From: Bdellovibrionota bacterium
Lineage (GTDB): Bacteria; Bdellovibrionota; Bdellovibrionia; Bdellovibrionales; JAEYZS01
NCBI GenBank assembly: GCA_963169805.1
Contig: CAUJDY010000052.1
Location: 19,579 to 83,578, forward strand
Length of the DNA stretch: 64,000 nucleotides
Direction: 5' to 3'
In this document: piece by piece, positions 1 to 64,000 of the stretch
Layout of the letters: each line of letters begins with the position of its first letter
Position numbering within the stretch: position 1 is the stretch's first letter
Program-made: the position numbers and the translations under genes
The notes under the pieces: generated by a model
Database searches by the model: none
What the model was told of the DNA's origin: nothing
Seen by the model: only the letters and a program-made list of their open reading frames with translations

Positions 1-33
1 TAAAAGGGGCATCATAAACAATGCCCCTTTTTT
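1..33. terminator. Bidirectional rho-independent terminator-like hairpin
   Basis: GGGGCAT (6-12) pairs with ATGCCCC (21-27) around an 8-nt loop. It is flanked by an A-run on the left and a T-run on the right, and sits directly downstream of the stop of the minus-strand gene at 32. Confidence 0.6.
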
Positions 34-454
34 ATTCCATAATAACATCAAGGGCGCTCAGTAATTCTGTATTTTTAGCCTGAGATTCTCGAATCAAATT
101 TGTAGAATTTGATAGTTTTTTGATTAACTCTTGAATCATAGCCTGCGCCCAAAAAGGCACTTCTTCTAGTAATTCTTCATACATTTCTGCCGATACTTCC
201 ATAACCTCTGCATCTTGAGAAACCGTTGCAGTAGCCGTTCGAGGTTGTTTAGTTATAAATGCAAATTCACCAATACAGTCTCCTGCCTCAGCGCTTGCAA
301 GGACTACTTTTTGATTTTTACTTTGAATACTAATTTCTATTTTACCTTTTTTTAAGATAAAGAAACTATCCCCTTTTGTGCCTTCTTTGAAAAGAATATC
401 GCCGCATTTTAATTGGTGAATTTTTGTTTTATTATCTTTTTTTCCCATAATCAT
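32..454 (-). CDS. Stand-alone cyclic-nucleotide-binding (cNMP/Crp-type) domain protein, 140 aa
   Basis: Beta-roll signature FKEGTKGDSFFILKKGKIEIS...GDCIGEFAFI...PRTATATV, which fits the G-E...R-[ST]-A-T pattern. No output domain is present. Confidence 0.8.
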   Translation of the reverse strand: MIMGKKDNKTKIHQLKCGDILFKEGTKGDSFFILKKGKIEISIQSKNQKVVLASAEAGDCIGEFAFITKQPRTATATVSQDAEVMEVSAEMYEELLEEVPFWAQAMIQELIKKLSNSTNLIRESQAKNTELLSALDVIME

Positions 455-516
455 ATTATGATCTAAAACACGTCTGAGCTGTCACTTGTTTTATTAAACG
501 ACCTAGACCATAAGAT

Positions 517-1296
517 TCATAGGTAAAAAGCTACACATCGGGTCGGGGCTTTAATGTATTCCCTATATGATTCAAAGTAAGCCTCTATATCAAAACCTAG
601 TTCTCGAGTAAATTTTGGGAAAAATCTTTTTCCTCCCGTTTCAACTATATCCTGCTCAGCTAATTTTAAAATCCGATCTGCTAGCCACTTCGCCTTATCA
701 AAAGTAATAATGCCGGCTTCATTTAAAGCTTTGGCAACCTCAAGAGGACTTACAAAAGGAATTTGCCCCTCTAATATTGGATTACCATCTGGGTATGCTT
801 TTCTCATAAAGATTAAAAACCGTTTTTGTGGAAACTCTCTACGAATTTGATCATAAACAATAGGATCATATTCGGCATTATCTCCAAACATGATAACTCG
901 TTTTGTTGAATTTGAAGAAAGAATTCGTCTCAAAGCTGATAACTTAAAATCTTGCTTACTTTGCCCTTCTCTTAAAATTAACTCCCCAGGAGGAACTGCT
1001 GCATACTCTAAAGTCTTACTGTGCATATAGAAACTCACTGTCTTTAAAGCAGCTGATACATAGTAAAAGTTTGCGCGCCTAAATTGCGTACCAATTGTGT
1101 GGTAAAGATAGTTCATCCCGGGAAAAACAGCGTAGGGCAAGAACCCTCTAACTATTTTTGCAGGAGTATTCCGTACATGGGAGATCTTTATAGTATCGTC
1201 AATATCTGAGATCACAATGACCTTCTTAGAAGGAATCGGTTCTTGTGAATATACTGAGTTTGCGATTAAAACTAAGCAGACTATTAAAAGTTTCAT
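517..1296 (-). CDS. Secreted App1-like (DUF2183) phosphatidate phosphatase family protein
   Basis: N-terminal signal peptide MKLLIVCLVLIANSVYS. DxDxT phosphatase motif in VISDIDDTIKIS. A later FGDN motif is typical of App1/HAD-like enzymes. Confidence 0.6.
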   Translation of the reverse strand: MKLLIVCLVLIANSVYSQEPIPSKKVIVISDIDDTIKISHVRNTPAKIVRGFLPYAVFPGMNYLYHTIGTQFRRANFYYVSAALKTVSFYMHSKTLEYAAVPPGELILREGQSKQDFKLSALRRILSSNSTKRVIMFGDNAEYDPIVYDQIRREFPQKRFLIFMRKAYPDGNPILEGQIPFVSPLEVAKALNEAGIITFDKAKWLADRILKLAEQDIVETGGKRFFPKFTRELGFDIEAYFESYREYIKAPTRCVAFYL

Positions 1297-1531
1297 AGTC
1301 TGCTTATAGCAAATATATCTCTGAAATTAATAGGTTTTTTAGGAGAGCGAGTTTAAAAAGTGCTAGATGCGAGGCAGGAGGAGCATGTACGCATGATAAA
1401 GCATCTGAGCTACGAACCCACAAAAAAGATAACACTTTTCAAACACTCGAGTATGGAGAATCCTCTTGCCAGCTATCTAACCCCTTGTTAAGTATAGCAA
1501 ATCTCAATAACTATTAAAGGAGCTATACCTC

Positions 1532-1957
1532 ATGGCAATCGAAAAAACGTTCTCAATTATCAAACCAAATGCGATGAAGAAAAATGCAATTGGAGACATT
1601 ATTTCAATGTTCGAAGCTAATGGACTCAAAATTGCTGCAGCTAAACTTACAATTCTAAGTAAAGCTAAAGCAGAAGAGTTTTATGCTGAACACAAAGCAC
1701 GACCGTTTTTCGGTGAGCTTGTTTCATTTATGACATCTGGACCAGTTTTGCTGATGTGTCTAGCGGGTGAAAATGCAGTTGCCAAAAACCGAGAAATTAT
1801 GGGCGCGACAGATCCCAAAAAGGCCAATGTAGGAACTATCCGTGCAAAGTTTGGCGATAATATGGGAGAGAATGCTGTTCACGGGAGCGATAGCCCAACA
1901 TCCGCAGAACGCGAACTTTCGTTATTTTTCGAAAAATCTGAAATCTGTAATCTATAA
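1532..1957 (+). CDS. ndk: Nucleoside diphosphate kinase
   Basis: Canonical Ndk sequence: [25 protein letters not shown] (active-site His). 141 aa. AAGGAG RBS upstream. Confidence 0.97.
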
Positions 1958-2164
1958 TAAGCGCAAAAGAGTTGCGTAGTTGTTTGCTTCTAGATTGAGG
2001 CACAAAGTTCGAAAAATACCGGAGCATAGCCGTAGGCTATGTGAGGATTATTGAGGACTGAAGTAACAAAAAGCTAGAAGCAAAGAACAAGCTGCCCACC
2101 TGGACGTACGTCCTAATGCTACGTATCTTGTGAACCGCGTTGAGCCTCGATATAAATAGAAGTA

Positions 2165-2962
2165 GTGAGGCTATATAATTCAAAAACCATTTTAATCTCT
2201 ATGACTTGCGCTCTTTTAGTGTCCTGCACTTCTTTTGAGCGGGAAAATAGACGAGCAGAAATTTACACTCGCCTTGGTTATGAATATTTAAATAATGGCA
2301 AATACCCGGAAGCGCTTCAAAACTTTTTAGAAGCTGAGAAACTTGATGATACAGCAAGCAGCATTCAAAATGGTTTGGCCATGACCTACTACGCAAGAGA
2401 GAAGTATGATCTTGCAACGAAACATATAAACCAAGCACTCAAACTTGATCCCAAGAACATAGATGCTCACAACAACAAAGGAAGAATCTTAATAGCCTTA
2501 GGCCAGTATATAGATGCGGAAAGATCTCTCGAAATCGCTCTCAAGGATCTGACTTATACTGAAATTGAAAAACCCTTAACTAATATGGGTTTACTTTTAA
2601 TGAGAAAAAATCAACCTAATGAAGCGAAAACCTATTTTATGAAAGCCATTCAGGCGAACAGAAACTTCTGTCCAGCTTATAAAGAATATGGCAATGCGCT
2701 TATTAAAATTAAGAACTATGAAATGGCGGGTTCGCTATTTGATAAAGCTATTAAAGTATGTCAAAATTCTCCAGAAGAAGCACATTATTTGAGCGCTTTA
2801 AGTTACTATCAACTTGGAAAAAAAGATTTTGCAGTAGCTCGCCTTAGAGAAGTTATTAAACTCTACCCTGAGAGTGAGTACGCAGAAAAATCTAAATCTC
2901 TTTTAAAAGCCGTTGGCCATACGGATTTAAAAGATAACTCCAAAGAGCAGGATCAAAAATGA
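2165..2962 (+). CDS. TPR-repeat lipoprotein, PilF/PilW-like (type IV pilus biogenesis/stability family)
   Basis: Lipobox LLVSC after a basic n-region, followed by multiple TPR repeats. It lies between ndk and rodZ, as pilF/pilW does in many proteobacteria. GTG start. Confidence 0.65.
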   Translation: MRLYNSKTILISMTCALLVSCTSFERENRRAEIYTRLGYEYLNNGKYPEALQNFLEAEKLDDTASSIQNGLAMTYYAREKYDLATKHINQALKLDPKNIDAHNNKGRILIALGQYIDAERSLEIALKDLTYTEIEKPLTNMGLLLMRKNQPNEAKTYFMKAIQANRNFCPAYKEYGNALIKIKNYEMAGSLFDKAIKVCQNSPEEAHYLSALSYYQLGKKDFAVARLREVIKLYPESEYAEKSKSLLKAVGHTDLKDNSKEQDQK

Positions 2963-4008
2963 AAGACATTGGATTACGTCTAAAAGAGGCAAGAGAGAAG
3001 AAGGGGTTTTCTGTTCAAGATGTCTCTATTGCAATTAAGATTAACTCCAAAACTCTTCAAGCGATTGAAGATGGAGAAGTTACCCAACTTCCTGCTAAGC
3101 CATTCCTAAGAGGTTTCATACAAACTTACTCAAAGTATCTAGATCTTAATGTTGACGAAGTAATGAAAACATTTGCAGAAGAAATTGGTTCAACTAAGCC
3201 GAAAACTCAAGCACCAGAATCTGTGTCTTCAGATAGTGTTGAGTCTACAGAAGAAACTCACAAGAAAATTGATTTATTTAAAAAAATTGGATTCATCGCC
3301 GCCGGCCTTCTTGCCATACTTCTAATCTATGTTATTCAAAAAGTAGTTGGAAAGTATGAAAAAGAGCAACAAGTTGCTGAAACGCAAAAGTCCGTACTGG
3401 TAACAGAGACTCCAATACAAGTCTCAACAGAAACTCCTACCGCACCTCTGAGTAATGAAGTCACAACGCCCGCTGTGGAAAAGGCTGAGACTTCAGCTAA
3501 TATAGAAACTCAGCAGGCAGCTGTGCCTACGCCGCCTTCACCTCAAGTAGCCACGACACCTCTGCCACCACCAAGTGAGACAAAACCTTTACAAACAACA
3601 ACCACACAAGGACCGATTTTGGTTCCTCCAGGGAAGCCTGTAACCCCACCCGCTATCACTCAACCTGTTAAGGTTGATGCAAAACCTGTTGCTGAAACTA
3701 AGCCTGTTGAACAAAAACCCCTCGAAATAAAAGTAGAAACACCAAAGCCTGCTGAAGCAGCTCAACAAAAGAAATCACCGCAGCAACTTGTTATTGAAGC
3801 ACTGGATAATGTTGAAATTCGCTACCAAAAAGATGGTAGCTCAGAAAAAACCGTTAGACTCAAACCAGAACAGATTTTAACTTTAAGTGCAGACTATAAG
3901 GTCAGCTTAAGTATTAATGACGGCGGTGCAGTGAGTATCATTAAGAATGGCAAAGACATTGGAGTTCCTGGAAACTTAGGAAAGCCTGCAAAACTCACTT
4001 ATCCTTAA
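2959..4008 (+). CDS. rodZ: Cytoskeleton protein RodZ (HTH_25 + TM + Pro-rich linker + C-terminal DUF4115-like domain)
   Basis: N-terminal HTH LKEAREKKGFSVQDVSIAIKINSKTLQAIEDGE..LPAKPFLRGFIQTYSKYL. Single TM GFIAAGLLAILLIYVI. Long P/T/V/K-rich linker. ATGA overlap with the upstream gene. Confidence 0.8.
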   Translation: MKDIGLRLKEAREKKGFSVQDVSIAIKINSKTLQAIEDGEVTQLPAKPFLRGFIQTYSKYLDLNVDEVMKTFAEEIGSTKPKTQAPESVSSDSVESTEETHKKIDLFKKIGFIAAGLLAILLIYVIQKVVGKYEKEQQVAETQKSVLVTETPIQVSTETPTAPLSNEVTTPAVEKAETSANIETQQAAVPTPPSPQVATTPLPPPSETKPLQTTTTQGPILVPPGKPVTPPAITQPVKVDAKPVAETKPVEQKPLEIKVETPKPAEAAQQKKSPQQLVIEALDNVEIRYQKDGSSEKTVRLKPEQILTLSADYKVSLSINDGGAVSIIKNGKDIGVPGNLGKPAKLTYP

Positions 4009-4045
4009 GAATTACTTGGAACTAAAAATATAAGGAAACACCTTC

Positions 4046-5254
4046 TTGCGGTTGATAATTTTGCTTTTTTTAATTACCTGCGGACTGCTTTTCTACGGCA
4101 TTTATCTAAGCGTTTTTCAATTATCAATTGTACAAAGTGAGATCGCACTTGAAAACCCTCCTGGATACTATGATTACAAGGGTATTACTCATGTACACTC
4201 TAAGGCGAGCACAGGTAGCGGCACATATAGCGAGATCTTAAAAGCTGGCAAATCAACAAAGCTAGATTTTATTTTATTCACGGATGCCAATCTTCCCAAA
4301 AGACCCAGTTTTATAGAAGGCTTCTATCAGGGAATGCTTGTACTTGCAGCAGGCGAGTATACTTATTTTGATTCCAGAATTTTATACTATGGAGGCGCAG
4401 AGGATACTCCTCCTCCCGGTCAGACGCAAACCCAAGTTTTCTTTGCAGATAAACTTTCGCAAATAGAAAATCCATATTTAGATATGATCGTACTTGCACA
4501 CCCTTATTATTCTAGCTACAAGTGGCAAGGAGAACATCCGCCTGGTTTAAGAGGTCTAGAAGTTATTAATCTTAAAAGTGTTCTTCAAAAATCTTGGTCT
4601 GAAAATAAACCAACGACTGTGTTTAGCGTTCTTATTTTTCCGTTTAATCCAACAATAGGTTTTTTAAAATTATTTGAACACCCAACGGATGAGATCTTGC
4701 TTTGGGATTTACTGAACAAAAAAGGTAAAATTGTTGGATTTGCGGGAAATGATACAAATGCAAAAATAGCTCTGCCGGGCGATAACTATATTAAATTTCC
4801 ATCTTATGAATCGTCATTCAGTTTGGTAAGTAATCACCTTTTGTTACAAAGCGAACTCACTGGAGACTTTAAGAAAGATAAAACAAAAGTTTTATCAGCT
4901 CTCAAAGAAGGACAATTTTACATGTCCCTAGACTTAATGGGATCTCCTAAGGGTTTTCTAGCAGAAATAGAAGATAGAAATGGGAAAAATTATCCTATTG
5001 GATCAAAGATATATTTACGTAAAGATTTAAAACTGAAAGTGGTTTTACCTCAACATATTCGCACAAATTTTCAAATTCGGATCATTAAAGATGGGGAAGT
5101 ATATGCAAGTTCAAACTCTAGAGAAAGCGAATTTGAAATTATCACTCCAGGTGTCTACAGAGCAGAAGTGCGTGTTAACCCAAGACTCCCGCTTCCTCGC
5201 GGACATAAACTTATCCCTTGGATTTATACAAATCCATTCTACGTCATAGAGTAA
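4046..5254 (+). CDS. Membrane-anchored PHP-domain-like metallophosphoesterase family protein
   Basis: N-terminal TM helix, then the PHP-type motif GITHVHSKASTGSG...LDFILFTDAN. The rest was not recognised. Confidence 0.5.
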   Translation: MRLIILLFLITCGLLFYGIYLSVFQLSIVQSEIALENPPGYYDYKGITHVHSKASTGSGTYSEILKAGKSTKLDFILFTDANLPKRPSFIEGFYQGMLVLAAGEYTYFDSRILYYGGAEDTPPPGQTQTQVFFADKLSQIENPYLDMIVLAHPYYSSYKWQGEHPPGLRGLEVINLKSVLQKSWSENKPTTVFSVLIFPFNPTIGFLKLFEHPTDEILLWDLLNKKGKIVGFAGNDTNAKIALPGDNYIKFPSYESSFSLVSNHLLLQSELTGDFKKDKTKVLSALKEGQFYMSLDLMGSPKGFLAEIEDRNGKNYPIGSKIYLRKDLKLKVVLPQHIRTNFQIRIIKDGEVYASSNSRESEFEIITPGVYRAEVRVNPRLPLPRGHKLIPWIYTNPFYVIE

Positions 5255-5312
5255 CTAGGTGCCAGGCACTTGGAAACATTTTCGCTTTTGTTTCCAAGTG
5301 CCTGGCACCTAG
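5255..5312. repeat. Perfect 24-bp-stem palindromic element (REP-like), copy 1
   Basis: CTAGGTGCCAGGCACTTGGAAACA (5255-5278) is the exact reverse complement of 5289-5312, with a 10-nt loop. It shares the 20-nt core GGTGCCAGGCACTTGGAAAC with the copy at 24659-24717. It lies between convergent genes and overlaps the stop codon of the minus-strand gene. Confidence 0.9.
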
Positions 5313-5920
5313 AAACTGAGTAAATCGAGTTGTTTGGGTTGTCTTTCAATTTGAGGAAATTTTAATGGCTTTCCGCAAATCTGAACTAAGGTTTCAAGTT
5401 CTGGTGGTTGCCCATTCACCGTCATTTTTTGAATGATTTTGTAAAATAAATGCCCACAGTAAGTCGCATCCGCCTGTGCTCTATGGAATACATCAGTCTG
5501 AATACCTAGATGTTGAACAACAGTGCCCAATTTATAGTTCATTAAACCGGGTATCACTTTTTTTGATAGGGCCAAAGTATCTAACATAAAGCCTTTTGGT
5601 GCACGCGTTTCAATTTTTTGTACGTTATGTGCAATAAATTGAAAGTCAAAACTAGCATTGTGAGCAACAAGTATATCTGAGCCGCAAAAATCAGCAAACG
5701 GTTCAAGCAATGTGTCTATTGTAGGTTTATCTTGAACCATCTCATCTGTAATTCCGGATACTCTTTGCGCACCTTCAGGAATGGGCTTTCCTGGATTAAC
5801 TAAAGTCACAAACATTTCTGAAGGCTCCCCGTTTTCAAAACGAACAGCCGCAATTTCTGTAATCTGATCAACGCCAGGTATGAATCCTGTTGTTTCTAAG
5901 TCAAACGCTATAAATCTCAT
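5309..5920 (-). CDS. DEDDh 3'-5' exonuclease (DnaQ/DNA polymerase III epsilon-like)
   Basis: Exo I FDLETTG, Exo II AHNASFDFQF, Exo III HRAQADA. 203 aa. Confidence 0.85.
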   Translation of the reverse strand: MRFIAFDLETTGFIPGVDQITEIAAVRFENGEPSEMFVTLVNPGKPIPEGAQRVSGITDEMVQDKPTIDTLLEPFADFCGSDILVAHNASFDFQFIAHNVQKIETRAPKGFMLDTLALSKKVIPGLMNYKLGTVVQHLGIQTDVFHRAQADATYCGHLFYKIIQKMTVNGQPPELETLVQICGKPLKFPQIERQPKQLDLLSF

Positions 5921-6057
5921 GTAAACCCCGAACTACTTGGTTACAAAATGTTCGATCTTTTTGCAATCATGAATTACCATATGAACCAAGTTATATAGCA
6001 AGTAATTGTACAACCCTCGCTTTAGCTTAGCGTCAGAAATAGTATGGGGCGGAATCC

Positions 6058-6336
6058 GTGCGTTTTTATGTGGAAAATACAGATCAAGAAGTAGAAATTA
6101 AGCCCGATTGCTCTTTACTCGAACATTTAATTCAAAATGATATTGAGATTTCTCACTCTTGCGGTGGAATGGGAAGTTGTGGAACATGCCGAGTTTTAAT
6201 TATCAACGGATCTGAATCTTTACCGCCTCGAAATGCAGAAGAGCAACAACGTGCTACTGATTTACAGTTCCAATATCATGAGAGATTGGCTTGCCAAATT
6301 TGTCCTATACAAAATCTAACAATTAAAATTCCATAA
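6058..6336 (+). CDS. 2Fe-2S ferredoxin
   Basis: Cluster-binding pattern SCGGMGSCGTCRV plus a distal LACQ cysteine. 92 aa. GTG start. Confidence 0.8.
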   Translation: MRFYVENTDQEVEIKPDCSLLEHLIQNDIEISHSCGGMGSCGTCRVLIINGSESLPPRNAEEQQRATDLQFQYHERLACQICPIQNLTIKIP

Positions 6337-6357
6337 TAAAGAGTAGGGCACATCCTT

Positions 6358-7959
6358 TTATATTTTTTTGGTAATAGGATAGCGGCGACCCGTCCCAAAA
6401 GCTCTATCGCTAACTCGCAAAATAGGTGCGGCTTGCCATCTTTTAAATTCTGCCAGCATCATACGGCGGTATATATCTTCTTCGAATTCATTTTTTGGAG
6501 ACACTCCCGTGACTATGAACTTTTCTACCAAAGAGTCCAATATATTATAAGGTGGAAGAGAGTCTTCATCTTTTTGGTTTTCTCTTAACTCTGCGGTAGG
6601 AGGTCTTTTAATTATTTCTGCTGGTATTATTGCTTGAGATTCATTGATGAGATGACACAAATCTACTACCTGAGATTTTAATAAATCACCAATCGGAGCT
6701 AACCCTCCGCACATGTCTCCATAAAGTGTCGCATAGCCCATAGCATACTCAGCTTTGTTGCCCGTTGTAAGTAAAAGTGAGTTTTTGAAATTAGAGTAAG
6801 CCATCAAGAAAGTTCCACGTATTCTCGACTGAAGATTTTCATGAACTAAACCAAATTCCTTGATTCCTAAACTGATATCAAGCTCATCAAAATATGTTTT
6901 GTAGACACCGTTCGTATCTATATTCAAAAATTCTACACCCAAATTTTCTGTCAGTTTAAGTGCTAAATCAAAACTCAATTGAGAGCTGTAGGGACCTGGT
7001 AGCGCAATGCATGTCACATTGCGAGCGCCAACGGCTTGGACTGCGAGACAGGCTACAAGCGCCGAATCTATGCCTCCACTTAGTCCAAGATGAATTTTTT
7101 TAAAATTATTTTTTTGAGTGAAATCTCTAATTCCTAAAACTAGAGCATTTTTTAACAACACTAAAGAGTCCTGTTTGGTATTCTTGTGCTTAGTAGGTTT
7201 ATTAAAATCGTATATTCCAAAGTTTTCTTCAAAGTATGGAGCCTGATACAACTTTTTCCCTTTGAAGTCTAAAATAAAACTACCGCCATCAAATACAATT
7301 TCATCTTGGGCTCCACACTGATTCACATAAACAACAGGCGCCTTCATCTTACGCGCTGTCTGTGCAACAACATTCTCCCGCTCTTTTATTTTATTAAACG
7401 AATAAGGAGAAGCAGAGATATTTACAACCAAATCGACTGTTTGCTTTATCTCTGTAATTGGGTTGACCGGATAGCGGTGTCCTTGATCGCCCCAGCCCCA
7501 AATATCTTCACATATGGTTACAAGAATTTTTTTGTTTTTAAATTTGAGAATATTGTCCTTCATTTTCCCAGAAGCAAAATGTCTTTTCTCATCAAAAACA
7601 TCATAGTTAGGCAGAAGTTCTTTGTAAAAATACTTAGGAGGCTTTTCTTTCTCTAGAAAAACAGCAGTATTGCGTCCGCAAAGTCCATCAGATTTTTTAT
7701 CTAATGTAACAGCACCAAATAAGACTCCGAGACCTTTTGGAATATGTTTTTGTATAATTTTAATTTTTTTTATTTGCTCTTGAATTAAAAGCTGGTTCTC
7801 AAGCAAATCTGATGGCCAATAGCCAAACAAACAAAGCTCTGGAAGCAAAAGGAGATCGCACCCATTTTTGTAGGCTAATTCAATCCCCTCAATTATCTTG
7901 CGAGAATTTTGCTCAAAGTGAGCGATCGTTGTATTGATTTGAGCGAGGCACAGCTTCAT
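6358..7959 (-). CDS. nadE: Glutamine-dependent NAD+ synthetase
   Basis: N-terminal CN-hydrolase domain (LLLPELCLFGY, ICEDIW). C-terminal NAD synthase domain with the PP-loop GLSGGIDSA. 533 aa. Confidence 0.95.
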   Translation of the reverse strand: MKLCLAQINTTIAHFEQNSRKIIEGIELAYKNGCDLLLLPELCLFGYWPSDLLENQLLIQEQIKKIKIIQKHIPKGLGVLFGAVTLDKKSDGLCGRNTAVFLEKEKPPKYFYKELLPNYDVFDEKRHFASGKMKDNILKFKNKKILVTICEDIWGWGDQGHRYPVNPITEIKQTVDLVVNISASPYSFNKIKERENVVAQTARKMKAPVVYVNQCGAQDEIVFDGGSFILDFKGKKLYQAPYFEENFGIYDFNKPTKHKNTKQDSLVLLKNALVLGIRDFTQKNNFKKIHLGLSGGIDSALVACLAVQAVGARNVTCIALPGPYSSQLSFDLALKLTENLGVEFLNIDTNGVYKTYFDELDISLGIKEFGLVHENLQSRIRGTFLMAYSNFKNSLLLTTGNKAEYAMGYATLYGDMCGGLAPIGDLLKSQVVDLCHLINESQAIIPAEIIKRPPTAELRENQKDEDSLPPYNILDSLVEKFIVTGVSPKNEFEEDIYRRMMLAEFKRWQAAPILRVSDRAFGTGRRYPITKKI

Positions 7960-8413
7960 TGTCTTCCTTGGATTTTTTATCCAAGTACTCTTTTACAGGA
8001 CGACGGCCAGAAAATCCATCTCTATAACCGTGCCAGTATAAAATATGCTCCTCAGGATACTTCCAACAGAAATATCCATCTCCCGAATCAAAATCAGCAA
8101 TCCAAAGCCCTTTAGTAAGCGCGCCTAGTTTTTCAACTTTGTTCTGCCATTCAGATATTAAAGCATTCACTTCACTCTCAAGCTGAGGTGTAGCCTTATC
8201 GTTCTGAGACAAAACATCCAAACGCTGGATGAGCTTGTTCACTTTTTCGCTATATGTTTTTGTAATACGAACAATCACAGGCAAAACATGACTGAGGTCT
8301 TCATAAGAAAATACTTTCTTAGGCTTTAACTCAACAATGTTCGCGCGATTATCGTATAAGAGATCCCGAATCCCTGACATCCCCTCTTTTCCCCCATCAT
8401 TTTTATGACCCAT
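7913..8413 (-). CDS. DUF2203-like protein
   Basis: The C-terminal block GLWIADFDSGDGYFCWKYPEEHILYWHGYRDGFSGRRP matches my recollection of the DUF2203 signature (LVDF...LCWK.GE..I.YWH....GF.GRRP). Its 3' end overlaps the nadE start by 47 nt. Confidence 0.55.
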   Translation of the reverse strand: MGHKNDGGKEGMSGIRDLLYDNRANIVELKPKKVFSYEDLSHVLPVIVRITKTYSEKVNKLIQRLDVLSQNDKATPQLESEVNALISEWQNKVEKLGALTKGLWIADFDSGDGYFCWKYPEEHILYWHGYRDGFSGRRPVKEYLDKKSKEDNEAVPRSNQYNDRSL

Positions 8414-8526
8414 CCGTATGGAAGTTTCAACAAGAATATGACACTAAAAATGATACTTTCGGTCAAAGCTAGCGTGACAAAAATCACCCTCCAACTTTTT
8501 GTTAGACTTTCAGAGAACAGCTACGT

Positions 8527-9096
8527 ATGATCCAAAAAATGGATATTAAATCTTTAATTTCCCTAGTAAATTCAAATATTTCCGCAATCGAACACACTCA
8601 CCCCAGCACTGCGTACCAAGCCGTCAACTCAGCACTGTTAATGAGCTCAATCACAACACTTGTAGAAATGATACCCACTCTTGAAGGAAGAATTGTAAGT
8701 TTAATTTTAAGTGACAAGCCTATTTCCGATCTTCACGAGCAAATTCTAAAAAAGACGAACCATTCTTCGCACAGATATTTACAAAACATATCTTCTTCAA
8801 CTCTTAAAGTTTTTTATCACCTACATAAGCCTGAGTTTAAAGGCAGTATTGCAATACTAGAGGTTAACAATCTTATAACACTACTAGAACTTGTAAATGA
8901 GGCAACGAAATCCCAAATTGAAGTTGTCAACCATAACAACTCAAGAGGCTTTATGAACAATACTCTGTTTTTGAGTGCAGAGCCCAGTCTGCTTAAACAT
9001 TTCTTAGAAAAAAACAGTGAACGTATTTCTAAGCACCAGATAATTGAAAAACTGAGCACATCACTTTTGAGTTTTTTTAGCTTCGCTGAACCATAA
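8527..9096 (+). CDS. Hypothetical protein, 189 aa
   Basis: The ORF fills an otherwise empty interval. I recognised no motifs. It overlaps the neighbouring TPR gene convergently by 36 nt. Confidence 0.4.
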   Translation: MIQKMDIKSLISLVNSNISAIEHTHPSTAYQAVNSALLMSSITTLVEMIPTLEGRIVSLILSDKPISDLHEQILKKTNHSSHRYLQNISSSTLKVFYHLHKPEFKGSIAILEVNNLITLLELVNEATKSQIEVVNHNNSRGFMNNTLFLSAEPSLLKHFLEKNSERISKHQIIEKLSTSLLSFFSFAEP

Positions 9097-10140
9097 CGAC
9101 TGACACTTTTCTGTTTGATCCATATATTTTTTGTAAAGCTTCGGTTGTCCTAATTTATCTAAGTTATATGCATGCCTTCTCATCTCTAGTTCTGCCTCCT
9201 TAACATACGGACAAGCATTAAGAAATGACTGCAATGATTGATCATATTTTTTCAGCTGGAACTGTGCTTTTGCAAGCTCTAAAAAACAATCTCCGGCTTT
9301 TGGATTAATTATTCCACATTGACCGAAATGACTCTCCGACAACTCATAATTCTTAGCATTTTGACTTAGAAGCCCAGCTTCTCTTTGAGTCTGTTCTGAT
9401 TTTTTGAATTGCTTTGCTGCAGAGTAAAGAATTTTTCGCGCTTGATCTTCTGCTTCGGTATACTTAAATGCTAATGCAAGATTAACATGATTTTCTGCTA
9501 CATCAGGAGATTTAACAAGCGCAGATTGGCAAATATTTTTTGCACTATCAAAATACTTTTCTTTTATCTCTATTTTACACATCTCATTGAGCCACTTTGA
9601 TTTTTCACCAAATTTTTCAATTATTTCCAACAATATTAATCTTGCATCATAAGTATTTTTTTTACCAAGATAGAACTGATAAAGAGCTTCGTAGGCTTTC
9701 TCATACTTAGGCGCCTCCGAAATAGCTTGTCTGAAATTCTTGATAACTTCCTCTGTCTTGTTTATCTCTGCATACGCTTCACCTAAACGAACAAAAAAAC
9801 CAGGAGGCTGCTTCCCCATTGTTTTAATAATCTCGAGCGCACGCACCTCTTCTAGATGATCTTGTTTTTCATGAGAGATTTTTGCAATTAGCTCCAGACC
9901 ATCCACACTTTGCGGATCATTTCCAAGGCGTGCATTTTTGATTGCAGATTCATAATCTTTAATCAAAAGATAGTTCTTAGCTAGATCTAGAAAATCTTGG
10001 GGAGCCTTTTTACTTTTTGCGTCTATGTTTTTTATTCTTTGTTTAACCTGTGCGCTTGTAACAATTTTTTTTGCATATAATGAAAATCCAAGAAAGTGTG
10101 TACTCAAAATAAAAAATATCAAAAACTTCATAATTGCCAC
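9061..10140 (-). CDS. Secreted TPR-repeat protein (possible TadD-like accessory factor)
   Basis: Signal peptide without a lipobox Cys, then repeated TPR-like helices with an A/Y/L pattern. It starts 3 nt downstream of the pilin-like gene 10144..11022 and is divergent from the flp operon. Confidence 0.65.
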   Translation of the reverse strand: MAIMKFLIFFILSTHFLGFSLYAKKIVTSAQVKQRIKNIDAKSKKAPQDFLDLAKNYLLIKDYESAIKNARLGNDPQSVDGLELIAKISHEKQDHLEEVRALEIIKTMGKQPPGFFVRLGEAYAEINKTEEVIKNFRQAISEAPKYEKAYEALYQFYLGKKNTYDARLILLEIIEKFGEKSKWLNEMCKIEIKEKYFDSAKNICQSALVKSPDVAENHVNLALAFKYTEAEDQARKILYSAAKQFKKSEQTQREAGLLSQNAKNYELSESHFGQCGIINPKAGDCFLELAKAQFQLKKYDQSLQSFLNACPYVKEAELEMRRHAYNLDKLGQPKLYKKYMDQTEKCQSLWFSEAKKTQK

Positions 10141-10143
10141 CCA

Positions 10144-11022
10144 TCAATCTTTGCTTTTTTGATATTGTAGCACTTGCCCACCAAAGAAAACAACAATTGC
10201 CAAAATCATCCCAATGATCAGAATGTATCTTAAAAAATCTGGTATTGATAAACTCGTGTCATCATCTACTTTTTGTACTCTCTTTTCATCTGTGTTTGTT
10301 GGAACACGCTTGATACTTCTCAAATCTTCACCATCACCTTGAGCTCCTGATGAGGCCACAGATGGTGGAGCTCCCTCACGCTCTTCTTCTTCTGTAGAAT
10401 TGGATCTTCCATAAACAGGAACATATTCTTGCCGTCCAGAATTTTCATTAAAATCCTCTCCCGTTGCATTATTCATAAACACAGGAGGTTGATTCCCGTC
10501 AGAGGAACCAGAACTCTTACTACCACTCGATGTCACCGGAACACGAACCCCTCTTCCTGAAGCCTGGTCTCCAAAATCACCCGAGGAACCCACAGGAATG
10601 AGCGACCCACCGGCTCCTCCCTCTGCTCCAGAACCTGCTTCAAGTTCTGCAACGTTAACAGGAGTAGAACCCCCTCCCTCGGAACCATCACTCCCGCCCG
10701 CAAAACCTTCATCTAAAATTGGAGGTCGTCCTTCCTCAATTGTAAAAGGCTGAAATTCGGATTCACACTCAGATGCATCCGCTCCACCCGTATCGCCACC
10801 CAAGCGCGGAAGCTCTCCTGTTTCAAGTAAACACTGAAAATATGCTCCAAAATAATTATTAACAAAACGACGCGTTCCATCTGCAAGGCCAAAAAGTAAA
10901 CCACCCAATACAATCACTACAACAAAGAGCAACAGCACGTATTCGAGTACAGCCTGCCCTCGTTGATGTATGTTACTAACATAGTGGTTTCTCATTATTT
11001 TCTCATCGTCATTCATACTCAT
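10144..11022 (-). CDS. Prepilin-like protein with G/S/E-rich disordered region and C-terminal TM anchor
   Basis: Flp/TadE-type class III signal: HQRG/QAVLEYVLLLFVVVIVLGG. This is followed by about 200 aa of low-complexity G/S/D/E sequence. The C-terminal hydrophobic helix is FLRYILIIGMILAIVVFFGG, followed by a basic tail. Confidence 0.6.
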   Translation of the reverse strand: MSMNDDEKIMRNHYVSNIHQRGQAVLEYVLLLFVVVIVLGGLLFGLADGTRRFVNNYFGAYFQCLLETGELPRLGGDTGGADASECESEFQPFTIEEGRPPILDEGFAGGSDGSEGGGSTPVNVAELEAGSGAEGGAGGSLIPVGSSGDFGDQASGRGVRVPVTSSGSKSSGSSDGNQPPVFMNNATGEDFNENSGRQEYVPVYGRSNSTEEEEREGAPPSVASSGAQGDGEDLRSIKRVPTNTDEKRVQKVDDDTSLSIPDFLRYILIIGMILAIVVFFGGQVLQYQKSKD

Positions 11023-11086
11023 AAAGTTGAATCAAAATGAGATTTTCTCTCTGAAATTTGAGTCAAAACCAGACCAGACAAACGTC

Positions 11087-11132
11087 TCTAGACAAAAATC
11101 TAGACACAGATTGTTGCTAAACTATTGCTAAA
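11087..11132. promoter_or_regulatory. Two pairs of helically phased direct repeats in the divergent tad promoter region
   Basis: TCTAGACA occurs at 11087-11094 and 11099-11106 (12-bp phase). TTGCTAAA occurs at 11114-11121 and 11125-11132 (11-bp phase). Confidence 0.3.
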
Positions 11133-11209
11133 AATTCTCATTTAAGAACGCACCCACTAAAACCGATAAAGAGTTGATAAACACCAAAAGAAAAAAAGGG
11201 GGAAACATC

Positions 11210-11395
11210 ATGAAAAAACTCAAGAATTTTGCAAAACGCTTTTGCAAAGACGAATCTGCTCAGGGGGCTACTGAGTATATTCTTCTTCTAGTGGTTGTTG
11301 TTGGCTTAATTATGGTTTTTAAAGATCCAATCAAGAGAATGGTCTCTGATAAGTTGGGTCAACTACAAAATCAAATCCAACAAGTGAATCCATAA
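11210..11395 (+). CDS. flp: Flp-family pilin (61 aa)
   Basis: The leader and motif FCKDESAQG/ATEYILLLVVVVGLIMVF closely resemble Caulobacter PilA FLKDESG/ATAIEYGLI. A GGGGGA RBS lies 5 nt upstream of ATG 11210. The track ORF from TTG 11174 is probably an over-extension. Confidence 0.85.
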   Translation: MKKLKNFAKRFCKDESAQGATEYILLLVVVVGLIMVFKDPIKRMVSDKLGQLQNQIQQVNP

Positions 11396-11404
11396 GGTTA
11401 GCGT

Positions 11405-11602
11405 ATGACGACGGAGTTGGCGCTGCTTCTTACAATTTTTATGTTTGTCGTTATTGGAGTCTTTAAAACTCCAACGAAAACATTTGAAGAGGCAGGACCG
11501 CGACTTGGCCTGAGATTAGAAAAACAAATGGAAACTGGCACGGGGTTTAACAAGAAATCTTTTAATACCCCCAAGCCAATTACATGGGGACCAAAAAACT
11601 AA
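11405..11602 (+). CDS. Small leaderless pilin-like hydrophobic-N-terminus protein (65 aa)
   Basis: It begins MTTELALLLTIFMFVVIGVF. An in-frame TAG immediately upstream excludes a longer leader. It sits between flp and the prepilin peptidase gene. Confidence 0.45.
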   Translation: MTTELALLLTIFMFVVIGVFKTPTKTFEEAGPRLGLRLEKQMETGTGFNKKSFNTPKPITWGPKN

Positions 11603-12099
11603 TGTTTGGAACTATTTTACTACCAAGTATTATACTAGCGGTGTCTGCATTTGAAGACATTCGCACGAAGAGAGTAACAAATAAACTTCTTCTAAGTTTA
11701 TTTGCGGTAGTTTTTATTGTTCAGTTATTAGTTTTAAAGCAGTTTGAGTTTGCTGAAAGTATATCTGGAGTCGTAACTGCCTTTCTTCTTCTCTCTCCTC
11801 TATTTTTATTAAAAGCTTTAGGGGCAGCAGACATCAAAGTATTTATGCTTCTTGGTTTTTTAACAGGGCCTTACCAAATTTTGAATATCTTTATATTTAG
11901 CCTTGTATGTGCCGTTATATTTGGCTTTGCAATAGTAGTACAAAAAAAAGGATCTGCTGTTTTTTTCCAAAACATAAAAAATATTTTAACATTCAAAAAA
12001 GACCAGGTTTCAAATCTACAACATATACCGTTTACTGTAGCGCTTTTGGCAGGATGGATATGCTACTTGGTCTACCAATACCATGGGAGGATTATATGA
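11584..12099 (+). CDS. tadV: Flp prepilin peptidase (A24 aspartic peptidase, CpaA/TadV type)
   Basis: Polytopic membrane protein with two catalytic-Asp contexts, FEDIRTKRV and GAADIKVF. An alternative ATG at 11602 would give a TAATG junction with the upstream ORF. Confidence 0.85.
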   Translation: MGTKKLMFGTILLPSIILAVSAFEDIRTKRVTNKLLLSLFAVVFIVQLLVLKQFEFAESISGVVTAFLLLSPLFLLKALGAADIKVFMLLGFLTGPYQILNIFIFSLVCAVIFGFAIVVQKKGSAVFFQNIKNILTFKKDQVSNLQHIPFTVALLAGWICYLVYQYHGRII

Positions 12100-12362
12100 A
12101 TAAAAATCCAACCGTGACAAATAATCAAAAAGGTCAAGTCGCTGTAGAATATATTCTTCTAACAGTAGTTATGGCAGGACTAGCCATCGCTGCGCATAAT
12201 TATATATCAAGCACAAATATGCTAGGTGGATACGTACAAAAACCCTGGCAATTAATATCTAGTATGATTGAGACAGGTGTTTGGGGTGAAGCTCGAGTGG
12301 CTAGGACCCAACACCCAGGCAAACTCTATAGACATTTATCACTTGAGGGAGAGCCAGAATGA
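12096..12362 (+). CDS. Flp/TadE-type prepilin-like protein (88 aa)
   Basis: NQKG/QVAVEYILLTVVMAGLAIA has the canonical G/xxxxEY motif. GGGAGG RBS. ATGA overlap with the tadV stop. The track ORF from 11907 is an upstream extension running inside tadV. Confidence 0.7.
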   Translation: MNKNPTVTNNQKGQVAVEYILLTVVMAGLAIAAHNYISSTNMLGGYVQKPWQLISSMIETGVWGEARVARTQHPGKLYRHLSLEGEPE

Positions 12363-12928
12363 ATTCAAATGGAGGCATAACCCTTGATTTTATTTTTGCA
12401 CTTGTACTGGTACTATCTATGACCTTACTTCTAGGAGTTTTTAGTTTTTCATTAGCAATAATAGAAAGCACTCAGTATATAGCTTACTCCGCATCACGTG
12501 CATATTTTCCTGCTCATATTAATGAGGAGACTCAAAAACGCATGGCTGATGAAAAATTTGAAGAGTTAACAAAATCAAGTGGTTTCAAATCATTTTTAAA
12601 ACCAGACTTATTCAAAATATCTGTGGATCGTATTGGGGATACTGGGGATATCTATCAACGGGCAACAACTAAAGATATTCTAGATGGAGTTAGGCTAAAA
12701 ATTATCTTAGAGATACTTGATATTCAACTACCCGGCCTAGGTACTACTCAAGGGCAACCCTACGAGACTTTTGTTACATCTCTGCTAGGAAGAGAATCAA
12801 CATCTGAAGAATGTCAAAATTTTATGCAACAGCGATTCAATGCTCTACTAAATGTTCCAGGTTCCACATACTCGTCTTCATCAATTCAACCAGAGCAGTA
12901 CTTTGCTTTCGAAGATAACGGATGTTGA
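12359..12928 (+). CDS. TadE/TadF-like pseudopilin candidate (189 aa)
   Basis: N-terminus NGG/ITLDFIFALVLVLSMTLLLG is a pilin-like hydrophobic helix with Asp in place of Glu. ATGA overlap with the upstream gene. Confidence 0.5.
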   Translation: MNSNGGITLDFIFALVLVLSMTLLLGVFSFSLAIIESTQYIAYSASRAYFPAHINEETQKRMADEKFEELTKSSGFKSFLKPDLFKISVDRIGDTGDIYQRATTKDILDGVRLKIILEILDIQLPGLGTTQGQPYETFVTSLLGRESTSEECQNFMQQRFNALLNVPGSTYSSSSIQPEQYFAFEDNGC

Positions 12929-12929
12929 T

Positions 12930-13412
12930 ATGAAAAAAACGAATATTAGAAAAATTATTGAAAATGAAAAGGGAATAGCAACAATGGAGTCAGCTTTGCT
13001 TCTGACAATCTTTGTTGTATTTATGACTTATTGTATTGGTTTCTTTGGCGTAGTTCACTCTGGAATATTAAATTCTATTTCTGCTAGGGCCTACACATTT
13101 GAAACATTTAGAAACAGATCTAATCTAACCTACTTCAGAGATGAATTAGGTACTCAATCATTACACTATAACAAATATGGATTTCGTGCTCATGGAATTA
13201 TATCTGAAAAATCACCTGTTGGGGCAACTGATGGCCAATGGTACGTCACAGAACGAACTATAGCTCAAGGGAAAGAATCTCCTACCGTAACTAACAGAAG
13301 AAATCCAAATCAATTAGATCAAGCATTAAGACGCGAAACAGAAGGCGCCAATCCTGTATGGATTAAAACAACATATGGAATCTGTTTAAATCAAACCTGT
13401 GGGGATGGTTAA
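12930..13412 (+). CDS. TadE-like pseudopilin candidate (160 aa)
   Basis: EKG/IATMESALLLTIFVVF places Glu at +5. The ATG lies 1 nt after the upstream stop. The track ORF from 12852 is an extension. Confidence 0.6.
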   Translation: MKKTNIRKIIENEKGIATMESALLLTIFVVFMTYCIGFFGVVHSGILNSISARAYTFETFRNRSNLTYFRDELGTQSLHYNKYGFRAHGIISEKSPVGATDGQWYVTERTIAQGKESPTVTNRRNPNQLDQALRRETEGANPVWIKTTYGICLNQTCGDG

Positions 13413-13413
13413 T

Positions 13414-14304
13414 ATGAACCAAAATCAAACACGCACATTATGGATATCAATAGGACTTGGTATTTTTTCAATGATTCTAATCTACAGCTATTCGCAAGAG
13501 AAAAAAGCGGAGTACGATAAAAGATATGGTACTTCAAAAAGAATTTTGATTGCAGCCAAAGATATTTTAGAAATGCAAACGATTGATGAAACGATGATTG
13601 AATTTGCAGAAGTTCCTCAGGAGTTTGCCCAACCTGGATCCATAACAGAGCCAGATTTGGTTATTAATCGTGTTGCAGCTACACCTTTTAAAAAAGGCGA
13701 ACAGATATTAAACACCAAAGTACTAAGCCTTGGAGCAAACACTGGACTTTCAAATCAAGTAGCACCAGGAAAAAGAGCTATTTCAATTCCTATTGACGAA
13801 GCCAGAGGTGTGTCAAAACTCGTTCAACCAGGTGATCGAATTGATATTCTTTCAAGCATAGAAGTTGGTAAAGGAATTAATAAAGATTTAGAGGTTAAAA
13901 CAATACTTCAAGATGTGGTTGTTCTAGCTACAGGTTTAAAAATTACAAATAATATTCCAAGAGTTCGAGAAAAAGCAGGATTTTCCAATGAGGAGTTCTT
14001 TAGAAATTTAAATGGAGATACAAGCTTTTCGACAGTTACAATTGAAGTGGATCCTCAAGAAGCACAAAGTTTAGTCTATATAATGGCGACTTCTCCTGGA
14101 AGTTTATTTTTCTCTCTTAGAAATCCAAATGATCGAATCAAAAATACTATTCCAACATCTACAGTAAATTCTGTTTTAGGGAGAGCATCCATACCACAGT
14201 TTACTGCTCCAGCACCGCAACCTGTGGTTCAAAAGCCAGCTCCACTCCCGGTTAAACGTGTCCCTGCAAGCACTCGCAGAGGACCATTCATAGAGGTGAA
14301 ATAA
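13414..14304 (+). CDS. cpaB: Flp pilus assembly protein CpaB/RcpC
   Basis: N-terminal TM, a SAF-like segment (ILIAAKDILEMQTIDETMI) and the RcpC-type GKRAISIPIDEARGVSKLVQPGDRIDIL. The start could also be 13399 or 13405. Confidence 0.85.
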   Translation: MNQNQTRTLWISIGLGIFSMILIYSYSQEKKAEYDKRYGTSKRILIAAKDILEMQTIDETMIEFAEVPQEFAQPGSITEPDLVINRVAATPFKKGEQILNTKVLSLGANTGLSNQVAPGKRAISIPIDEARGVSKLVQPGDRIDILSSIEVGKGINKDLEVKTILQDVVVLATGLKITNNIPRVREKAGFSNEEFFRNLNGDTSFSTVTIEVDPQEAQSLVYIMATSPGSLFFSLRNPNDRIKNTIPTSTVNSVLGRASIPQFTAPAPQPVVQKPAPLPVKRVPASTRRGPFIEVK

Positions 14305-15773
14305 TGAAAACACTCCTCATACTCTTTATTGTAATACTTTTACCCTCAATTGGGTTAGCCCAAGATAATAAAAGTGCTACAAAGAAATTTTTGAATTTAA
14401 CCGTTGGACTTTCCACTGACGAAAAGCTGCCGTTTTTGCCTGATGACCCTCAGTTTACAGGAGACTTTAAAAAAATCACAAAACTCTCTGTAGCAAAAGA
14501 CATGAAAATTCTTAGATTTGATCCAACAGCTGAGGGAGTTGGCACATTAAACGTACTAGATAATCGCGGAAGAAAAGTGGCAGAGTACGTTATAACAATT
14601 AAAAAGAGTAAGCTAGAAAATGTTGTGCGTGAAATGAGAGCTCTTCTTGGAGAAATAGAGGGAATCTCAATTAAAATTATCAACAATAAAGTTGTTGTTG
14701 ACGGAGAAATCTTACTTCCAAAGGATATGAACCGTATTATGAGCGTTGTTAGTCAATACGGAGACCAAGCAGCGACCATAGTCACTTTGAGTCCAATTGC
14801 ACAAAAGAAGATCGCAGAAATTATTGAAAAAGATATCAATAATCCTGAAATTACCGTGAGAGCAGTTAATGGTAAATTTATTTTGGAAGGACTCGCGGGA
14901 TCAAAAGAAGAAAAAGACAGAGCAGAAATTATAGCAAAAACATATGTCCCAGACTATGTTGTTGGTGCAGCAGAAAAAACTGGCGACATTAAGGTACAAC
15001 GATCTCTTCCTGTCTTAAACTTGATTGAATTAAAACCAGCAGGAGAAGCTCCTCCAAAAAAAATCGTACAGCTTGTTGTTCATTATGTTGAGCTACAAAA
15101 AGACTACACGCGTGGATTTAGATTTCAATTCACACCTACACTAGAAGATCAAACCAAAATTGACTTCCAAAGTGGAAGCAGATCACCCTCTGGTTTTATT
15201 ACTTCCATTACTGGTATAGTTTCAAACTTACTTCCCAAGCTGAATTGGGCTAAGGAGCACGGGCACGCAAGAATTCTGCAAACATCCTCTGTTATTGTTC
15301 TAGAGGGACAGGCTGGAAAAATCCAATCCGTTACAAAAGTTCCTTACCAAACGACTGGTGCGCAAGGGCAAATTCAAACTAGTTTTGAAGATGCAGGTAT
15401 CATTACAGATATTACACCTACAATTCCCAATCCGAATTCAGATAGTATAAATTTATCAGTTAGCTTTAAATTAAAAAGCTTGATCGGACAGACAGAAAGC
15501 GGCCCACTCATTTCTGACAACTCAATTCAGACGGCAGTAACAGTTCGCTCATCTCAAAGCGCAGCAATTGGTGGATTAGTTTCTAATTCGAGTGGAACTG
15601 ATTATAATAAATTACCTAAGGGTACTTCTGATAATCCGCTCATCTCTCTCTATTCCTCTAAATTCTTCAGAAGAAATCAGTCGCAGTTCGTTGTTTTTAT
15701 TACGCCAATTATTAAAAATTCAGCTTCTGCAGGCTCTGAAAAAATTAAAGCCAAATTTCGATTAAGAGAGTAA
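14304..15773 (+). CDS. cpaC: Tad secretin CpaC/RcpA
   Basis: Signal peptide, N-terminal BON/N-domain-like region and a C-terminal secretin domain (ARILQTSSVIVLEGQAGKIQSV...VVFITPIIK). Its ATG overlaps the cpaB stop. Confidence 0.9.
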   Translation: MKTLLILFIVILLPSIGLAQDNKSATKKFLNLTVGLSTDEKLPFLPDDPQFTGDFKKITKLSVAKDMKILRFDPTAEGVGTLNVLDNRGRKVAEYVITIKKSKLENVVREMRALLGEIEGISIKIINNKVVVDGEILLPKDMNRIMSVVSQYGDQAATIVTLSPIAQKKIAEIIEKDINNPEITVRAVNGKFILEGLAGSKEEKDRAEIIAKTYVPDYVVGAAEKTGDIKVQRSLPVLNLIELKPAGEAPPKKIVQLVVHYVELQKDYTRGFRFQFTPTLEDQTKIDFQSGSRSPSGFITSITGIVSNLLPKLNWAKEHGHARILQTSSVIVLEGQAGKIQSVTKVPYQTTGAQGQIQTSFEDAGIITDITPTIPNPNSDSINLSVSFKLKSLIGQTESGPLISDNSIQTAVTVRSSQSAAIGGLVSNSSGTDYNKLPKGTSDNPLISLYSSKFFRRNQSQFVVFITPIIKNSASAGSEKIKAKFRLRE

Positions 15774-15776
15774 AAA

Positions 15777-17942
15777 ATGACACAAGGTTCGTACATCATT
15801 TCTATAATAGGAGGAAAGGGCGGAGTTGGGAAATCTGTCTTTGCTGCCAATTTTGCATTGGCAACTCTTAAAGAAATGAAGAGCCGCGTGCTCCTTATGG
15901 ATCTAGACGGTGAATCGTGTGGAGATCAAAATGTCATTCTGGGTGTAAGACCCTTAAAGACCATAGGTGAATTAGCTCAGTCTAATATACAAATTAGTAT
16001 GCAGACAGTTGGTACACTGGTTACAAAGCATAGCTCTGGTCTTGGATATATCGGAGCTGTAAAATCCCCATCAGAACAACTTTCTCTTGCGCCTGAGCTT
16101 ATAGATTCTCCACTTAATCAACTCAGCACTGTCTTTCCATATATAATTTGCGATCTTGGCTGTCACTTAGGTGATTTACAAATGAAGATCTTAGAGAAAA
16201 GTACCTGTATCATTCTAGTGACAACTCCTGAGGTTTTGGCAATTAATCAATCTCTTAAAATGATGAATCAGTTGATTGCTACAACTTTACCTACAGATGT
16301 TTTTCAAATTGTTCTTAATAAAGTTACAAATCAGTCTTTGAATCCACAAATGATTGCGCAAACTTTCAAAAAACAACCTCTTGGTATGATCCCGCAGGAC
16401 GATAATTCTTCATATGCGGCTCTTCAAGCTGGCAATCCAGTTGTTACCATGCAGCCACAATCTCAAATTGCTCAAGCTTATCATGATCTAGCAAGAAGAA
16501 TTACTTCTCCTGCCCTTTTACAAAAACTTGCAAGCCTTTCAAAACCAACAAACTTGGCTAATCCTTTTCAGCAGAATAGCAATGCTGGAAATAAAAATAT
16601 TGTAAGCAAACCCGGCAGCATTGATCGAAAATCTAATCCTAGAAATATTTTTAAAGAGCAAGTTCACAGAGAGCTTATTGAGGCAATGAATCTTCGAAAA
16701 GGTATCACTGAAACAAAGGGTGATCCTGAAAAAGAAAAACAACTGCAAATAAAAACTCAGCAAGCAATTTCTCAGATTGTAGACAAACTTCAGCCAGGAA
16801 TGGCTAGAGATGAGCGATCTCAAATAATGAAAGAAGTTTTAGATGAGGCGCTTGGATTAGGACCTCTAGAAAATTTACTAGATGACGACTCTGTAACAGA
16901 AATTATGGTTAATGGCTTTGATAAAATATTTGTTGAAAGAAGCGGTCGAATACAACTCAGTCCAATCACATTTACCTCTAATGTGCATCTTCGAAATGTC
17001 ATTGAGAGAATCGTAACCCCACTTGGTAGACGCATAGACGAAAAGACTCCTTATGTCGATGCACGATTAAAAGATGGAAGCCGTGTGAATGCTGTTGTCG
17101 AACCAATTGCCATTGATGGGCCGTCATTAACTATTCGAAAGTTTGCTAAAAAACCTGTTACTACTGATAATTATATTCAGTGGGGCTCTCTAACTGAACC
17201 GATGATTGATTTTCTAAGAATCTGCGTAGAAAACGGACTAAATGTCGTTATTTCTGGAGGCACCGGATCTGGTAAAACAACTTTACTTAATGTTATGTCG
17301 AGCTTCATCCCCGCAACTGAAAGAATTGTAACCGTTGAAGATGCTGCTGAGTTGCAATTAAAGCAAGAACATGTCGTCAGATTAGAAACCCGGCCAGCCA
17401 ATATGGAAGGAACTGGGTCTATAACAATTCGCGACCTCGTTAGAAATTCATTACGCATGAGACCGGATCGAATTGTGGTGGGAGAATGTCGAGGAGGCGA
17501 AGCACTTGATATGCTATCTGCAATGAATACCGGCCACGACGGATCTATGACAACTGTTCACGCCAATTCTCCGCGCGAAGCAATTGGAAGACTAGAAACA
17601 TTATGTCTTATGGCAGGGATGGATCTACCTGCTAAGGCAATACGCGAGCAGATTTCAGGTGCTGTTGATTTAATAATTCAGATTTCAAGACTGTCTGATG
17701 GCAGTAGAAAAGTGCTTAGCATCACTGAAGTTGCAGGCATGCAAGGCGAAACCATAACTCTCCAAGAAATTTTTAGATTTAAAGAGGAGGGCTTCGATAA
17801 AAATAGAAAAATCATTGGACAATTTCTAGCATCTGGCTTGATTCCTACCTTTATCGAAGAGTTTGAGCGAAAGGGTATTAAAATTCCAAGAACACTTTTC
17901 TCAAATGACAACAACCTCAAAAAAGTCTCTGGAGGTCGTTAA
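15777..17942 (+). CDS. Fusion protein: TadZ/CpaE-like MinD/ParA ATPase domain + TadA/CpaF secretion ATPase
   Basis: Residues 12-20 are GGKGGVGKS, a deviant Walker A of MinD/CpaE type. Residues ~250-295 are a low-complexity linker. Residues ~295-721 are a complete CpaF: GLGPLENLLDD, Walker A GGTGSGKT at 494-501, RPDRIVVGECRG, GHDGSMTTVHAN. Confidence 0.9.
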   Translation: MTQGSYIISIIGGKGGVGKSVFAANFALATLKEMKSRVLLMDLDGESCGDQNVILGVRPLKTIGELAQSNIQISMQTVGTLVTKHSSGLGYIGAVKSPSEQLSLAPELIDSPLNQLSTVFPYIICDLGCHLGDLQMKILEKSTCIILVTTPEVLAINQSLKMMNQLIATTLPTDVFQIVLNKVTNQSLNPQMIAQTFKKQPLGMIPQDDNSSYAALQAGNPVVTMQPQSQIAQAYHDLARRITSPALLQKLASLSKPTNLANPFQQNSNAGNKNIVSKPGSIDRKSNPRNIFKEQVHRELIEAMNLRKGITETKGDPEKEKQLQIKTQQAISQIVDKLQPGMARDERSQIMKEVLDEALGLGPLENLLDDDSVTEIMVNGFDKIFVERSGRIQLSPITFTSNVHLRNVIERIVTPLGRRIDEKTPYVDARLKDGSRVNAVVEPIAIDGPSLTIRKFAKKPVTTDNYIQWGSLTEPMIDFLRICVENGLNVVISGGTGSGKTTLLNVMSSFIPATERIVTVEDAAELQLKQEHVVRLETRPANMEGTGSITIRDLVRNSLRMRPDRIVVGECRGGEALDMLSAMNTGHDGSMTTVHANSPREAIGRLETLCLMAGMDLPAKAIREQISGAVDLIIQISRLSDGSRKVLSITEVAGMQGETITLQEIFRFKEEGFDKNRKIIGQFLASGLIPTFIEEFERKGIKIPRTLFSNDNNLKKVSGGR

Positions 17943-18817
17943 TGTCAATTTTTGCTAATGAACTCGTATTTACAATTCTCTTTGGACTTTGTATATTTGG
18001 AATTTCTTATTTTCAATCTGAAAAAGTAATTGATTGGCTGAGGCAAAAAAGCTTAGGAAGTCGTGAATACGTTATTCAAAAATTAGAACTCATGTTTGTC
18101 GATGTAGATCATAAAAAACTAACAGCAACTATGCTACTTTTAAGTCTTGGTATAGGTTTTCTAGTTTTTTTATTAGTTTGGCCAAACTTAATAGTAGGAT
18201 TTATACTTGGATCCATAGTTACGTACTTTGGATGGCAGGCTCCTAAGTTTCTTGTAGACTATCTCTTTGAAAAGCGATCTGACTTACTTGTAAATCAAAT
18301 GGTTGACGGTTTAACAATCATGTCAAACGGAATTCGTTCTGGCCTAAGTGTTACTCAATCTATGGAAAGAGTTGTAGATAATATGCCAAACCCTATTCGC
18401 CAAGAATTTGGTCTAGTCTTATCACAAATTAAACTCGGCTTAAGTATAGAAGAAGCTCTTTCAAATTTGGGAAATAGGATCCCAGCTCCTGATATTCAAA
18501 TGTTTGTTACAGCAATTAACATACTAAAGGAAACTGGCGGAAACTTAGGAGAAACTTTTGCAACGATGGTTGAAACCATACGGGAAAGACAGAAGATTCA
18601 TAAAAAAATAGAAGCTCTAACCGCTCAGGGCGTAACTCAGGGAATTATTATTACATGTATCCCTTTTGTCCTAATGCTTGTTTTCTTTTTTGTTGATCCT
18701 GGTTTTATCAAACCCTTATTTACAACAACACTTGGAATCATACTTTTATTTGTGATGCTTTCTTTACAGATTATCGGTGGTCTGATGATTCGAAAAATTG
18801 TTAAGATTAAAGTCTAG
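17942..18817 (+). CDS. tadB: Tad platform protein (T2SS-F domain, TadB/TadC family); single copy
   Basis: 291-aa polytopic protein with one GspF-like cytoplasmic domain (GLSVTQSMERV...PIRQEFGLVLSQIKLGLSIEEAL). TAATG overlap with the ATPase gene. No second paralogue follows. Confidence 0.85.
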   Translation: MSIFANELVFTILFGLCIFGISYFQSEKVIDWLRQKSLGSREYVIQKLELMFVDVDHKKLTATMLLLSLGIGFLVFLLVWPNLIVGFILGSIVTYFGWQAPKFLVDYLFEKRSDLLVNQMVDGLTIMSNGIRSGLSVTQSMERVVDNMPNPIRQEFGLVLSQIKLGLSIEEALSNLGNRIPAPDIQMFVTAINILKETGGNLGETFATMVETIRERQKIHKKIEALTAQGVTQGIIITCIPFVLMLVFFFVDPGFIKPLFTTTLGIILLFVMLSLQIIGGLMIRKIVKIKV

Positions 18818-18903
18818 TCAAGAGATGCGTAATTTTCTCCTCATAATCTCCATTTTCTTATAAAATAAACGAAAGATATCAATCACCTCAAAGATGGAGT
18901 TTT

Positions 18904-20547
18904 GTGATGAAATTGGTCATGAGTGTTCAACTCAGTCTTCTCGCTTTTATAGGAATCTATTCTCTCCCAGCCACTGCCCTTGTAGATATGCAAGGCGCAA
19001 ACTTTACAGAAACATTTGTTGATATGGAAATACCTGACAGTGGTTATAATCTAAGAGTCGAAAGAGCATATAATAGCAGAACTTTGTTTAATGGAATTTT
19101 TGGCTTTGGAATGTGTTCCAATTTTGAAACAAAACTTGAAATCTTGGCAGATGGAAGGCTCAAACGAATTGAATGTGGATCAGGTCAGGAAATCGATTTT
19201 ATTCCAAGAACTTTTTCTGACAAAGACGTTCAATCTGGGATCAAAAAAATAATGTCTGCACTTAAAAAAGAAAATCCAAAAATGACAGCTACTCAATCTA
19301 AGGCTATCGAAAAGAGATTAACAGATGACCCTCTTTACAGAGATGAACAAAATATAAAGTTTGGAATTGAAAAGGCAATTAAAGAAGACACTGTATTTTA
19401 CTCTGTATCTAACTCAACTGATAAAATTGTATTTAAAAAAACACATTATCAAAGAGACTTAGAAGATGGCACCTCTGAGCGATTTGATCTGCAGGGTCGA
19501 ATTTCCTTTATGTATGATAAGAATAAAAACTTTATTAAATTTGACTACGATGGAAACAAGCTAATCTCCGTAACGAGTGCATCTGGAAATAAGCTTACAC
19601 TTTCTTACTACCAAACAGGTAAAGTAAAGGAAATCAGAGGGCCTCGCGGTCTGTCTTCAATTTATAAATATGATAAAATTAACGATTTATCGTATGTTAT
19701 GACAGCCGCTAAAGAAGAATATGAGTATAAGTACGATGCTCTCCACAATGTGGTAGAAATCACATACCCAGACAAGACAAAGAAAAAACTTGGATATAAT
19801 CAAGATAAAGACTGGGTTACAAGCCTCACAGATAGAAACGGCTGCACTGAAACATATAACTATGAGCTTTCCAAGACAGATCCTAAAAACAACTTCTTTT
19901 CCTCTGTAGAAAAAAAATGTGAAGGAAAAGTTGTTAATAAAAGTCGTTACGGATTTTGGTTTAAAGATAGGAAGAATAAAAGCAGTAGCTTTCTATCAAA
20001 ACTTACAATTGATATTAATGGAGTAAAATCAGAAATTGAATATCATGATGTTTTTGAAAAACCATTACGTATTAAAAGACAAAATGAACTCACAGTTTAC
20101 GATTACTTTGCAAACGGATTACTTAAGTCAAAAAAAGTAGGAAAATCCCTCATTACCTATACATATAACAAACAAAACCGTGTATCTGAGGTTCGTGATG
20201 GCAAGAAGTTTACAAAGTTTACTTATGATCCTAAGGGAAATCTAACTTATGCAGAAAACTCAGAAGGACAAAAAGTGCAATTAAACTACGATACTCGAGG
20301 AAGAATTGTTAAGTTGATAGATCAAGCTAAGCGACTTATTAATATTGAATATGATGATAAAGTCGGAAAACCTAGCATAGTAGAAAGGCCCGGCGTCGGA
20401 ACAATCTTTGTAACTTATGATTCAAGCGGAACGGTTCAGAAAGTTAGATCTAAGGATAATGATCCCACCGTTGCAGTCCAGGTTGCCTCAGCATTTAATA
20501 ACCTTATAGAAATTGTAACTCCAGCAGGAGTTCAGGTAGGCATATAA
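18904..20547 (+). CDS. Secreted YD/RHS-repeat protein (547 aa)
   Basis: Signal peptide. RHS-type N-terminal block LRVERAYNSRTLFNGIFGFGMCSNFE. Many YD repeats (YDGNKLISV, YKYDALHNVVEITYPD, YTYNKQNRVSEV, FTYDPKGNLTY, LNYDTRGRIVK). No recognisable C-terminal toxin or cleavage motif. Confidence 0.85.
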   Translation: MMKLVMSVQLSLLAFIGIYSLPATALVDMQGANFTETFVDMEIPDSGYNLRVERAYNSRTLFNGIFGFGMCSNFETKLEILADGRLKRIECGSGQEIDFIPRTFSDKDVQSGIKKIMSALKKENPKMTATQSKAIEKRLTDDPLYRDEQNIKFGIEKAIKEDTVFYSVSNSTDKIVFKKTHYQRDLEDGTSERFDLQGRISFMYDKNKNFIKFDYDGNKLISVTSASGNKLTLSYYQTGKVKEIRGPRGLSSIYKYDKINDLSYVMTAAKEEYEYKYDALHNVVEITYPDKTKKKLGYNQDKDWVTSLTDRNGCTETYNYELSKTDPKNNFFSSVEKKCEGKVVNKSRYGFWFKDRKNKSSSFLSKLTIDINGVKSEIEYHDVFEKPLRIKRQNELTVYDYFANGLLKSKKVGKSLITYTYNKQNRVSEVRDGKKFTKFTYDPKGNLTYAENSEGQKVQLNYDTRGRIVKLIDQAKRLINIEYDDKVGKPSIVERPGVGTIFVTYDSSGTVQKVRSKDNDPTVAVQVASAFNNLIEIVTPAGVQVGI

Positions 20548-20756
20548 TGGTCATATTATTCACTTTTTTTGTTAGTTTTTTGGCTGCTCAAAATCAAACT
20601 CAAGCAACAGAGGCTGCTGTAAGCACGAGTTGCGATGAATATATCCCTGGGGTTATTTGTACTCAAAAATACCAGTCACGCACCCGTCTATCTGATGAAG
20701 CTCCCAAGCCAAGTACTTCCGTTACACCCCCAGCAGCTTCTGCAGGGTCGAACTAA
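20547..20756 (+). CDS. Small secreted Cys-pair / Pro-Ser-Ala-rich protein (69 aa)
   Basis: Its start overlaps the YD-protein stop (TAATG). Hydrophobic N-terminus MVILFTFFVSFLAAQ. Two Cys residues (SCDEYIPGVIC). The tail looks disordered: APKPSTSVTPPAASAGSN. Confidence 0.5.
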   Translation: MVILFTFFVSFLAAQNQTQATEAAVSTSCDEYIPGVICTQKYQSRTRLSDEAPKPSTSVTPPAASAGSN

Positions 20757-20897
20757 AAGCGGTAGACGGCCGTCAACAAGCTAGACAATCTCATTCTGAG
20801 ACAAACTTGTAAGCACTTGAAATCACTAAGCTTTTATAAACAGATCCCCCGGCAAAGATGGCATACCCTCTGCAATGTATAGTCGTAGAGGTGTACT

Positions 20898-21059
20898 ATG
20901 AAATACGTAATGCTTGCTATATTATCTGTTCTTTATATGAGTTCAGTAGCATATGGGAATGCGGATTGCCCTAACAAGGGAAAGCTTAGTGCTTTTTCAT
21001 CAAAGGGACAGCTAACCCCACAAGATCCGATATTAACTACAAGTGACGGACGCAGATAA
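20898..21059 (+). CDS. Candidate small secreted peptide (53 aa), below the ORF-track cutoff
   Basis: I translated this myself: MKYVMLAILSVLYMSSVAYG/NADCPNKGKLSAFSSKGQLTPQDPILTTSDGRR. AGAGG RBS about 6 nt upstream. It competes with the antisense track ORF 20933..21160. Confidence 0.35.
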   Translation: MKYVMLAILSVLYMSSVAYGNADCPNKGKLSAFSSKGQLTPQDPILTTSDGRR

Positions 21060-21071
21060 TTTTCTGCGTTC

Positions 21072-21422
21072 TTACTCCATTTCGTAATCTTGATTCTCTT
21101 GAGCTTGGCTTTTGAGCTCTTGTTCTTTTTCGTACTTTTGACTTCTTTTGACTTTAACAATGTCTCGCTTACCAGGTGAATTATCAGATCTAAATTTTTG
21201 TGTTATCAAAGAATCAAATGTTTTGATTGCACCTTTATATGTAGATCTAAAAAGCGCCGCCCCACCTTGTGCAACTTCATTTAAAGGTTCCAATATACTG
21301 GATGTTTTCAAAAAAAAGTGTGTATGATTTTCTACAGTCTCTTCCCCTATTTTAATTTGCATAATTAACACAACCAGTACAGTTGCTATAAACACTTTCA
21401 GAACAAATCCAAGATGACTCAT
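21072..21422 (-). CDS. Membrane-anchored hypothetical protein (116 aa)
   Basis: N-terminal TM helix FVLKVFIATVLVVLIM and a charged K/E/Q tail. Its start ATG overlaps the stop codon of the upstream response-regulator gene by 1 nt. Confidence 0.5.
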   Translation of the reverse strand: MSHLGFVLKVFIATVLVVLIMQIKIGEETVENHTHFFLKTSSILEPLNEVAQGGAALFRSTYKGAIKTFDSLITQKFRSDNSPGKRDIVKVKRSQKYEKEQELKSQAQENQDYEME

Positions 21423-21796
21423 TATTGCCCCCTTTTTTCTAAACTCGTTTTAATCGTATGAATTAAATTTTCAATTTTGAATGGCTTCTCTACAAAATCA
21501 ACGCAACCAGCATCTAGAGCTTTAACAACCATCGACTCACTTCCTTCTGTTGAACACGCGATGATTAAGCTGGTAGGTTTAACTTTTAATATCTCCTGCG
21601 TTGCTTGAATTCCACTTTTAATAGGCATCACGATGTCCATCAAAATGACATCAAAATCATTTTCCAAGGCAATTTTTGTAGCCTCTTCTCCATTTTGTGC
21701 CTCTGCGGCCACCACAAAGCCATGCCGTGAAAGTATTTGCGTTAACACTTCCCGAACAAATGCTGCATCATCAACAATCAGTACTTTCTTTGACAT
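21422..21796 (-). CDS. Single-domain CheY-like response regulator
   Basis: Receiver motifs VLIVDDA, phospho-acceptor ILMDIVMP, and KALDAGCVDFVEKPF. ATG at 21796 with an AGGGA RBS is preferred over the GTG at 21826. Confidence 0.85.
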   Translation of the reverse strand: MSKKVLIVDDAAFVREVLTQILSRHGFVVAAEAQNGEEATKIALENDFDVILMDIVMPIKSGIQATQEILKVKPTSLIIACSTEGSESMVVKALDAGCVDFVEKPFKIENLIHTIKTSLEKRGQ

Positions 21797-21885
21797 TTCA
21801 TCCCTACAAACGTAAAAACCTTTCACTTCCGATTATATTATTGCTGACCCTGAAAACCCAAACAGTTATATTCAAATCTCGACGT

Positions 21886-22518
21886 ATGGAACAAACAACC
21901 TCATTTGCATATAAAATTATTAACTTCTTTATGACAGTCAGTGGCTTTGAAGCTTATGCACTCATTTTGGGAGTTCTATTTATATGCGGTATGGGTGTTC
22001 CTATTCCAGAAGACATTACACTTATTTCTGCTGGCCTACTTGCTGGACAAGGCAAAATATCTTTTGAGGGCGCAATGATTGCCGGACTCATTGGAGTGAT
22101 GATAGGTGACACCATTTTGTTTATGATAGGACAAAAGTATGGGAGAGCTGTTTTCAATTGGCCAGTTTTTAATAAAATATTTACTCCTGCACGTATTACC
22201 AAAGCTGAGCTTCAGATTCAAACGCATGCGCGCAAAATATGTTTTGCTGCGCGATTTATGCCTGGACTTAGAGCTGCAATATTTTTAACAGCCGGAATCA
22301 TGAAAGTACCTTTTAGAACATTCTTCTTTCAAGATGGAGTTGCTGCACTTATTAGTGTTCCCGTATGGATTTATCTGGGCTATTGGTTTTCTGATAAGAT
22401 AGATCAGGTCATAGAATTAGCTAAAGATATCAACATTATCATTGGCGTTATTATTGTTTCCGCTGTTCTAGGCTTTATTTACTATAATCGTAAAAAAAAA
22501 CTTAGACATTCGTCTTAG
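21886..22518 (+). CDS. DedA-family (VTT/SNARE-associated) membrane protein
   Basis: DedA signature: GVPIPEDITLISAGLLAG...GDTILFMIGQKYGR...FAARFMPGLRAAIFLTAG. The track ORF from 21697 is an extension antisense to the response-regulator gene. Confidence 0.85.
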   Translation: MEQTTSFAYKIINFFMTVSGFEAYALILGVLFICGMGVPIPEDITLISAGLLAGQGKISFEGAMIAGLIGVMIGDTILFMIGQKYGRAVFNWPVFNKIFTPARITKAELQIQTHARKICFAARFMPGLRAAIFLTAGIMKVPFRTFFFQDGVAALISVPVWIYLGYWFSDKIDQVIELAKDINIIIGVIIVSAVLGFIYYNRKKKLRHSS

Positions 22519-22575
22519 GACGCCTTGAAAGATTCTTTTTTGGAATTTCATTTTTTTGTGTGAAAATCATAGTAT

Positions 22576-24171
22576 ATGAGTATTTTCACAAAGTTCGGCA
22601 TCATTGTTTTATTATCTTTATGGGCACAGTTTTCTTTTGCGCAAACAGAAAAGAAAATAGAAACCTCGGCAATTTACTTAAGCGACACAGATAACCTAGT
22701 GTCTATTAAAACCATAGCCGTACTTCCATCTTCTGATAATGTTGATGGAATTTACGCACGCCCTCTAGAAGAAGAACTCAAAGAGATCATTAAGAAAAGT
22801 CACAGGTTTCAATTATCTTCAACTCAATTTACAGGTGCAGTTCAAACTCCCGAGGAGCTTGAACAGAATCCTGACTTGGTAAGTAGTCTCTCTCAGAATC
22901 TTGAGGGAGAAGCTCTTATAGCTTCTCGAGCATACAAAACTGCAAACACTCTCACTGTTCACATGTCTTTATTTCTCAAAAAAGATGGCAAAACAATTTC
23001 TCGAGAAATTATAAAGGAATCAAAATCCTTTGATCTTGCAAGACTCAAAAGCATCGCGTCCGAAGCCTACAAAACATTGATTAAAACCTTGCCGTATGAC
23101 GGTGTTATCATGAGCAGATCTGGTAGCTTGGTGACAGTTAACCTCGGTAAAAAAGATGGAATACGTCCAGGGCAAATATTAACTGCTGTTTTAATTATCA
23201 ATTTACAGAGACATCCAAAGTTAAATTTTATCATTAACACAGAAAAAGAAGTTCTAGGAAAAATTAAAATCCAAAAAGTAGATGAAACTCTTAGTTTTGG
23301 AGATATTATTTCTGAGAAAGATATCGGCACTATACAAAAAGGAAATAAGATTGCCGGTGTAGAGTTTGTTACATATTCAGAAAATTCACAGATAAATCCA
23401 CAATCTCTTCAAAAAGATACCAAAGATCCAATTGCTTTTGGGGAAAGTCCTAAGGAATGGAAACCATCAGATCCACCTGTTTTTGGAAAAGTTGGCTTAA
23501 GTTTGGGATTTGGGCAAATGAGGTACAACACAAAACTACAAAGTGCTGGCTCACTAAATGGAGAATCAAATTTCTATCCAACTTTTCTGTTAACAGGGCA
23601 GCTCTGGATGACACAAAATTGGTTAGCAGATATTGAAATTGAACAAGGTGTTGCTACTATCAAAAACCCTTATCCAAGCTCATCTCCCAGCGACCTTTCT
23701 GCTAATATCTCAAACTTTGCACTTTCGTTTGGATACAACTTTTTAATTCAGGATGATTTTTTTGGACCTTCCGTTTTGCTTTCTTTGGGCTATGGCTCTT
23801 ACGGCTTAGATGTTGATTCAAGCTCTCCGTTGGGCCTCACTTCAACACGGTATAAAGGATTTTTTCTGGGAATCAAAGGACTCATGCCAGTATCAGATGA
23901 CCAAAGATGGAATGCTGGCGTTGGTCTTCAATACTTTTTAAAGTCAGATCTATCAGAAAGCCCGCAAGGTAGCGGAAGTCCAGATAATACTATTACACGT
24001 TTTTCATTACTTGGATTTTACCAAAAAAATTCAAGACTCCGATTTACCGGAGCCTTGGATTTCTCTCTTTACTCAACTAGTTTCTCTGGATCTGGCACAC
24101 GCCCCGATCCAGCTGACGATGCTTCACAAAAGTACACTGTACTTCGTGGCGGGATTGAATATTTATTCTAG
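22576..24171 (+). CDS. Secreted protein with putative C-terminal outer-membrane beta-barrel
   Basis: Signal peptide LWAQFSFAQ. The C-terminal half has alternating amphipathic strands and ends in GGIEYLF, an aromatic terminal residue typical of OMPs. Confidence 0.5.
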   Translation: MSIFTKFGIIVLLSLWAQFSFAQTEKKIETSAIYLSDTDNLVSIKTIAVLPSSDNVDGIYARPLEEELKEIIKKSHRFQLSSTQFTGAVQTPEELEQNPDLVSSLSQNLEGEALIASRAYKTANTLTVHMSLFLKKDGKTISREIIKESKSFDLARLKSIASEAYKTLIKTLPYDGVIMSRSGSLVTVNLGKKDGIRPGQILTAVLIINLQRHPKLNFIINTEKEVLGKIKIQKVDETLSFGDIISEKDIGTIQKGNKIAGVEFVTYSENSQINPQSLQKDTKDPIAFGESPKEWKPSDPPVFGKVGLSLGFGQMRYNTKLQSAGSLNGESNFYPTFLLTGQLWMTQNWLADIEIEQGVATIKNPYPSSSPSDLSANISNFALSFGYNFLIQDDFFGPSVLLSLGYGSYGLDVDSSSPLGLTSTRYKGFFLGIKGLMPVSDDQRWNAGVGLQYFLKSDLSESPQGSGSPDNTITRFSLLGFYQKNSRLRFTGALDFSLYSTSFSGSGTRPDPADDASQKYTVLRGGIEYLF

Positions 24172-24510
24172 TTACCTTCTACGATCATAGTTATAGTTTC
24201 TACCGTACATCAAATGTTCCACAGTACTAAGTTTTTCAGCTAAATAATCAACTCTACTTTGTAGAACTAGAATGGCATTTCGGTGTCGAGATAATGTTCG
24301 TTCAACTCGATCTAAAATACGACGATCCCGTTCATCATAAAATTCTCCGCGGAATCCTTTTTCTTGAATATCGTCTAACCGATCCCAACTCGACATATTT
24401 GGCTCACTTCTCAAAGCAAACTTCTGTGCTTCTGCACTTGCTTGACCAAAGCTTGCGATAGAGAACAATAGCCCCAGTCCAACAATTGAATGAATAACTA
24501 GCTTATACAT
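24172..24510 (-). CDS. Small secreted hypothetical protein (112 aa)
   Basis: Signal peptide ending FGQASA, then a charged helical region. No motif recognised. Confidence 0.45.
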   Translation of the reverse strand: MYKLVIHSIVGLGLLFSIASFGQASAEAQKFALRSEPNMSSWDRLDDIQEKGFRGEFYDERDRRILDRVERTLSRHRNAILVLQSRVDYLAEKLSTVEHLMYGRNYNYDRRR

Positions 24511-24658
24511 AATAAACCCCTTTGTGTTTTTCCTCTCCCCTTAGAGCTGTCGGGTTCTGCATAGAGCAATGCTCATGCCATAAACATATTTGGCTCAAAT
24601 GAATTTAAACACTAGTTGGTTTATAACTTGGTATCAGAAGGTCATCAGAAAAATTTTT

Positions 24659-24717
24659 CCTGGTGCCAGGCACTTGGAAACGTTCGCCAACAACGTTTCC
24701 AAGTGCCTGGCACCAGG
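24659..24717. repeat. Perfect 26-bp-stem palindromic element (REP-like), copy 2
   Basis: CCTGGTGCCAGGCACTTGGAAACGTT (24659-24684) is the exact reverse complement of 24692-24717, with a 7-nt loop. It carries the same 20-nt core as copy 1. Confidence 0.9.
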
Positions 24718-24723
24718 AAAAAT

Positions 24724-24757
24724 AAAAAAGGCGCGATGTAATCACCGCGCCTTTTTA
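24724..24757 (-). terminator. Rho-independent terminator of groES-groEL
   Basis: GGCGCG (24730-24735) pairs with CGCGCC (24746-24751). It is flanked by an A-run and a T-run, about 30 nt downstream of the groEL stop. Confidence 0.75.
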
Positions 24758-24784
24758 TGGCTCACTATAGATCAGAAGATGTTA

Positions 24785-26434
<1,650 letters not shown>

Positions 26435-26451
26435 TTAAATATTAAATCGAA

Positions 26452-26748
26452 TTAATTAAAAATACCGAGAACATCTTCTTCACTGATCATGAGATATTCT
26501 TCGCCATCAAGTTTGATTTCTGTGCCTGAGTATTTTGAGAAGAGAACGTTGTCTCCCTTTTTAACTTCTAACGGAAGAACCTTACCGTCTTCTGTTACGC
26601 GGCCTTTACCTACTGCAACCACTTTTCCCTTTTGTGGTTTTTCTTTTGCTGTATCTGGAATAAAAAGCCCGCCCGCTGTTTTTGTCTCCTCACCTAATCT
26701 TTGGATGAGGATTCTGTTGTGAAGAGGGCGTACACCTAGTTCTGCCAT
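26452..26748 (-). CDS. groES: Co-chaperonin GroES
   Basis: [11 protein letters not shown]...[21 protein letters not shown]. 98 aa. Immediately upstream of groEL. Confidence 0.98.
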
Positions 26749-26846
26749 CTTAACCTCCTATTAGTTATTGTTAATGTGTTTTTAATTTTAATAATAATTT
26801 CAACTACTTAGTTTTTTCACATTTAAAACGTAGCCTTGCAGAGGAC

Positions 26847-26875
26847 AATATTGTTTCGGCCCCTCAACTTGTCAA
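26847..26875 (-). promoter_or_regulatory. Candidate sigma70-type promoter for groES-groEL
   Basis: On the minus strand, TTGACA (complement of 26870-26875), a 17-nt spacer, then AATATT (26847-26852). It lies about 100 nt upstream of the groES ATG. No CIRCE inverted repeat was seen. Confidence 0.35.
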
Positions 26876-26931
26876 GGGTACCCTTAAAATTCTCTATATT
26901 AAGTAAAAAGGAGAGGGGGGTGTCGATCTAT

Positions 26932-27399
26932 TTATTTTGCTGAGGCAGACATAATAGCAGTAGGATCAATTTTACGAGGTTTGGCAAAGCCGAACCGAGA
27001 GTTCTGGCTTGGTATAAAATTACGCTTTTTCTTTTCCTCAATCAGCTTATCGTAGGCCATTAGAATTTGAGCTACTTCCTGAGGCTCCATGTTCTGTACA
27101 GCTTTAGCAAAAGCTTCTGCATTGTTCTGGAAGTTTGGAGAAAGATATAAAACGAAGTAATCTTGTGCATTTAACTCTTGTGCAATTTGAAGATTGCTTC
27201 TAGCTTGCTTTAACTGCTCTTGCTCGTCTGGACCAAATCTAAGAGGATTATTTTTTTCGATGCTTTCTAATTTAAACACTTCTGTTTGAGCCTTCAAAAC
27301 CTCTGTCTTTTTCCAATCCTTAAAATAAACTACGTCCTGAGCATAAGTTTTTGCTCCAAGAATCCATCCAATCATAAGTGCAAGGGCCATTAACTTCAT
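26932..27399 (-). CDS. Secreted hypothetical protein (155 aa)
   Basis: Signal peptide MKLMALALMIGWILGAKTYA. No motif recognised. Confidence 0.45.
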   Translation of the reverse strand: MKLMALALMIGWILGAKTYAQDVVYFKDWKKTEVLKAQTEVFKLESIEKNNPLRFGPDEQEQLKQARSNLQIAQELNAQDYFVLYLSPNFQNNAEAFAKAVQNMEPQEVAQILMAYDKLIEEKKKRNFIPSQNSRFGFAKPRKIDPTAIMSASAK

Positions 27400-27523
27400 A
27401 AGATCTCCTCAAGCCTTACATATACAATTCCAAGGCCGCTGCTATATGAAATCTAATGACCATTGAGGGATTTTAATCTGAAAAAAGGTAAAATCAGGAG
27501 CCCAAGTTCGTCTTAATATACCA

Positions 27524-28306
27524 CTACCTAGTATAAAAATACTTTTCGCAGACGCTTACTTGAGATTGAGGTAAAACAAGATCTCTTAATTTCACATCTA
27601 ATTCTTTGGGCCAAACTCCGCTTTTTAAATCTTTCCTGAGGTCCGAAGAAGAAATTCTTGGAAGGCCAGAGAGCTCCATTTTTACAACAGGTAGCCCACC
27701 AAATCTTCTTGGAAGTAAAACATCGGCGCTTTTAGGGTCGTCCATCCACACTGCGACCATCAAACCCTTGAACTGCCTTAGAAAGAAAAAGTTAACAACC
27801 TTCATGTAGTTCTTTTGCATAATATCTGTACCAACAATACTCCAAAGTTCAATTCTTGGATTCAGTTCTTTAATTCGTTTTATGATAACTCCGCCTATTG
27901 ATGCATTACCCTTAATACCAGCAGAAAATAAGCCTCCGTATCCTTGCTCCACACGATACAGGTTTATTCCTATATCTGGAACAATGATACTGGGATGATC
28001 TGCATAAAGAGCGTGTAGATAAGATAGCCTTGTATCAAATGGCTTTGCATTGGGTTTATGGAGAGTAAGATTTTGGGGAATAATAATAGCTATATCAACG
28101 AGCCCACTTTCAACAGCTCCCTCTATTATTTTTTGATGCCCTAAATGTGGAGGGTCAAATGTACCAATATAGATACCTACTCGTTGCGCACGAGAAATTA
28201 ATGGTGAAGATTTGCTTAAAACAGCTGACCAAGAGATTGAGTAGACCATTAATATTGTACAAAACAAAATTTTCACAAAAACTCCTTGGCGCGTACTACT
28301 TTGCAA
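27524..28306 (-). CDS. NadD-like nucleotidyltransferase (nicotinate/nicotinamide mononucleotide adenylyltransferase family) with N-terminal hydrophobic segment
   Basis: (H/T)xGH motif in GTFDPPHLGH. C-terminal ISSSDLR resembles the ISSTxIR motif of NadD. The N-terminus FVKILFCTILMVYSISWSAVL looks like a signal or anchor. Confidence 0.6.
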   Translation of the reverse strand: MQSSTRQGVFVKILFCTILMVYSISWSAVLSKSSPLISRAQRVGIYIGTFDPPHLGHQKIIEGAVESGLVDIAIIIPQNLTLHKPNAKPFDTRLSYLHALYADHPSIIVPDIGINLYRVEQGYGGLFSAGIKGNASIGGVIIKRIKELNPRIELWSIVGTDIMQKNYMKVVNFFFLRQFKGLMVAVWMDDPKSADVLLPRRFGGLPVVKMELSGLPRISSSDLRKDLKSGVWPKELDVKLRDLVLPQSQVSVCEKYFYTR

Positions 28307-28585
28307 AATATGTGCAACTTAATAGCGACTTTTGAGCGTGTCTATTTCCAGCTTTGGAACTACGTACGTATTTCAGAGCTGTAAAGACGTCTCTGTCTAA
28401 CAAAAACCGTCACTTTTGCTGAATTGTTGCTCTAAAAGCGATTTATTGTACCCAGAGCTGGCATATTTCATGTAATAACCCATCTCCGTAGCATATTAAC
28501 TTTTGCAGATGTGTGTCTGCTTAAGAGTTCGTTTTATAATAAATTGGCGGACCAACCGCTCAAGATTAAACTAAGGAGTACGTTT

Positions 28586-29728
28586 ATGAATAAGAAGTTT
28601 ATTTTAGGGATGGTCGCAACATCTCTAGTTGCAAACTCTGCCCTTGCTATTTCTTTAAATGAAAGAATTCAGCAATCTTTCCCAGAGGCAACATCAAGAA
28701 CTACACTAAAAGATGCTGGTATTATGGCAGCAGACCTTTTAACTGTATCTGCAATTGTTTATTTTTTCCCAAGAGTTGATAAGAAAACTCTTTCTGCAAA
28801 AACACAAGAGCTCGAGCTAACAAGAAAAGTTCCAACTGCAGAAGAGTTAAACAGACAGATCAGAGCAATTGATGATAATATTAATAATTTCATGGAAGTT
28901 AGAAACGACGGTAGAGTTTTATCTGCTGGAGATCGCCTTGGTAGCCTTCACCCTGAAGTCTTAAAAGAAATCGATACTATGAGAGCTCAATCAGCTCAGT
29001 TACAATCAGAAATTGCTAGAGCAGAAAAAGAACTAGCTGAAGCTCTAAGAGAAACAGCTCGAATTCAAGGTGAAATCGATGGAATCAAGAACGTAGTGAG
29101 TAACTACGAAAGCTTACACGTAGATTCAAATAAAGACGGTGTAGTGGACGCTAATGAACAATCTCAATCAAAACTCAAAGCTGGCCCACAAGCTGAAGTG
29201 GAAAAAAGAACACGTCAATTAACATTTTTTGCAAATCAGTCTGAAAGCGCAAAAGTAACTATTGCAGAATCAAAAAATGCAGTAAACAAAATTGATTCAG
29301 CTGTTGCACAAAAAGTTCAAGATATTAAAAACAGATCTATCCTTGTTCTTAAGCCTGAAGTTGCAGGACAAAGAGCAAAACTTGCCGAAATCACTCCTTT
29401 TTCTGTTGAAGAAAAAGCAAAGAGAATTGCTGCTTTAGAAGCTGAAATTAAAAGAATTGCTCAGCGCGGAGTTCGTGGAGCAGGCATAAAACTCGTTAAA
29501 GCAGTATCTGTTGTTGGCGGAGTTGTTCTAGTTGCAGACCTAGGAATCAGAGGAACGGTTGTTATTGGATATAACAAAGACGCTGGCTGGGTTCCAGGAT
29601 ATAAACTTGCAAAAGAATCTTGTGAAGATCAGGCTATGTGTGATGCTGCTCTTACTAAACTATCTCAAGCTGCTGAGTTTGTTGGCGAGGCTGTTAGCGA
29701 TTTAGCATCTCAAATTAAGTCTAAGTAA
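28586..29728 (+). CDS. Secreted/membrane coiled-coil protein, orphan (380 aa)
   Basis: AAGGAG RBS before ATG 28586. Signal peptide ending ANSALA. A hydrophobic helix, long heptad-like Q/E/A/K-rich regions and a second hydrophobic stretch, AVSVVGGVVLVADLGI. Confidence 0.5.
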   Translation: MNKKFILGMVATSLVANSALAISLNERIQQSFPEATSRTTLKDAGIMAADLLTVSAIVYFFPRVDKKTLSAKTQELELTRKVPTAEELNRQIRAIDDNINNFMEVRNDGRVLSAGDRLGSLHPEVLKEIDTMRAQSAQLQSEIARAEKELAEALRETARIQGEIDGIKNVVSNYESLHVDSNKDGVVDANEQSQSKLKAGPQAEVEKRTRQLTFFANQSESAKVTIAESKNAVNKIDSAVAQKVQDIKNRSILVLKPEVAGQRAKLAEITPFSVEEKAKRIAALEAEIKRIAQRGVRGAGIKLVKAVSVVGGVVLVADLGIRGTVVIGYNKDAGWVPGYKLAKESCEDQAMCDAALTKLSQAAEFVGEAVSDLASQIKSK

Positions 29729-29752
29729 TCTTATTATCAATAAGGAGCTTTT

Positions 29753-31063
29753 ATGTCGAAATTTCAAATTCGATATTTCACAAAGCTCCTTATCTTTTTT
29801 TTAGTCCTCTTACAACTTCCTAGCGTTGACGCCAAACTCTCTTGCAGACAATATTTTGGATCTCATAAATTTGGAGATTCCATTTTAGCATATGCCTCTG
29901 ATGTTGGCCGAACACGCGGCGGAAGACTCATACTAGCAAACCCCGACCCTAAACCAGAAACTCGCATGCTTGGGTTGCTAATGAAAGAACAAATGCCTCA
30001 GCATAAATGGGGAGTTGTTTCGAGTCCTTTTCACTTTTTTAATTACTATATTCCTCACAAAGTCGTCGATGTAAGCTCTTACTCAACTCAAAGAGCTTTG
30101 AATCTTTTGCGAAAAGTTGCCCACAAACCTACAACCTCACAAAGAACCATTAAAGAAATACTAAAAGCATCTCCAGGAGAATGGCGGTTTGCTCCATTTC
30201 AAATGCTTGAGCGATACCTTATTGATCGCCCGACAGAAGTTCTTTCTCAGGAAATGCTCTACACTAAAAAGCGCCTCTCTTTGCTAGTTAAGCTTCCCTT
30301 ATTTATTTTTTTAACAATTAAAGGTTATGAACACGTCGATAATCACCTTTGGGCAAAATTCGATAGCAACCTAGAACAAAATATCACAGAGGTTGCACAC
30401 AGAGAACCTCACACATTTATCAAACTCGCACAAACCGACTATCGATATAATGCATATAAAAATGAAATCTATAAATCAGACGGCACGATTAACATGAGCA
30501 CCGTCGTTGATATCGCTGCTCATAACAGAATTTACTACGAATACTACTCTGCCAGAGATCAGCTGACGGAACGATTAACCCTCGAGCAAGAAGTCAGCAT
30601 GTTCTCAAGAAATTCTTTATTTGCGGGAATACAAAAACTAGCAGAGTCTGATTTAAAACCAACAGCTCAACAAGATGTTAAGCAACCCGGCCCCGTACCT
30701 GCAGAAAAGCAAGATATGCTCTACAAACTAAGACATTTACTCTTGTATCAATACCAGTTAGTTGATGTATGGATTTTTGTAGCAAACCCACCACGCTCTG
30801 CACTCGATCAAGAACAGATCGCTCAAACGTTGCTAAATGACCCCTATATACAAATATTAAAATCTAAATTATCAAAAAATGAAATCACAGAGATCCAAGC
30901 AAGATACTTGGCTCAAAAATATCTAGAAAACGTTCACTTCTTATCTATTTTTGATTTACTCGGCATCACATTTTATCTTGACGCGAACAAATCAGAGCCT
31001 CTTACCATGGAAACAGTCCGCTTAGATGCCGCTCAAAGTTTAAGAGAAATTTTAAATCAATAA
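29753..31063 (+). CDS. Secreted hypothetical protein, orphan (436 aa)
   Basis: AAGGAG RBS. Signal-like LLIFFLVLLQLPSVDA. No motif recognised. Confidence 0.5.
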   Translation: MSKFQIRYFTKLLIFFLVLLQLPSVDAKLSCRQYFGSHKFGDSILAYASDVGRTRGGRLILANPDPKPETRMLGLLMKEQMPQHKWGVVSSPFHFFNYYIPHKVVDVSSYSTQRALNLLRKVAHKPTTSQRTIKEILKASPGEWRFAPFQMLERYLIDRPTEVLSQEMLYTKKRLSLLVKLPLFIFLTIKGYEHVDNHLWAKFDSNLEQNITEVAHREPHTFIKLAQTDYRYNAYKNEIYKSDGTINMSTVVDIAAHNRIYYEYYSARDQLTERLTLEQEVSMFSRNSLFAGIQKLAESDLKPTAQQDVKQPGPVPAEKQDMLYKLRHLLLYQYQLVDVWIFVANPPRSALDQEQIAQTLLNDPYIQILKSKLSKNEITEIQARYLAQKYLENVHFLSIFDLLGITFYLDANKSEPLTMETVRLDAAQSLREILNQ

Positions 31064-31185
31064 CGTGGCGACAATTTCACGCCTCATATATTTTTAGTTT
31101 GCACACATTAACCCCTGCGTATGGACTTGCTTTTTTAAACATTTATGATTAGCTAAAGAGTCAGCATATCACAGAGGACTCTTAG

Positions 31186-32079
31186 ATGAAAAAAGTCAGA
31201 AAAGCTATTATACCGGCAGCAGGCCTTGGAACTCGATTCTTGCCGGCTACAAAAACCATTCCAAAAGAAATGCTTCCGGTGGTAGACAAACCAACTATTC
31301 TGTACGTTGTAGAAGAGGCTGTTCGCGCAGGAATTGAAGACATTGTAATCATATCTGGCCGCGGAAAAACTGCTATTGAAGACTTTTTTGATAACTCTTA
31401 TGAAGTTCAAGACAAACTGTCAAAAGATGGCAAAACCCATCTTTTGGAACGAATCGAAAAAGCAAAAAATTTGGCGAATATTATTTCGATTCGGCAAAAA
31501 GAAGCTCTTGGCCTTGGTCATGCTGTTCTTTGTGGACGCCCAGTTGTTGGCGACGAACCTTTTGCAGTCTTACTTGCGGATGAGATCATGGTGGGAACAC
31601 CCACAGTCACAGAAGAACTCGCGGACCAATTTCACAAAACCGGAATCTCTACTATTGCACTCATGGAAGTTGCTCCTTCAGAAGTTTCAAAGTACGGAAT
31701 TGTAAAGGCAGAGCCTATGGCTCCAGGACTACTCCATCACCCTGGAAAACTTTTTAACATTACACAAGTTGTAGAGAAGCCAAGCGCTTCAGAGGCGCCA
31801 AGCACACTTGCAATACCGGGTCGATATGTTTTTGAAGGGGCGATTTTTGAAGAAATAAAAAATCTTTCTCCAGGGAAAAATGGAGAAATCCAGCTGACAG
31901 ATGCAATTTTAAAGCTTGCTCAAAAAGGCCGAATGAACGGTATGATGTTTTCTGCACAAAGGTTTGATGCCGGAGACAAGCTTGGCTATCTGAAAGCAAA
32001 CATAGAGCTCGGCCTAATTCACCCAGAAACTGGAGATGGATTAAAGGAATACATAAAATACTTGGCTAAGAAACTTTAA
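31186..32079 (+). CDS. galU: UTP--glucose-1-phosphate uridylyltransferase
   Basis: AIIPAAGLGTRFLPATKTIPKEMLPVVDKP is the canonical GalU N-terminus. 297 aa. Confidence 0.93.
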   Translation: MKKVRKAIIPAAGLGTRFLPATKTIPKEMLPVVDKPTILYVVEEAVRAGIEDIVIISGRGKTAIEDFFDNSYEVQDKLSKDGKTHLLERIEKAKNLANIISIRQKEALGLGHAVLCGRPVVGDEPFAVLLADEIMVGTPTVTEELADQFHKTGISTIALMEVAPSEVSKYGIVKAEPMAPGLLHHPGKLFNITQVVEKPSASEAPSTLAIPGRYVFEGAIFEEIKNLSPGKNGEIQLTDAILKLAQKGRMNGMMFSAQRFDAGDKLGYLKANIELGLIHPETGDGLKEYIKYLAKKL

Positions 32080-32088
32080 GGAGATCCC

Positions 32089-32913
32089 GTGAGATTATTA
32101 AACTTCATTTTGTTTTTGGCTTCTTTATCTGCGAGCGCATACATTCCATCTCCTGATTTTATTATTTCTAAAACTGTTAAGAACTCTGGGCAAGGCATTT
32201 ATCAAATCAAAAAAGATCTTCAGTTTCCTCTCCCAGACAAAACAGTCTCAGTTACAGAAACCTGGTGGGTCTCTGGGCCAGATCTTCAGTTTGTCAAAGT
32301 TGATGGACTTTTGTTTACACAGTACTATCTCTACAAGAATGGAAAAAAATATTCTTTCAGCAGCCAAGGACAACTTACCACTTCTACAAATTCTCCTTTT
32401 TTTGCAGAGTCATTTTTCTTTTATAGAAATTCGCAAGATTTAAAAACAGCACTTCTACAAAGAAAGCTAGCTCCTGCACAAGCATTTAAAAAACGTCCAA
32501 CATTTAAGACCAAACAGGATTTAGATAAGTGGAGCGAACCGTTTTTGGGGTTATCACGCTTTAAAGGCTCAGTAACATACGTTCTAGGATTTGCAGCCCA
32601 GAACTCAGCACAACCGGGAATTTGGATTGAGCAGGATCGATTTGTGGTGAGAAAGATCAAACTTTCTCAAGATGCAGAAATCTCTGTTGAATCTGTATCT
32701 GAGCTATCGAAAAGCCTTTCTTACCCTAAAACCAAAATCTACACCTGGCAGAATGGATCTGTGCAGGCAGACTTAACACGTGGAGACTCTCTTAAAAGTG
32801 GTACAGAATTTTTTAATGAGAATGAATTTTCAAAATTAGCAAATCAAAATAGAGAGTTACCGCCAGAATACAAAAACAGCATAATTGAGGAGTTTTACAA
32901 GAGGTTTAGGTAA
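32089..32913 (+). CDS. Secreted hypothetical protein (274 aa)
   Basis: GTG start 5 nt after AAGGAG. Signal peptide LFLASLSASA. No motif recognised. Confidence 0.45.
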   Translation: MRLLNFILFLASLSASAYIPSPDFIISKTVKNSGQGIYQIKKDLQFPLPDKTVSVTETWWVSGPDLQFVKVDGLLFTQYYLYKNGKKYSFSSQGQLTTSTNSPFFAESFFFYRNSQDLKTALLQRKLAPAQAFKKRPTFKTKQDLDKWSEPFLGLSRFKGSVTYVLGFAAQNSAQPGIWIEQDRFVVRKIKLSQDAEISVESVSELSKSLSYPKTKIYTWQNGSVQADLTRGDSLKSGTEFFNENEFSKLANQNRELPPEYKNSIIEEFYKRFR

Positions 32914-34883
32914 TGCATTTTTATGATGTAGCTGTTGAAGCACCTCTTTTTAAAACCTTCACTTATTCCTCAGAATTGCCTGTTTCGCCGGGCCAAAGGG
33001 TTTCCGTATCCTTTGGGAAAAGATCTGCTGACGGAATTGTATTAAAAGAACTCTCTGCGCCAGAAGATACAACTAAAATAAAATCCATCTCTTCTGTCCA
33101 TGAAGACTACCCTTTACAATCAACTGCACGACTCAAATGGCTACGATGGATTTCTGAGTATTATGTCCATCCCATGGGCCTTGTACTTCAACTCTGCTAT
33201 CCCTCCCTAAAAAAAGGGGGACGACCTACCAAAAAAGCAGCCATTAAAATGAGTGAAAAACTATCTCAGTCGGTTCAACTAACCGAAGAACAGCAAAAGG
33301 CCTCGGATTCCATTTTAAATTTGCCAGAATTTCACGCTCACTTGCTTTATGGGATCACCGGGTCCGGTAAAACAGAGGTGTACTTAGACGTTCTTGAAAA
33401 AAAAATAGAAGAGGGTAAAAAAGGATTGGTCCTAGTTCCCGAGATTTCTTTAACACCTCAATTGATTCGTAGATTTTCCGAGAGATTTGGAGATCAGATT
33501 GCCGTTCTACACTCGCAACTAACCGATAGAGAAAAAACCAACCAATGGTGGTCTATCGTAGAAGGTGACAAAAAAATTCTAATTGGAGCAAGGTCTGCTC
33601 TGTTTTGTCCGATACCAAACTTAGGCGTTATTGTTGTAGACGAAGAACATGAGGCGAGCTTTAAGCAAGAAGAAAAACTTAAGTATCACGCTAGAGATTG
33701 TGCGATCATGTTGGCCAAAGAGCTTGGTATTCCAATTTGCCTAGGCTCAGCTACACCAAGCTTAGAGTCTTGGAAGAATGCTTCCGAGGGAAAATACCAT
33801 CTACACAGACTCACAAAGCGAGTCACAACAGAAAATGTAGCGAATATTCATGTCATTGATATGAGAGAAAATAAGAAGGACGAAGATTCGGAACTACCTT
33901 CTTGGATGTCCGATTATTTATATCAAAAAATAAATGAAACTCTCATGGAGAAAAAACAAGTCGCTCTATTTTTAAACCGAAGAGGTCTCTCACAAATTGT
34001 CATGTGCAGGGGCTGTGGACATACGTACATGTGCCCAAATTGTGATATTTCACTCTCTCTTCATGCAAAAACACACCTCACATGCCACTACTGTGCCTTT
34101 CATGAAGATCTCGGGGATTACTGCAAGATCTGTAAAGTGGGAGAAACAAAGCCAGTAGGAATTGGAACAGAAAAAGTTGAAACTGATATACAAACTCTTT
34201 TTCCTAACACGCGAACCCTTCGTATGGATCGTGACGAAGTAAATGATCGTATCACACTTGAAGACTCGATTCGTAAAATTGAAAACTCCGAAATTGATAT
34301 AATCATTGGAACACAGATGATTGCTAAGGGTTTGGATTTTAAAAATTTAACTCTTGTAGGAATTTTACTTGCAGACATTGGGTTTAATATTCCTGATTTT
34401 CGGACTGGAGAGAGAAGTTTTCAACTTCTCACACAAGTTTCTGGAAGGGCTGGGAGGCACTCTCAAGGGGATGTCGTGATTCAAACTTATAATCCCACTT
34501 TTTCGAGCCTTGTTTTTGCTCAGAATAAAAACTATGAGGCATTTGCAGAATATGAGCTTACACACAGAAAAGAACTTTTTTATCCACCCTATGGAAAACT
34601 GATGAGTGTTCGAATACAATCTTTAAACTATACAAAACTCAAAGATTACATTGCCTTACTGGAGAAGGCTGTTTCTCAATATGCATTGGGCAGCTCTTTT
34701 CAGGTCTTAGGTCCTGCTCCCTCCCCAATCTTTAAAATCAAAAACAAGTACCGCTACGGCATGCTCGTAAAAGCCGCCTCTTCAAAACAAATCCGAGAGT
34801 TCTATCTCCGTATTCAAGAAAAGCTACCTCCACCACACGGCGTACAGGTTCTGCCAGATATTGATCCCCTCAACACATTTTAA
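32913..34883 (+). CDS. priA: Primosomal replication-restart helicase PriA
   Basis: Walker A GITGSGKTEVY, DEEH box, Cys-rich zinc-binding insert (CRGCGHTYMCPNCDISLSLH...CHYC...CKIC), GTQMIAKG. Confidence 0.95.
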   Translation: MHFYDVAVEAPLFKTFTYSSELPVSPGQRVSVSFGKRSADGIVLKELSAPEDTTKIKSISSVHEDYPLQSTARLKWLRWISEYYVHPMGLVLQLCYPSLKKGGRPTKKAAIKMSEKLSQSVQLTEEQQKASDSILNLPEFHAHLLYGITGSGKTEVYLDVLEKKIEEGKKGLVLVPEISLTPQLIRRFSERFGDQIAVLHSQLTDREKTNQWWSIVEGDKKILIGARSALFCPIPNLGVIVVDEEHEASFKQEEKLKYHARDCAIMLAKELGIPICLGSATPSLESWKNASEGKYHLHRLTKRVTTENVANIHVIDMRENKKDEDSELPSWMSDYLYQKINETLMEKKQVALFLNRRGLSQIVMCRGCGHTYMCPNCDISLSLHAKTHLTCHYCAFHEDLGDYCKICKVGETKPVGIGTEKVETDIQTLFPNTRTLRMDRDEVNDRITLEDSIRKIENSEIDIIIGTQMIAKGLDFKNLTLVGILLADIGFNIPDFRTGERSFQLLTQVSGRAGRHSQGDVVIQTYNPTFSSLVFAQNKNYEAFAEYELTHRKELFYPPYGKLMSVRIQSLNYTKLKDYIALLEKAVSQYALGSSFQVLGPAPSPIFKIKNKYRYGMLVKAASSKQIREFYLRIQEKLPPPHGVQVLPDIDPLNTF

Positions 34884-35030
34884 GTACCCACCTACACGTT
34901 TTCACTTTTTGCTCATCTACTAGATAAAGGACCAGTAAAATTATTGTTTAATTAAACCGAAAAAGTACTGAAGGGTTTCGTGTATTTATAAGCGAAATTC
35001 AGATTGTTTTAAAAAAGGTTTTAGGAATAA

Positions 35031-35936
35031 ATGTCCGCAGAAAAAGCAGCCAAACCACAAACAGGAGCAAAACTCCTACCTTGTCCTCGTTGTAAAAATG
35101 AGGTTGAAGATCTATTAAAAATAGATGTCGGTATGAAATTGGCTATCGAGCAAAGTGGACACAAAGATGAGTTCAAAGCTCAAGTCTGCCCAAAGTGCTA
35201 CACAGATCTTAGCAATATGATTTCTCAGGGAGCAAGACTACGAGCCAACAAAACAAAAGAAACTTACAACAGGAAAGTTCTCTGGAAAAACCGCGTAGGT
35301 TTTTTAAAGCAAGCAAGAAATCTTATGTCAGTAAGAGCCTATCCAGAGGCTGCCGTTCTCTACGAAAAATATATTAAAAGTGTCGCGGTAGGATTTGAAA
35401 AAAAACCAACAGAAATTTCTCCTGAAATATTTAAAGATCCAAGACACAGAAAAGAGCTTTCTGTTTTAACCTATGTATTTTGGGACCTTTACAAAATTTA
35501 CGATACAGATCCAAAGTATGCACAAAAACTTAATTTTGCTGCAGAAAAACTTAAAGCTTTTGCCAGCAGCGGTTCTCAGCAAGAAGATATTGCCAGAAAA
35601 TTAGAAAACTTTGATAAGTTTGCTCAAAATCGCGCCGTCTTTAAAGACCTATCAAAAACATTAAACGCCAGCGTCGTGAGATGTTTTATCGCGACAGCGG
35701 CCTTCTCCAGCAGAACAGCACCAGAGGTCATTACTCTTTGTGCCTTTAGAGATCAAATTTTAAAAGCATCTCTTTTTGGACGCTTTTTTATTATGTCTTA
35801 CTACAAAATTTCCCCACCAATTGCTCGCTATTTAGATAACCAACCCTTCCTCAAAAAAATAGCGCGCAGTATTCTTAGAAAAACTGCATTGCGTCTCAAA
35901 GAGATTTTTAACCTTAAAGATACGCCTGAGTTTTGA
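35031..35936 (+). CDS. Zinc-ribbon protein with C-terminal CFIATAA-type module
   Basis: CPRC...CPKC pairs at the N-terminus. The C-terminal CFIATAAFSSRTAPEVITLCAFRDQIL...YYKISPPIA resembles a widespread CFIATAAYGS...LR.FRD...YY..SP C-terminal domain, recalled from memory. Confidence 0.45.
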   Translation: MSAEKAAKPQTGAKLLPCPRCKNEVEDLLKIDVGMKLAIEQSGHKDEFKAQVCPKCYTDLSNMISQGARLRANKTKETYNRKVLWKNRVGFLKQARNLMSVRAYPEAAVLYEKYIKSVAVGFEKKPTEISPEIFKDPRHRKELSVLTYVFWDLYKIYDTDPKYAQKLNFAAEKLKAFASSGSQQEDIARKLENFDKFAQNRAVFKDLSKTLNASVVRCFIATAAFSSRTAPEVITLCAFRDQILKASLFGRFFIMSYYKISPPIARYLDNQPFLKKIARSILRKTALRLKEIFNLKDTPEF

Positions 35937-35949
35937 TACACTGCAAGCT

Positions 35950-37095
35950 ATGTCAAAACACAATCTTGTTATCATCGGAAGTGGAATCGAAGCACTCATT
36001 CTTGCAGGAGCCGCACTCAAAAAAGGCCTGTCTGTCGCTATTTTGGATTCATCGCAAAAGCTTGGCGGATCTCTTGCTCCGCTCGATTATCATGGTTCTT
36101 ATATTGACTCTCTTTACAGTCGCTTACCGCACACACAAGAAAACATTGATGCTATTACACGCCTGGATTCGCACCTTCCGTATTTTGAACCCATTCAAAT
36201 CCTAGAACAAGAGCGAATCACTTTTGAAAAAGGACAACTTGAGCCTTTCGTTGGGTTTGGAGAAAATGCTCCAAACTCAATTGAACTTATCACGCCATTT
36301 TGTTCTCAAGAAAAAATTAAGACTCGACTGAATATTACACAACTTGTGCAACGCCTCGGAGAAAAAGCAGATATTCACCTCAACTGCACTTTTACTGATA
36401 TTCTTATATACAACAAAAAAATTGCCTCAATTACCGTGGATGAAAAAAAGAAGTTTGAAGCTGATTTTTTCATCTTCACAAAACATCCGGCAGAGTTAGC
36501 AGATCTTCTTCCTCAAGGAACTCTTTTGCCAAAAACAATTTCAAAACTTGCACCCAAAAATACATGGGCCTATTTGAACCTGCTTTGTGTTTCTCAAAAT
36601 CCTGTATCTGAAAATTCTGCTTGCCATATTTTTTATGGTACACAAAAAAATCCACAAGTTTGCCTTGGTGAGTTTCATCAAGTCCTAAACAATCAGAATA
36701 TCCCCGTGTTTTACTCTCAGTGGATCTGCTTTTTAAATCAGGATACTCAAGACCTCAGCGAAGATAGTGTTCAGGCGCTGAAGGAAATGAAAAGGCAGAT
36801 AAAAAGAGCTTACCCTCTAGCGTTCAATGATCTGGTATTTGAAAAAATTGCACTTTTTGAAGATGCTAAAGCAACCATAGATCTCTCTTCCAAAAACTTT
36901 GGGCAGCTGACTGAATTTGAAAATTTGCTGGTTTGTTCACACCAACTCCTCTCAGAACCGCATATATTTGCAGCGAGCCTACAAGCTACAGCTAAAACTC
37001 TTGATCTGTTTGAGTCTTTACTGAAAGCAACTGCTGCAGAGGCAGAGTCAAAGACTCCTGATATAGCCTCAACACCATCTGACGCACAGCTTTAA
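35950..37095 (+). CDS. FAD/NAD(P)-binding oxidoreductase (amine oxidase/phytoene desaturase-like)
   Basis: N-terminal Rossmann dinucleotide motif VIIGSGIEALILAGAALKKGLSVAILDSSQKLGG. The rest was not diagnostic. Confidence 0.55.
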   Translation: MSKHNLVIIGSGIEALILAGAALKKGLSVAILDSSQKLGGSLAPLDYHGSYIDSLYSRLPHTQENIDAITRLDSHLPYFEPIQILEQERITFEKGQLEPFVGFGENAPNSIELITPFCSQEKIKTRLNITQLVQRLGEKADIHLNCTFTDILIYNKKIASITVDEKKKFEADFFIFTKHPAELADLLPQGTLLPKTISKLAPKNTWAYLNLLCVSQNPVSENSACHIFYGTQKNPQVCLGEFHQVLNNQNIPVFYSQWICFLNQDTQDLSEDSVQALKEMKRQIKRAYPLAFNDLVFEKIALFEDAKATIDLSSKNFGQLTEFENLLVCSHQLLSEPHIFAASLQATAKTLDLFESLLKATAAEAESKTPDIASTPSDAQL

Positions 37096-37198
37096 CTTTA
37101 CACACCCCCCTCTGCGTGCTAAATCCTATCGCCGAGGATAGGCCTCAAAAAATAAACAATATTTGCGTCCTTTGGTCCCACGGCTTGAATTTGAATTT

Positions 37199-37226
37199 TT
37201 GAATTTAAGTCAAAAAAGGGTAATAA
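37199..37226 (+). promoter_or_regulatory. Candidate sigma70-type promoter for rpsB-tsf
   Basis: TTGAAT (37199-37204), a 16-nt spacer, then TAATAA (37221-37226). The -35 hexamer is the third of three tandem TTGAAT(T)T copies. Confidence 0.3.
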
Positions 37227-37277
37227 CAGCAGCAGGCTGTTTGGCGCAAATATGACGATAAACCAAGGAGAAAAGTA

Positions 37278-38195
37278 ATGGCTCAAATTACCATTAAAGA
37301 AATGCTTAGCTGCGGCGTGCATTTTGGTCACCAAACTCACAGATGGAATCCAAAAATGAAAAACTACGTGTTTGGCGCACGTGCAGGGATTCACATTATT
37401 GATTTACAAAAATCAGTTATCATGGCTCAAAAAGCAGCTGATTTTGTAAAACAAATCGCATCAGAAGGCGGACGCGTAGTATTCGTCGGAACAAAAAAAC
37501 AAGCTGCATCTGTTATTAAAGATGCAGCCACAAAGTGCGGCCAGTTTTACATCACAAAAAGATGGCTGGGTGGAACACTTACAAACTTTGTTACAATTAA
37601 AGCAAGTATCGACAGACTTAGAAAATTAGATCACATGAAAGAAAAGGGAGAGTTTTCTTTTTACAACAAAAAGGAACAAGCTCGTCTTGAGAAAGAATAC
37701 CAAAGACTTCTTGAATATCTAGAAGGTATCCGCGACATGAAAGATCTGCCAAAAGCAATTTTCATCGTAGATCTTAAAAAAGAACACTTAGCTGTTCACG
37801 AAGCAAAAGTTCTTGGTATTCCTGTTGTAGGTGTTGCCGATACAAACTCTGATCCAGATGTTATTCAGTATCCAATTCCAGGTAACGACGATGCAATTCG
37901 CTCGATTCAACTTTTTGCAAACCTTGTAGCGGAAAGCTATTTAGAAGGTGCAAAGATGTATCAAGACAAACTTCGTACAATGACTGATAAAGCTTCTGAT
38001 AACGCTCAAGAAGAGAAGCCACGCAAAAAATCTGCAAAAGCTCAAGAAAAGCAGACTCAAGCAGGTCCTGAGGTTGTTAAGACTAGCAGAAGAAAACTTG
38101 TTGCCGTAGGAACAGCAGAAGACGTTGAAATTGCACAAGAATTAGATGAACAACAAACAGCTCAACCTGCAGCTGAAGATGAATCTGAAAACTAA
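37278..38195 (+). CDS. rpsB: 30S ribosomal protein S2 (with K/E/Q-rich C-terminal extension)
   Basis: MLSCGVHFGHQTHRWNPKM, RWLGGTLTN, DTNSDPD. 305 aa. Confidence 0.98.
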   Translation: MAQITIKEMLSCGVHFGHQTHRWNPKMKNYVFGARAGIHIIDLQKSVIMAQKAADFVKQIASEGGRVVFVGTKKQAASVIKDAATKCGQFYITKRWLGGTLTNFVTIKASIDRLRKLDHMKEKGEFSFYNKKEQARLEKEYQRLLEYLEGIRDMKDLPKAIFIVDLKKEHLAVHEAKVLGIPVVGVADTNSDPDVIQYPIPGNDDAIRSIQLFANLVAESYLEGAKMYQDKLRTMTDKASDNAQEEKPRKKSAKAQEKQTQAGPEVVKTSRRKLVAVGTAEDVEIAQELDEQQTAQPAAEDESEN

Positions 38196-38213
38196 AACAT
38201 AGAGGAGCAGAAA

Positions 38214-39585
<1,372 letters not shown>

Positions 39586-39628
39586 ATCTTCCAAGATTTA
39601 TTTTGGATAGATTTTTAGGAGTTTAAAC

Positions 39629-40186
39629 ATGACAAACCAACTTAAAGCAAAAACAGAAGATACTATGAAAAAGGGCGTAGAAGCTCTTAAGAGGGAATTG
39701 GGCAAAGTGCGCACTGGCAAAGCACAGTTAACAATGCTTGATCCAGTTCGAGTAAATTACTACGGCACATTATCTCCTCTATCTCAAATAGCAGCACTTA
39801 GCACACCGGACCCTAAAACTTTTATGATTGCTCCTTGGGAAGTGAATCAACTCAAAGAAATTGAACAAGCAATCATCAAAAGTGATATTGGCATGACACC
39901 TATTAATGATGGAAAAAAAATTATACTAAAACTACCAGAACTCACTGAGCAACGCCGTAAGGAACTTGTTAAGCAAATTGGGAAAATTGTAGAAGACGCT
40001 CGCGTTGCAATAAGAATGGCTCGCCGTGATGGAATGGAAGAGCTTAAAAAAGCTCTCAAAGATAAAGTCATTAGTGAGGATGAAAACAAAAAGTCTCAGG
40101 ACGATATACAAAAACTTACAGATGATTATATCAAAAAAGTAGATCAACTTGCACAAGACAAAGAAAAAGAATTAATGACGGTATAA
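39629..40186 (+). CDS. frr: Ribosome recycling factor
   Basis: LKRELGKVRTGKA, LTEQRRKELVK. 185 aa. Confidence 0.97.
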   Translation: MTNQLKAKTEDTMKKGVEALKRELGKVRTGKAQLTMLDPVRVNYYGTLSPLSQIAALSTPDPKTFMIAPWEVNQLKEIEQAIIKSDIGMTPINDGKKIILKLPELTEQRRKELVKQIGKIVEDARVAIRMARRDGMEELKKALKDKVISEDENKKSQDDIQKLTDDYIKKVDQLAQDKEKELMTV

Positions 40187-40193
40187 GGTATTT

Positions 40194-40931
40194 GTGAATT
40201 CACTTAGGCACCTTGCTATTATTATGGACGGCAATGGGAGATGGGCGCAAAAACGCAATCGCCCCAGAACTGTTGGTCATGTACAAGGTGTACGTATTGC
40301 AAAAAAAATTATACGCGCATGCTCCGATCTAAAGATACCATTTTTGACTTTATACGCCTTTAGCTCAGAAAACTGGGGTAGGCCTTCTGCAGAAGTCGCA
40401 ATCCTTATGAGACTTCTACACAAGTATCTCAAACGAGAAAAAGAAAATCTTCATAAGCTAAACATTAAAGTTCAGGTTCTAGGCCAAATAGAACGGCTTC
40501 CAGAGGATATCGTTAAAGAAATCGTATCAACGATGGATCTTACAAAGAGTAATACAGGAATGGTTTTGAATATGTGCCTCAGTTACTCAGGCCGTTCAGA
40601 GATAACGGAGGCCTTTAAAAAATTCTACGATTTGAATTTGGAAAAGCCCTTTAATAGAGAAAATATCACACAAGAGTTCATACAAACACTCTTGGAAACC
40701 CACGGAACTCCAGATCCAGACCTTATGATTCGAACAAGCGGTGAAAAACGAATTTCAAATTTCTTGTTATGGCAGCTTGCCTACACAGAATTTTACTTTA
40801 CAGACACCTTGTGGCCAGATTTTAATATTGATGAGCTGGTGGCGGCACTACATGACTTCAAAACACGGCAAAGAAGATTTGGCAGTGTTGAGTCTTCTGG
40901 GCATTCGCATGAGAATCAACTCTCTGAGTAA
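40194..40931 (+). CDS. uppS: Undecaprenyl diphosphate synthase (cis-prenyltransferase)
   Basis: HLAIIMDGNGRWA, LYAFSSENW, IRTSGEKRISNFLLWQLAYTEF. GTG start. Confidence 0.95.
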   Translation: MNSLRHLAIIMDGNGRWAQKRNRPRTVGHVQGVRIAKKIIRACSDLKIPFLTLYAFSSENWGRPSAEVAILMRLLHKYLKREKENLHKLNIKVQVLGQIERLPEDIVKEIVSTMDLTKSNTGMVLNMCLSYSGRSEITEAFKKFYDLNLEKPFNRENITQEFIQTLLETHGTPDPDLMIRTSGEKRISNFLLWQLAYTEFYFTDTLWPDFNIDELVAALHDFKTRQRRFGSVESSGHSHENQLSE

Positions 40932-40954
40932 TCCACAGCTGCTGAGGGGGTATT

Positions 40955-41752
40955 ATGTCAAATCTAACAAAAAGAATTATAACAGCTCTCATACTTGTAG
41001 GCATAGCACTTGGCACTGCCTACCTTGGGCTTGAATACTTTATCTACCTCACTCATTTTTTTGTTTTCCTGTTACAGATTGAACTCGCACGCATGTTTTT
41101 CAAAGATGAAAATAGAATTTTAAGATGGCCCTTCTTGTTTGCTACCTTCATAACCACTCTTATGTACAACTACTTACCCTTCTACTTTACTCCGTTTTTA
41201 TTTTTACTCATACCAACTATGCTGAGTTTGCTTCTGGTGGGTTTATCCGACAGATCCAATGAAGATATTTTAAAAATATCTGGCCTGTTTTCTCTGGGAT
41301 TTGTTTATGTTGGACTACTCCCTTCTTTGACAACTAAAATTTTAATGGTACAAGATGGCCCCTACTGGATGCTTGTTTGCCTAGCTGTCGTATTTTCTGG
41401 AGATGTAGGAGCTTATTTTGTGGGAAGTAGATTTGGTAAGAAAAAAGTTTTACCCCAAGTATCGCCAAATAAATCCTGGGAAGGAGCCATTGGTGGCCTT
41501 GTGTGTTCTACTCTTACATCTGTATTCGTAGGGCAGTACTTTATACCGGAAACATCTGTAATAGCCTTATTACTCAGTGGGTGCTTGGCATCTCTCTTAG
41601 CTCAGTCTGGTGACTTTTTTGAATCACTTATTAAGCGCATAGCAGGACAAAAAGATTCAAGTTCATTTCTACCTGGCCACGGAGGCTTTTTAGATCGATT
41701 TGATGGGCTTATATTTGCGATACCCGTTTATTATTACCTATCACTCTATTAA
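40955..41752 (+). CDS. cdsA: Phosphatidate cytidylyltransferase
   Basis: Polytopic membrane protein with the CdsA signature SPNKSWEGAIGG...SLIKRIAGQKDSS..LPGHGGFLDRFD. Confidence 0.9.
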   Translation: MSNLTKRIITALILVGIALGTAYLGLEYFIYLTHFFVFLLQIELARMFFKDENRILRWPFLFATFITTLMYNYLPFYFTPFLFLLIPTMLSLLLVGLSDRSNEDILKISGLFSLGFVYVGLLPSLTTKILMVQDGPYWMLVCLAVVFSGDVGAYFVGSRFGKKKVLPQVSPNKSWEGAIGGLVCSTLTSVFVGQYFIPETSVIALLLSGCLASLLAQSGDFFESLIKRIAGQKDSSSFLPGHGGFLDRFDGLIFAIPVYYYLSLY

Positions 41753-41867
41753 CACTTTTGTTAATTCGTGTAATTATAGACACACTTCATGAAACCTGGA
41801 TTTATCAGAGCGTGCTCTCTCAAACAGGTATTGCGAAATCGCCTCTAACGAATTACTATCAGAGACT

Positions 41868-43526
41868 ATGGAATTAATTACCGCTTATATACAACAAGGC
41901 CTTTCTTTTATTATCCCACTTATTATCCTTCTAGGACTTTTGATTTTTGTCCATGAACTAGGGCACTTTCTAGTAGCAAAGTTTTATGGTGTTAGAGTTG
42001 AAGTTTTTAGCTTAGGGTTTGGAAAGAAACTGTTTAAATACAAAAAGGGTGACACTGAATATTGCCTATCACTCATTCCTTTTGGGGGATACGTAAAAAT
42101 GTTTGGTGATGAACCAACCTCTGAAGTATCTGCAGAGGATAAAAAATTTGCCTTTAACCACAAACCTGTAGGACAGAGAATTGCGATTGTACTTGCCGGC
42201 CCTTTAATGAACTTCTTTTTTGCAATTGTACTGTTTGCCGCCATATCTGTAATTGGAGAAGAAACAATTCTTCCAATGGTCGGAGATGTAGCAAAAAATA
42301 CTCCTGCATATTCTGCAGGTTTTAGATCAGGAGACAAGATTGTACAAATTAACTCTCAGCCAGTTCAAACATGGGAGAACGTACAAACACTTGTAGAGGC
42401 AAATTCCGATAAGGAACTCACTTTTAAAATCGAACGCTTTGCTAATAACGAGCAGCTTGAAATAAAAGCCACGCCCAAACTTTCTCCTAACAAGAATATA
42501 CTTTCTAATCAGGAATATGTGGGAGAAGTTGAAGGCCTTTCCTTTGCTTCATCTGCATCAACCATCGGGATCACATCTGAGCAAGCTCCTGCCTATAAAG
42601 CCGGGCTACGCACGGGTGACCAAATTATAGAAGTGAATGGCGTTAAAACTCAAAGGTTTAAGGAAGTTATTGCTGCTATCAATTCTTCAGCCACCGATGT
42701 CGTATCACTCAAAATTCGGCCACAGGATGAAAAAGCAACCGCCTACACTATTGAGCTAACCAAACAATTACCTGCAGAAGATTTTTTAGCAGCGAATGGA
42801 ATTGAGCGTTCAGACCTGTATGTTTCAAAAGTTGTAGATGGTTCTGCAGCAAGTAAGGCGGGACTAAAATCTGGAGACCGGATTATAAGCATTAAGGGCT
42901 CAGAACTAAGCTCTTGGCAAGAAGTCGTAGGACTTGTTCAATCTTACCAAGAAGGACAGACTGCTCTACCCGTTGTTATCAACCGAAACGGTCAAACTGT
43001 AAATTTGGAAATCACACCAGAAATAACAACTCAAACACTTGCAACAGGAAAAGAAAAACAAGTTTATGCTCTTGGAGTTGTAACAGCTATGATGCTGGCC
43101 CCACCTTTTACTTTTGTTGAGAGAACAACAAATCCTTTTTCTGCAATTAAAAATGGAGTCCAAAAGTCAATTTACTGGACGCAGGCGACTGTAATGTCGT
43201 TTGTGAGACTTATTCAGAATAAAGTTTCTGCAAAATCGATTGGAGGCCCAATTATGATTGGTCAACTAGCCTCTAAAACTTTTGCAATTGGAATTAGCCC
43301 ATTTTTAAAAATCATGGCCATTATTTCTATTAATCTTTTTGTGCTGAACTTATTGCCTGTTCCCATCTTAGATGGTGGCCATCTTGTATTTTATACGATT
43401 GAAGCAATTAAGGGCGCTCCGCTGAGCATGAGAAAAATGGAAATTGCTCAACAAGTGGGATTGTTTTTATTGATGGGGCTTATGATTTTTGCACTCATCA
43501 ATGATGTAAGTCGCCTCTTTCAGTAA
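41868..43526 (+). CDS. rseP: Site-2 (RIP) zinc metalloprotease RseP with three PDZ-like modules
   Basis: HELGH at residues 29-33. The C-terminal NLLPVPILDGGH motif. Three repeats of the PDZ carboxylate-loop context: AGFRSGDKIV, AGLRTGDQII, AGLKSGDRII. Confidence 0.9.
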   Translation: MELITAYIQQGLSFIIPLIILLGLLIFVHELGHFLVAKFYGVRVEVFSLGFGKKLFKYKKGDTEYCLSLIPFGGYVKMFGDEPTSEVSAEDKKFAFNHKPVGQRIAIVLAGPLMNFFFAIVLFAAISVIGEETILPMVGDVAKNTPAYSAGFRSGDKIVQINSQPVQTWENVQTLVEANSDKELTFKIERFANNEQLEIKATPKLSPNKNILSNQEYVGEVEGLSFASSASTIGITSEQAPAYKAGLRTGDQIIEVNGVKTQRFKEVIAAINSSATDVVSLKIRPQDEKATAYTIELTKQLPAEDFLAANGIERSDLYVSKVVDGSAASKAGLKSGDRIISIKGSELSSWQEVVGLVQSYQEGQTALPVVINRNGQTVNLEITPEITTQTLATGKEKQVYALGVVTAMMLAPPFTFVERTTNPFSAIKNGVQKSIYWTQATVMSFVRLIQNKVSAKSIGGPIMIGQLASKTFAIGISPFLKIMAIISINLFVLNLLPVPILDGGHLVFYTIEAIKGAPLSMRKMEIAQQVGLFLLMGLMIFALINDVSRLFQ

Positions 43527-44164
43527 TGTCAGCACGCTTAGCTTTTGATACTACACACTCAACAGGAAGTCTTTATATAGAGACTTCCTCTGGGTCTGAT
43601 TTTATTTCTTGGGAATCTGATAAATCTCATTCAGAAATCATTTTTGAAAAAATGCAGCTTCTTTTTTCAAAACACTCTGTTGAACCTAAGAATTTAACTG
43701 AATTAATTGTAAACTTTGGCCCCGGAAGCTTTACGGGTATTCGAATAAGCGTGAATATAGTTAAGACTCTTAGTTACTCATTAAGCATCCCAATATACGC
43801 CTACAATTCTTTGGATATCATTTCACACAGCATTGAGAGTAAATCATTGTTGGTAGGAGTTAACGCACATAGTGGTCTTTGCTATACAAAAGATAAGAAT
43901 TCTTCTGAGATTTTAGTTTTGAATATAGATCAAATTAACAGTCTCTTAAAAAATCAAATGTACACTTTGGCTGGAGACTTTTTTCATTTGTTTAAAGCAG
44001 AACTAATCCCTCATTCTAATATTTTACCCCTTGCTGATGGACTTAGTGATGCAAAAAAATTATTTCTTAGACATGAATTTCAACCTTCACAGGCACTCAA
44101 GTGGTCCGAGCTTAATCCTTTTTACGTTCGCAAGTCTTCACCTGAAGAAAAATTAAAACAGTAA
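43526..44164 (+). CDS. tsaB: tRNA t6A biosynthesis protein TsaB (YeaZ)
   Basis: LAFDTT...GS N-terminus and GPGSFTGIRISV motif. TAATG overlap with rseP. Confidence 0.8.
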   Translation: MSARLAFDTTHSTGSLYIETSSGSDFISWESDKSHSEIIFEKMQLLFSKHSVEPKNLTELIVNFGPGSFTGIRISVNIVKTLSYSLSIPIYAYNSLDIISHSIESKSLLVGVNAHSGLCYTKDKNSSEILVLNIDQINSLLKNQMYTLAGDFFHLFKAELIPHSNILPLADGLSDAKKLFLRHEFQPSQALKWSELNPFYVRKSSPEEKLKQ

Positions 44165-44265
44165 TTTCCTCACAAGGTATCTGGACTTTGGTCCAAACTA
44201 CCCTGAAGGCTAGCCTGCTAGAATAACCTTGTTTTTAGTCGATATTTTGATGTTAAAATGAATAT

Positions 44266-44853
44266 ATGAGCCAAAGACTTGATTTACAATACTACGAAAT
44301 ACTAGGTTTAAACCCATCTGCTTCTATTGAAGAAATTGAATCTGCCTATCAAAAGGCTAGGCAAATTTATTCAGAAATAAATCCAGAGTTCACCTCTTCC
44401 TTTGATGAAGAGGAGGCTAAAGAGCTTATGACTTGGGTTGAAGAAGCTTATCAGGAGCTTTGTAAGAAGCTCAGAAATCAGAATGCTTATATTAAATCTT
44501 CCAAGGCCGAGTATCAATTTGACGTGGAGTCTACCACTGACTACTCAGACTCTTTTGATGACCTTATTGACCCACAACTTGAGAACGAATTACTGAAAGC
44601 ATCTTTTTACGATGGTCTACTTCTTAAAAAAGTGCGCCTGAAGAAGAACATCTCTTTAAACTTTATATCAACTAAAACATGCATAGGTGTTCACCACCTA
44701 ATTGCAATAGAAGCCAATGACTTCTCTGCTCTACCTGCGGCAGTATTTGTTAGAAGTTATGTAAAGCAAATCGCACAAATTTTAGGACTTGATGCAAAAG
44801 AGGTTTCCGATTCTTACATGAGACTCTATATTGAAGCTCGTGGCGAAGACTAA
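44266..44853 (+). CDS. Degenerate J-like domain + RodZ-type HTH_25 domain protein
   Basis: N-terminus YYEILGLNPSASIEEIESAYQKARQIY is J-domain helix I/II, but HPD is replaced by INPE. The C-terminus LKKVRLKKNISLNFIS...LPAAVFVRSYVKQIAQILGLD parallels the RodZ N-terminus at 2959. Confidence 0.5.
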   Translation: MSQRLDLQYYEILGLNPSASIEEIESAYQKARQIYSEINPEFTSSFDEEEAKELMTWVEEAYQELCKKLRNQNAYIKSSKAEYQFDVESTTDYSDSFDDLIDPQLENELLKASFYDGLLLKKVRLKKNISLNFISTKTCIGVHHLIAIEANDFSALPAAVFVRSYVKQIAQILGLDAKEVSDSYMRLYIEARGED

Positions 44854-45805
44854 AAAAATTCTACATTCTATATTGCAAAATCAAACCAATCAGAGGATCG
44901 ACAAGATCCTCTCTTTATTTCCAGATATTGGCTCACGGACTAAAGCTCAATGGCTTATAGAAAATAACTTCATAAAGATAAACAATAAAGCAGTTAAAGC
45001 TTCTTATTTAGTTCAATTAGATGACGCCGTTGAAATAGAAATACCTGTTGAAGGTTCTACTTCAGAACTTACTCCTTATAACATACCCCTTGAAATTTTA
45101 TTTGAAGATGATGATCTTATTGTTGTAAATAAGCCTGCACCACTTGTTGTGCATCCTGCTCACGGACATACAGATAAGACTCTCGTCAACGCACTTATGT
45201 ACCATACAAAAAATCTTTCAATGGGTTTTGCTGAAAATAGACCAGGAATTGTGCATCGTCTAGATAAAGAAACTTCAGGTCTTCTTGTTGTAGCGAAAAA
45301 TAATTTTTCTCAAGAATTTCTTGCGCATCAATTTAAGGAAAGAACCATTCAAAGAAAATACTGGGCAATTTGTTACGGCTCATTTAAAGAAAAAAACTTA
45401 AGAATTGAAACCTATCTCGCAAGACACCCTACGCATAGAAAAAAATTTGCCTCTACTGATAACGGAGGCAAATACTCTGCAACCAATGTTACTGTTTTAA
45501 AGGAATCTACAAAAGGAGTTAGCTTGATAGAGTGCCGACTTGAAACCGGCCGAACACACCAAATTCGCGTCCATCTATCAGAAAAAATGCATCCCATATT
45601 GGGCGATAAACTTTATGGATCTGACAGCAAACTTAGCTCGATTAAATCTCTGCTAGATCGAAAAAAAATTGAAAGCTTAAATAGAATAGCTCTTCATGCA
45701 AAAGAGTTAGGATTTATTCATCCCAAAACACGCGAACATATATTTTTTGAGTCTGACTTTCCAGAATGTTTATCTTTGTTAGCAAAAGATTTGAATCTAT
45801 TATGA
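44831..45805 (+). CDS. rluD: 23S rRNA pseudouridine synthase, RluA/RluD family
   Basis: S4-like N-terminus, catalytic HRLDKETSGLLVVAKN, and GRTHQIRVH. The start is uncertain: TTG 44831 or GTG 44840. Confidence 0.9.
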   Translation: MKLVAKTKKILHSILQNQTNQRIDKILSLFPDIGSRTKAQWLIENNFIKINNKAVKASYLVQLDDAVEIEIPVEGSTSELTPYNIPLEILFEDDDLIVVNKPAPLVVHPAHGHTDKTLVNALMYHTKNLSMGFAENRPGIVHRLDKETSGLLVVAKNNFSQEFLAHQFKERTIQRKYWAICYGSFKEKNLRIETYLARHPTHRKKFASTDNGGKYSATNVTVLKESTKGVSLIECRLETGRTHQIRVHLSEKMHPILGDKLYGSDSKLSSIKSLLDRKKIESLNRIALHAKELGFIHPKTREHIFFESDFPECLSLLAKDLNLL

Positions 45806-46482
45806 AGGCTACACCTATTCTATATAATAACATTTTATACGGGTTTGAATTCAGATTTGAAAGTGCGCTCATTTTTTACGGCACAAAAGCATGCGACTTA
45901 GAGACACTCAAAAAACTATTTCCTCAAAAATTCATAAAACTTAAGCAAACTCATTCAGATAAACTTGTTCAAACTTTGTCTAACACTTCAGATGACATAG
46001 TTGCAGATGCTCACTGGTCAAATGACCTACACACTGGGCTTCTGATACAAACAGCAGATTGCCTACCCGTCATGATATATGACTCAGCTTCAAAGAAAAT
46101 TTCTGCTATTCATGCAGGATGGAGAGGTATTGTAAATAGAATCATTCCAAAAACAATTTCTAGTCTCTATGATCTCAACTCAAAACTTCATATCTATATT
46201 GGACCGTGCATTCATGATATCAGCTTTGAGATTGATAAAGATGTTTTTGAACAACTGCAAATCTGCACAAAAACACCTAATTCATTTGGACGATTTGTAG
46301 CTGAAAAAAATAAATACCATTATGATCTGCTAAAGGTTGCGCGTAGCCAGATTGAAGAATTGAATATTCCATTTAATTTAGAAATACTAAATGAAAATAC
46401 TTTTACAAATACCAGTTTTTCATCATACAGAAGAGAAAAAGGACCGTGCCGCAATTGGAGCTTTATTCTGAGATCCAAGTAA
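45802..46482 (+). CDS. pgeF: YfiH/PgeF-family protein (laccase-domain / peptidoglycan editing factor)
   Basis: LKQTHSDK, QTADCLPV, AIHAGWRG motifs. ATGA overlap with the rluD stop. rluD-yfiH synteny as in E. coli. Confidence 0.85.
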   Translation: MKATPILYNNILYGFEFRFESALIFYGTKACDLETLKKLFPQKFIKLKQTHSDKLVQTLSNTSDDIVADAHWSNDLHTGLLIQTADCLPVMIYDSASKKISAIHAGWRGIVNRIIPKTISSLYDLNSKLHIYIGPCIHDISFEIDKDVFEQLQICTKTPNSFGRFVAEKNKYHYDLLKVARSQIEELNIPFNLEILNENTFTNTSFSSYRREKGPCRNWSFILRSK

Positions 46483-47065
46483 TGCGCCCCTCAGCTTGCC
46501 TTGCTGCCTTTGGTGGTTCATGATCAGGCCAACCTAAAACAACTGCACAGAGCAGCTCTATCTCACTTCCTTCGGGCACTTTAAGAGATTTTATATTTAA
46601 AAAATGGTCTACTTCATTTTTAATTTCTAAAGGCGCCCCCATAGGACAGGTTCCAAGTCCTTCAGCAACAGCTGCTAAAATAAGATTTTGAACTGCCATA
46701 TAAACACTGCCTATTGAAGTATGGTATCTTTCTTCTTTGTCATTCAAAGAATAGCAAAAAATAATAACTGGCGCGTCTCCAAGAGTATAAAAAAATCTTT
46801 CTGTAAATTCATATAAGGAAGGTTTTAATCTTTTTTGCAAAATATCTTTAATTCCAAGCCAGCTTTTTTGTGAATACTTGAGATATTCATCTCTTTTCTT
46901 TCCCTGAACTACAAAAAATCTCCAGTTTTGTCTATTTTTACCAGAGGGCGCATGTAGTGCTGCACTCAGTACCTTTTCTAGGATCTCTTTTGAAACTGGA
47001 TCCTTCTTGAATTTTCGAATAGATTTTCTCGATTCTATTAACCTGTATAAGTCAGCCGAATTCAC
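46463..47065 (-). CDS. Nitroreductase-family flavoprotein
   Basis: RKSIRKFKKDPV...LSAALHAPSGKNRQNWRF is the typical nitroreductase N-terminus. Confidence 0.85.
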   Translation of the reverse strand: MNSADLYRLIESRKSIRKFKKDPVSKEILEKVLSAALHAPSGKNRQNWRFFVVQGKKRDEYLKYSQKSWLGIKDILQKRLKPSLYEFTERFFYTLGDAPVIIFCYSLNDKEERYHTSIGSVYMAVQNLILAAVAEGLGTCPMGAPLEIKNEVDHFLNIKSLKVPEGSEIELLCAVVLGWPDHEPPKAARQAEGRITWISE

Positions 47066-47127
47066 AGAGCTTCCCCTTGGTCTTGTTTTGGAGTTGTCAT
47101 TTACTGTTCTAAACTAAAAAGTTAAAA

Positions 47128-47562
47128 TTGAGTATGTTAAAAATTCCTCTTCTATTCGTCTTTGGGTCTCTTGTTGTTTTTGCTTTAACAATAAAGCAAG
47201 ATGAGCCAAAATCGTTTAGAAAAATTCTCTCCACTCTTTCTTATTCAACCTCGGACGGAATTCCTCATCAAGTTCTAAAAATTAAAACAGAAAAAGGCAT
47301 TAACATAGAAATTTACAATACATCCTCTAACTTCCCATCCTTAACTTCTAAATTTGAAGTTATTGGTGAAAAAGATGGATATTTTGTACTGGGCGGCAGC
47401 GGAACCAACCTTGCTTTATTTGACATTGATCACGATCTAAAACAAGAAATTCTTATCCCTACCTTTGATAAAAATCTGACAGCCAAACTAGATATTATAA
47501 AGTATGATGAAAACTCAAAACGATTTATAATTTTTCAAGACACAGTTTACACTACTTATTAG
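47128..47562 (+). CDS. Membrane-anchored hypothetical protein (144 aa)
   Basis: N-terminal hydrophobic helix. No motif recognised. The start is TTG 47128 or ATG 47134. Confidence 0.4.
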   Translation: MSMLKIPLLFVFGSLVVFALTIKQDEPKSFRKILSTLSYSTSDGIPHQVLKIKTEKGINIEIYNTSSNFPSLTSKFEVIGEKDGYFVLGGSGTNLALFDIDHDLKQEILIPTFDKNLTAKLDIIKYDENSKRFIIFQDTVYTTY

Positions 47563-48589
47563 ACTTTAAATTTCTCCAAGACTTTCCTTGTCTTGCTTTT
47601 CGATTCATTTGGTACTCTTTGACTGCCTTATTGTGCTCTTCATATGTTTTTGAAAAATAGTGTCGCCCCTCGTTCATACTCACAAAATATAAATAATCTG
47701 TCTGTGCTGGATTTTTTACTGCCTCTAATGCTTCTTTCCCGGGGTTTGCAATTGGAGACAATGGAAGTCCACGAATATAGTACGTATTGAAATCGCTTGG
47801 ATGTAAAATATCAGATTTCCTTATATTATTAATCAAAGCCCCTCGCTCCATAGCAATTCCATATATAATGGTAGGATCCGACTGCAGCTTCATACCTTTT
47901 TTAAGGCGATTATAAAAAACAGAGGCTATCGTAGATCTCTCTTCTTCGGCGCCCGTTTCCTTTTCAACCATACTTGCAAGTGTTGTCATAGTGTGAAGCT
48001 TCTTTTTGTCCCCTTGCCATTCAGGAGCTACCTCACTAAGGACTGTAAAAAACTGTCTAACTTGTGCTCGAATTAAAATTTCAATGGGCATATTCTTTTG
48101 GTAATAATATGTCTCTGGGTACAGGTACCCCTCTAAGCTTTTATGGTTTTCTCCCAGAAGCTCTTGGATTAGCTTAGGATCTTGCACCTTCTTAAGAAAC
48201 TCTTCTTTTGTTGCGAGCCCTTTATCTTGAATAATACTAGCCATTTCAAATATATTTATTCCCTCTTTGAAAGTAATAGGGCGTGATACACTCTTACCTG
48301 ATGCAAGTACTCTTAATATCTCAGGAGCAGACATACTAGATGTAAACTCATATTCTCCTTTTTGAACAATAGTACGCGTAATAAGACGCGCGAGAATCTC
48401 TGTTATGAGGGCATTTTTTAAAATACCTTCTTTTTGTAAATATTGAAGGTGAGAGCGAAGAGATCCAGAGTAGACTTCATGTACTATTTTTTTATCGCCG
48501 CCCACGGGCAGAGTTTGAGTATAAAGATAAGTTAAGCTCACAAAGAATGCGAGTAAGCTCAGAGCTACAATGTACTTCACAAACTTCAA
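47552..48589 (-). CDS. mltG: Endolytic murein transglycosylase MltG (YceG family)
   Basis: N-terminal TM. YceG block ASMVEKETGAEEERSTIASVFYNRLKKGMKLQSDPTIIYG and the C-terminal YNTY..GLP. The TTG start overlaps the astD stop. Confidence 0.9.
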   Translation of the reverse strand: MKFVKYIVALSLLAFFVSLTYLYTQTLPVGGDKKIVHEVYSGSLRSHLQYLQKEGILKNALITEILARLITRTIVQKGEYEFTSSMSAPEILRVLASGKSVSRPITFKEGINIFEMASIIQDKGLATKEEFLKKVQDPKLIQELLGENHKSLEGYLYPETYYYQKNMPIEILIRAQVRQFFTVLSEVAPEWQGDKKKLHTMTTLASMVEKETGAEEERSTIASVFYNRLKKGMKLQSDPTIIYGIAMERGALINNIRKSDILHPSDFNTYYIRGLPLSPIANPGKEALEAVKNPAQTDYLYFVSMNEGRHYFSKTYEEHNKAVKEYQMNRKARQGKSWRNLKSNK

Positions 48590-50094
48590 TCAACTACCTC
48601 AAGCCCAGGTGGAAGTTTTGTTTTATCAAAAGGAGTTGGATCCTCTAGATTTGCAACTGGGACTGTACAGTAGTATACGGCGAAATGTGCAGAGGATCGA
48701 TCATTTCCTGATTTATCCATACCTCCGAACGGAAGTTTAGAACTTGCCCCCACCGTAGAACGATTCCAGTTGACTAGTCCAACTCGAGCCTTTTGGTTAG
48801 CTCTCTCATAGAGAGCTTTGTTTGCACTAAAAATAGATGTGACCAAGCCATAACCTGTAGAGTTCACAAGCTCAAGAGTTTGGTCAAAATCTTCAACTTT
48901 ATAGACTGCCAAATTTGGTCCAAAAATTTCTGTTTTTTGGTATACTGAAGTTTCAGAAGGATCATTTACAATATAAATTGAAGGCGTGACATAATTACCA
49001 GACTGATCTCTTTCTAAAACCTTTCCTCTCATTAAACACTCTGCACCCTCTCGCGTAGCAATTCCCTGAAAGCGCAAGTAATTTTCTACTGACGTGTCAT
49101 TTACTAGCGGCCCCATAAAAGGATTTTCTTTCCAGTGACCAATAGTTAATTTTTTTGCTGCCTTATAAAACTTGTCCATAAATTGATCGTAAATATTCTT
49201 GTGGAGCAAAAGTCGGCTCGTACAAGAACATCTTTGACCTGTCGTTAAAAAAGCTCCTTGAAGGTTCTCATAAACTGCTTTTTCTAGAGAGGCATCATCC
49301 CATACAACTGACGCATTTTTTCCACCCATTTCAAGTGCAAGAATTTTCCAATAATGGTTCATAGTTTCTTGTTTTATTTTTAAGCCAGTGTCGTATGAGC
49401 CTGTAAATAAAATTCCATCTACAAGTTCGTGAGCTACCAGGCGTCTTCCAACTTCGCCTAACCCCTGAATCACATTAAAAACGCCTTTTGGGAATCCTGC
49501 CTCATGAAATAACTCCGCCATAAATTGGCCAACGTATGGAGTCCACTCTGAGGGCTTAAAAACTACTGTATTCCCTGTAATTAAAGCTGGAATAATATGT
49601 CCATTCGGTAAGTGGCCAGGAAAGTTGAAAGGACCCACTACGGCCATTACCCCTCTTGGTTTAAATCTAATCTTTCCCAAAACTCCAGGTAGCGCATTAG
49701 GTACTTCTACCGTTTCAACAAGCTTCATGGATTCCGTTAGTGTGATATCTATTTTACCAATCATTGCTTGCGCTTCTGTGAGCGCTTCCCATAGAGGCTT
49801 TCCCATGTCTCTTGCAATGGCTTCCGCCAACTCATTTTTTCTATTTGAATAGATCTCTTTTAGCTTCAAGAGGTAAGAGGCTCTTTCTTGAAATGACAAC
49901 TCTGACCAAGATGCAAAAGCATTTTTTGCTGCTTCACAAACTTTATCAACGTGGTCAAAGCTATAAAGAACAGTCATAATGTGATCTTTTTTATCCGCGG
50001 GCGAAAGATCTTGAAACTCTCCATCCGCTTTTTTCGGCTTAACGAATTCACTATTTATGTAATCACCCTTGTATAAATTGATCATGATGCCCAC
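48586..50094 (-). CDS. astD: Aldehyde dehydrogenase, probable N-succinylglutamate 5-semialdehyde dehydrogenase
   Basis: ALDH motifs FKPSEWTP, LEMGGKNA and catalytic GQRCSC. It is directly downstream of astA. ATG 50085 with an AAGGGTGGG RBS is an alternative start. Confidence 0.8.
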   Translation of the reverse strand: MGIMINLYKGDYINSEFVKPKKADGEFQDLSPADKKDHIMTVLYSFDHVDKVCEAAKNAFASWSELSFQERASYLLKLKEIYSNRKNELAEAIARDMGKPLWEALTEAQAMIGKIDITLTESMKLVETVEVPNALPGVLGKIRFKPRGVMAVVGPFNFPGHLPNGHIIPALITGNTVVFKPSEWTPYVGQFMAELFHEAGFPKGVFNVIQGLGEVGRRLVAHELVDGILFTGSYDTGLKIKQETMNHYWKILALEMGGKNASVVWDDASLEKAVYENLQGAFLTTGQRCSCTSRLLLHKNIYDQFMDKFYKAAKKLTIGHWKENPFMGPLVNDTSVENYLRFQGIATREGAECLMRGKVLERDQSGNYVTPSIYIVNDPSETSVYQKTEIFGPNLAVYKVEDFDQTLELVNSTGYGLVTSIFSANKALYERANQKARVGLVNWNRSTVGASSKLPFGGMDKSGNDRSSAHFAVYYCTVPVANLEDPTPFDKTKLPPGLEVVD

Positions 50095-50103
50095 CCTTTA
50101 TGG

Positions 50104-51120
50104 TTATACTATTGGCGTTATCCAAACATTATCACCATCACTGAGTTGCAATAATGTTTTTGTATTATGAGGAACACAAACCTTTTCTTCTTCTATTGAA
50201 TACGCCGTTTGAATGGCGAAGAAATTCTCATCTTTCTGGTATCCCACAATTCCAATCTTTTTAAAGTCTCCGCTCGATTTAAAAATGATTTTCTTATGTA
50301 CAGCATTTTGAATAAGCGGAACTTCATTTGTTTCCACTCCAAAATGAGGGCCGCCATCAAACGGATCCACTTCATTAAGATACTTAAAGCCTAATTTTTC
50401 TAGTAAATGTTGAGCGGGGCGAGTCTCCTCCCCTACACGTCCTAACACAAATCGTGCAGCTGAAGATAAAACGCAGGTATAGATTTCTTCAGTGGGAAAT
50501 AAACTGCTAATAAATTCTTTATACTTGTGGCTGAGCCTGTCTGCTTCTTGGTACGGTAATCCTGTAAAGCGTCTTCCTAGGGCTTCCCAAAACTCACTCT
50601 TACCCTGCGCCATATTGGGAGGAGAAAGTTCACATAAAAGCTTCTTCTCAAACTTCTCTGGGAACATGGCCATATATAAAAATCTAACAAGACTAATTTG
50701 CTTTCCAATTTTTTCTGAAATCCGCCTGTACTCACTATCTACAAGAAGCCCTCCAATTTCAGTGGGTCCATCCTCTTCTTCCTGAATTTTTAAAACCTGA
50801 TGAACAAATCCTATTCCAAGATCATTTGAAAAATGCTCTCTTTTATTAATTTTGAAATAAAAATGAGGAGCCTCTGGAGTGCCGTGCTTTGCAAGAATCA
50901 TTGAACTTCCAATCACGCGTTCTGATTCTGTATCCTCTACTACAAATAAATACTCGCATTGCTCTTTTGGTAACTTGCCGGCAAACGATAAACTACTTCT
51001 CTTAACTTTTTCCTCTAAAATTTTAGGGTCATTTGGTAAATTAATAAGGGTAAACTGAGAACTCAAAACCTGAAGATCTCTAATATCTTTTTCTTTTGCG
51101 CTTCTTAACAGAAACCCCAT
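50104..51120 (-). CDS. astA: Arginine N-succinyltransferase
   Basis: Collinear similarity to E. coli AstA: LR.A...D...L, YLFVVEDTES, SEFWEALGRRF vs SPFWQSLGKRFF, DPFDGGPHF vs DIFDGGPTL. Confidence 0.85.
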   Translation of the reverse strand: MGFLLRSAKEKDIRDLQVLSSQFTLINLPNDPKILEEKVKRSSLSFAGKLPKEQCEYLFVVEDTESERVIGSSMILAKHGTPEAPHFYFKINKREHFSNDLGIGFVHQVLKIQEEEDGPTEIGGLLVDSEYRRISEKIGKQISLVRFLYMAMFPEKFEKKLLCELSPPNMAQGKSEFWEALGRRFTGLPYQEADRLSHKYKEFISSLFPTEEIYTCVLSSAARFVLGRVGEETRPAQHLLEKLGFKYLNEVDPFDGGPHFGVETNEVPLIQNAVHKKIIFKSSGDFKKIGIVGYQKDENFFAIQTAYSIEEEKVCVPHNTKTLLQLSDGDNVWITPIV

Positions 51121-51129
51121 AAAAACCCC

Positions 51130-52515
51130 TTACTTACAACATTCAAGAATTGATTTCTCAATAATTCTTTTTGCAACCTGAATGTCTTTTTCTTCCATGA
51201 CTGCCGGAATGAGAAATCGAATTCTGAATGGATCTTTTCCGCATCCAAAGCTCATCAGCCCGTTGTTAAAAAGTACTTTTAGCAAATTCATGACTTTATC
51301 TTTAGAGCCATCTAAAGGCGTAACTGCCACCATAAGCCCCAGGCCTCCCGCATCTCTTAGCAACCCTTTGCACGAGGTTTCATTCAACTCGTTTAACATA
51401 GAAACAAAGTTCTTATGAATCTTTGATATCTTCCCAGACGGTCCAAAATAATCTTCTTTCGTGAGTATATCTAAAATTTCTATCCCTGCCGCCAAAGAAG
51501 GTGTTGAGCTGGCAAAAGTTCCCGCAATAAGGCCTGGCTGTGGATTGTACTCTTCTGTATAAAGAGTCACCGCAAGTTGAGCTGTCTTTGCAATCGTGCA
51601 AATGTCTATGTACTGGCCAATCTCTAATGTTTCATATGCAAAAAGTTCTCCTGTTCGAGAAAATGTCTGAACTTCGTCTGCCCAAATAGCTATTTTCTTT
51701 TCTTTTAAAAATTCAAATATTGGAACAAAAAATTCTCTCGGAGCCCATGTATATCCGCCCTCTCCCAACATTGGTTCAAAGGCAAATACAGAAATATTTT
51801 TTTCGTGCTTTGCCACATGCTCTTTGACAACTCTAAGAGCCTCTTCAGAACTTTGCTTTGGGTTCTTAACGTCATAAAATGGCACTCGCAGGACTTCGTT
51901 GTAATCAGGCAAACCCTGCTTGTAAGCGGTATTATCCGTAAGCTCTGCCATCATCGTTGATCTTCCCGCAAAAGCATTCTTAAGCGATAACATCATTCTG
52001 GCTGGAGTATTTTTTTGTCTAGAAATCTTAAGGGCGTTTTCATTCGCCATTGTTCCACATGTTGTAAGCCATGCGTATTTTAATCTAGATTTTCTAGAGG
52101 CTAATTCTGTAATTTTTTTTGAGAACTCTACATACTCCATATTGGGCTGGAGGTGGCCTTGCATTAAAATATCCTTCAGCGAACCTTTCATTGCTGCCTT
52201 AAGGACTCGTGGATGAGAGTGACCCATCAGGTGGATTCCAATTCCATTTATTAAATCAAGCTTAACACTTCCATCCTCTAACTCAACATATGGACCTCGC
52301 CCTATGCCAGTTCCTATGTAAGGATAAAACAAAGGACGTCCTCTTAATTTTTCAACGGAATCCATTGTTTGTTTAGCGGGAGCTATCAACTCTGAATGGG
52401 GCGGGCGAACGCCTTCTATTTTAGAGGATATTTGAACCACTTCTTGTACAGCCTGCTCTACAAATTGATCAATTTTTTTTGAACTCGATAAATCATGCCC
52501 TAATAATTGTGCCAT
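51130..52515 (-). CDS. Class-III PLP aminotransferase (succinylornithine/acetylornithine aminotransferase-like)
   Basis: ADEVQTFSRTGELFA matches DEVQTG.GRTG. It is the first gene of the ast operon. ATG 52515 with an AAAGGA RBS is preferred over GTG 52536. Confidence 0.75.
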   Translation of the reverse strand: MAQLLGHDLSSSKKIDQFVEQAVQEVVQISSKIEGVRPPHSELIAPAKQTMDSVEKLRGRPLFYPYIGTGIGRGPYVELEDGSVKLDLINGIGIHLMGHSHPRVLKAAMKGSLKDILMQGHLQPNMEYVEFSKKITELASRKSRLKYAWLTTCGTMANENALKISRQKNTPARMMLSLKNAFAGRSTMMAELTDNTAYKQGLPDYNEVLRVPFYDVKNPKQSSEEALRVVKEHVAKHEKNISVFAFEPMLGEGGYTWAPREFFVPIFEFLKEKKIAIWADEVQTFSRTGELFAYETLEIGQYIDICTIAKTAQLAVTLYTEEYNPQPGLIAGTFASSTPSLAAGIEILDILTKEDYFGPSGKISKIHKNFVSMLNELNETSCKGLLRDAGGLGLMVAVTPLDGSKDKVMNLLKVLFNNGLMSFGCGKDPFRIRFLIPAVMEEKDIQVAKRIIEKSILECCK

Positions 52516-52612
52516 ACTGGTTCCTTTCCCCTGCACTTATTCTTAAGTTTTGAAATGCAAACTTTTTTAATAAACTGTTGAACACCGTTCATCCCACTTC
52601 TAAAATAAGTAC

Positions 52613-53416
52613 ATGGGTAATTTAAACTTCCGTTCTCAATTTCTAATCTATTTTCTGTTTGCTTTAAGTGTCCTAGCATTTCTTCATCCAGTAAGCTCCA
52701 ATGCTCAAAACATCGAGGATGCAATTAAGAGTTACCAAAGTGGTGACTATAATACTGCCAAAACACTCCTTGATGAACAGCTTGCTCAAGATACTGAAAA
52801 CACTTTAGTATTATATAATTTAGGCCTTACAGAGTACAAGTTGGGAAACCCAGGAAAAGCATTAGGCTATTGGCGCAAAGCACAACGCCTCTCCCCTCAA
52901 TTTAATTCGAACCTACAGGCACTTGTTTACGCAGAAAGTCAGGCGCGACTCCTCAAGCCGGAGGATGTAGGTTTATTTAACACTCTCTTGGAGTGGATAA
53001 CTCGAAATATTCCAACCGTCTTAATCTACTGTTTATCGCTGCTTTTTCTATTTCTTGTGATTCAAAAATTTATAAAATTTTTTGTTACCAAACGAACGGC
53101 TCTTCTAAATGATAGCGCGCCACCACTCTTCCCCTCTACAGTATTTGTATATATGGCTTTGTTTATTCTATGTGTACTCCCTCTTGTACATTCTTATCAG
53201 TACAATCTTTATCCGCGTGCTACTGTTATCACAAAAAATTTTGAGGCTCGTAGCGGACCAAGCGAAGAAAATGCCTCTTTGTTTTCTCTGAACGAAGGAG
53301 ATGAAGTAATCCTTCTCGACAAAAGCGAAGATTGGTATAAGATCAAAGATAAGCTGGGTCGCCTTGGGTGGGCGGCAAATCAAAATTTATTCGCAACAAC
53401 GGTGACTCATGATTAA
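52613..53416 (+). CDS. TPR + TM + bacterial SH3 domain protein (BatE-like architecture)
   Basis: Signal peptide, TPR repeats, two TM helices and a C-terminal SH3b-like block ARSGPSEENASLFSLNEGDEVILLDKSEDWYKIKD..GRLGWA. Confidence 0.6.
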   Translation: MGNLNFRSQFLIYFLFALSVLAFLHPVSSNAQNIEDAIKSYQSGDYNTAKTLLDEQLAQDTENTLVLYNLGLTEYKLGNPGKALGYWRKAQRLSPQFNSNLQALVYAESQARLLKPEDVGLFNTLLEWITRNIPTVLIYCLSLLFLFLVIQKFIKFFVTKRTALLNDSAPPLFPSTVFVYMALFILCVLPLVHSYQYNLYPRATVITKNFEARSGPSEENASLFSLNEGDEVILLDKSEDWYKIKDKLGRLGWAANQNLFATTVTHD

Positions 53417-53993
53417 TTTACTCTGGGATAATATTTTCAAGAAAGACGAGCGCGCCCAAAATGTTTCACATATTCTAAGCCAAAATCGACTCTTTCATAA
53501 TCTCAATGGAAAAGAAATCAAAATTGTAGAAGATCTTGTTCACGAAAGACACTATCGCGCAGGGGAATCTATCTTTCGCCAAGGAGACATCGGGATTGGT
53601 ATGTATATTCTGGTTAAAGGTGCTGTTGATATTTCTGTTCTTGAAAGTGATGAAACAACCTCTACAGATCAATACAAAGAAGTTCTCATCACAAAATTAA
53701 AAAAGGGAGATTTTTTTGGAGAAATCTCTTTAGTAGAAGAAAATGGAAAAAGAACAGCTCGAGCAATAGCAGCAGAAGACAGCATTCTGCTTGGTTTCTT
53801 TAAACCAGATCTTAATGTTATTCTAGAAAATCACCCAGCAATAGGCATTAAAATTGCGATAAATCTTGCAGAAGTCATAGGGCGTAGACTTAAATCAACC
53901 ACAGAAAAAATCACTCAATTAAGAAATGAAATAAAAATATTATCAGAATTGCAGAGAGTACATGAAAACACCGGAACAACTCATAAAGCGTGA
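53409..53993 (+). CDS. Cyclic-nucleotide-binding domain protein (194 aa)
   Basis: HYRAGESIFRQGDIGIGMYILVKGAVDI...GDFFGEISLV...KRTARAIA. It overlaps the upstream gene by 8 nt. Confidence 0.8.
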   Translation: MINLLWDNIFKKDERAQNVSHILSQNRLFHNLNGKEIKIVEDLVHERHYRAGESIFRQGDIGIGMYILVKGAVDISVLESDETTSTDQYKEVLITKLKKGDFFGEISLVEENGKRTARAIAAEDSILLGFFKPDLNVILENHPAIGIKIAINLAEVIGRRLKSTTEKITQLRNEIKILSELQRVHENTGTTHKA

Positions 53994-55014
53994 GAGATAC
54001 CTCAGGCTGATATCCGTATTTACAATACTAGTACTTGCTTTTGCAATTCTACTTGCAGTTGACAACATGCTGGTTTCTTTTGTTTTATCCTTTGCCTCTG
54101 CCTATTTTCTCACCCCCTTTGTTAAGCATCTTAAAAGAACAGGGCTTCGGCCTGATCTCGCAATCTCAATCCCATTCTTTTCTTTATTTGTCATTTTGAC
54201 CATAGTAATTGTGTTGACCTTGCCGGTTCTAATTAATCAGTTTCGCGAGCTACAAGAAAATCTACCTAAATATTTAGAGGGAATTTCGTTTTTACTGCAA
54301 AAATGGGAGCATAAACTTAATAGCAATATCCCTTTTAATTTTAAATTGGATTTAAGTGAAAAGCTTGGAACGTGGTCTGAGCTTACCATCTCTACAGGAA
54401 TTCAGTATGCCCCTCGGCTTGCACAACAACTCTTCACTGTTACTTTGTTAAGTCCTCTTTTTACATACTTTATTCTAAAAGATGGGCGCCAAATAGCCAG
54501 AAAGGTTTTATCTATTTTTCCCAACAACTTGCACGAAATGGCACTCACACTGAGCGATAGAATCAATTCTCAATTGGGTGATTTTATTCGGGCACGCCTA
54601 ATAGAAGCGTTAATTGTTGGAATTGTTGTGTGGATTGGCTTAACTGTTTTAGCATTTCCTTATGCAATCTTTTTGGCACTGTTTGCTGTCGTCATGAACC
54701 TTATTCCCTACGTTGGCCCTTTTATTGGGGCAGTCCCTGCATTCTTGATTGCCGTTATTAATCAAGAACCTTCTTTTAATGTCTTATTAATGTCCTTGGT
54801 TTATTTCATTGCTCAAGTGATTGACATCCTATTTGTAATCCCTCTTGTTGTCGCACGGACTGTAAATCTTCACCCCATAACAGTTATAATTGTCTTTATT
54901 ATTGGGGCCCATGTGATGGGGGTGTTGGGCATGATTATTTCTGTACCCGTTGCCAGCGCTATAAAACTCATAAGCCTTACCGTGTATGACCAGCTGATCA
55001 AATTCAGGGCATAG
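53962..55014 (+). CDS. AI-2E family transporter (PerM/UPF0118)
   Basis: Polytopic membrane protein with the family motif NLIPYVGPFIGAVPA. Confidence 0.8.
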   Translation: MKTPEQLIKRERYLRLISVFTILVLAFAILLAVDNMLVSFVLSFASAYFLTPFVKHLKRTGLRPDLAISIPFFSLFVILTIVIVLTLPVLINQFRELQENLPKYLEGISFLLQKWEHKLNSNIPFNFKLDLSEKLGTWSELTISTGIQYAPRLAQQLFTVTLLSPLFTYFILKDGRQIARKVLSIFPNNLHEMALTLSDRINSQLGDFIRARLIEALIVGIVVWIGLTVLAFPYAIFLALFAVVMNLIPYVGPFIGAVPAFLIAVINQEPSFNVLLMSLVYFIAQVIDILFVIPLVVARTVNLHPITVIIVFIIGAHVMGVLGMIISVPVASAIKLISLTVYDQLIKFRA

Positions 55015-55055
55015 AATTTGACTTTAATTCTACCCTACGGATAGAATCAGCGGGT

Positions 55056-55808
55056 ATGTCATTCAAAATTCTTTTATCTTTACTCGTAATTACAAATGCT
55101 TTCTTTATCGGATGCTCAACCACAGACGATATTGATATTAACTCCGCCGAAAAGGCCTTCAAAGAAGCGAAAGAATACGAGGACGATGAACGTTATGAAG
55201 AAGCTCAAAGAAGATATGAGGAAATAAAAAATAAGTTCCCATACAGTTCTTGGGCAAAAGAGTCTGATCTTCGTATTGCAGAGATCTATTACAAAAAAGA
55301 GGACTTCTCAACCGCGGCACTTTCTTACTCCAATTTTAAGTTTTTATATCCAAACCACCCGCAAATCGCGTATGTCAGCCTGCAGTTAGCACTTTCATAT
55401 TTTAACCAACTACCCCCCACAATTGATAGAGACCTCTCAAAGGGACATAACGCCATTCAAGAGTTTAATCTTGTCCTTCAAAAATATCCAGGAACTGAGT
55501 TTGCAAAAGTAGCTGCAGATAAAAAGAAAATTACGGAAGACAAGTTAGCAGAAAAAGAGCTCTATATAGCAGACTTTTACTACAAAAGAGATCACTATCT
55601 ATCCGCTCTAAAAAGATATGAAAACCTACTAACCATGCCTGGCCCCGAGAGCATCACAAAGACAGCTTATTATAAAGGGGCTGTGAGTGCTTTGGAGATT
55701 GGCGAGTTAAACAAAGCCAAGCAGTTAATACAAACCTTAAAACAAAAGTACCCAACTTCAGATGAAGCTAGGGACACAGAAGATTTAAAAGCTAAATATG
55801 GCATATAG
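55056..55808 (+). CDS. bamD: Outer membrane protein assembly factor BamD (YfiO)
   Basis: Lipobox FFIGC. TPR-like repeats with the BamD-typical FPYSSWAKESDLRIAEIYYKKEDF and ADFYYKRDHYLSA. Confidence 0.8.
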   Translation: MSFKILLSLLVITNAFFIGCSTTDDIDINSAEKAFKEAKEYEDDERYEEAQRRYEEIKNKFPYSSWAKESDLRIAEIYYKKEDFSTAALSYSNFKFLYPNHPQIAYVSLQLALSYFNQLPPTIDRDLSKGHNAIQEFNLVLQKYPGTEFAKVAADKKKITEDKLAEKELYIADFYYKRDHYLSALKRYENLLTMPGPESITKTAYYKGAVSALEIGELNKAKQLIQTLKQKYPTSDEARDTEDLKAKYGI

Positions 55809-56535
55809 TTCAACCCGCGATCTTATTCAAACTGCAAAGGAAGCCTTCATAGAGGGCGATTACAGCACTGCGGAGCCTCTACTTCAACAAGCCCTCCTTA
55901 AAGATAATAAAGATCCGGAGGTTTACCAAATGCTGGCAACTCTCTATTACGATAAAGGACAGTTTAATAAAGCGATTAAAACTTTTAAAAAGGCCCTCGA
56001 AATCGATCCTGGATACACAGATGCAAGCGTTGGGCTTTCAATAATCCTAAATGATCTTGGTAGATATGATGAAGCCAAGTCCATCTTTAATGATGCACAG
56101 AAGAAGCTAGATGACTCCAAGAAAAAGGATGACCCTTTTATTAATGAGAAAATCGCTCAAAAGCACATTGAGTTGGGCGACCTTTATTTACAGATAGAGC
56201 GATTCGATGAGTCTTTAGAGCAGTATTTTAAGGCAAAAAAGATGCTCTCTAATATATCTAAACTCATACTTAAAGTAGCGGATTGCTTAGTAAAAATCGG
56301 AAAACCAACTCGTGCAATTCAAGAACTACAACTCTTCTTAAGAGACTATCCACAAAATAACGATGCTCGTTCAAAACTAGGATTGATCTTATATCAATCT
56401 AACCGTACATATGAGGCTGTTGAAGAGTGGGAAAAGGTCCTAGCTCGCGACCCCAATAATAGCGAAGCTCAACATTACTTACAGTTAGCACAAGAAACGG
56501 AATTAACAGAGATAATCCAACACCGGGAGATATAA
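55798..56535 (+). CDS. TPR-repeat protein
   Basis: Several canonical TPR units (YDKGQFNKAIKTFKKALEIDPGY and others). It overlaps bamD by 11 nt. Confidence 0.7.
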   Translation: MAYSSTRDLIQTAKEAFIEGDYSTAEPLLQQALLKDNKDPEVYQMLATLYYDKGQFNKAIKTFKKALEIDPGYTDASVGLSIILNDLGRYDEAKSIFNDAQKKLDDSKKKDDPFINEKIAQKHIELGDLYLQIERFDESLEQYFKAKKMLSNISKLILKVADCLVKIGKPTRAIQELQLFLRDYPQNNDARSKLGLILYQSNRTYEAVEEWEKVLARDPNNSEAQHYLQLAQETELTEIIQHREI

Positions 56536-56536
56536 G

Positions 56537-57064
56537 ATGTCTCAAATCAAAGATGGAATGATACCCTATTTAAAAGCCGACGAAATAGATGATATTGTTA
56601 CAAAACTCGCTAAAGAAATTGAAAAGGACTACAAAGGACAAGCCGTTGTACTTATTGGAGTCCTCAAAGGCTCGCTTCCTTTCATTGCAGATCTATCCAG
56701 AAGACTCAATTTAGCTCAAAGAGTAGATTTTGTATCTTTAAGTAGTCAAAAAAATCGCGAAGGGGATTACATCATTACTATCAACCAGGATATTTCAACG
56801 CAACTTTCCGGCAAACACGTCCTTATTGTTGAAGAAATCATAGATGCGGGTAGAAAGCTTAGCTTTTTAAAGAATCGTATTCTCGCTTCGGGCCCAGCCT
56901 CACTGAAAATTGTCACTCTACTAGATAAGCCGGCAAGAAGAGTCATCAACATAAAGGCAGATTACATTGGAAAAACAATTGAAGATAGATATGTTGTTGG
57001 TTACGGACTTGATGATGGAGAGCTTGGAAGAAACTATCCCGATATTTACTACTTAAGACACTAA
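56537..57064 (+). CDS. hpt: Hypoxanthine phosphoribosyltransferase
   Basis: PRPP-binding loop VLIVEEIIDAGRKLS and C-terminal DYIGKTIEDRYVVGYGLD. Confidence 0.93.
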   Translation: MSQIKDGMIPYLKADEIDDIVTKLAKEIEKDYKGQAVVLIGVLKGSLPFIADLSRRLNLAQRVDFVSLSSQKNREGDYIITINQDISTQLSGKHVLIVEEIIDAGRKLSFLKNRILASGPASLKIVTLLDKPARRVINIKADYIGKTIEDRYVVGYGLDDGELGRNYPDIYYLRH

Positions 57065-57180
57065 GCCAATCTAAAAATAGATTTACGCAAGACCCTTGAC
57101 ATCAAATTGGACTCATTAAAAGATAAACTTAGTGAGTTTGAGTCTGCGATAATTTAAGGGGTTAAGCATCTATGTTGTTT

Positions 57181-57212
57181 TCATCAAGAGCCATGATGGT
57201 TTTTATTTTTTC
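57181..57212 (+). terminator. Weak rho-independent terminator candidate downstream of hpt
   Basis: TCATCA (57181-57186) pairs with TGATGG (57194-57199) and is followed by TTTTTATTTTTT. The stem is short and the call is tentative. Confidence 0.3.
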
Positions 57213-57255
57213 AGTCTTATTCTTTTTTGTATTTCAAACCGTAATTAGGTAATGA

Positions 57256-58623
57256 CTATACAATTCTACCAATCAAGTCATATTCCATAGAGTCTGTGAT
57301 CTCTACTTTTACAATTTCACCAATATTTGCAGTCCCTTCATTGATCAGTACTATTCCGTCAATATCTGGAGCTTGCTGAGATGTTCTACCTTTGAGCAGT
57401 AAATCTGATTCTTCACTTGGACCTTCAACTACAACATCCAAAATTTTTCCAATATACTGCTTATGAATTTTTTTGCTAATAGGGAGCTGTAAAGACATCA
57501 ATCTATGAAAACGATCCTCTTTGATTTCTTCATCAATTTGATTCTCCATCTTTCCGCCTGCTGTGCCTTCTTCCGGAGAATATTTAAAACACCCAACGCG
57601 ATCAAACTTTTGTTCTTTAACAAAGTCTAGCAATTCTTGGAAGTGCTCCTCTGTTTCTCCAGGAAAACCTACAATAAACTGAGTTCTAATAACTGCATCT
57701 GGAATTTCTGTACGAATCGTTTTTAAAGCCGCTTCTATTTCTGCACGAGTCATTTTACGATTCATGAACTTTAACATATCATTATTGATATGCTGAAGTG
57801 GCATATCAAAGTACTTAACAAGATTATTTTTCTCTTTGATAAGCTGAACCATCTCTGGCGTTATTCCATCTGGGTATAGATATAAAACTCGAATCCACTT
57901 AAGCTTTTCAATTTCAGAAAGAGCTCTGAGCAACTCAACTGGAGATTCTACACGGGTATTATCCTTGCGCCTTAAATCCCAGCCATAATCTGTGAAATCA
58001 TGCGAAATAACATTAATCTCTTTTACGCCACTGGCTGCAAGCAGCTTTGCTTCATTAACAATATTATCTAAGCTTCTTGATTGAAGATTTCCTCGAATTT
58101 TTGGAATTGCACAGAACGCACATCGTTTTAAACAACCCTCTGATATTTTAAGATATGCTCTATGAGGCATTTGTGAGTTCAGTCTGGGCGTATTTTCTTG
58201 CTGTAAGAAAGTTGGCAAATTAAAAAAGCGTTTTTGTGTTTTATCACTTCGATTTTTTTCTAAAATATCTGCTATGTTTTGAAACTCACCAGATCCCACA
58301 AAAACATCTGCTTCTGGCAACTCATCTACTAGCGTATCTTTGTATCTTTGGGTTAAGCATCCTGCTACAACCAACTGATTGAGCTTTCCATCTTCTTTCA
58401 TCTTAGCCATTTCAAATATAGTTGAAATTGACTCTTTTTTTGCATCTTCAATAAACCCACAGGTATTAACAACTATGGTTTCAGCATCTTCAGGGTTATC
58501 TGTAATTTCATAATTTGATTTTGTTAAACTTCCTAACATCATTTCTGAATCAACAAGATTTTTAGGACAGCCAAGAGAAATAAAATGCACTTTTCTTTTT
58601 TCTGAAGAAACTACTTCTTTCAT
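57256..58623 (-). CDS. rimO: Ribosomal protein S12 methylthiotransferase RimO
   Basis: MTTase N-domain FISLGCPKNLVDSE, radical-SAM CxxxCxxC (CLKRCAFCAIP) and a C-terminal TRAM domain. Confidence 0.9.
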   Translation of the reverse strand: MKEVVSSEKRKVHFISLGCPKNLVDSEMMLGSLTKSNYEITDNPEDAETIVVNTCGFIEDAKKESISTIFEMAKMKEDGKLNQLVVAGCLTQRYKDTLVDELPEADVFVGSGEFQNIADILEKNRSDKTQKRFFNLPTFLQQENTPRLNSQMPHRAYLKISEGCLKRCAFCAIPKIRGNLQSRSLDNIVNEAKLLAASGVKEINVISHDFTDYGWDLRRKDNTRVESPVELLRALSEIEKLKWIRVLYLYPDGITPEMVQLIKEKNNLVKYFDMPLQHINNDMLKFMNRKMTRAEIEAALKTIRTEIPDAVIRTQFIVGFPGETEEHFQELLDFVKEQKFDRVGCFKYSPEEGTAGGKMENQIDEEIKEDRFHRLMSLQLPISKKIHKQYIGKILDVVVEGPSEESDLLLKGRTSQQAPDIDGIVLINEGTANIGEIVKVEITDSMEYDLIGRIV

Positions 58624-58635
58624 TTTGTCCTCGAT

Positions 58636-59589
58636 TTAGAGATCAGTGATAGATGAGTTGTTGGGTTGTTTGAATTCAAAGAAATTTTCGGGAGATTTCT
58701 CAGAAAAGGTGTGTTCTTTAAAATGGTAGGAGGTGCGATTTCCGAGGTCATCCCAGTACGTAATGGATTTGAATTGGTTTTTGCTTGCATCGACAACAAG
58801 TTCAACAGATTGAACCTGGATATTTTTTTGTTTTGGATGAAGCTTGTAAGTAATTTCATTTTTATCTTTTTTTGTTTCAATTATCTTAAAAAGCTCTGAA
58901 ATTTCCTTTTTGCCCACCAAGAGAGCTAAAAGCCCTTCGGCTTTAAGTTTTTCAGGCTTGTCTGAACGTAGGATTTGCACTTTATTCTGCGCTTCGTCAA
59001 TAGGATAATCGAGCATATACACGTTTTTATCATTTACCAGTAAGATCGATTTCTGAGGTTCTTCTATTGCTAATTTAAACGATCCTGTACTGGCTAAAAA
59101 AAGTTCACCCTTGTAATTTTTAGTCCTATCTAAGAGCTCTTGGGTAACGTCCTTCTGAAGACGTATCTTGATAAAACCAGAGCTCTTATACACTCCCTCG
59201 GTTTCTTTTAGTTTTGCAGCAAGGTCTTCTGTTGGAACAGAGGCAATTTCTCGTACTTCTTGCTCCTCAGGTACAAGGTCAATTTCTGTTGATTCTAAAA
59301 ACTCTTTCTCTTGCTTGTATATTTGCTCAAGATCTTCATAGTTATCTGCAGGTTCAACAATCTCTTTTTTCTTGTTTTTATTTTTCTTTTTCTTTGTATT
59401 AGATTGAACGACTCTCTCTTTTTCTGGTCGCTTTGGCTTACGAAGAACAACTTCCGGCTCTGGAGATTCTAAACCCGGCTCAGCCGCATACTCAACAATA
59501 GGTTTCTTTTGAGGGGTAGCCCCATCTTTAGGTACAAGAACAACACCCGCAAAACAGATATTGAGGAGGAGCAAAAAGTAAAAATGCAT
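58636..59589 (-). CDS. LolA-like periplasmic lipoprotein-carrier-fold protein with long charged N-terminal extension
   Basis: Signal peptide, then about 130 aa of K/E/P-rich sequence. The LolA-like C-terminal portion is GELFLASTGSFKLAIEEPQKSILLVNDKNVYMLDY...ITYWDDLGNRTSYHFKE. Confidence 0.6.
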   Translation of the reverse strand: MHFYFLLLLNICFAGVVLVPKDGATPQKKPIVEYAAEPGLESPEPEVVLRKPKRPEKERVVQSNTKKKKNKNKKKEIVEPADNYEDLEQIYKQEKEFLESTEIDLVPEEQEVREIASVPTEDLAAKLKETEGVYKSSGFIKIRLQKDVTQELLDRTKNYKGELFLASTGSFKLAIEEPQKSILLVNDKNVYMLDYPIDEAQNKVQILRSDKPEKLKAEGLLALLVGKKEISELFKIIETKKDKNEITYKLHPKQKNIQVQSVELVVDASKNQFKSITYWDDLGNRTSYHFKEHTFSEKSPENFFEFKQPNNSSITDL

Positions 59590-59615
59590 ATAAATTTGAT
59601 TCTATCATTCTTTAA

Positions 59616-60179
59616 CTATGTTCTACAAGAAAGACTCCATACCCTGAAATCCCTGGGCTTTGATAATGCTTCATAAGCAGCTTTGACAGTGGCACCCGTA
59701 GTTACAATGTCATCAATTAAAATATACGCAAGGCCATTATCAATACATGATCGGGAGCTCATTCTCGACTTCAGTCTATCTATGCGAGATAGAAACTTAT
59801 GTGGAGCAATTTTATGTGTCCAAAATAATTCTTTGTGAGCCTTAGATTGTGTCCACAAAGAAAAATGATCTACCATTGCAAGACTAAACTGAGACTCTGG
59901 GACCGCCACAAAACAAGCATGAAGTGGTAAGGCCTGAATATGATCCTGCATAATATCTGCTGCCAGTTTATTTCCGCGAGAAAGCTTGAGTAACCCGTGA
60001 AGTTCTTCAAGAAAAAGATCTCCTTCATCCCAATTCCAAATAAAAGTCGTACTGATGTTGCTCAATATTGTTTTTGTTTGTAGTTTTCTTTTTTTATATA
60101 AAATATTGCATCGACATCTGTTGCAAACGATACCTGAATAAAAATTAATACCTTTACAATATGCACAGTTTTGAATCAC
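59616..60179 (-). CDS. comF: ComF-family phosphoribosyltransferase-like protein
   Basis: N-terminal Cys pairs CAYCKG...CNRC and the C-terminal PRT motif ILIDDIVTTGATV. Confidence 0.8.
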   Translation of the reverse strand: MIQNCAYCKGINFYSGIVCNRCRCNILYKKRKLQTKTILSNISTTFIWNWDEGDLFLEELHGLLKLSRGNKLAADIMQDHIQALPLHACFVAVPESQFSLAMVDHFSLWTQSKAHKELFWTHKIAPHKFLSRIDRLKSRMSSRSCIDNGLAYILIDDIVTTGATVKAAYEALSKPRDFRVWSLSCRT

Positions 60180-60353
60180 ACATGTACATTAAGCAATTCC
60201 GCTGCCATAACAGGGCCTCATTTACTTCAGCTGAATGGCGGCTCTTCCGAACACCGGAGTTTCTCCGATTTTTACACACCATAATAAAAAGTTTCCATGG
60301 GGGAAATATTTTTTAGATTTTTTGGAAACGATCAGAGTATAGTCGGTCCCAAC

Positions 60354-61220
60354 ATGGAACCAAATGTATTTAATTATTCGAGTTTTAGGGCCTATCTCTA
60401 TGATTACATAAGAGATAATAAAAGAAAAAATCGTGGGTTTTCTTTATCTAAGATGGCTAAGAAAATGGGGCTTGCAAATACAGCCTCCCTTTCTCGCGTC
60501 ATTAAAGGTGATCGAGAACCTGGAGAAAGTATCTCAGAAAAGTTGACGGATTACTTCCAGTTTTCCCCAGAGCAAAAAGCCTATTTTAAATATCTCATTC
60601 TTTTAGATAAAACCAAGGATGATACTTATTTAAAAACACTTCTCATGGAAAAGCTTAAAGAAATTCATCCTGAAAAAAAATTTGCACTCCTTGATGAAAA
60701 AGTTTTCAAGGTTATTTCAAGTTGGCATTATTTTGTTTTAAGAGAAATGGTTCGCCTAGAAAACTTCAGATTAAATCATGACGAGATCACAAAAAATATA
60801 TTATTTAAGATTACACCTTCAGAAGTCAAAGACGCAATCCATACCCTTGAAGTGCTTGGACTACTTAAGAGAGATGCTGAAGGAAAGCTTGTTCAAGAAG
60901 ATCCACAGATTGACACACAAAGTGATGTAGCAAGCGAGGCTAGCAAAAGGAATCACGAAGAAAATTTAGATAACGCAAAGTGGGCCTTAAGAAATGTGAA
61001 CATATTTGAGAGGGAATTTAACTCTGTCTGCTTTACAATCAGAAAATCAGATCTACCAGAAGCTAAAAAGATGATTCGTCTTTTTAAAAGTAAATTCTTA
61101 GAAAGATTCGAAGCAAAACACGGGGAAGGCCAAGAAGTTTATCAGTTGCAATTACAGCTCTTCCCTTTCACAAGAGCATCAGATGAAACCATAGAGTTTA
61201 ATCCAGAGGAAGCACTATGA
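60354..61220 (+). CDS. TIGR02147/DUF4423-like HTH protein
   Basis: The N-terminus FNYSSFRAYLYDYIRDNKRKNRGFSLSKMAKKMGLANTASLSRVIKGDR matches my recollection of the TIGR02147 family (Bdellovibrio/Fibrobacter). The track ORF begins at 60297, but ATG 60354 fits the family N-terminus better. Confidence 0.65.
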   Translation: MEPNVFNYSSFRAYLYDYIRDNKRKNRGFSLSKMAKKMGLANTASLSRVIKGDREPGESISEKLTDYFQFSPEQKAYFKYLILLDKTKDDTYLKTLLMEKLKEIHPEKKFALLDEKVFKVISSWHYFVLREMVRLENFRLNHDEITKNILFKITPSEVKDAIHTLEVLGLLKRDAEGKLVQEDPQIDTQSDVASEASKRNHEENLDNAKWALRNVNIFEREFNSVCFTIRKSDLPEAKKMIRLFKSKFLERFEAKHGEGQEVYQLQLQLFPFTRASDETIEFNPEEAL

Positions 61221-62233
61221 AAACAACACTAGCACTCATTCTACTTTCATTCTTAGTTGTCGGTTGCAAAGAAGAAATTCGTCTACCATTCGGAAAATCT
61301 TCTTCACCAAAAAGATCTATTCCAGATGGACCCTCTAGCTCAAATGGCGCAGGCATGTCATCTCAAAAACCTCAGCCTGTAGAGGGGACCGGAAATGGAA
61401 ATGGAGCAATGGACTTAACCTCGTTTGAAGGTCCAACTCAAAATGCAGCAAGACTAAATCATGTGCTTGAGCAGTTTGAACTTGCTGTAGAAAATGAACG
61501 AGTTGTTACGACATCCCCAAACTACGGAGATGTTGCACAGGATTTTAGATCAACATCATTTGACTGGTTATCTCAGTATGATGCATGGAATGCATTGAAC
61601 TTACCAAGCCAAATGACAATTTTTGCGCCATATGCTGTGCTTTATTTCGATACCTCTAAAACACCAGAGCATCTTTTGATGTATATCAGCCAAACAGACC
61701 AAGGTGTCTTCACTATCAACTTACAGATTATTCCTTCTAGATATACTAACTACAGCCATGTTTTAAAATTACTCACGGATGGGGTAAGCCCTGTTTTCAC
61801 TAATATCACAGTTAAGGATGGGGACGAACAAACTCCGTTCATTTTGAATATGGAGAAGTTTAGGAACAATAAGCCCCTACAACCCTACTCAACAGAGCAA
61901 CAACTCGATCCAGATGGAGTTGATACACGTTTGATTGAAAATCTAAACGGACCCGTACAAGGAGATAACACGACATCGACCGCTCTTGGAAAGCTGTTAT
62001 TGTGCAAGGAAAGCCTAGCTACTGTTTTAGAAGCAGAGTCTGCAAAAGAAGATATTTGTGAACTAGAAGAGAGAACTTTTAATCTTCAGTTTGCCTTTGA
62101 CCTTGAAGGTAACTTTTTGATCCGCTTTTTATCCCAAGAGAATTATGAACATAATAAAATGATAGCATCTGTGAATTTGACTTCGGATAAAATAATTTTA
62201 GAAAGAAGCCGCAAGAAACCAACAGGAAAATAA
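61217..62233 (+). CDS. Lipoprotein, hypothetical (338 aa)
   Basis: Lipobox FLVVGC. ATGA overlap with the upstream regulator gene. No motif recognised. Confidence 0.55.
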   Translation: MKTTLALILLSFLVVGCKEEIRLPFGKSSSPKRSIPDGPSSSNGAGMSSQKPQPVEGTGNGNGAMDLTSFEGPTQNAARLNHVLEQFELAVENERVVTTSPNYGDVAQDFRSTSFDWLSQYDAWNALNLPSQMTIFAPYAVLYFDTSKTPEHLLMYISQTDQGVFTINLQIIPSRYTNYSHVLKLLTDGVSPVFTNITVKDGDEQTPFILNMEKFRNNKPLQPYSTEQQLDPDGVDTRLIENLNGPVQGDNTTSTALGKLLLCKESLATVLEAESAKEDICELEERTFNLQFAFDLEGNFLIRFLSQENYEHNKMIASVNLTSDKIILERSRKKPTGK

Positions 62234-62238
62234 CACAA

Positions 62239-63486
62239 ATGCAGATAGCTTCTAAGATTTTATTCTTAGTTCTGGTATCCATAAGCCCTTTGCTATATGC
62301 AGAGGGTGACATTTGCTTTGACGACCTAGCTTATAAAGAGTCTTTTGATTTTTTTGAAGTTAGATCAGGAGTTACGTCGCCAGATTTTCCTGGGCCTATT
62401 AAAAACGTAGAAGTTACCTCTTTCTATAAAGAATCTGTCATTAAAACCTATGCCCGACTGATACAATTCGTAACAGACAAATATTATAATGGTTCGACCA
62501 GAGAAAGAAATATCGTCATCATTCACTTAACAAACGAAGAGTTTGAAGACGTTTTAAAGCAAATCGAAACTTCTGAGTTTGTGAATGGTGGATTTGATTT
62601 CCACTCCCAAGTAGACCAAATTCGTTATCGAATGTACGTAAGCCATAAACTTAATCGCCACTGCAAAAAAGATTTTATTTTTGTGCGTGATATCGTTTAT
62701 ATGGATCAAAACTTTTTACATCTACTTGCTCACGAGTTTTTCCATATACTTAGAAGTCAACACTGCGGCGATTGCACTAACCATCTTTGGCTTGAAGAAG
62801 GTTTAGCAGAGTACGTTGCATCCAAAACTAGTGGGCTCTTGCCAACTGCTGCAATCGCAAGTTTTAGCAAGCTTAAGGAACCTATTTCTTTTCTCGAGAT
62901 GAATCCAGAAAAATTTGGAATAGCTCACTATGGACAAAGCTTTTTATTTTTAGATCTTCTGTTTAGAAACGACCTCGTTCAACCTTTTGACTCTATTAAT
63001 AATGGCTCATTAAAAGATTTCATTAGAGCTGGATCGACATCCTGTGATCTGTTAAGAATTTACTTTGGAACCAGCCAGCTGGTGAATCCTGACGAAGACA
63101 TCACCTGTGATCAGTGGAGACAAGTTGCTTACAAAGAATTTATTTTTAGCCTTGTAGACAAAAACTTATCACGAGGTGGACCTGTTGTAACATTATTGGG
63201 TACGTTCGGTACAAGCGGCTCCTTAGAAGCCAATTACTCATTTTCTATGATAAATGTAACTCCTCAAGTTTCACTTAATCTGAAGCCTCGTATTCAATCT
63301 GTTTTTCCTATAGAGGCGATTTTTATGATCTCTACAAAATATGGAGAGACTGCCTATGTGCCAGAGCAGGAGTTTGAATCTACGATTTCAAATCAAAATA
63401 TTGAAGATATCGTAGATATTAAATTGGTACTCTTTAATTTTGGCTCCGTTGCAACTCAGTACCGTATTGATTTTGTTTTAAAATAA
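62239..63486 (+). CDS. Secreted gluzincin metallopeptidase (M1-like HExxH...E active site)
   Basis: Signal peptide. HEFFH at residues 165-169, followed by HLWLEEGLAEY, which resembles the M1 LWLNEGFA glutamate-donor motif. Confidence 0.6.
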   Translation: MQIASKILFLVLVSISPLLYAEGDICFDDLAYKESFDFFEVRSGVTSPDFPGPIKNVEVTSFYKESVIKTYARLIQFVTDKYYNGSTRERNIVIIHLTNEEFEDVLKQIETSEFVNGGFDFHSQVDQIRYRMYVSHKLNRHCKKDFIFVRDIVYMDQNFLHLLAHEFFHILRSQHCGDCTNHLWLEEGLAEYVASKTSGLLPTAAIASFSKLKEPISFLEMNPEKFGIAHYGQSFLFLDLLFRNDLVQPFDSINNGSLKDFIRAGSTSCDLLRIYFGTSQLVNPDEDITCDQWRQVAYKEFIFSLVDKNLSRGGPVVTLLGTFGTSGSLEANYSFSMINVTPQVSLNLKPRIQSVFPIEAIFMISTKYGETAYVPEQEFESTISNQNIEDIVDIKLVLFNFGSVATQYRIDFVLK

Positions 63487-64000
63487 AGGATCACCATCCA
63501 TAGATTGAGGCTGATTCCAGCCAAAAATCTTTAAAATGGTAGGAGCCACATCTGCTAACTTTCCATTTTTCATTTTTACTGATTTATATTTCTCCGAAAT
63601 TAAAAGGCAAGGAACAGGGTTCATTGAGTGCTGAGTCATTACATGACCAGAGCGAGGATCCACCATCTCTTCACAGTTCCCATGGTCTGCCGTTACAATT
63701 ATATCAAACCCCTGCTTTAGTGCCTCTGGAATAATCTTTCCTAAGCATATATCAAGTGCTTGAACAGCTTTTATAGCTGCTTCCTCATTCCCCGTATGCC
63801 CTACCATGTCTCCATTTGCATAGTTTACGACTATGAGTTTGTAGTCTTTTTGTAACCCTTCTAAAACTTTATTTGTAACCTCATAGGCACTCATCTCTGG
63901 TTTTTCATCATACGTTTTAACATCTTTTGGGGATGGGACTAATATTCTATCCTCTCCTTCAAATGGTTTTTCTACTCCTCCATTAAAAAAATAGGTCACA
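63478..64000 (-). CDS. gpmI: 2,3-bisphosphoglycerate-independent phosphoglycerate mutase, C-terminal part (gene continues beyond the window)
   Basis: TYFFNGG, NYANGDMVGHTG, ADHGNCEEM motifs. No start codon lies inside the window. Confidence 0.9.
   Translation of the reverse strand, partial: VTYFFNGGVEKPFEGEDRILVPSPKDVKTYDEKPEMSAYEVTNKVLEGLQKDYKLIVVNYANGDMVGHTGNEEAAIKAVQALDICLGKIIPEALKQGFDIIVTADHGNCEEMVDPRSGHVMTQHSMNPVPCLLISEKYKSVKMKNGKLADVAPTILKIFGWNQPQSMDGDPLF

Follow-up and report, generated by a model that had tools for sequence, protein, structure and literature searches.

A family of pilin-like proteins with a disordered linker and a C-terminal membrane anchor, usually encoded beside the tad locus in Bdellovibrionales

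The leashed-protein gene and the neighbouring tad locus

The window (the whole stretch of 64,000 nucleotides that was analysed) carries a tad locus on the plus strand and, upstream of it on the minus strand, the genes for a TPR protein and for a pilin-like protein with an apparent membrane leash, hereafter the leashed protein. The following genes were recognised:

9061..10140 (-): partner TPR protein, directly downstream of the leashed-protein gene; probable start ATG 10131; TPR_19, TPR_2 and TPR_14 above the Pfam cut-offs
10144..11022 (-): leashed pilin-like protein; 292 aa from ATG 11022 or 283 aa from ATG 10995 (M10)
11174..11395 (+): flp1, major Flp-type pilin; PF16982 Flp1_like, E 4.5e-11; probable start ATG 11210 (61 aa, gene call)
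11405..11602 (+): flp2-like small protein with a trimmed Flp motif (MTTELALLL...)
11584..12099 (+): TadV-type A24 prepilin peptidase; PF01478 Peptidase_A24, E 3.5e-16
12096..12362 (+): PP1, an 88-aa minor pilin (KG/QVAVEY...SSMIETG); Class_IIIsignal, E 1.1e-4
12359..18817 (+): remaining tad locus, from Pfam matches and ORFs, with the parts below
12359..12928 and 12930..13412 (+): two more pseudopilin-like ORFs
13399..14304 (+): RcpC
14304..15773 (+): RcpA secretin
15777..17942 (+): TadZ-TadA fusion ATPase
17942..18817 (+): T2SSF platform protein, single

The 292-aa open reading frame at 10144..11022 lies where the first-pass annotation had placed it, and an independent gene call on a second contig resulted in the identical 292-aa protein. 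Because the closest homologues (P0002-P0004) begin at the equivalent of M10, ATG 10995 may be the true start. The PF16982 match at 11174..11395 bore out the claim that a flp gene is transcribed divergently from it. The TPR gene was said to follow after 3 nt, which is correct if translation starts at GTG 10140, but the distance is 12 nt with ATG 10131, the start chosen by the gene caller. No sigma-70-like site was found upstream of the leashed-protein gene on the minus strand and the overall counts of such sites were at chance level.

The conserved processing motif of Flp1 reads ES[AG]/QGATEY. A trimmed Flp motif like that of the flp2-like protein is also present in Bd0118 (PMC5430801). The A24 peptidase, the gene of which is situated 560 bp from the leashed-protein gene, is presumably the enzyme that processes the leashed protein.

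Architecture and predicted structure

We divided the leashed protein into the following regions:

10957..11022 (-): leader peptide, aa 1-22, ending with G22 (-1); predicted cleavage G22/Q23
10807..10956 (-): pilin-like alpha-1 helix, aa 23-72 (AlphaFold2 helix, invariant columns, hhalign)
10765..10833 (-): cysteine pair C64...C86, both invariant, followed by the motif FTxAxGRP
10258..10806 (-): disordered Gly/Ser/acidic linker, aa 73-255 (pLDDT, composition)
10177..10236 (-): C-terminal TM helix, aa 263-282 (FLRYILIIGMILAIVVFFGG; KD19, AlphaFold2, invariant I269, G281 and Q283)
10144-10173 (-): 9-residue tail VLQYQKSKD and the stop codon

The Kyte-Doolittle scan with 19 residues (KD19) recognised two hydrophobic segments only, at residues 20-51 (peak 3.07) and 257-287 (peak 2.69), and the maximum between them does not exceed 0.47. 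AlphaFold2 predicted one helix at residues 4-68 (pLDDT 72-91) and another at 260-291 (pLDDT 81-91 across 261-290). Residues 76-256 have pLDDT below 50, few isolated residues excepted, and the model (pTM 0.25) consists of two helices and disorder. The G/S/D/E-rich middle described at first pass is indeed present, as these four residues make up 49.7 % of positions 73-255. The second hydrophobic helix near the C-terminus was also recovered, as residues 263-282, and it does look like a TM helix, given its hydrophobicity peak, the confident AlphaFold2 helix, the acidic flank before it and the slightly basic tail behind it.

The alpha-1 region holds Q+1, E+5, Y+6, the hydrophobic TM1 (approximately residues 29-51) and the near-invariant stretch NYFGxYxxCLLETGELP, and the invariant columns of the alignment are Y61, C64, L65, E67, G69, E70, L71 and P72. 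Counted from the CLLE motif onward, exactly two Cys are found in 111 of 115 members, with a spacing of mostly 14-28 residues, and C64...C86 may form a periplasmic disulfide loop. In the linker, pLDDT is below 50 at residues 97-217 and 219-256 and in most of 76-95. Its sequence drifts, with approximately 30 % identity across the family, and its length is constrained, with a median of 187 aa and an sd of 15 (n=107). The Cys pair and this constraint on length characterise the family beyond what had been described at first pass. Three short basic-hydrophobic-Pro motifs were noticed in it (GRGVRVP at 156-162, GRQEYVP at 196-202 and KRVP at 238-241); motifs of this type occur above the level of shuffled sequences, yet they are kept in only one third to one half of the family. 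Of 107 members, 101 have a net acidic stretch in the 12 residues ahead of TM2, and 99 have a neutral or basic tail. Judging from the residues, the invariant Cys pair, the acidic flank before TM2 and the slightly basic C-terminal tail point to a periplasmic placement of the region between the helices.

A C-terminal sorting signal (PEP-CTERM, GlyGly-CTERM, MYXO-CTERM etc.) was considered for the second helix and rejected. No NCBIfam CTERM model matched at E<=0.1, the conserved GGQ sits at the cytoplasmic end of TM2 and the tail is weakly basic. We also rejected an anti-sigma or sensor role, as the protein has nothing cytoplasmic apart from its leader (13-22 aa) and its tail (~9 aa) that could be such a domain.

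Two TM helices are also what one would expect of a resident bitopic inner-membrane scaffold, an explanation that we consider unlikely, though with an appreciable chance of being correct. The pilin-like N-terminus would then be an evolutionary relic whose sole use is that of a signal-anchor left uncleaved, in the manner proposed for TadG at its N-terminus. With both helices staying in the membrane, the 190-residue periplasmic loop would recruit the TPR protein and might thereby link the inner-membrane platform with the secretin or with peptidoglycan, in place of the absent TadD and RcpB functions. A loop with a contour of ~70 nm would be able to span to the outer membrane and back, the conserved GxxxA-like face of TM2 with the invariant G281 and Q283 suggests specific helix packing, and the short conserved linker motifs are of a type bound by TPR domains. 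That Kil-type systems reportedly lack TadD and RcpB (PMC8460266) also speaks for a scaffold. What might speak against it is that a crude MI/APC analysis of low power (285 sequences, Neff ~200) gave no inter-helix signal between TM1 and TM2. The top MI/APC pairs are registration artefacts near the GQ..EY motif.

Prepilin signature and relationship to the pilins of the locus

The processing context of the protein had been described at first pass as canonical Flp/TadE. At the level of the motif this stands, since the 292-aa protein does contain RG22/Q23AVLE27Y28 followed by VLLLFVVVIVLGGLLFGLA, but Pfam does not support the assignment, with no whole-protein match at E<=0.1. E27 and Y28 followed by VLLLFVVVIVLGGLLFGLA, where the hydrophobicity peak of 3.07 is located, correspond to the signature of class III prepilins. 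Of 341 family members, 328 carry both G(-1) and E(+5), and 326 of these 328 also have Q(+1); the 13 exceptions are mostly gene calls starting at an internal Met. In the B. bacteriovorus 109J orthologue Bb109J_c3557, the frame upstream reads SERG/QAALEY. Annotated leaders are basic, their net charge being +3 at the median; the leader of the window protein ends with R21-G22, and the distance from G(-1) to CLLE is 42 residues in 295 of the 328 members. In Aggregatibacter, cleavage of Flp1, TadE and TadF by TadV needs G(-1) and function needs E(+5). From the motif we infer cleavage after G22 by a prepilin peptidase. These features speak against the scaffold described above, as conservation of G(-1), Q(+1) and E(+5) in nearly all members and a constant distance of 42 residues to CLLETGELP would not be required of a mere anchor.

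Q(+1) is common to the family, Flp1 of the locus ([AG]/QGATEY) and PP1 (G/QxxxE). Profile comparison by hhalign aligned the N-terminal module of the family to the locus Flp1 with a probability of 97.7 % (E 2e-12, 42 aligned columns) and the family to the PP1 family with 97.4 % (E 9e-12, 56 columns, including LLETG against MIENG), values in which part of the signal is hydrophobic-helix composition and the alignments were trimmed around the motif. In single-sequence searches, BLASTP of the leashed protein against PP1 of the window gave E 3e-5, and PP1 as a phmmer query matched three family members with E ~3e-4. Matches to Flp1_like were below threshold, with 14 of 29 members at E<=1 and a best E of 0.0011. 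The window protein itself had no match at E<=0.1 to the Flp pilin HMMs (PF04964 and PF16982), and Flp_Fap was absent. When the isolated N-terminus was searched against Pfam, Class_IIIsignal appeared at E 0.1-0.23 and TadE (PF07811) at E 1.9 (9.1 bits), a score that does not make it a TadE protein.

With 292 aa and a second TM helix, the leashed protein is also outside the size of Flp pilins (~50-80 aa). Its homology to PP1 runs across alpha-1 and includes the helix-end motif xΦΦE[TN]G (Φ = hydrophobic residue), and in extent the N-terminal module resembles the 88-aa minor pilin more closely than Flp (56 vs 42 columns). In this comparison the leashed protein is a relative that is longer and fused, rather than an orthologue.

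A module paralogous to PP1 with the same xΦΦE[TN]G motif might also be a pilin mimic, which we consider very unlikely. As a decoy regulator, the tethered module would vie with Flp1 or PP1, be it for the peptidase or for a place in the priming complex, and the polar machine, although already assembled, would idle until freed by a signal, for example binding of the TPR protein or proteolytic cleavage in the exposed linker. The Tad machine is reported to be at the invasive pole and to be assembled ahead of prey contact, which counts for this explanation; a disordered linker would be open to proteases, and regulation by a disordered protein has a precedent in the hit locus. However, the protein has no cytoplasmic or sensory domain, its sequence indicates no specific protease site, and the tight constraint on linker length would be left unexplained.

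Extent of the family

Database searches recovered 929 clusters (50 % identity, E<=1e-3). These include 625 at E<=1e-30, and E values go down to 1e-90. The best 150 of the 929 cluster matches are full length and have the same architecture throughout. Using a profile of 20 sequences that have CLLETGELP in common, we found matches in 122 species genomes, and all among the 80 matches listed belong to Bdellovibrionales or unclassified MAGs. Since low-complexity sequence makes up half of the protein and the databases carry no annotation for it, a chance ORF or a low-complexity mis-call had to be considered; such an artefact can practically be dismissed in view of the 929 clusters, the full-length architecture and the invariant motifs at both ends.

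The leashed protein had no NCBIfam match at E<=0.1, the family profile resulted in low-complexity chance matches alone among PDB sequences (E>=0.24), and no paper on a leashed pilin-like family was found in the literature searched. The first-pass annotation knew of no Tad component with this architecture, and we likewise encountered none in Pfam, NCBIfam, PDB sequences or the literature searched. The family, undescribed as far as these searches reach, spans the order and is usually linked to the tad locus. It was missed by annotation because no Pfam or NCBIfam model covers it, because its middle is low-complexity sequence and because the gene call in 109J begins at an internal Met, which removes the pilin signal.

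Genomic context and the TPR neighbour

Association of the homologues with tad loci, on which the first-pass annotation had made its proposal depend, was observed. The family gene is adjacent to tad and divergent from flp1-tadV-...-tadB in 45 of 65 judgeable species loci, that is, those among the 80 loci listed that have enough flanking sequence. These tad-adjacent genomes have a divergent intergenic region common to the family gene and flp1. In 20 species, B. bacteriovorus 109J included, no tad gene lies within 5 kb of the family gene, which always has DUF2203-nadE downstream, and in Bdellovibrio sensu stricto the pair of leashed protein and TPR protein is located away from the tad locus. DUF2203-nadE is found downstream in most loci of both layouts, and the most constant neighbours of the family gene are the TPR gene and DUF2203-nadE, rather than flp. 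Part of the synteny may therefore reflect inherited gene order rather than a functional link, since DUF2203-nadE is kept even away from tad.

This context raises the alternative that the leashed protein is a Tad-independent envelope protein, which has some other periplasmic function together with the TPR protein and is near tad by inherited gene order. We regard this as quite improbable. It would agree with the 20 of 65 judgeable loci that have no tad genes in the flank, with the retention of DUF2203-nadE downstream in both layouts and with the lack of a significant Pfam pilin match for the window protein. It agrees less well with the distribution of the family, which among the matches listed is confined to Bdellovibrionales, carriers of this Tad type, with a processing motif that corresponds to those of Flp1 and PP1 in the same genomes, or with an intergenic region common with flp1 in the tad-adjacent ones.

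A TPR homologue adjoins the family gene in 57 of the 80 listed species loci, 54 times divergently and three times on the same strand, so the adjacency persists through changes of orientation; this neighbour would also be expected of the scaffold. It was not detected in 23 of the 80 listed loci, 21 of which are tad-adjacent. By our reading, the N-terminus of the TPR protein in the window (MKFLIFFILSTHFLGFSLYA) resembles a signal peptide or a signal-anchor and has no lipobox Cys. Compared with TadD, a TPR lipoprotein that pilots the secretin, it has the TPR repeats but not the N-terminal lipobox Cys, and its NCBIfam matches were generic and partial (e.g. PilW, 28.5 bits against a cut-off of 154). 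Among described proteins, Bd0075 was considered as the TPR partner, being a signal-bearing and predation-essential TPR protein, but it is a 965-aa GYF-TPR protein binding Bd0474 and not the 443-aa neighbour. Bd2490/Bd2492 were discarded as candidates as well, Bd2492 being a known MglA-binding TPR protein.

Possible function in the Tad machine

Bdellovibrio cannot attach to and invade its prey without Tad (Kil-type) pili, and Myxococcus needs them for contact killing; the family may bear on how such short-range filaments are primed, limited and anchored. In view of the architecture, the conserved residues for processing and assembly, the homology to the pilins of the locus, the constrained linker length and the linkage to tad and TPR genes, we tentatively favour the view that the leashed protein is an accessory subunit of the Tad machine, a peptidase-processed minor-pilin module kept tied to the inner membrane. 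Its place of action is probably inside the Tad pilus machine used for prey invasion, rather than in the fibre as a free subunit. Roles as a tether, as a priming or stop subunit or as an alignment element, as suggested in the first-pass annotation, are conceivable.

The processing, topology and function that we infer for the accessory subunit, acting jointly with its TPR partner, are as follows. The protein would insert into the membrane as a hairpin with both termini cytoplasmic. The A24 peptidase of the locus, or PilD where the tad locus has no TadV, would cut after G22 and free a ~46-residue alpha-1 helix bearing Q+1, E+5 and Y+6 and homologous to Flp1 and the 88-aa minor pilin. The short periplasmic Cys-Cys loop would cap this pilin module, which would be able to interact, as a real pilin does, with the TadB/C platform or with the priming complex of minor pilins. 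The C-terminal TM helix would hold the chain in the membrane, and because of this anchor the reach of the module would be limited to the ~190-residue disordered linker (~70 nm contour). The extracytoplasmic TPR neighbour would be the likely binder of the linker or loop. The module itself may be situated at the tip of the filament (as a leash or ruler), at its base (as a stop or anchor) or always at the platform (as a scaffold or plug).

One specific version places a tethered minor pilin at the priming or tip complex or at the last position, where the tether is a leash or ruler and the TPR protein reads or gates it. We consider this version quite unlikely. If it were true, the tether would set the travel of the filament from the inner membrane (up to ~70 nm) or, alternatively, anchor the filament under load during prey attachment and entry, and length or anchorage of type IV filaments would then be controlled by a new principle. 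For the accessory subunit in general there is a precedent, in that a locus of this type already uses the periplasmic disordered Bd0108 to regulate a pilus (PMC4267844). Against the accessory subunit stand the 20 species in which the gene is far from tad, the 23 of 80 listed loci with no detectable TPR neighbour and the lack of a Pfam or NCBIfam match for the window protein. Moreover, we know of no precedent for a pilin module that threads a secretin with a trailing chain.

More generally, if the pilin module engages the machine while tethered, the accessory subunit would offer a handle on filament length, anchorage or gating and represent a new architecture for the type IV pilin superfamily. 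Even as a scaffold only, it would supply an accessory component so far missing from a system without TadD and RcpB.

Comparison with known systems

The closest similarities are to pilins of Tad systems. Flp-type pilins (PF16982, PF04964; Bd0119 Flp1 and flp1 of the window) have the same short basic leader, small residue at -1, Q+1, E+5 and Y+6, ~20 hydrophobic residues and an all-helical module of ~46 residues, and they are likewise encoded in the tad locus. However, they are ~60 aa long, whereas the leashed protein has 292 aa and falls below the Pfam thresholds of the Flp families. Its Cys-Cys loop, its disordered linker of 190 residues and its second TM helix preclude release as a fibre subunit. 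The leashed protein shares the G/QxxxE motif with the Tad minor pilins (TadE/TadF PF07811; Myxococcus KilL/M and the small Flp-like adapters KilK/KilO) and especially with PP1, which has a similar helix length and a comparable helix-end motif (MIETG vs LLETG) but no Cys pair, disordered extension or C-terminal anchor. The large minor pilins of the TadG/KilN type are Tad-associated too and also combine a pilin-like N-terminal helix with a far larger extracytoplasmic part. TadG, a proposed tip subunit, has folded modular domains such as vWA (PMC12075869), in contrast to the disordered linker and C-terminal TM helix of the leashed protein.

More distant parallels concern the way of working. In sortase-assembled Gram-positive pili, basal or stop pilins stay attached to the envelope and end or anchor the fibre; the analogy is functional only, as chemistry and fold are unrelated. 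Bd0108 of the B. bacteriovorus hit locus is, as presumed for the linker, a periplasmic disordered polypeptide of the same type of tad locus, and the likeness lies in the possible working, not in family. It has been implicated in pilus regulation through its folded partner Bd0109 (PMC4267844). Bd0108 differs in being a soluble, Sec-secreted protein of 101 aa with no pilin motif and no TM anchor, and we saw no sequence relationship between the two. A candidate Bd0109/Bd0108 pair of the window is located at 18904..20756.

The protein and its predicted structure

The first-pass annotation had proposed a 292-aa protein with a pilin-like start; the ORF listing and an independent gene caller, the latter on a second contig, both gave this protein:

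10144..11022, minus strand: target CDS, 292 aa

Its N-terminus is of the prepilin type, as claimed, and reads MSMNDDEKIMRNHYVSNIHQRG/QAVLEYVLLLFVVVIVLGGLLFGLA, the slash marking the predicted cleavage site. A 19-residue Kyte-Doolittle scan found exactly two hydrophobic segments, at residues 20-51 (TM1, peak 3.07) and 257-287 (TM2, peak 2.69), with all values between them at or below 0.47. The second holds the hydrophobic helix previously noticed near the C-terminus (residues 263-282, FLRYILIIGMILAIVVFFGG). The Gly/Ser/acidic low-complexity region was also recovered, Gly, Ser, Asp and Glu making up 49.7 % of residues 73-255. The AlphaFold2 model, built with a 29-sequence family alignment, shows a single long helix at 4-68 (pLDDT 72-91), pLDDT below 50 across 97-217, 219-256 and the majority of 76-95, and a second helix at 260-291 (pLDDT 81-91 for 261-290). 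In the family alignment the nearest homologues begin at the position corresponding to M10, so the actual protein may have 283 aa and a leader of 13 residues.

A large family lacking annotation

A word-indexed search returned 41 relatives (264-347 aa), all of them without Pfam domains. Searched with a profile, 1.84 billion cluster representatives gave 929 clusters at E<=1e-3, of which 625 were at E<=1e-30, and the best 150 of the 929 were all full-length with a layout identical to the target. Scanning one genome per species, we found relatives in 122 species; the 80 of these that were listed are Bdellovibrionales, Bdellovibrionaceae, Pseudobdellovibrionaceae or unclassified MAGs, cultured Bdellovibrio strains included. 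A second search seeded with a Bdellovibrio sp. homologue added proteins of B. bacteriovorus, all labelled 'hypothetical'. The family is thus real, conserved and large, and has no annotation; that the target is an artefact is extremely improbable.

Pfam, NCBIfam and PDB sequences gave nothing significant for the target, and no such protein is described in the full texts searched on the Bdellovibrio hit and tad loci and the Myxococcus Kil system, in agreement with the earlier remark that no Tad component of this architecture was known. The same databases and literature yielded no pilin with a C-terminal membrane anchor, and we know of none. We place the family in the type IV pilin superfamily, among Tad accessory components.

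Misplaced gene starts are a possible reason for its having escaped motif scans for Flp-like proteins. In B. bacteriovorus 109J, Bb109J_c3557 (WP_338621050.1; AP029059.1, L087:5920-6867) is annotated to start at an internal Met that lies within TM1 (MLVIIVALL...), so the deposited protein has no prepilin signal, and the upstream frame reads MLLRVKKSQLTSGLPSERG/QAALEYVLM. The same truncation was seen in several more database members (P0193, P0233, P0262 and others).

Conserved features and topology

Invariant alignment columns are L30, Y61, C64, L65, E67, G69, E70, L71, P72, C86, I269, G281 and Q283, and G22, Q23 and E27 are nearly so. Prepilin peptidases of the A24 type cleave behind G(-1), on the cytoplasmic side of the membrane, and pilin function in assembly requires E(+5). 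Among 341 non-identical members, both residues are present in 328, the other 13 being mostly gene calls that start at an internal Met within the first helix. Q(+1) occurs in 326 of the 328, and position +6 is Y or F in 317; in 295/328 the Cys of CLLETGELP lies 42 residues from G(-1), and the median net charge of annotated leaders is +3. By these statistics, the predicted pilin-type signal is shown to carry the residues needed for cleavage and assembly. The protein could also be a resident scaffold that is left uncleaved, which we regard as rather unlikely.

From the CLLE motif onward, exactly two Cys residues are present in 111 of 115 members, mainly 14-28 residues apart, and the C64-C86 pair is a putative disulfide. 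The linker has a median length of 187 aa (sd 15, range 168-240, n=107) and a weakly conserved sequence; its tight length and free sequence are what would be expected of a spacer or ruler. In the half of the family to which the window belongs, three short motifs at conserved positions are more frequent than in shuffles; they fade in distant members:

motif 1: GRxx[KR]VP
motif 2: GRxx[YF][VI]P
motif 3: [KR][KR][VI]P, about 25 residues ahead of TM2

The 12 residues preceding TM2 are net acidic in 101/107 members and the short tail after it is neutral or basic in 99/107. Together with the paired helices, the Cys pair and the linker, these flanks are consistent with a hairpin, and the predicted topology with a periplasmic Cys loop and linker and two cytoplasmic termini fits. 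NCBIfam matched no known C-terminal sorting signal in the target.

Relation to pilins

The target falls under every Pfam pilin threshold (Class_IIIsignal E 0.1-0.23, TadE E 1.9), and sub-threshold Flp1_like matches were found in 14 of 29 family members (best E 0.0011). Of the Flp/TadE processing context proposed at first, the prepilin motif therefore stands, and the assignment to Flp or TadE does not. The target lies outside both curated families, being set apart from Flp by HMM threshold, size and releasability and from TadE by HMM.

We compared family alignments made from the fetched loci using hhalign; the scores carry the caveat that hydrophobic helices inflate them and that the alignments were trimmed around the motif. 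The N-terminal module matched the Flp1 family of the same genomes (97.7 % probability, E 2e-12, 42 columns) and the 88-aa minor pilin PP1 (97.4 %, E 9e-12, 56 columns), the latter alignment extending to the helix end, where ...CLLETGE of the target stands opposite ...GMIENG. The two window proteins also match in BLASTP (E 3e-5), PP1 as phmmer query matched three target-family members (E ~3e-4), and Q at +1 is common to target, Flp1 and PP1. The N-terminal module is a paralogue of the Flp-like and minor pilins of the locus, as these alignments indicate. Its N-terminus presumably works like that of a type IV minor pilin; the likeness to TadG is solely a pilin-like helix joined to a large extracytoplasmic part.

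The tad locus

The ORFs and Pfam matches add up to a complete Bdellovibrio-type tad locus: flp1, a trimmed flp2, tadV, three pseudopilin-like ORFs, rcpC, rcpA, a tadZ-tadA fusion, one T2SSF gene, an RHS-repeat protein and a small ORF.

11174..11395, plus strand: flp1, divergent from the target as first noted; Flp1_like pilin (PF16982, E 4.5e-11)
11405..11602, plus strand: flp2-like ORF, starting MTTELALLLTIF; Flp-like with a trimmed motif, no leader and no G(-1)
11584..12099, plus strand: the TadV named earlier, an A24 prepilin peptidase (E 3.5e-16)
12096..12362, plus strand: PP1
15777..17942, plus strand: TadZ-TadA fusion, 721 aa; TadZ ParA/MinD-like (CbiA) and TadA (T2SSE)
17942..18817: T2SSF platform gene
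18904..20547, plus strand: RHS-repeat/DUF6531 protein
20547..20756, plus strand: 69-aa ORF directly after the RHS ORF; N-terminus hydrophobic, tail rich in Pro, Ser and Ala

The trimmed flp2-like ORF is kept in nearly all tad-adjacent loci and fits the account of Bd0118 Flp2 (PMC5430801). A TadV-type peptidase is encoded here and in the majority of related loci, whereas a 2026 preprint reports B. bacteriovorus HD100 tad loci without TadV, PilD being used instead; this looks like a lineage difference. The TadZ-TadA fusion has also been reported for B. bacteriovorus. As one T2SSF gene alone follows tadZA, the tadC equivalent is presumably elsewhere. From their position after tadB, the last two ORFs match, as candidates, the Bd0109/Bd0108 'hit locus' pair, reported as an RHS protein and a secreted disordered protein. 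With Bd0108 the target has in common solely the notion of a disordered regulator in the periplasm, encoded at this locus; that it is a pilin decoy or regulator seems improbable.

Genomic association across species

Using window proteins as phmmer queries against six-frame ORFs of the fetched loci, we tallied 80 species-level loci. The proposed check for homologues beside tad loci came out positive in 45 of the 80; in 20, those of Bdellovibrio sensu stricto and B. bacteriovorus 109J among them, at least 5 kb of upstream sequence is free of tad genes, and 15 have flanks too short for judgement. An envelope protein independent of Tad is quite unlikely. Where tad is adjacent, flp1 is encoded on the opposite strand 40-3300 bp upstream, with tadV, pseudopilins, rcpC, rcpA, tadZA and tadB after it. 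On the other side of the target the window has:

9061..10140, minus strand: TPR gene directly downstream
8527..9096, plus strand: 189-aa ORF between the TPR gene and DUF2203; no Pfam match
7913..8413, minus strand: DUF2203
6358..7959, minus strand: glutamine-dependent NAD synthase (nadE), its start overlapped by DUF2203 by 47 nt

The TPR neighbour, described before as secreted, has an N-terminus resembling a signal peptide or signal-anchor, with no lipobox. Its homologue adjoins the target gene in 57/80 loci, mostly divergent and placed between target and flp1; the window's own clade has it downstream, in the same direction. That the pairing outlasts inversions speaks for functional coupling. 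DUF2203 and nadE follow the target in the majority of loci, in both tad-adjacent and tad-distant layouts, and conservation of the 189-aa ORF is confined to the loci most closely related to the window (L005, L007, L044, L078). The adjacency tally points to TPR-target(-DUF2203-nadE) as the stable unit, joined head-to-head to the tad locus in most lineages; the pairing with nadE may be mere inherited gene order.

In one MAG locus (L002/L046, JALZUS010000020.1) tad genes lie on both sides of the target, which divides their locus, with flp1, flp2, tadV and two pseudopilin genes divergent upstream, and a third pseudopilin, rcpC, rcpA, tadZA and tadB downstream of nadE on the target's strand. The TPR neighbour is absent from the target locus there.

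Possible function

Minor pilins prime filaments from the platform. Tentatively, and with somewhat less than even confidence, we favour a processed target that engages the machine as a tethered pilin module. After cleavage by prepilin peptidase, the ~46-residue helix and Cys loop would serve at the TadB/C platform or in the priming complex as a module of the minor-pilin kind, leashed by TM2; the contour length of the linker in between, ~70 nm (190 x 0.36-0.38 nm), would suffice for one envelope crossing or for reaching the outer membrane and returning as a loop. The module might travel (leash or ruler), end assembly (stop or anchor) or stay (scaffold or plug), and the TPR protein would be the natural candidate binder of the linker motifs or Cys loop. 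The architecture is striking, order-wide and part of a machine essential for predation; the function we infer.

The intergenic region

A sigma-28-like site, TAAG-N15-ACCGATAA, lies at 11143..11169 (plus strand), shortly upstream of the probable flp1 start ATG 11210; with such a site, TTG 11174 is too near to serve as start. The site agrees with the FliA-dependence published for Bdellovibrio flp1 promoters, but the pattern occurs 10 times in the window, not above the 7.4 +/- 2.8 expected by chance. Between target and flp1, at ~11082..11107, GTCTAGA (including the palindrome TCTAGA) occurs twice, 5 bp apart (minus strand tgtGTCTAGAtttttGTCTAGAgacg), and this pair could be an operator site.

Follow-up and report, generated by a model that had tools for sequence, protein, structure and literature searches.

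The region at positions 15,777 to 18,817 of the window, by which we mean the whole 64-kb stretch of DNA that was analysed, was interpreted as the end of a Bdellovibrionota Tad/Flp pilus locus that encodes its motor and platform, with tad locus 1 and the hit locus of Bdellovibrio bacteriovorus HD100 as orthologues. In this reading, to which we assign a probability of about 85%, the 721-aa gene is tadZA and the partner gene tadC is most likely encoded elsewhere. A preliminary description of this DNA had assumed that the fusion was unusual and undescribed. That assumption is now out of date because the fusion was published as "TadZA" in July 2026, when Tesseur et al. (bioRxiv 10.64898/2026.07.08.737194) described it in HD100 along with the tadZA-tadB operon and the absence of the receiver (ARD) domain; a literature search found no other paper naming it. 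The same fusion and gene cluster is thus already described in Bdellovibrio, and no new type of system is added by the window. It shows instead that conservation of the fused motor, the lone adjacent tadB and the downstream RHS/YD gene of the hit locus reaches far outside the genus Bdellovibrio, to a lineage which has kept TadV. The features of the locus are listed in the table.

Table. Features of the tad locus and its flanks (positions are those of the window)
Feature	Position	Strand	Description
Secreted TPR protein	9061..10140	-	TPR Pfam matches; no lipobox cysteine; homologues in L005 and L006
292-aa protein, divergent	10144..11022	-	prepilin-like N-terminus RG/QAVLEYVLLL, Gly/Ser-rich middle, C-terminal TM helix
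flp pilin, 61 aa	11210..11395	+	G/ATEYILLL processing motif; L001 and L002 carry the identical gene, with a PF16982 Flp1_like match
Small hydrophobic protein, 65 aa	11405..11602	+	adjoins flp; L005-L010 have homologues in the equivalent place
tadV/cpaA prepilin peptidase, 171 aa	11584..12099	+	Peptidase_A24, 60 bits
TadE-like pseudopilin	12096..12362	+	N-terminus ...KG/QVAVEYILL; conserved in L005-L008 and L010
189-aa membrane-anchored protein	12359..12928	+	conserved in L005-L011 and L014; no Pfam match
TadE-like pseudopilin, 160 aa	12930..13412	+	N-terminus ...EKG/IATMESALLL; kept in related loci; no Pfam match
rcpC/cpaB	13399..14304	+	RcpC and SAF Pfam; TIGR03177 150 bits, above cut-off
rcpA/cpaC secretin	14304..15773	+	BON and Secretin Pfam; immediately precedes tadZA in every Bdellovibrionota locus
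tadZA	15777..17942	+	single 721-aa ORF; TadZ-type ParA/MinD ATPase domain fused to TadA/CpaF motor ATPase
TadZ-like atypical ATPase domain	15777..16544	+	residues 1-256; Walker A of the deviant K/RGGxGxS/T type (GGKGGVGKS at 12-20, KGGVGKS at 14-20); not preceded by a receiver (ARD) domain
Linker, variable and low-complexity	16545..16652	+	about residues 257-292
TadA/CpaF secretion ATPase part	16653..17942	+	Walker A GGTGSGKT at residues 494-501
tadB	17942..18817	+	inner-membrane platform protein, 291 aa; one T2SSF domain (residues 125-248, 71 bits)
Secreted RHS/YD-repeat protein	18904..20547	+	directly after tadB; RHS_repeat, DUF6531, TEN_YD-shell
69-aa ORF	20547..20756	+	N-terminus resembles a signal sequence; occupies the place of hit-locus gene bd0108

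Pfam placed CbiA (residues 8-215), ParA (6-242) and T2SSE (PF00437; 359-645, 214 bits) in the one ORF. This agreed with the preliminary description, which had read the protein as a MinD/ParA-type domain opening with GGKGGVGKS, a low-complexity linker and a complete CpaF/TadA ATPase with a second Walker A motif. The ATPase half scored 343.8 bits against the TadA-family NCBIfam model and was 42-48% identical to the solved CpaF structures 8rkd and 9e24; its Walker A motif and the downstream catalytic motifs of the T2SSE domain (Asp box, Walker B and His box) were invariant in an alignment of 15 homologues. N-domain residues K14, G16, G18, D44 and D126 were likewise invariant among aligned homologues, and the nucleotide-binding and dimerisation motif was intact (signature Lys14, Lys19, Asp44, Asp126). 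The linker was the sole poorly conserved stretch in the 15-homologue alignment, varying around a length of approximately 35-45 residues and containing no stops, and AlphaFold2 modelled it as disordered (pLDDT <50 at residues 262-283). The N-domain was modelled confidently (pLDDT 78-95). The ATPase half of the whole-fusion model, for which the input was a 15-sequence alignment, was unreliable at a pLDDT of ~30, and therefore no inter-domain geometry can be read from it. A MinD-like membrane-targeting amphipathic helix at residues 245-256, where an L-x-x-L-x-x-L pattern is conserved, was considered and rejected, as the hydrophobic moment there was not outstanding; AlphaFold2 predicted a helix at residues 245-252.

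Because tadZ and tadA are same-strand neighbours in canonical loci, with tadZ first, loss of a stop codon could give the appearance of a fusion, a concern that the preliminary description had itself raised for the linker. The 721-aa frame would then reflect an error of sequencing or assembly, or else two adjacent genes read through in the manner of a pseudogene. This explanation was effectively refuted and its residual chance is negligible. The identical 721-aa product was recovered in four independent Logan assemblies from different runs, and a homologue search yielded more than 120 full-length fused proteins with an open frame and 61-89% identity. All 120 listed homologues were 710-771 aa long with both domains, 117 of them matched strict patterns of both Walker A motifs, and none had a stop or frameshift in the linker, which differed among homologues in sequence as well as length. 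The fused frame was also kept in 56 of the best 150 representatives of 50%-identity clusters. A read-through of canonical tadZ would carry the ~140-residue ARD, which the N-domain lacks, and the fusion has been studied experimentally in HD100 (bioRxiv 10.64898/2026.07.08.737194).

The identity of the N-domain was assessed with a home-made HMM built from 39 unfused TadZ proteins whose genes lie immediately before tadA. It matched residues 3-246 at 164.8 bits (E 1e-52), a score to be read with the caveat that the 39 sequences had been found by similarity to the fusion's own N-domain. Only HMM positions 142-385 of 404 were covered, and the ARD is therefore missing from the fusion, as the preliminary description had noted in reporting no receiver-like N-domain. 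The ParA domain begins at residue ~6, and the ARD was absent in all 56 fused representatives, none of which has a ParA domain starting later than residue 25.

The N-domain could alternatively be a MinD/FlhG-type ParA ATPase, independently recruited and fused to TadA, in which case TadZ-like behaviour should not be assumed. The absence of the ARD would fit such an origin, as would the best match among curated models, archaeal MinD at 85.6 bits and below cut-off, when CpaE_hom_Actino reached just 53.9 bits. The nearest solved relatives were MinD, FlhG and 3ea0 (105-141 bits; Foldseek TMt 0.7-0.89), with the Eubacterium rectale TadZ structure 3fkq far lower at 45.9 bits. However, the profile of bona fide TadZ proteins scored about twice as high over the whole domain as the MinD NCBIfam models (85.6 and 69.9 bits), and the HD100 orthologue acts as a positioning module (bioRxiv 10.64898/2026.07.08.737194), which together make independent recruitment highly improbable. 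TadZ is reported to match HMM profiles of archaeal type IV pilus components and not those of other bacterial systems (Denise et al. 2019), and this likeness may account for the archaeal MinD match. Judged from its sequence, the N-domain is a TadZ-type ATPase domain without a receiver, and the suggestion that it might prove unrelated to CpaE was not upheld. The earlier proposal of a localisation ATPase covalently tethered to the motor was thus correct, and this receiver-less arrangement is both conserved and selected.

Kinship with Bdellovibrio was examined in a comparison set of 11 Bdellovibrionota loci (L005-L015), among which are two complete genomes and one MAG of the genus Bdellovibrio. 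An ARD-less TadZ-linker-TadA ORF followed by a coupled tadB was the same in all of them. Bdellovibrio sp. HCB288 and B. sp. qaytius carried the same fused gene at 58% and 54% identity, respectively, and the order flp...rcpC-rcpA-tadZA-tadB-RHS was common to both genomes and the window locus. Orthology with HD100 was inferred through these other Bdellovibrio genomes and the published gene order (PMC8460266 supplementary file 2, PMC3818213), with which the window is collinear over flp...tadE...rcpC-rcpA-tadZA-tadB-RHS/YD. The HD100 counterparts are Bd0113 (rcpC), Bd0112 (rcpA), Bd0111 (TadZA) and Bd0110 (tadB). As in the window, one HD100 polypeptide joins an ARD-less TadZ, a flexible linker and TadA within a tadZA-tadB operon, only tadB adjoins it, and an RHS/YD gene of the hit locus follows directly downstream. 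That gene encodes Bd0109, an RHS/YD protein co-transcribed with bd0110-bd0111 (PMC3818213). An RHS/YD gene followed tadB in 10 of the 11 Bdellovibrionota loci, and the window's protein is, from its domains and place, the positional and family equivalent of Bd0109. The 69-aa ORF behind it had no detectable homologues in the related loci, and its equivalence to bd0108 is positional only.

The window locus differs from that of the genus Bdellovibrio in keeping TadV inside the locus, as a Peptidase_A24 gene, whereas the genus lacks TadV and uses PilD. The tadV gene was present in 7 of the 11 Bdellovibrionota loci, whereas the three loci of the genus Bdellovibrio (L007-L009) had none, a pattern that agrees with the account of non-Bdellovibrio BALOs by Avidan 2017. 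Because of this difference, details of the system may not be the same as in the genus. Among the remaining genes, the position of the 189-aa membrane-anchored protein points to a possible TadF-like minor pilin. The preliminary description had recognised no lipoprotein tadD or tadG, which calls for a small correction: the genes of the TPR protein and of the 292-aa prepilin-like protein lie divergently upstream, so TadD/TadG-like functions are possible. The TPR protein, which gave weak PilW and GltE matches below the NCBIfam cut-offs, is possibly a TadD-like or regulatory partner. The 292-aa protein had no Pfam or NCBIfam match, and L005 and L006 were the only loci with homologues of it. Scans of the region for Rfam families, tRNAs, promoters and terminators yielded nothing informative.

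The start codon of tadB overlaps the tadZA stop codon by 1 nt (TAATG), and the two genes are translationally coupled. The platform protein scored 253.4 bits against a TadB HMM versus 67.9 bits against a TadC HMM, and its median phmmer score was 118 against 34 TadB-position genes versus 36 against those TadC-position genes that gave a match (31 of 34). By these scores the platform gene is clearly a differentiated TadB orthologue and not an undifferentiated platform. The preliminary description was correct that a single T2SS-F platform gene follows tadZA and that no separate tadZ/cpaE gene is present: tblastn and HMM searches of the 64-kb window, with the platform HMM built from TadB and TadC sequences, detected neither a second T2SSF gene nor a separate ParA/TadZ gene. 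A T2SSF gene was likewise not found in the further 4.4 kb past the 3' end of the window.

From this arrangement the preliminary description had concluded that the motor was streamlined, with tadC lost and TadB alone forming a homomeric platform under the tethered TadZ-TadA motor. All 11 Bdellovibrionota loci, each with tadZA-tadB, had no second T2SSF gene within 10 kb, and Tad systems without TadC exist in some Actinobacteria (PMC6668835). A TadC profile, built from 13 TadC-position proteins of those canonical loci that come nearest to the window in TadB or ATPase, was also searched against a 5.8-billion-protein database. No Bdellovibrionota source name appeared among the best 120 matches, which is not evidence of absence, as these matches were swamped by an abundant unrelated clade; the few named sources were Verrucomicrobiota, Kiritimatiellia and Lentisphaerae. 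We judge a homomeric platform unlikely, and the inference is unsupported because the protein is a clear TadB orthologue. Moreover, HD100 has the identical tadZA-tadB arrangement and retains a TadC that is essential and polar (bioRxiv 10.64898/2026.07.08.737194); its gene, Bd0470, is at a distant locus ~360 locus-tag numbers away from Bd0110. Bd0470 has been assigned as the KilH/TadC orthologue, alongside Bd0110 as TadB and Bd0111 as the ATPase (PMC8460266 supplementary file 2). By analogy with HD100, a partner tadC is most likely encoded elsewhere in this genome, and the platform would therefore most likely be the usual TadB-TadC heteromer. It is quite unlikely that this lineage, and perhaps others with a fused TadZA, has no TadC and combines a TadB-only platform with the tethered receiver-less motor; such a system would be a minimal diderm Tad machine.

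TadA/CpaF proteins generally form a hexamer under the inner-membrane platform and drive Flp pilus extension and retraction through the RcpC/RcpA conduit. In Caulobacter crescentus, CpaF is a hexameric, bifunctional extension/retraction motor (PMC11300603, PMC13170226), and by homology the TadA/CpaF half of the fusion would act in the same way. [quoted passage not shown] If orthology with HD100 extends to function, the TadZ part and linker of the window protein would bind RomR with the same polar bias, and stable attachment to prey and invasion would depend on the machine. The fusion may fix the positioning module and the motor at a 1:1 ratio and ensure that the two are delivered together, and the role of the lost receiver domain may have passed to RomR as a separate receiver-containing partner.

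Canonical Tad/Cpa systems of Aggregatibacter and Caulobacter share the same protein families, the Z-A-B order and a Flp pilus with RcpC/RcpA, but they encode TadZ/CpaE, TadA/CpaF, TadB/CpaG and TadC/CpaH separately, with tadC following tadB. In the window, by contrast, Z and A share a single chain (1:1), the ARD is missing and tadC is not adjacent. Fitting into the in situ map of Caulobacter placed six CpaE dimers in a ring that encircles the CpaF hexamer. The Kil system of Myxococcus xanthus is likewise a Tad-derived machine of a predator, with genes split over more than one locus, and reciprocal best hits pair KilF with Bd0111, KilG with Bd0110 and KilH with Bd0470. Its two platform genes, kilG and kilH, are however together in cluster 2 and the ATPase gene is in cluster 1, and Kil, which serves contact-dependent prey killing, assembles at prey contact sites and not at a pole. 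The terms TadZ and CpaE each occur zero times in the M. xanthus Kil paper. A third comparison is offered by the FHA-CpaF class of the PVC group and Beta/Gammaproteobacteria (for example L071 and L035), in which TadA also carries an N-terminal regulatory domain in the same chain with no separate tadZ in the locus. That domain is FHA rather than ParA/MinD, and tadB and tadC are both adjacent. The TadB proteins of this class include the best-scoring matches to the window's TadB.

Receiver-less TadZ-TadA fusions were also found in Omnitrophota, Planctomycetota and Elusimicrobia, and comprised at least 56 clusters at 50% identity across several phyla. This breadth, including the occurrence in Omnitrophota, provides the modest new leads of our study. 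In a speculative reading of low probability, receiver-less TadZA might be an old Tad motor subtype of Bdellovibrionota, Omnitrophota, Planctomycetota and Elusimicrobia; if so, its emergence would have been coupled to dispersal of the platform genes and to the transfer of the receiver's role to a polarity protein encoded separately. A single origin of all fusions may or may not apply: in a neighbour-joining tree of the ATPase domain, which carries no support values, the fused and FHA-CpaF classes fell within one superclade, and the fused proteins were not strictly monophyletic.

The tadZA frame joins a positioning ATPase (TadZ) to the motor ATPase (TadA/CpaF) of a Tad/Flp pilus in one chain. 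As the preliminary description had stated, a 721-aa ORF with two Walker A motifs (GGKGGVGKS, residues 12-20; GGTGSGKT, residues 494-501) is followed by a single T2SSF platform gene, a description that was accurate by ORF reading, Pfam and tblastn. In Pfam, the N-terminal part matched CbiA (8-215) and ParA (6-242), and the C-terminal part matched T2SSE (359-645, 214 bits). The fusion is a genuine gene and not an assembly artefact, because an identical product was present on contigs of four sequencing runs (ERR10643333, ERR10643334, ERR10643335 and ERR15459718), the frame was conserved in homologues, and the variable linker was free of stop codons; together these contradicted the assembly error against which the fusion had to be checked. 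A search of other genomes recovered the fusion in the best database homologues, in 11 related Bdellovibrionota loci and in further phyla. The 120 best homologues (61-89% identity, 710-771 aa) all carried CbiA and T2SSE, in 117 of them both Walker A motifs fitted a strict pattern, and those named by source were Bdellovibrionota MAGs, bar one "Proteobacteria bacterium". When 15 TadZA sequences were aligned, both domains were strongly conserved and variation was confined to residues ~257-292, which differed in both length and sequence. Among the best 150 representatives of a library of 50%-identity clusters, 56 had a ParA domain ahead of the ATPase on a single chain, and none of these 56 carried the atypical receiver domain (ARD) found at the N-terminus of canonical TadZ/CpaE.

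Coordinates of the features discussed (in the window unless a locus is named)
Feature	Position	Strand	Basis or remark
292-aa protein, prepilin-like N-terminus RG/QAVLEYVLLL	10144..11022	-	divergent from flp
Tad-locus gene run	11210-20756	+	ORF, Pfam, NCBIfam, gene calls
65-aa hydrophobic ORF	11405..11602	+	between flp and tadV
tadV prepilin peptidase	11584..12099	+	inside tad locus
tadZA, 721 aa	15777..17942	+	ORF reading
tadB, single T2SSF domain	17942..18817	+	Pfam
Secreted RHS/YD-shell protein, 546 aa, and 69-aa ORF	18904..20756	+	directly after tadB
Single-domain response regulator, CheY-like, about 124-134 aa	21422..21826	-	few genes downstream of locus
1260-aa frame, Candidatus Eremiobacterota MAG	L032:9134-12916		CbiA 294-481, T2SSE 626-901, T2SSF 1092-1217
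FHA-CpaF class, 545-644 aa	L035, L060, L061, L066, L071, L078, L082 and others		N-terminal FHA replaces TadZ

By sequence, the C-terminal half is an ordinary TadA/CpaF, scoring 343.8 bits against the TadA-family NCBIfam model and sharing 42-48% identity with the solved CpaF structures 8rkd and 9e24, and the catalytic motifs are intact in both halves. The N-terminal part was compared with an HMM built from 39 stand-alone TadZ proteins, each encoded directly 5' of tadA in the canonical loci recovered. Residues 3-246 matched (164.8 bits, E 1e-52), aligning to positions 142-385 of 404 only; no counterpart of the ARD, which occupies the first ~140 positions, was found in the window TadZA, and, with the ParA fold starting at residue ~6, the chain leaves no space for it. 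The proposed tethered positioning ATPase lacking a receiver was borne out. The nucleotide-binding residues K14, G16, G18, D44 and D126 were invariant, also across phyla. AlphaFold2 modeled the N-domain with confidence (pLDDT 78-95) and residues 262-283 as disordered; the model of the ATPase half, made from a shallow alignment, was unusable. Against solved structures, the N-domain resembled a generic MinD/FlhG/ParA protein (3ea0, 141 bits; E. rectale TadZ 3fkq, only 45.9 bits; Foldseek TMt 0.7-0.89), and we therefore retain a small probability that it is of non-TadZ origin, although MinD models scored 85.6 and 69.9 bits, around half the score of the TadZ HMM.

The platform gene was read differently from the preliminary description, which had coupled the tethered ATPase to a homomeric platform; the tether is real, but the homomeric platform was unsupported. 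The tadB start codon overlaps the tadZA stop codon (TAATG), and the two genes are therefore translationally coupled. Within the 64-kb window, tblastn of both TadZA halves and the platform protein found nothing further, and a T2SSF HMM trained on TadB- and TadC-position genes found only tadB. Likewise, exactly one T2SSF gene followed the fused ATPase in 11/11 Bdellovibrionota loci, with no second within 10 kb, and none occurred in the 4.4 kb beyond the window's 3' end. Compared with 34 canonical loci carrying two adjacent T2SSF genes, the platform protein scored 253 bits against the first-position (TadB) HMM and 68 bits against the second-position (TadC) HMM, with pairwise medians of 118 and 36 bits, respectively; it is therefore a specialised TadB rather than an undifferentiated single platform. 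TadB and TadC derive by fission of a two-domain platform gene, and TadC was lost in some Actinobacteria (Denise et al. 2019, PMC6668835), so that TadC-less systems are conceivable. Bdellovibrio bacteriovorus HD100 has the same arrangement as the window, a lone tadB (Bd0110) adjoining the fused gene (Bd0111), yet a TadC exists: Bd0470, the reciprocal best hit of M. xanthus KilH, encoded far from Bd0110 (PMC8460266, supplementary file 2). It could not be deleted, and it forms unipolar foci (Tesseur et al., bioRxiv 10.64898/2026.07.08.737194). The matches listed for a TadC profile in a protein database search were dominated by an abundant unrelated clade. By analogy with HD100, the parsimonious reading is that tadC probably lies elsewhere in this genome too; true absence of TadC from the lineage seems very improbable.

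The same preprint reported that HD100 encodes tadC separately and that its TadZA lacks the ARD, that TadZ with the linker binds the polarity hub RomR directly, that the polar bias of TadZA depends on RomR, and that the Tad machine is essential for prey attachment and invasion. The fusion has thus been described before, in HD100, and its counterpart in the window is an uncharacterised orthologue; a literature text search by fusion names yielded no other paper describing it. The window itself provides the two-domain chain, the flexible linker, the coupling to tadB and the remaining pilus genes. CpaF is a hexameric bifunctional motor, and in the Caulobacter in situ map a ring of six CpaE dimers was fitted around it, with receiver domains suggested by the map's authors to mediate contacts between dimers. 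In the fusion, the tether may stand in for the non-covalent CpaE-CpaF contact and would fix a 1:1 ratio, giving six TadZ domains per hexamer, not twelve, while RomR, as proposed in the preprint, could provide the receiver function in trans.

Outside Bdellovibrionota, receiver-less fusions of 702-748 aa were encoded by seven MAGs among the matches listed: Omnitrophota (L016, L017, L029, L038), Planctomycetales (L047), Elusimicrobia (L055) and one unclassified (L022). Pfam confirmed CbiA and T2SSE in one Omnitrophota protein and in the Elusimicrobia protein. In the Omnitrophota and Planctomycetales loci the fused ATPase follows the secretin, and no T2SSF gene was present within these loci. Loci of the FHA-CpaF class carry no tadZ gene and have tadB and tadC both adjacent; in a neighbor-joining tree of ATPase domains (drawn without support values), this class grouped with the fused class and away from loci with a separate tadZ. 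By its domain order, the 1260-aa Eremiobacterota frame looks like a triple fusion of TadZ, TadA and TadB, with another T2SSF gene, of 287 aa, after it; the fusion may be genuine, or the apparent loss of a stop codon may be an artefact of this high-GC MAG.

The plus-strand order of the window's locus is flp, the 65-aa ORF, tadV, a tadE-like gene, a 189-aa gene, a second tadE-like gene, rcpC, rcpA, tadZA, tadB, the RHS/YD gene and the 69-aa ORF. This order was common to 11 Bdellovibrionota species-representative genomes among the matches listed, including Bdellovibrio sp. HCB288 and B. sp. qaytius, and the ATPase was fused (714-765 aa) in 11/11 loci. The RHS gene was kept 3' of tadB in 10/11 and corresponds to Bd0109 of the HD100 host-interaction ("hit") locus, an RHS/YD protein whose gene shares a transcript with bd0110 and bd0111 (PMC3818213). 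The 69-aa ORF sits at the bd0108 position and had no detectable homologues among the related loci. Besides the window, tadV occurred in 7/11 related loci and was absent from the three of genus Bdellovibrio (L007-L009), in agreement with Avidan et al. 2017; in HD100 the T4aP peptidase PilD is reported to take its place. The 65-aa ORF has no leader peptide, its first residues (MTTELALLL...) already forming a hydrophobic stretch like that of pilins, and L005-L010 carry homologues of it in the equivalent place. The divergent 292-aa protein had no family matches, and of the related loci just the closest pair, L005 and L006, carried homologues; its centre is a long low-complexity stretch rich in Gly, Ser and Glu, and it ends in a TM helix. 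The response regulator, which has conserved counterparts in much the same place in L005-L008 (E 1e-21 to 1e-28), is possibly linked to Tad regulation.

Follow-up and report, generated by a model that had tools for sequence, protein, structure and literature searches.

The window, that is, the whole 64,000-nt stretch of DNA analysed here, belongs to an uncultured member of the Bdellovibrionales with a GC content of ~37-38%. The lineage is present in the samples ERR10643333, ERR10643335 and ERR15459718. The window contains a complete Tad/Flp pilus operon, in which the following genes lie upstream of a YD-repeat gene:

11174..11395, plus strand: Flp-type pilin (Pfam Flp1_like, E 4.5e-11; 58% identity to B. 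bacteriovorus locus L016)
11405..11602, plus strand: second small pilin-like gene, 65 aa (46% identity to the collinear ORF of L016; no Pfam family)
11584..12099, plus strand: TadV-like prepilin peptidase (Pfam Peptidase_A24, E 3.5e-16)
~12096..12362, 12359..12928 and ~12930..13412, plus strand: three TadE/TadF-like pseudopilins (Class III signal peptide match, E 2.7e-4)
13399..14304, plus strand: CpaB/RcpC (Pfam RcpC, E 7e-22, plus SAF)
14304..15773, plus strand: secretin, CpaC/RcpA (Pfam Secretin, E 3.6e-23, plus BON)
15777..17942, plus strand: CpaE/TadZ-like ParA domain fused to a TadA/CpaF ATPase, 721 aa (Pfam CbiA/ParA at residues 6-245, T2SSE at 359-645)
17942..18817, plus strand: single TadB/C-type platform protein, 291 aa (Pfam T2SSF, E 1.1e-19; 57% identity to L016)

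The pilin ORF opens at a TTG, and an internal ATG (MKKLKNF...) is its likely start. The pseudopilins have collinear counterparts in L016 with 32-43% identity and are called as genes of 84, 187 and 155 aa in locus L082. The fused ATPase matches TIGR03819 (TadA, E 3.5e-102), and the same fusion, with 738 aa, is encoded in B. bacteriovorus locus L027. No match to the TadV-like peptidase was obtained by tblastn in L016 and L027, and a search of the whole window with Rfam yielded zero RNA families. Directly past tadB, at the end of the operon, the window encodes a YD-repeat protein and, next to it, a small ORF with a signal-peptide-like N-terminus:

18907..20547, plus strand: secreted YD-repeat protein of the Bd0109 family (ORF open from GTG 18904)
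20547..20756, plus strand: 69-aa small Cys-loop protein in the position of Bd0108 (hit), predicted to be secreted and largely disordered, with an ATG that overlaps the YD stop

The YD gene starts 86 nt past the platform gene, as the sequence-only reading had stated, or 89 nt when counted from the ATG. Its ORF specifies 547 aa from GTG 18904 and 546 aa from ATG 18907; the ATG appears to be the more likely start, since a GGAG at 18896-18899 precedes it by 7 nt and gene callers report 546 aa for the same sequence in other assemblies. The signal peptide ends at ...PATA/LVDM (the slash marks the cleavage site), which is the same type of site as AFA/LV in Bd0109. Pfam assigns DUF6531 (residues 33-98) and RHS_repeat to the protein and nothing else, NCBIfam assigns YD_repeat_2x, and the sequence contains 11 Y[DE] dipeptides. 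The AF2 model (pLDDT 84) comprises ~34 strands across residues 164-516 and one terminal helix, and it resembles Rhs-core shells (8qja_A, Foldseek E 3e-22, TM 0.63) at about half their length; profile matches to Rhs cores reach E ~1e-25. As modelled, the protein would thus share the YD-repeat beta-spiral fold of the Rhs, Tc-toxin and teneurin shells (PDB 8qja, 4igl).

RHS/YD repeats, a fold match to the Rhs cores of type VI secretion systems (T6SS) and a small ORF directly 3' could also suggest a polymorphic toxin of the classical Rhs/YD type, encoded next to a small immunity gene, a reading that we consider extremely improbable and rejected, as it is effectively refuted on motif and domain grounds. 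The protein possesses neither a DPxG[LWF] motif, and hence no DPxGL aspartyl-protease site, nor an additional C-terminal domain, which agrees with the earlier description of a YD protein lacking both a toxin and an RHS cleavage motif. In contrast to the Rhs, Tc-toxin and teneurin shells, it is half as long, does not encapsulate a C-terminal toxin and lacks autoproteolytic motifs; it also carries a Sec signal peptide and is encoded among Tad pilus genes, in a neighbourhood that contains neither a T6SS nor PAAR/VgrG. Unlike cytoplasmic immunity proteins, the product of the small ORF has a signal-peptide-like N-terminus and is predicted to be disordered.

In B. bacteriovorus HD100, Bd0109 is a YD/RHS 'WapA-like' protein and Bd0108 an intrinsically disordered protein that acts as a lifestyle switch (Capeness 2013, PMC3818213; Prehna 2014, PMC4267844); the function of the two has been treated in PMC3818213, PMC4267844 and PMC11323537. 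The YD protein of the window is an orthologue of Bd0109. It aligns with Bd0109 over residues 11-545 at 43.5% identity (E 1e-156; 42-44% and E ~1e-150 across B. bacteriovorus), and the reverse search of the window with Bd0109 returned a single match, 18934..20538, within the YD gene. The family to which both proteins belong is discrete, with ~120 relatives of 503-574 aa at 312-1105 bits, and the first RHS protein outside it reaches 69 bits. Among species-representative genomes, uncultured Bdellovibrionales MAGs are closest (58-61% identity), and Bdellovibrio is at 42-44%; an origin of the window from Halobacteriovorax marinus SJ itself was rejected on these grounds. Two Bd0109 homologues occur in B. 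exovorus.

Synteny accompanies this orthology. The order of 14 flanking genes on both sides is collinear with the B. bacteriovorus hit (host-interaction) locus: Flp, pilin2, pseudopilins, CpaB, secretin, CpaE-TadA fusion, TadB, YD and the small ORFs, followed by a membrane protein (minus strand), CheY (minus strand), a 531-aa protein and GroEL (minus strand). The layout proposed from the sequence, with a YD gene closing a complete Tad/Flp operon and a small ORF next to it, is therefore borne out. Two genes of the downstream flank are placed by gene order only:

21072..21422, minus strand: 116-aa membrane protein in the Bd0103 position (37% identity and collinear in L016 and L027; no Pfam family)
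21422..21826, minus strand: CheY-like single-domain response regulator in the Bd0102 position (NCBIfam CheY-type; 35% identity and collinear in L016 and L027)

The locus thus resembles that of HD100 from Flp to TadB, in the YD gene and the A-x-A/LVDM context of its signal-peptide cleavage, in the small, putatively secreted ORF and the second small ORF, and in the membrane protein and CheY. In contrast to the B. bacteriovorus loci examined, in which tblastn gave no match to either, it additionally encodes the TadV peptidase and a VTT/DedA protein. Its first small ORF starts within the stop codon of the YD gene; in Bdellovibrio the corresponding offset is +13 to +17 nt (+16 nt for the canonical Bd0108 in L016).

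The ATG of the 69-aa ORF shares one base with the TAA of the YD gene (TAATG), consistent with the coupling previously proposed, and is preceded at a distance of 6 nt by a Shine-Dalgarno-like AGGTAGG. The protein has the composition described earlier, with a hydrophobic N-terminus, a single Cys pair (Cys29 and Cys38) and a tail rich in P, S, A and T. Residues 2-14 are hydrophobic and predicted to be helical, TQA/TE is a plausible cleavage site and a basic n-region is absent; the small ORFs of the relatives L001-L004 carry canonical signal peptides (MK...AFA or MK...AQA). The cysteines enclose the loop CDEYIPGVIC (C29-x8-C38), in which C29, G35 and C38 are invariant in 8 sequences, and the pattern of the window clade is C-[DE]-x3-4-G-x2-3-C. 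The disorder expected for the remainder of the protein is matched by an AF2 model with a helix at residues 2-15 only and pLDDT below ~55 (42-51) elsewhere, a proxy derived from a shallow alignment of 3 sequences.

In DNA of 37% GC an ORF of this length is insignificant by itself, ORFs of similar size occur by chance elsewhere in the window, neither Pfam nor NCBIfam recognises a family in the 69-aa ORF (nor in the 53-aa ORF that follows it), and its tail evolves neutrally, all of which would fit a frame that is open by chance or a spacer that codes for nothing. We regard this explanation as having next to no chance of being correct. The ORF is taken as real because its position and frame are conserved in 82 of 82 related loci and because its first 52 codons have a pN of 0.107 and a pS of 0.519. 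In every one of these loci, a lineage with 35% identity included, a small ORF with a hydrophobic N-terminus lies 3' of the YD gene, in nearly all of them at an offset of -16 to +32 nt from the YD stop. Conservation in sister genomes, which the sequence-only reading had made a test of its proposal, was found: the offset is 0 in L081 and in L082-85, and the overlap is kept where the YD proteins are 90% and 78% identical. Across relatives, the frame, a length of 68-70 codons and the overlapping start have survived pS values of 0.52-0.71, near saturation, with pN values of 0.11-0.24 in the head; the corresponding values for the tail are 0.60 (pN) and 0.70 (pS), which indicates purifying selection on ~50 N-terminal codons and a drifting tail. 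The invariant residues and the Shine-Dalgarno-like element likewise argue against a chance frame, and the ORF is called as a gene in independent assemblies. A promoter/terminator scan detected no terminator past the ORF.

Taken together, the interval likely represents the distal end of a hit locus in which the YD protein is the Bd0109 orthologue and the 69-aa ORF occupies the place of Bd0108 as its positional counterpart. The equivalence of the 69-aa ORF with Bd0108 that had been proposed from the sequence holds for position, as the ORF directly follows the gene of the Bd0109 orthologue and is read in its direction, and is not recovered in sequence by BLAST: tblastn with the 69-aa and 53-aa ORFs against the B. 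bacteriovorus loci gave zero matches. Like Bd0108, the 69-aa protein combines a signal-peptide-like N-terminus, one Cys pair and a disordered tail rich in S, T, P and G. Unlike Bd0108, which has 101 aa and a CXXC motif, it contains C-x8-C instead of the CXXC present in most other loci, and neither the ORF nor its clade has the NPGEDPNEA-type segment (Bd0108 residues 32-40) that was mapped as the N-terminal Bd0109-binding region (Prehna 2014, PMC4267844). Direct repeats of at least 8 nt are absent from the ORF, so that it has no analogue of those behind the 42-bp hit deletion.

Profile comparisons of the mature regions by hhalign gave E 0.069 for the window clade against all Bd0108-like ORFs (reversed controls 0.5-0.6) and E 0.027 against a clean Bdellovibrio subgroup, the latter with a probability of only 1.8% and an empirical p of ~0.03 (4 of 150 column shuffles reach the score). 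The alignment pairs QKYQSRTRLSDE with the Bd0108 segment at the start of the 42-bp-deletion region. In shuffled sequences, the motif C-x6-9-[RK][LMIV]xD occurs at a frequency of 0.003, and C-x8-RLSD is common to the ORF and Bd0108. An iterative profile search started from the ORF reached Bd0108 in round 8, and its off-array recruits among 7671 ORFs were just 8 similar small Cys-containing ORFs with signal peptides. Judged from these sequences, homology of the 69-aa ORF to Bd0108 is suggestive and not proven, and the two probably descend from a common ancestral gene.

Alternatively, the YD protein may be the Bd0109 orthologue while an unrelated secreted gene has replaced Bd0108 in the slot, in which case any role of the 69-aa ORF would be unlike that of Bd0108. 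The absence of BLAST similarity and the low hhalign probability are consistent with such a non-orthologous replacement, as are the different Cys spacing and the missing N-terminal motif; moreover, an iterative search begun with Bd0108 never reached the window clade, and word-indexed and full HMMER profile searches of databases with the 69-aa ORF recovered its own narrow clade alone, with 3-4 close relatives. Pfam holds no family even for Bd0108. Against replacement stand the arrival of the window-seeded search at Bd0108 with so few and such similar off-array recruits, the shared C-x8-RLSD motif and the occupancy of the slot, which is filled in 82 of 82 loci by ORFs alike in their hydrophobic N-terminus, mostly with a Cys pair and commonly with a low-complexity tail, so that repeated independent replacement would be unparsimonious. 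We therefore consider replacement unlikely and prefer common ancestry of the 69-aa ORF and Bd0108.

Hit-type layouts are already known beyond B. bacteriovorus, and the window is a further example of low novelty rather than a new type of system. Previous descriptions cover Bacteriovorax marinus, B. exovorus and Bdellovibrionales MAGs from wastewater (Crossman 2013, PMC3526173; Prehna 2014, PMC4267844; PMC10469934). Like the window lineage, Bacteriovorax (Halobacteriovorax) marinus SJ is an AT-rich Bdellovibrio-like organism (36.75% GC, PMC3526173) with a Bd0109 homologue, BMS_0182, which is followed by BMS_0183 and BMS_0184, short signal-peptide proteins with little or no similarity to Bd0108 (PMC3526173; Prehna 2014, PMC4267844). 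The window YD protein shares 43% identity with Bdellovibrio, whereas 35% was reported for BMS_0182 and Bd0109; the small ORFs have 69 and 53 aa in the window and ~67 aa each in SJ. In the wastewater MAGs, the accessible part of the report describes comparable arrays of 2-3 short secretory genes beside Bd0109 and Bd0103 homologues, encoding signal-peptide proteins of 57-133 aa with marginal similarity to Bd0108 (PMC10469934). That part makes no mention of a stop/start overlap, a Cys-loop motif, a selection analysis or a sigma-54 promoter.

Binding of Bd0109 to the adjacent small protein, essentiality and pilus regulation are known for HD100 only (PMC3818213, PMC4267844). By analogy with this pair, we infer that the 69-aa protein may be secreted, may bind the YD protein and may have some life-cycle role; purely on that analogy, it might act as a life-cycle switch. 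In the proposed mechanism, the Tad/Flp pilus operon would end in a Sec-exported Bd0109 orthologue that forms a beta-spiral shell of about half the Rhs-core length with neither protease nor toxin. The translationally coupled gene would provide a mature disordered peptide of ~49 residues with one Cys-x8-Cys loop, which could be a weak periplasmic ligand of the YD protein, as suggested by the B. bacteriovorus pair, and this weak binding could tune pilus extrusion and retraction and thereby the attack-versus-growth decision. In B. bacteriovorus, many host-independent mutants are located outside hit (PMC11323537). The Bd0109/Bd0108 pairing is here extended to another uncultured Bdellovibrionales lineage, with a small partner that keeps its place even if it cannot be recognised by sequence. 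This bears on the comparative genomics of predatory bacteria, where genomes with no BLAST match to Bd0108 have been taken to lack the switch (PMC11870529, PMC5941755).

Beyond the 69-aa ORF, the window contains a second small ORF with a signal peptide and its own sigma-54-type promoter element:

20859..20874, plus strand: putative sigma-54-type -24/-12 element TGGCATACCCTCTGCA, 39 nt upstream of the second small ORF
20898..21059, plus strand: second small ORF, predicted secreted protein of 53 aa with a signal peptide and a single Cys (gene-called in independent assemblies)
21101..21129, plus strand: weak terminator-like hairpin with a T-run (consensus match), overlapping the 3' end of the convergent gene

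According to the HD100 gene order (PMC5941755), the 53-aa ORF should correspond by position to BD_RS00505. We tentatively hypothesize, at somewhat less than even chances, that the Bd0108-type and second small ORFs are fast-evolving tandem paralogues, the first translationally coupled to the YD gene and the second under a conserved sigma-54 promoter. Both would belong to a single superfamily of small, secreted, disordered proteins with cysteines, found beside almost all YD proteins of the Bd0109 type throughout the Bdellovibrionota. On this hypothesis, published reports that Bd0108 is missing from many predators would be artefacts of assigning orthology by sequence, and hit would be a signalling device of the whole phylum with two inputs (operon and RpoN). 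B. bacteriovorus is a tractable system in which to test hypotheses on the conserved Cys loop with the [RK]LxD[DE] segment behind it and on the putative sigma-54 promoter of the second gene.

Terminator-type matches such as the hairpin are no commoner here than in shuffled sequence. The putative sigma-54 element has the form GG-N10-GC, resembling TGGCAC-N5-TTGCW, and occurs in 49 of 54 loci at 39-84 nt from the ATG, with a chance expectation of 0.008 per intergenic region. Between the window and L081 this element is conserved, and the remaining spacer has diverged.

The window encodes a Tad/Flp operon on its plus strand (~11174 to 18817), in the following order:

Plus strand, operon genes 1-2: Flp pilin, then a second pilin-like gene
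11584..12099, plus strand, third in operon order: TadV prepilin peptidase
Plus strand, between TadV and CpaB/RcpC: three pseudopilin-like genes
Plus strand, after the pseudopilin-like genes: CpaB/RcpC, then secretin
15777..17942, plus strand: fused CpaE(ParA)-TadA ATPase of 721 aa (CpaE/TadZ-like ParA domain and TadA/CpaF ATPase)
Plus strand, last operon gene before the YD ORF: single T2SSF platform protein (TadB/C-type)

B. bacteriovorus likewise has the CpaE-TadA fusion (738 aa in its locus L027) and a lone TadB/C-type platform gene. The YD ORF opens 86 nt after the platform gene and extends from GTG 18904 to 20547, with the likelier start being ATG 18907, 7 nt after a GGAG; gene callers took this start (546 aa) when annotating the same sequence in other assemblies. 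Its product contains a signal peptide (ending PATA/LVDM), a DUF6531 domain and RHS/YD repeats, and lacks a DPxGL-type cleavage motif and a C-terminal extra domain. ORF, domain and motif checks thus bear out the sequence-only reading of a signal-peptide YD protein without toxin or cleavage motif. The AlphaFold model (27 homologues, pLDDT 84) consists of an N-terminal beta domain, a helical insert, ~34 YD-spiral strands and a terminal helix, and its Foldseek matches are T6SS Rhs cores of about double its length (8qja_A, TM 0.63). Sequence search of the PDB identified no structure of the family of Bd0109, the YD-repeat protein of the B. bacteriovorus HD100 hit (host-interaction) locus.

Among 5.8 billion proteins searched, ~120 relatives of identical architecture were identified (503-574 aa, E 0 to 1e-87); the family is discrete, as the next match reaches only 69 bits. 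The name 'cell wall-associated protein wapA [Bdellovibrio sp.]' is attached to several of them, in agreement with the WapA homology or 'wapA' designation of Bd0109 in the literature (PMC3818213, PMC3526173). A scan of GTDB species-representative genomes yielded 80 YD loci, the best matches being uncultured Bdellovibrionales MAGs (58-61% identity), and B. bacteriovorus strains YOA24, s4 and Bd16 share 42-44% identity over residues 11-545. In tblastn comparisons with the YOA24 and s4 loci, the window genes for Flp, pilin2, pseudopilins, CpaB, secretin, the CpaE-TadA fusion and TadB are collinear, as are the YD gene (43.5%, E 1e-156) and, past the small ORFs, genes for a 116-aa membrane protein and a CheY-like regulator (both minus), a 531-aa protein and GroEL. 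The reverse search with YOA24 Bd0109 has its sole match at 18934..20538. By collinearity, identity and this single reverse match, the YD protein is the syntenic counterpart of Bd0109. In the B. bacteriovorus loci compared, tblastn gave no match for TadV or for a VTT/DedA-family gene (21697..22518) that adjoins the CheY-like gene and also occurs in the related MAG locus L004.

The 69-aa ORF (20547..20756), whose ATG shares its A with the TAA stop of the YD gene, is preceded by AGGTAGG 6 nt upstream. Its product has a hydrophobic N-terminus, one Cys pair (Cys29, Cys38) and a tail rich in P/S/A/T; the original description of the ORF is correct. It is conserved in sister genomes: metagenomic contigs L081 (YD 90% identical) and L082-85 (78%) keep a 69- or 70-aa ORF with the identical overlap, and M1, C29, G35 and C38 are invariant in an eight-sequence alignment. 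Between the window and L081, pN is 0.107 and pS 0.519 in the first 52 codons and 0.60 and 0.70 in the last 17 (for comparison, dN/dS is ~0.03 for the YD and TadB genes). Purifying selection thus acts on the N-terminal two thirds, and the tail changes freely yet keeps its frame and length. AlphaFold predicts only a helix at residues 2-15, the remainder (pLDDT 42-51, three-sequence alignment) being a low-confidence model compatible with disorder.

The proposed hit-locus equivalence is thus supported by the Bd0109 counterpart, synteny and conservation of the 69-aa ORF. The arrangement itself is already published, and the window locus, as a further instance, adds little that is new. The hit locus that Crossman (2013) described as conserved in B. 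marinus SJ contains a pair of short hit-like genes, BMS0183/0184 (PMC3526173). Prehna (2014) gave 35% identity between BMS_0182 and Bd0109, noted that its two small signal-peptide neighbours have no significant homology to Bd0108, the small secreted disordered protein of the HD100 locus, and also noted A11Q_2207/2208 in B. exovorus (PMC4267844). Furthermore, a 2023 wastewater metagenome study reported 20 Bdellovibrionales bins with arrays of 2-3 short signal-peptide genes, adjoining Bd0109/Bd0103 homologues (PMC10469934). Other papers, judging by sequence orthology, list several strains that 'lack Bd0108' (PMC11870529, PMC5941755).

A modest addition is that the slot after the YD gene is always occupied. 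In 82/82 loci that extend far enough downstream, an ORF encoding a hydrophobic N-terminus begins near the YD stop (at -16..+32 nt in nearly every one), with dubious assignments in L030, L041 and L069. The YOA24 ORF at this place is canonical Bd0108 (101 aa, ASA/DE, C56/C59, RRHDDTVSREVKGS). CXXC is found in most loci, and C-x8-9-C in the window clade. In one lineage whose YD identity is only 35%, the YD gene is likewise followed, 30 nt on, by an 83-aa signal-peptide ORF containing two Cys.

Sequence homology of the 69-aa ORF to Bd0108 is not established. The ORF has no tblastn match in the B. bacteriovorus loci, and large-database searches recover nothing beyond its own narrow clade. Profile-profile comparison of signal-peptide-trimmed alignments (window clade vs Bd0108) gives E 0.027 at a probability of 1.8%, pairing QKYQSRTRLSDE with IAYR..KGSRRHDD, the start of the HD100 42-bp-deletion region, a score matched by 4/150 column shuffles. 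A motif defined on Bdellovibrio, C-x6-9-[RK][LMIV]xD, is present in the window ORF (shuffle frequency 0.003), occurs in only 20/82 ORFs and is absent from the window's nearest outgroup. Iterative phmmer/hmmsearch against 8,118 ORFs from all loci (7,671 outside the array of small secreted ORFs), seeded with the window ORF, first brings in the L001-4 ORFs, next the arrays' second and third small ORFs and after these Bdellovibrio-type ORFs; canonical Bd0108 joins at round 8, and the few recruits from outside the array are themselves small Cys-containing signal-peptide ORFs. The link is one-way: the Bd0108-seeded search recruits 56 first-position ORFs and never the window clade. The NPGEDPNEA-type segment, mapped as the Bd0109-binding region by Prehna et al. 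(PMC4267844), is absent from the window ORF. Common descent with extreme divergence is probable, and these comparisons fall short of proof.

In B. bacteriovorus, Bd0108 and Bd0109 both carry Sec signal peptides and bind each other weakly, and a periplasmic site of action has been proposed for them. Bd0108 is intrinsically disordered, its CXXC is oxidised, and the YD shell has been suggested to encapsulate it. Pilus extrusion/retraction is altered by bd0108 mutations, which also allow growth without prey (PMC3818213, PMC4267844, PMC11323537). Because this pair recurs in the window in an equivalent setting, the locus most likely specifies a periplasmic YD-shell/disordered-peptide module that would modulate the Tad (possibly also type IVa) pilus, and the tight translational linkage would favour matched synthesis. 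A life-cycle-switch role in this uncultured organism would be an extrapolation. No deletion-prone direct repeats were found in the 69-aa ORF.

The sequence-only reading had missed the conserved far-side genes, a second small signal-peptide ORF (53 aa, 20898..21059) and a candidate promoter (20859..20874). In 49/54 loci (chance expectation 0.008 per intergenic region), ranging from those of the window clade to B. bacteriovorus (the window, L016, L027 and 47 others), the second ORF's ATG is preceded at 39-84 nt by a sigma-54-type -24/-12 element (TGGCAY-N7-GCW); our literature search found no report of it. The only other match in the 64-kb window (24565..24580, minus) precedes, by ~55 nt, a 112-aa ORF (24172..24510, minus) that is flanked by groEL and the 531-aa gene and encodes a signal-peptide-like N-terminus and a charged C-terminal part.

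Within-locus comparisons of the first and second small ORFs are enriched in low p-values (p<0.01 against shuffles in 5/51 loci), consistent with tandem paralogy in several lineages, as already proposed for SJ by Crossman (PMC3526173); within the window itself, no such signal is detectable between 20547..20756 and 20898..21059. L002 (ORF1 ...GLFASTNPP, ORF2 ...SRFASSNPA), L022, L048, L019 and L042 have a tandem-paralogue appearance. In the L082-85 clade, the second ORF homologue (MKYFMLVLFSGLYMSSIAYGKDC...) directly follows the first on the opposite strand, which implies a local inversion, and a plus-strand scan downstream of ORF1 detects no sigma-54-type motif:

L082 ~11792..11950, minus strand: inverted second small ORF homologue (same in L083-L085)

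Bdellovibrio loci encode a ~101-aa small secreted Cys-rich protein (...KPYNGKNPTE...) just upstream of Flp (L027 1969..2274, L032 2045..2353), which the Bd0108-seeded profile picks up in late iterations. The window lacks an equivalent at that position; instead, a 292-aa ORF (10144..11022, minus) is oriented divergently to Flp, with two hydrophobic segments, a long G/S/E/D-rich low-complexity middle and no Pfam or NCBIfam match. It is followed on the same strand by a TPR protein (9061..10140) with weak TadD/PilW-like matches.
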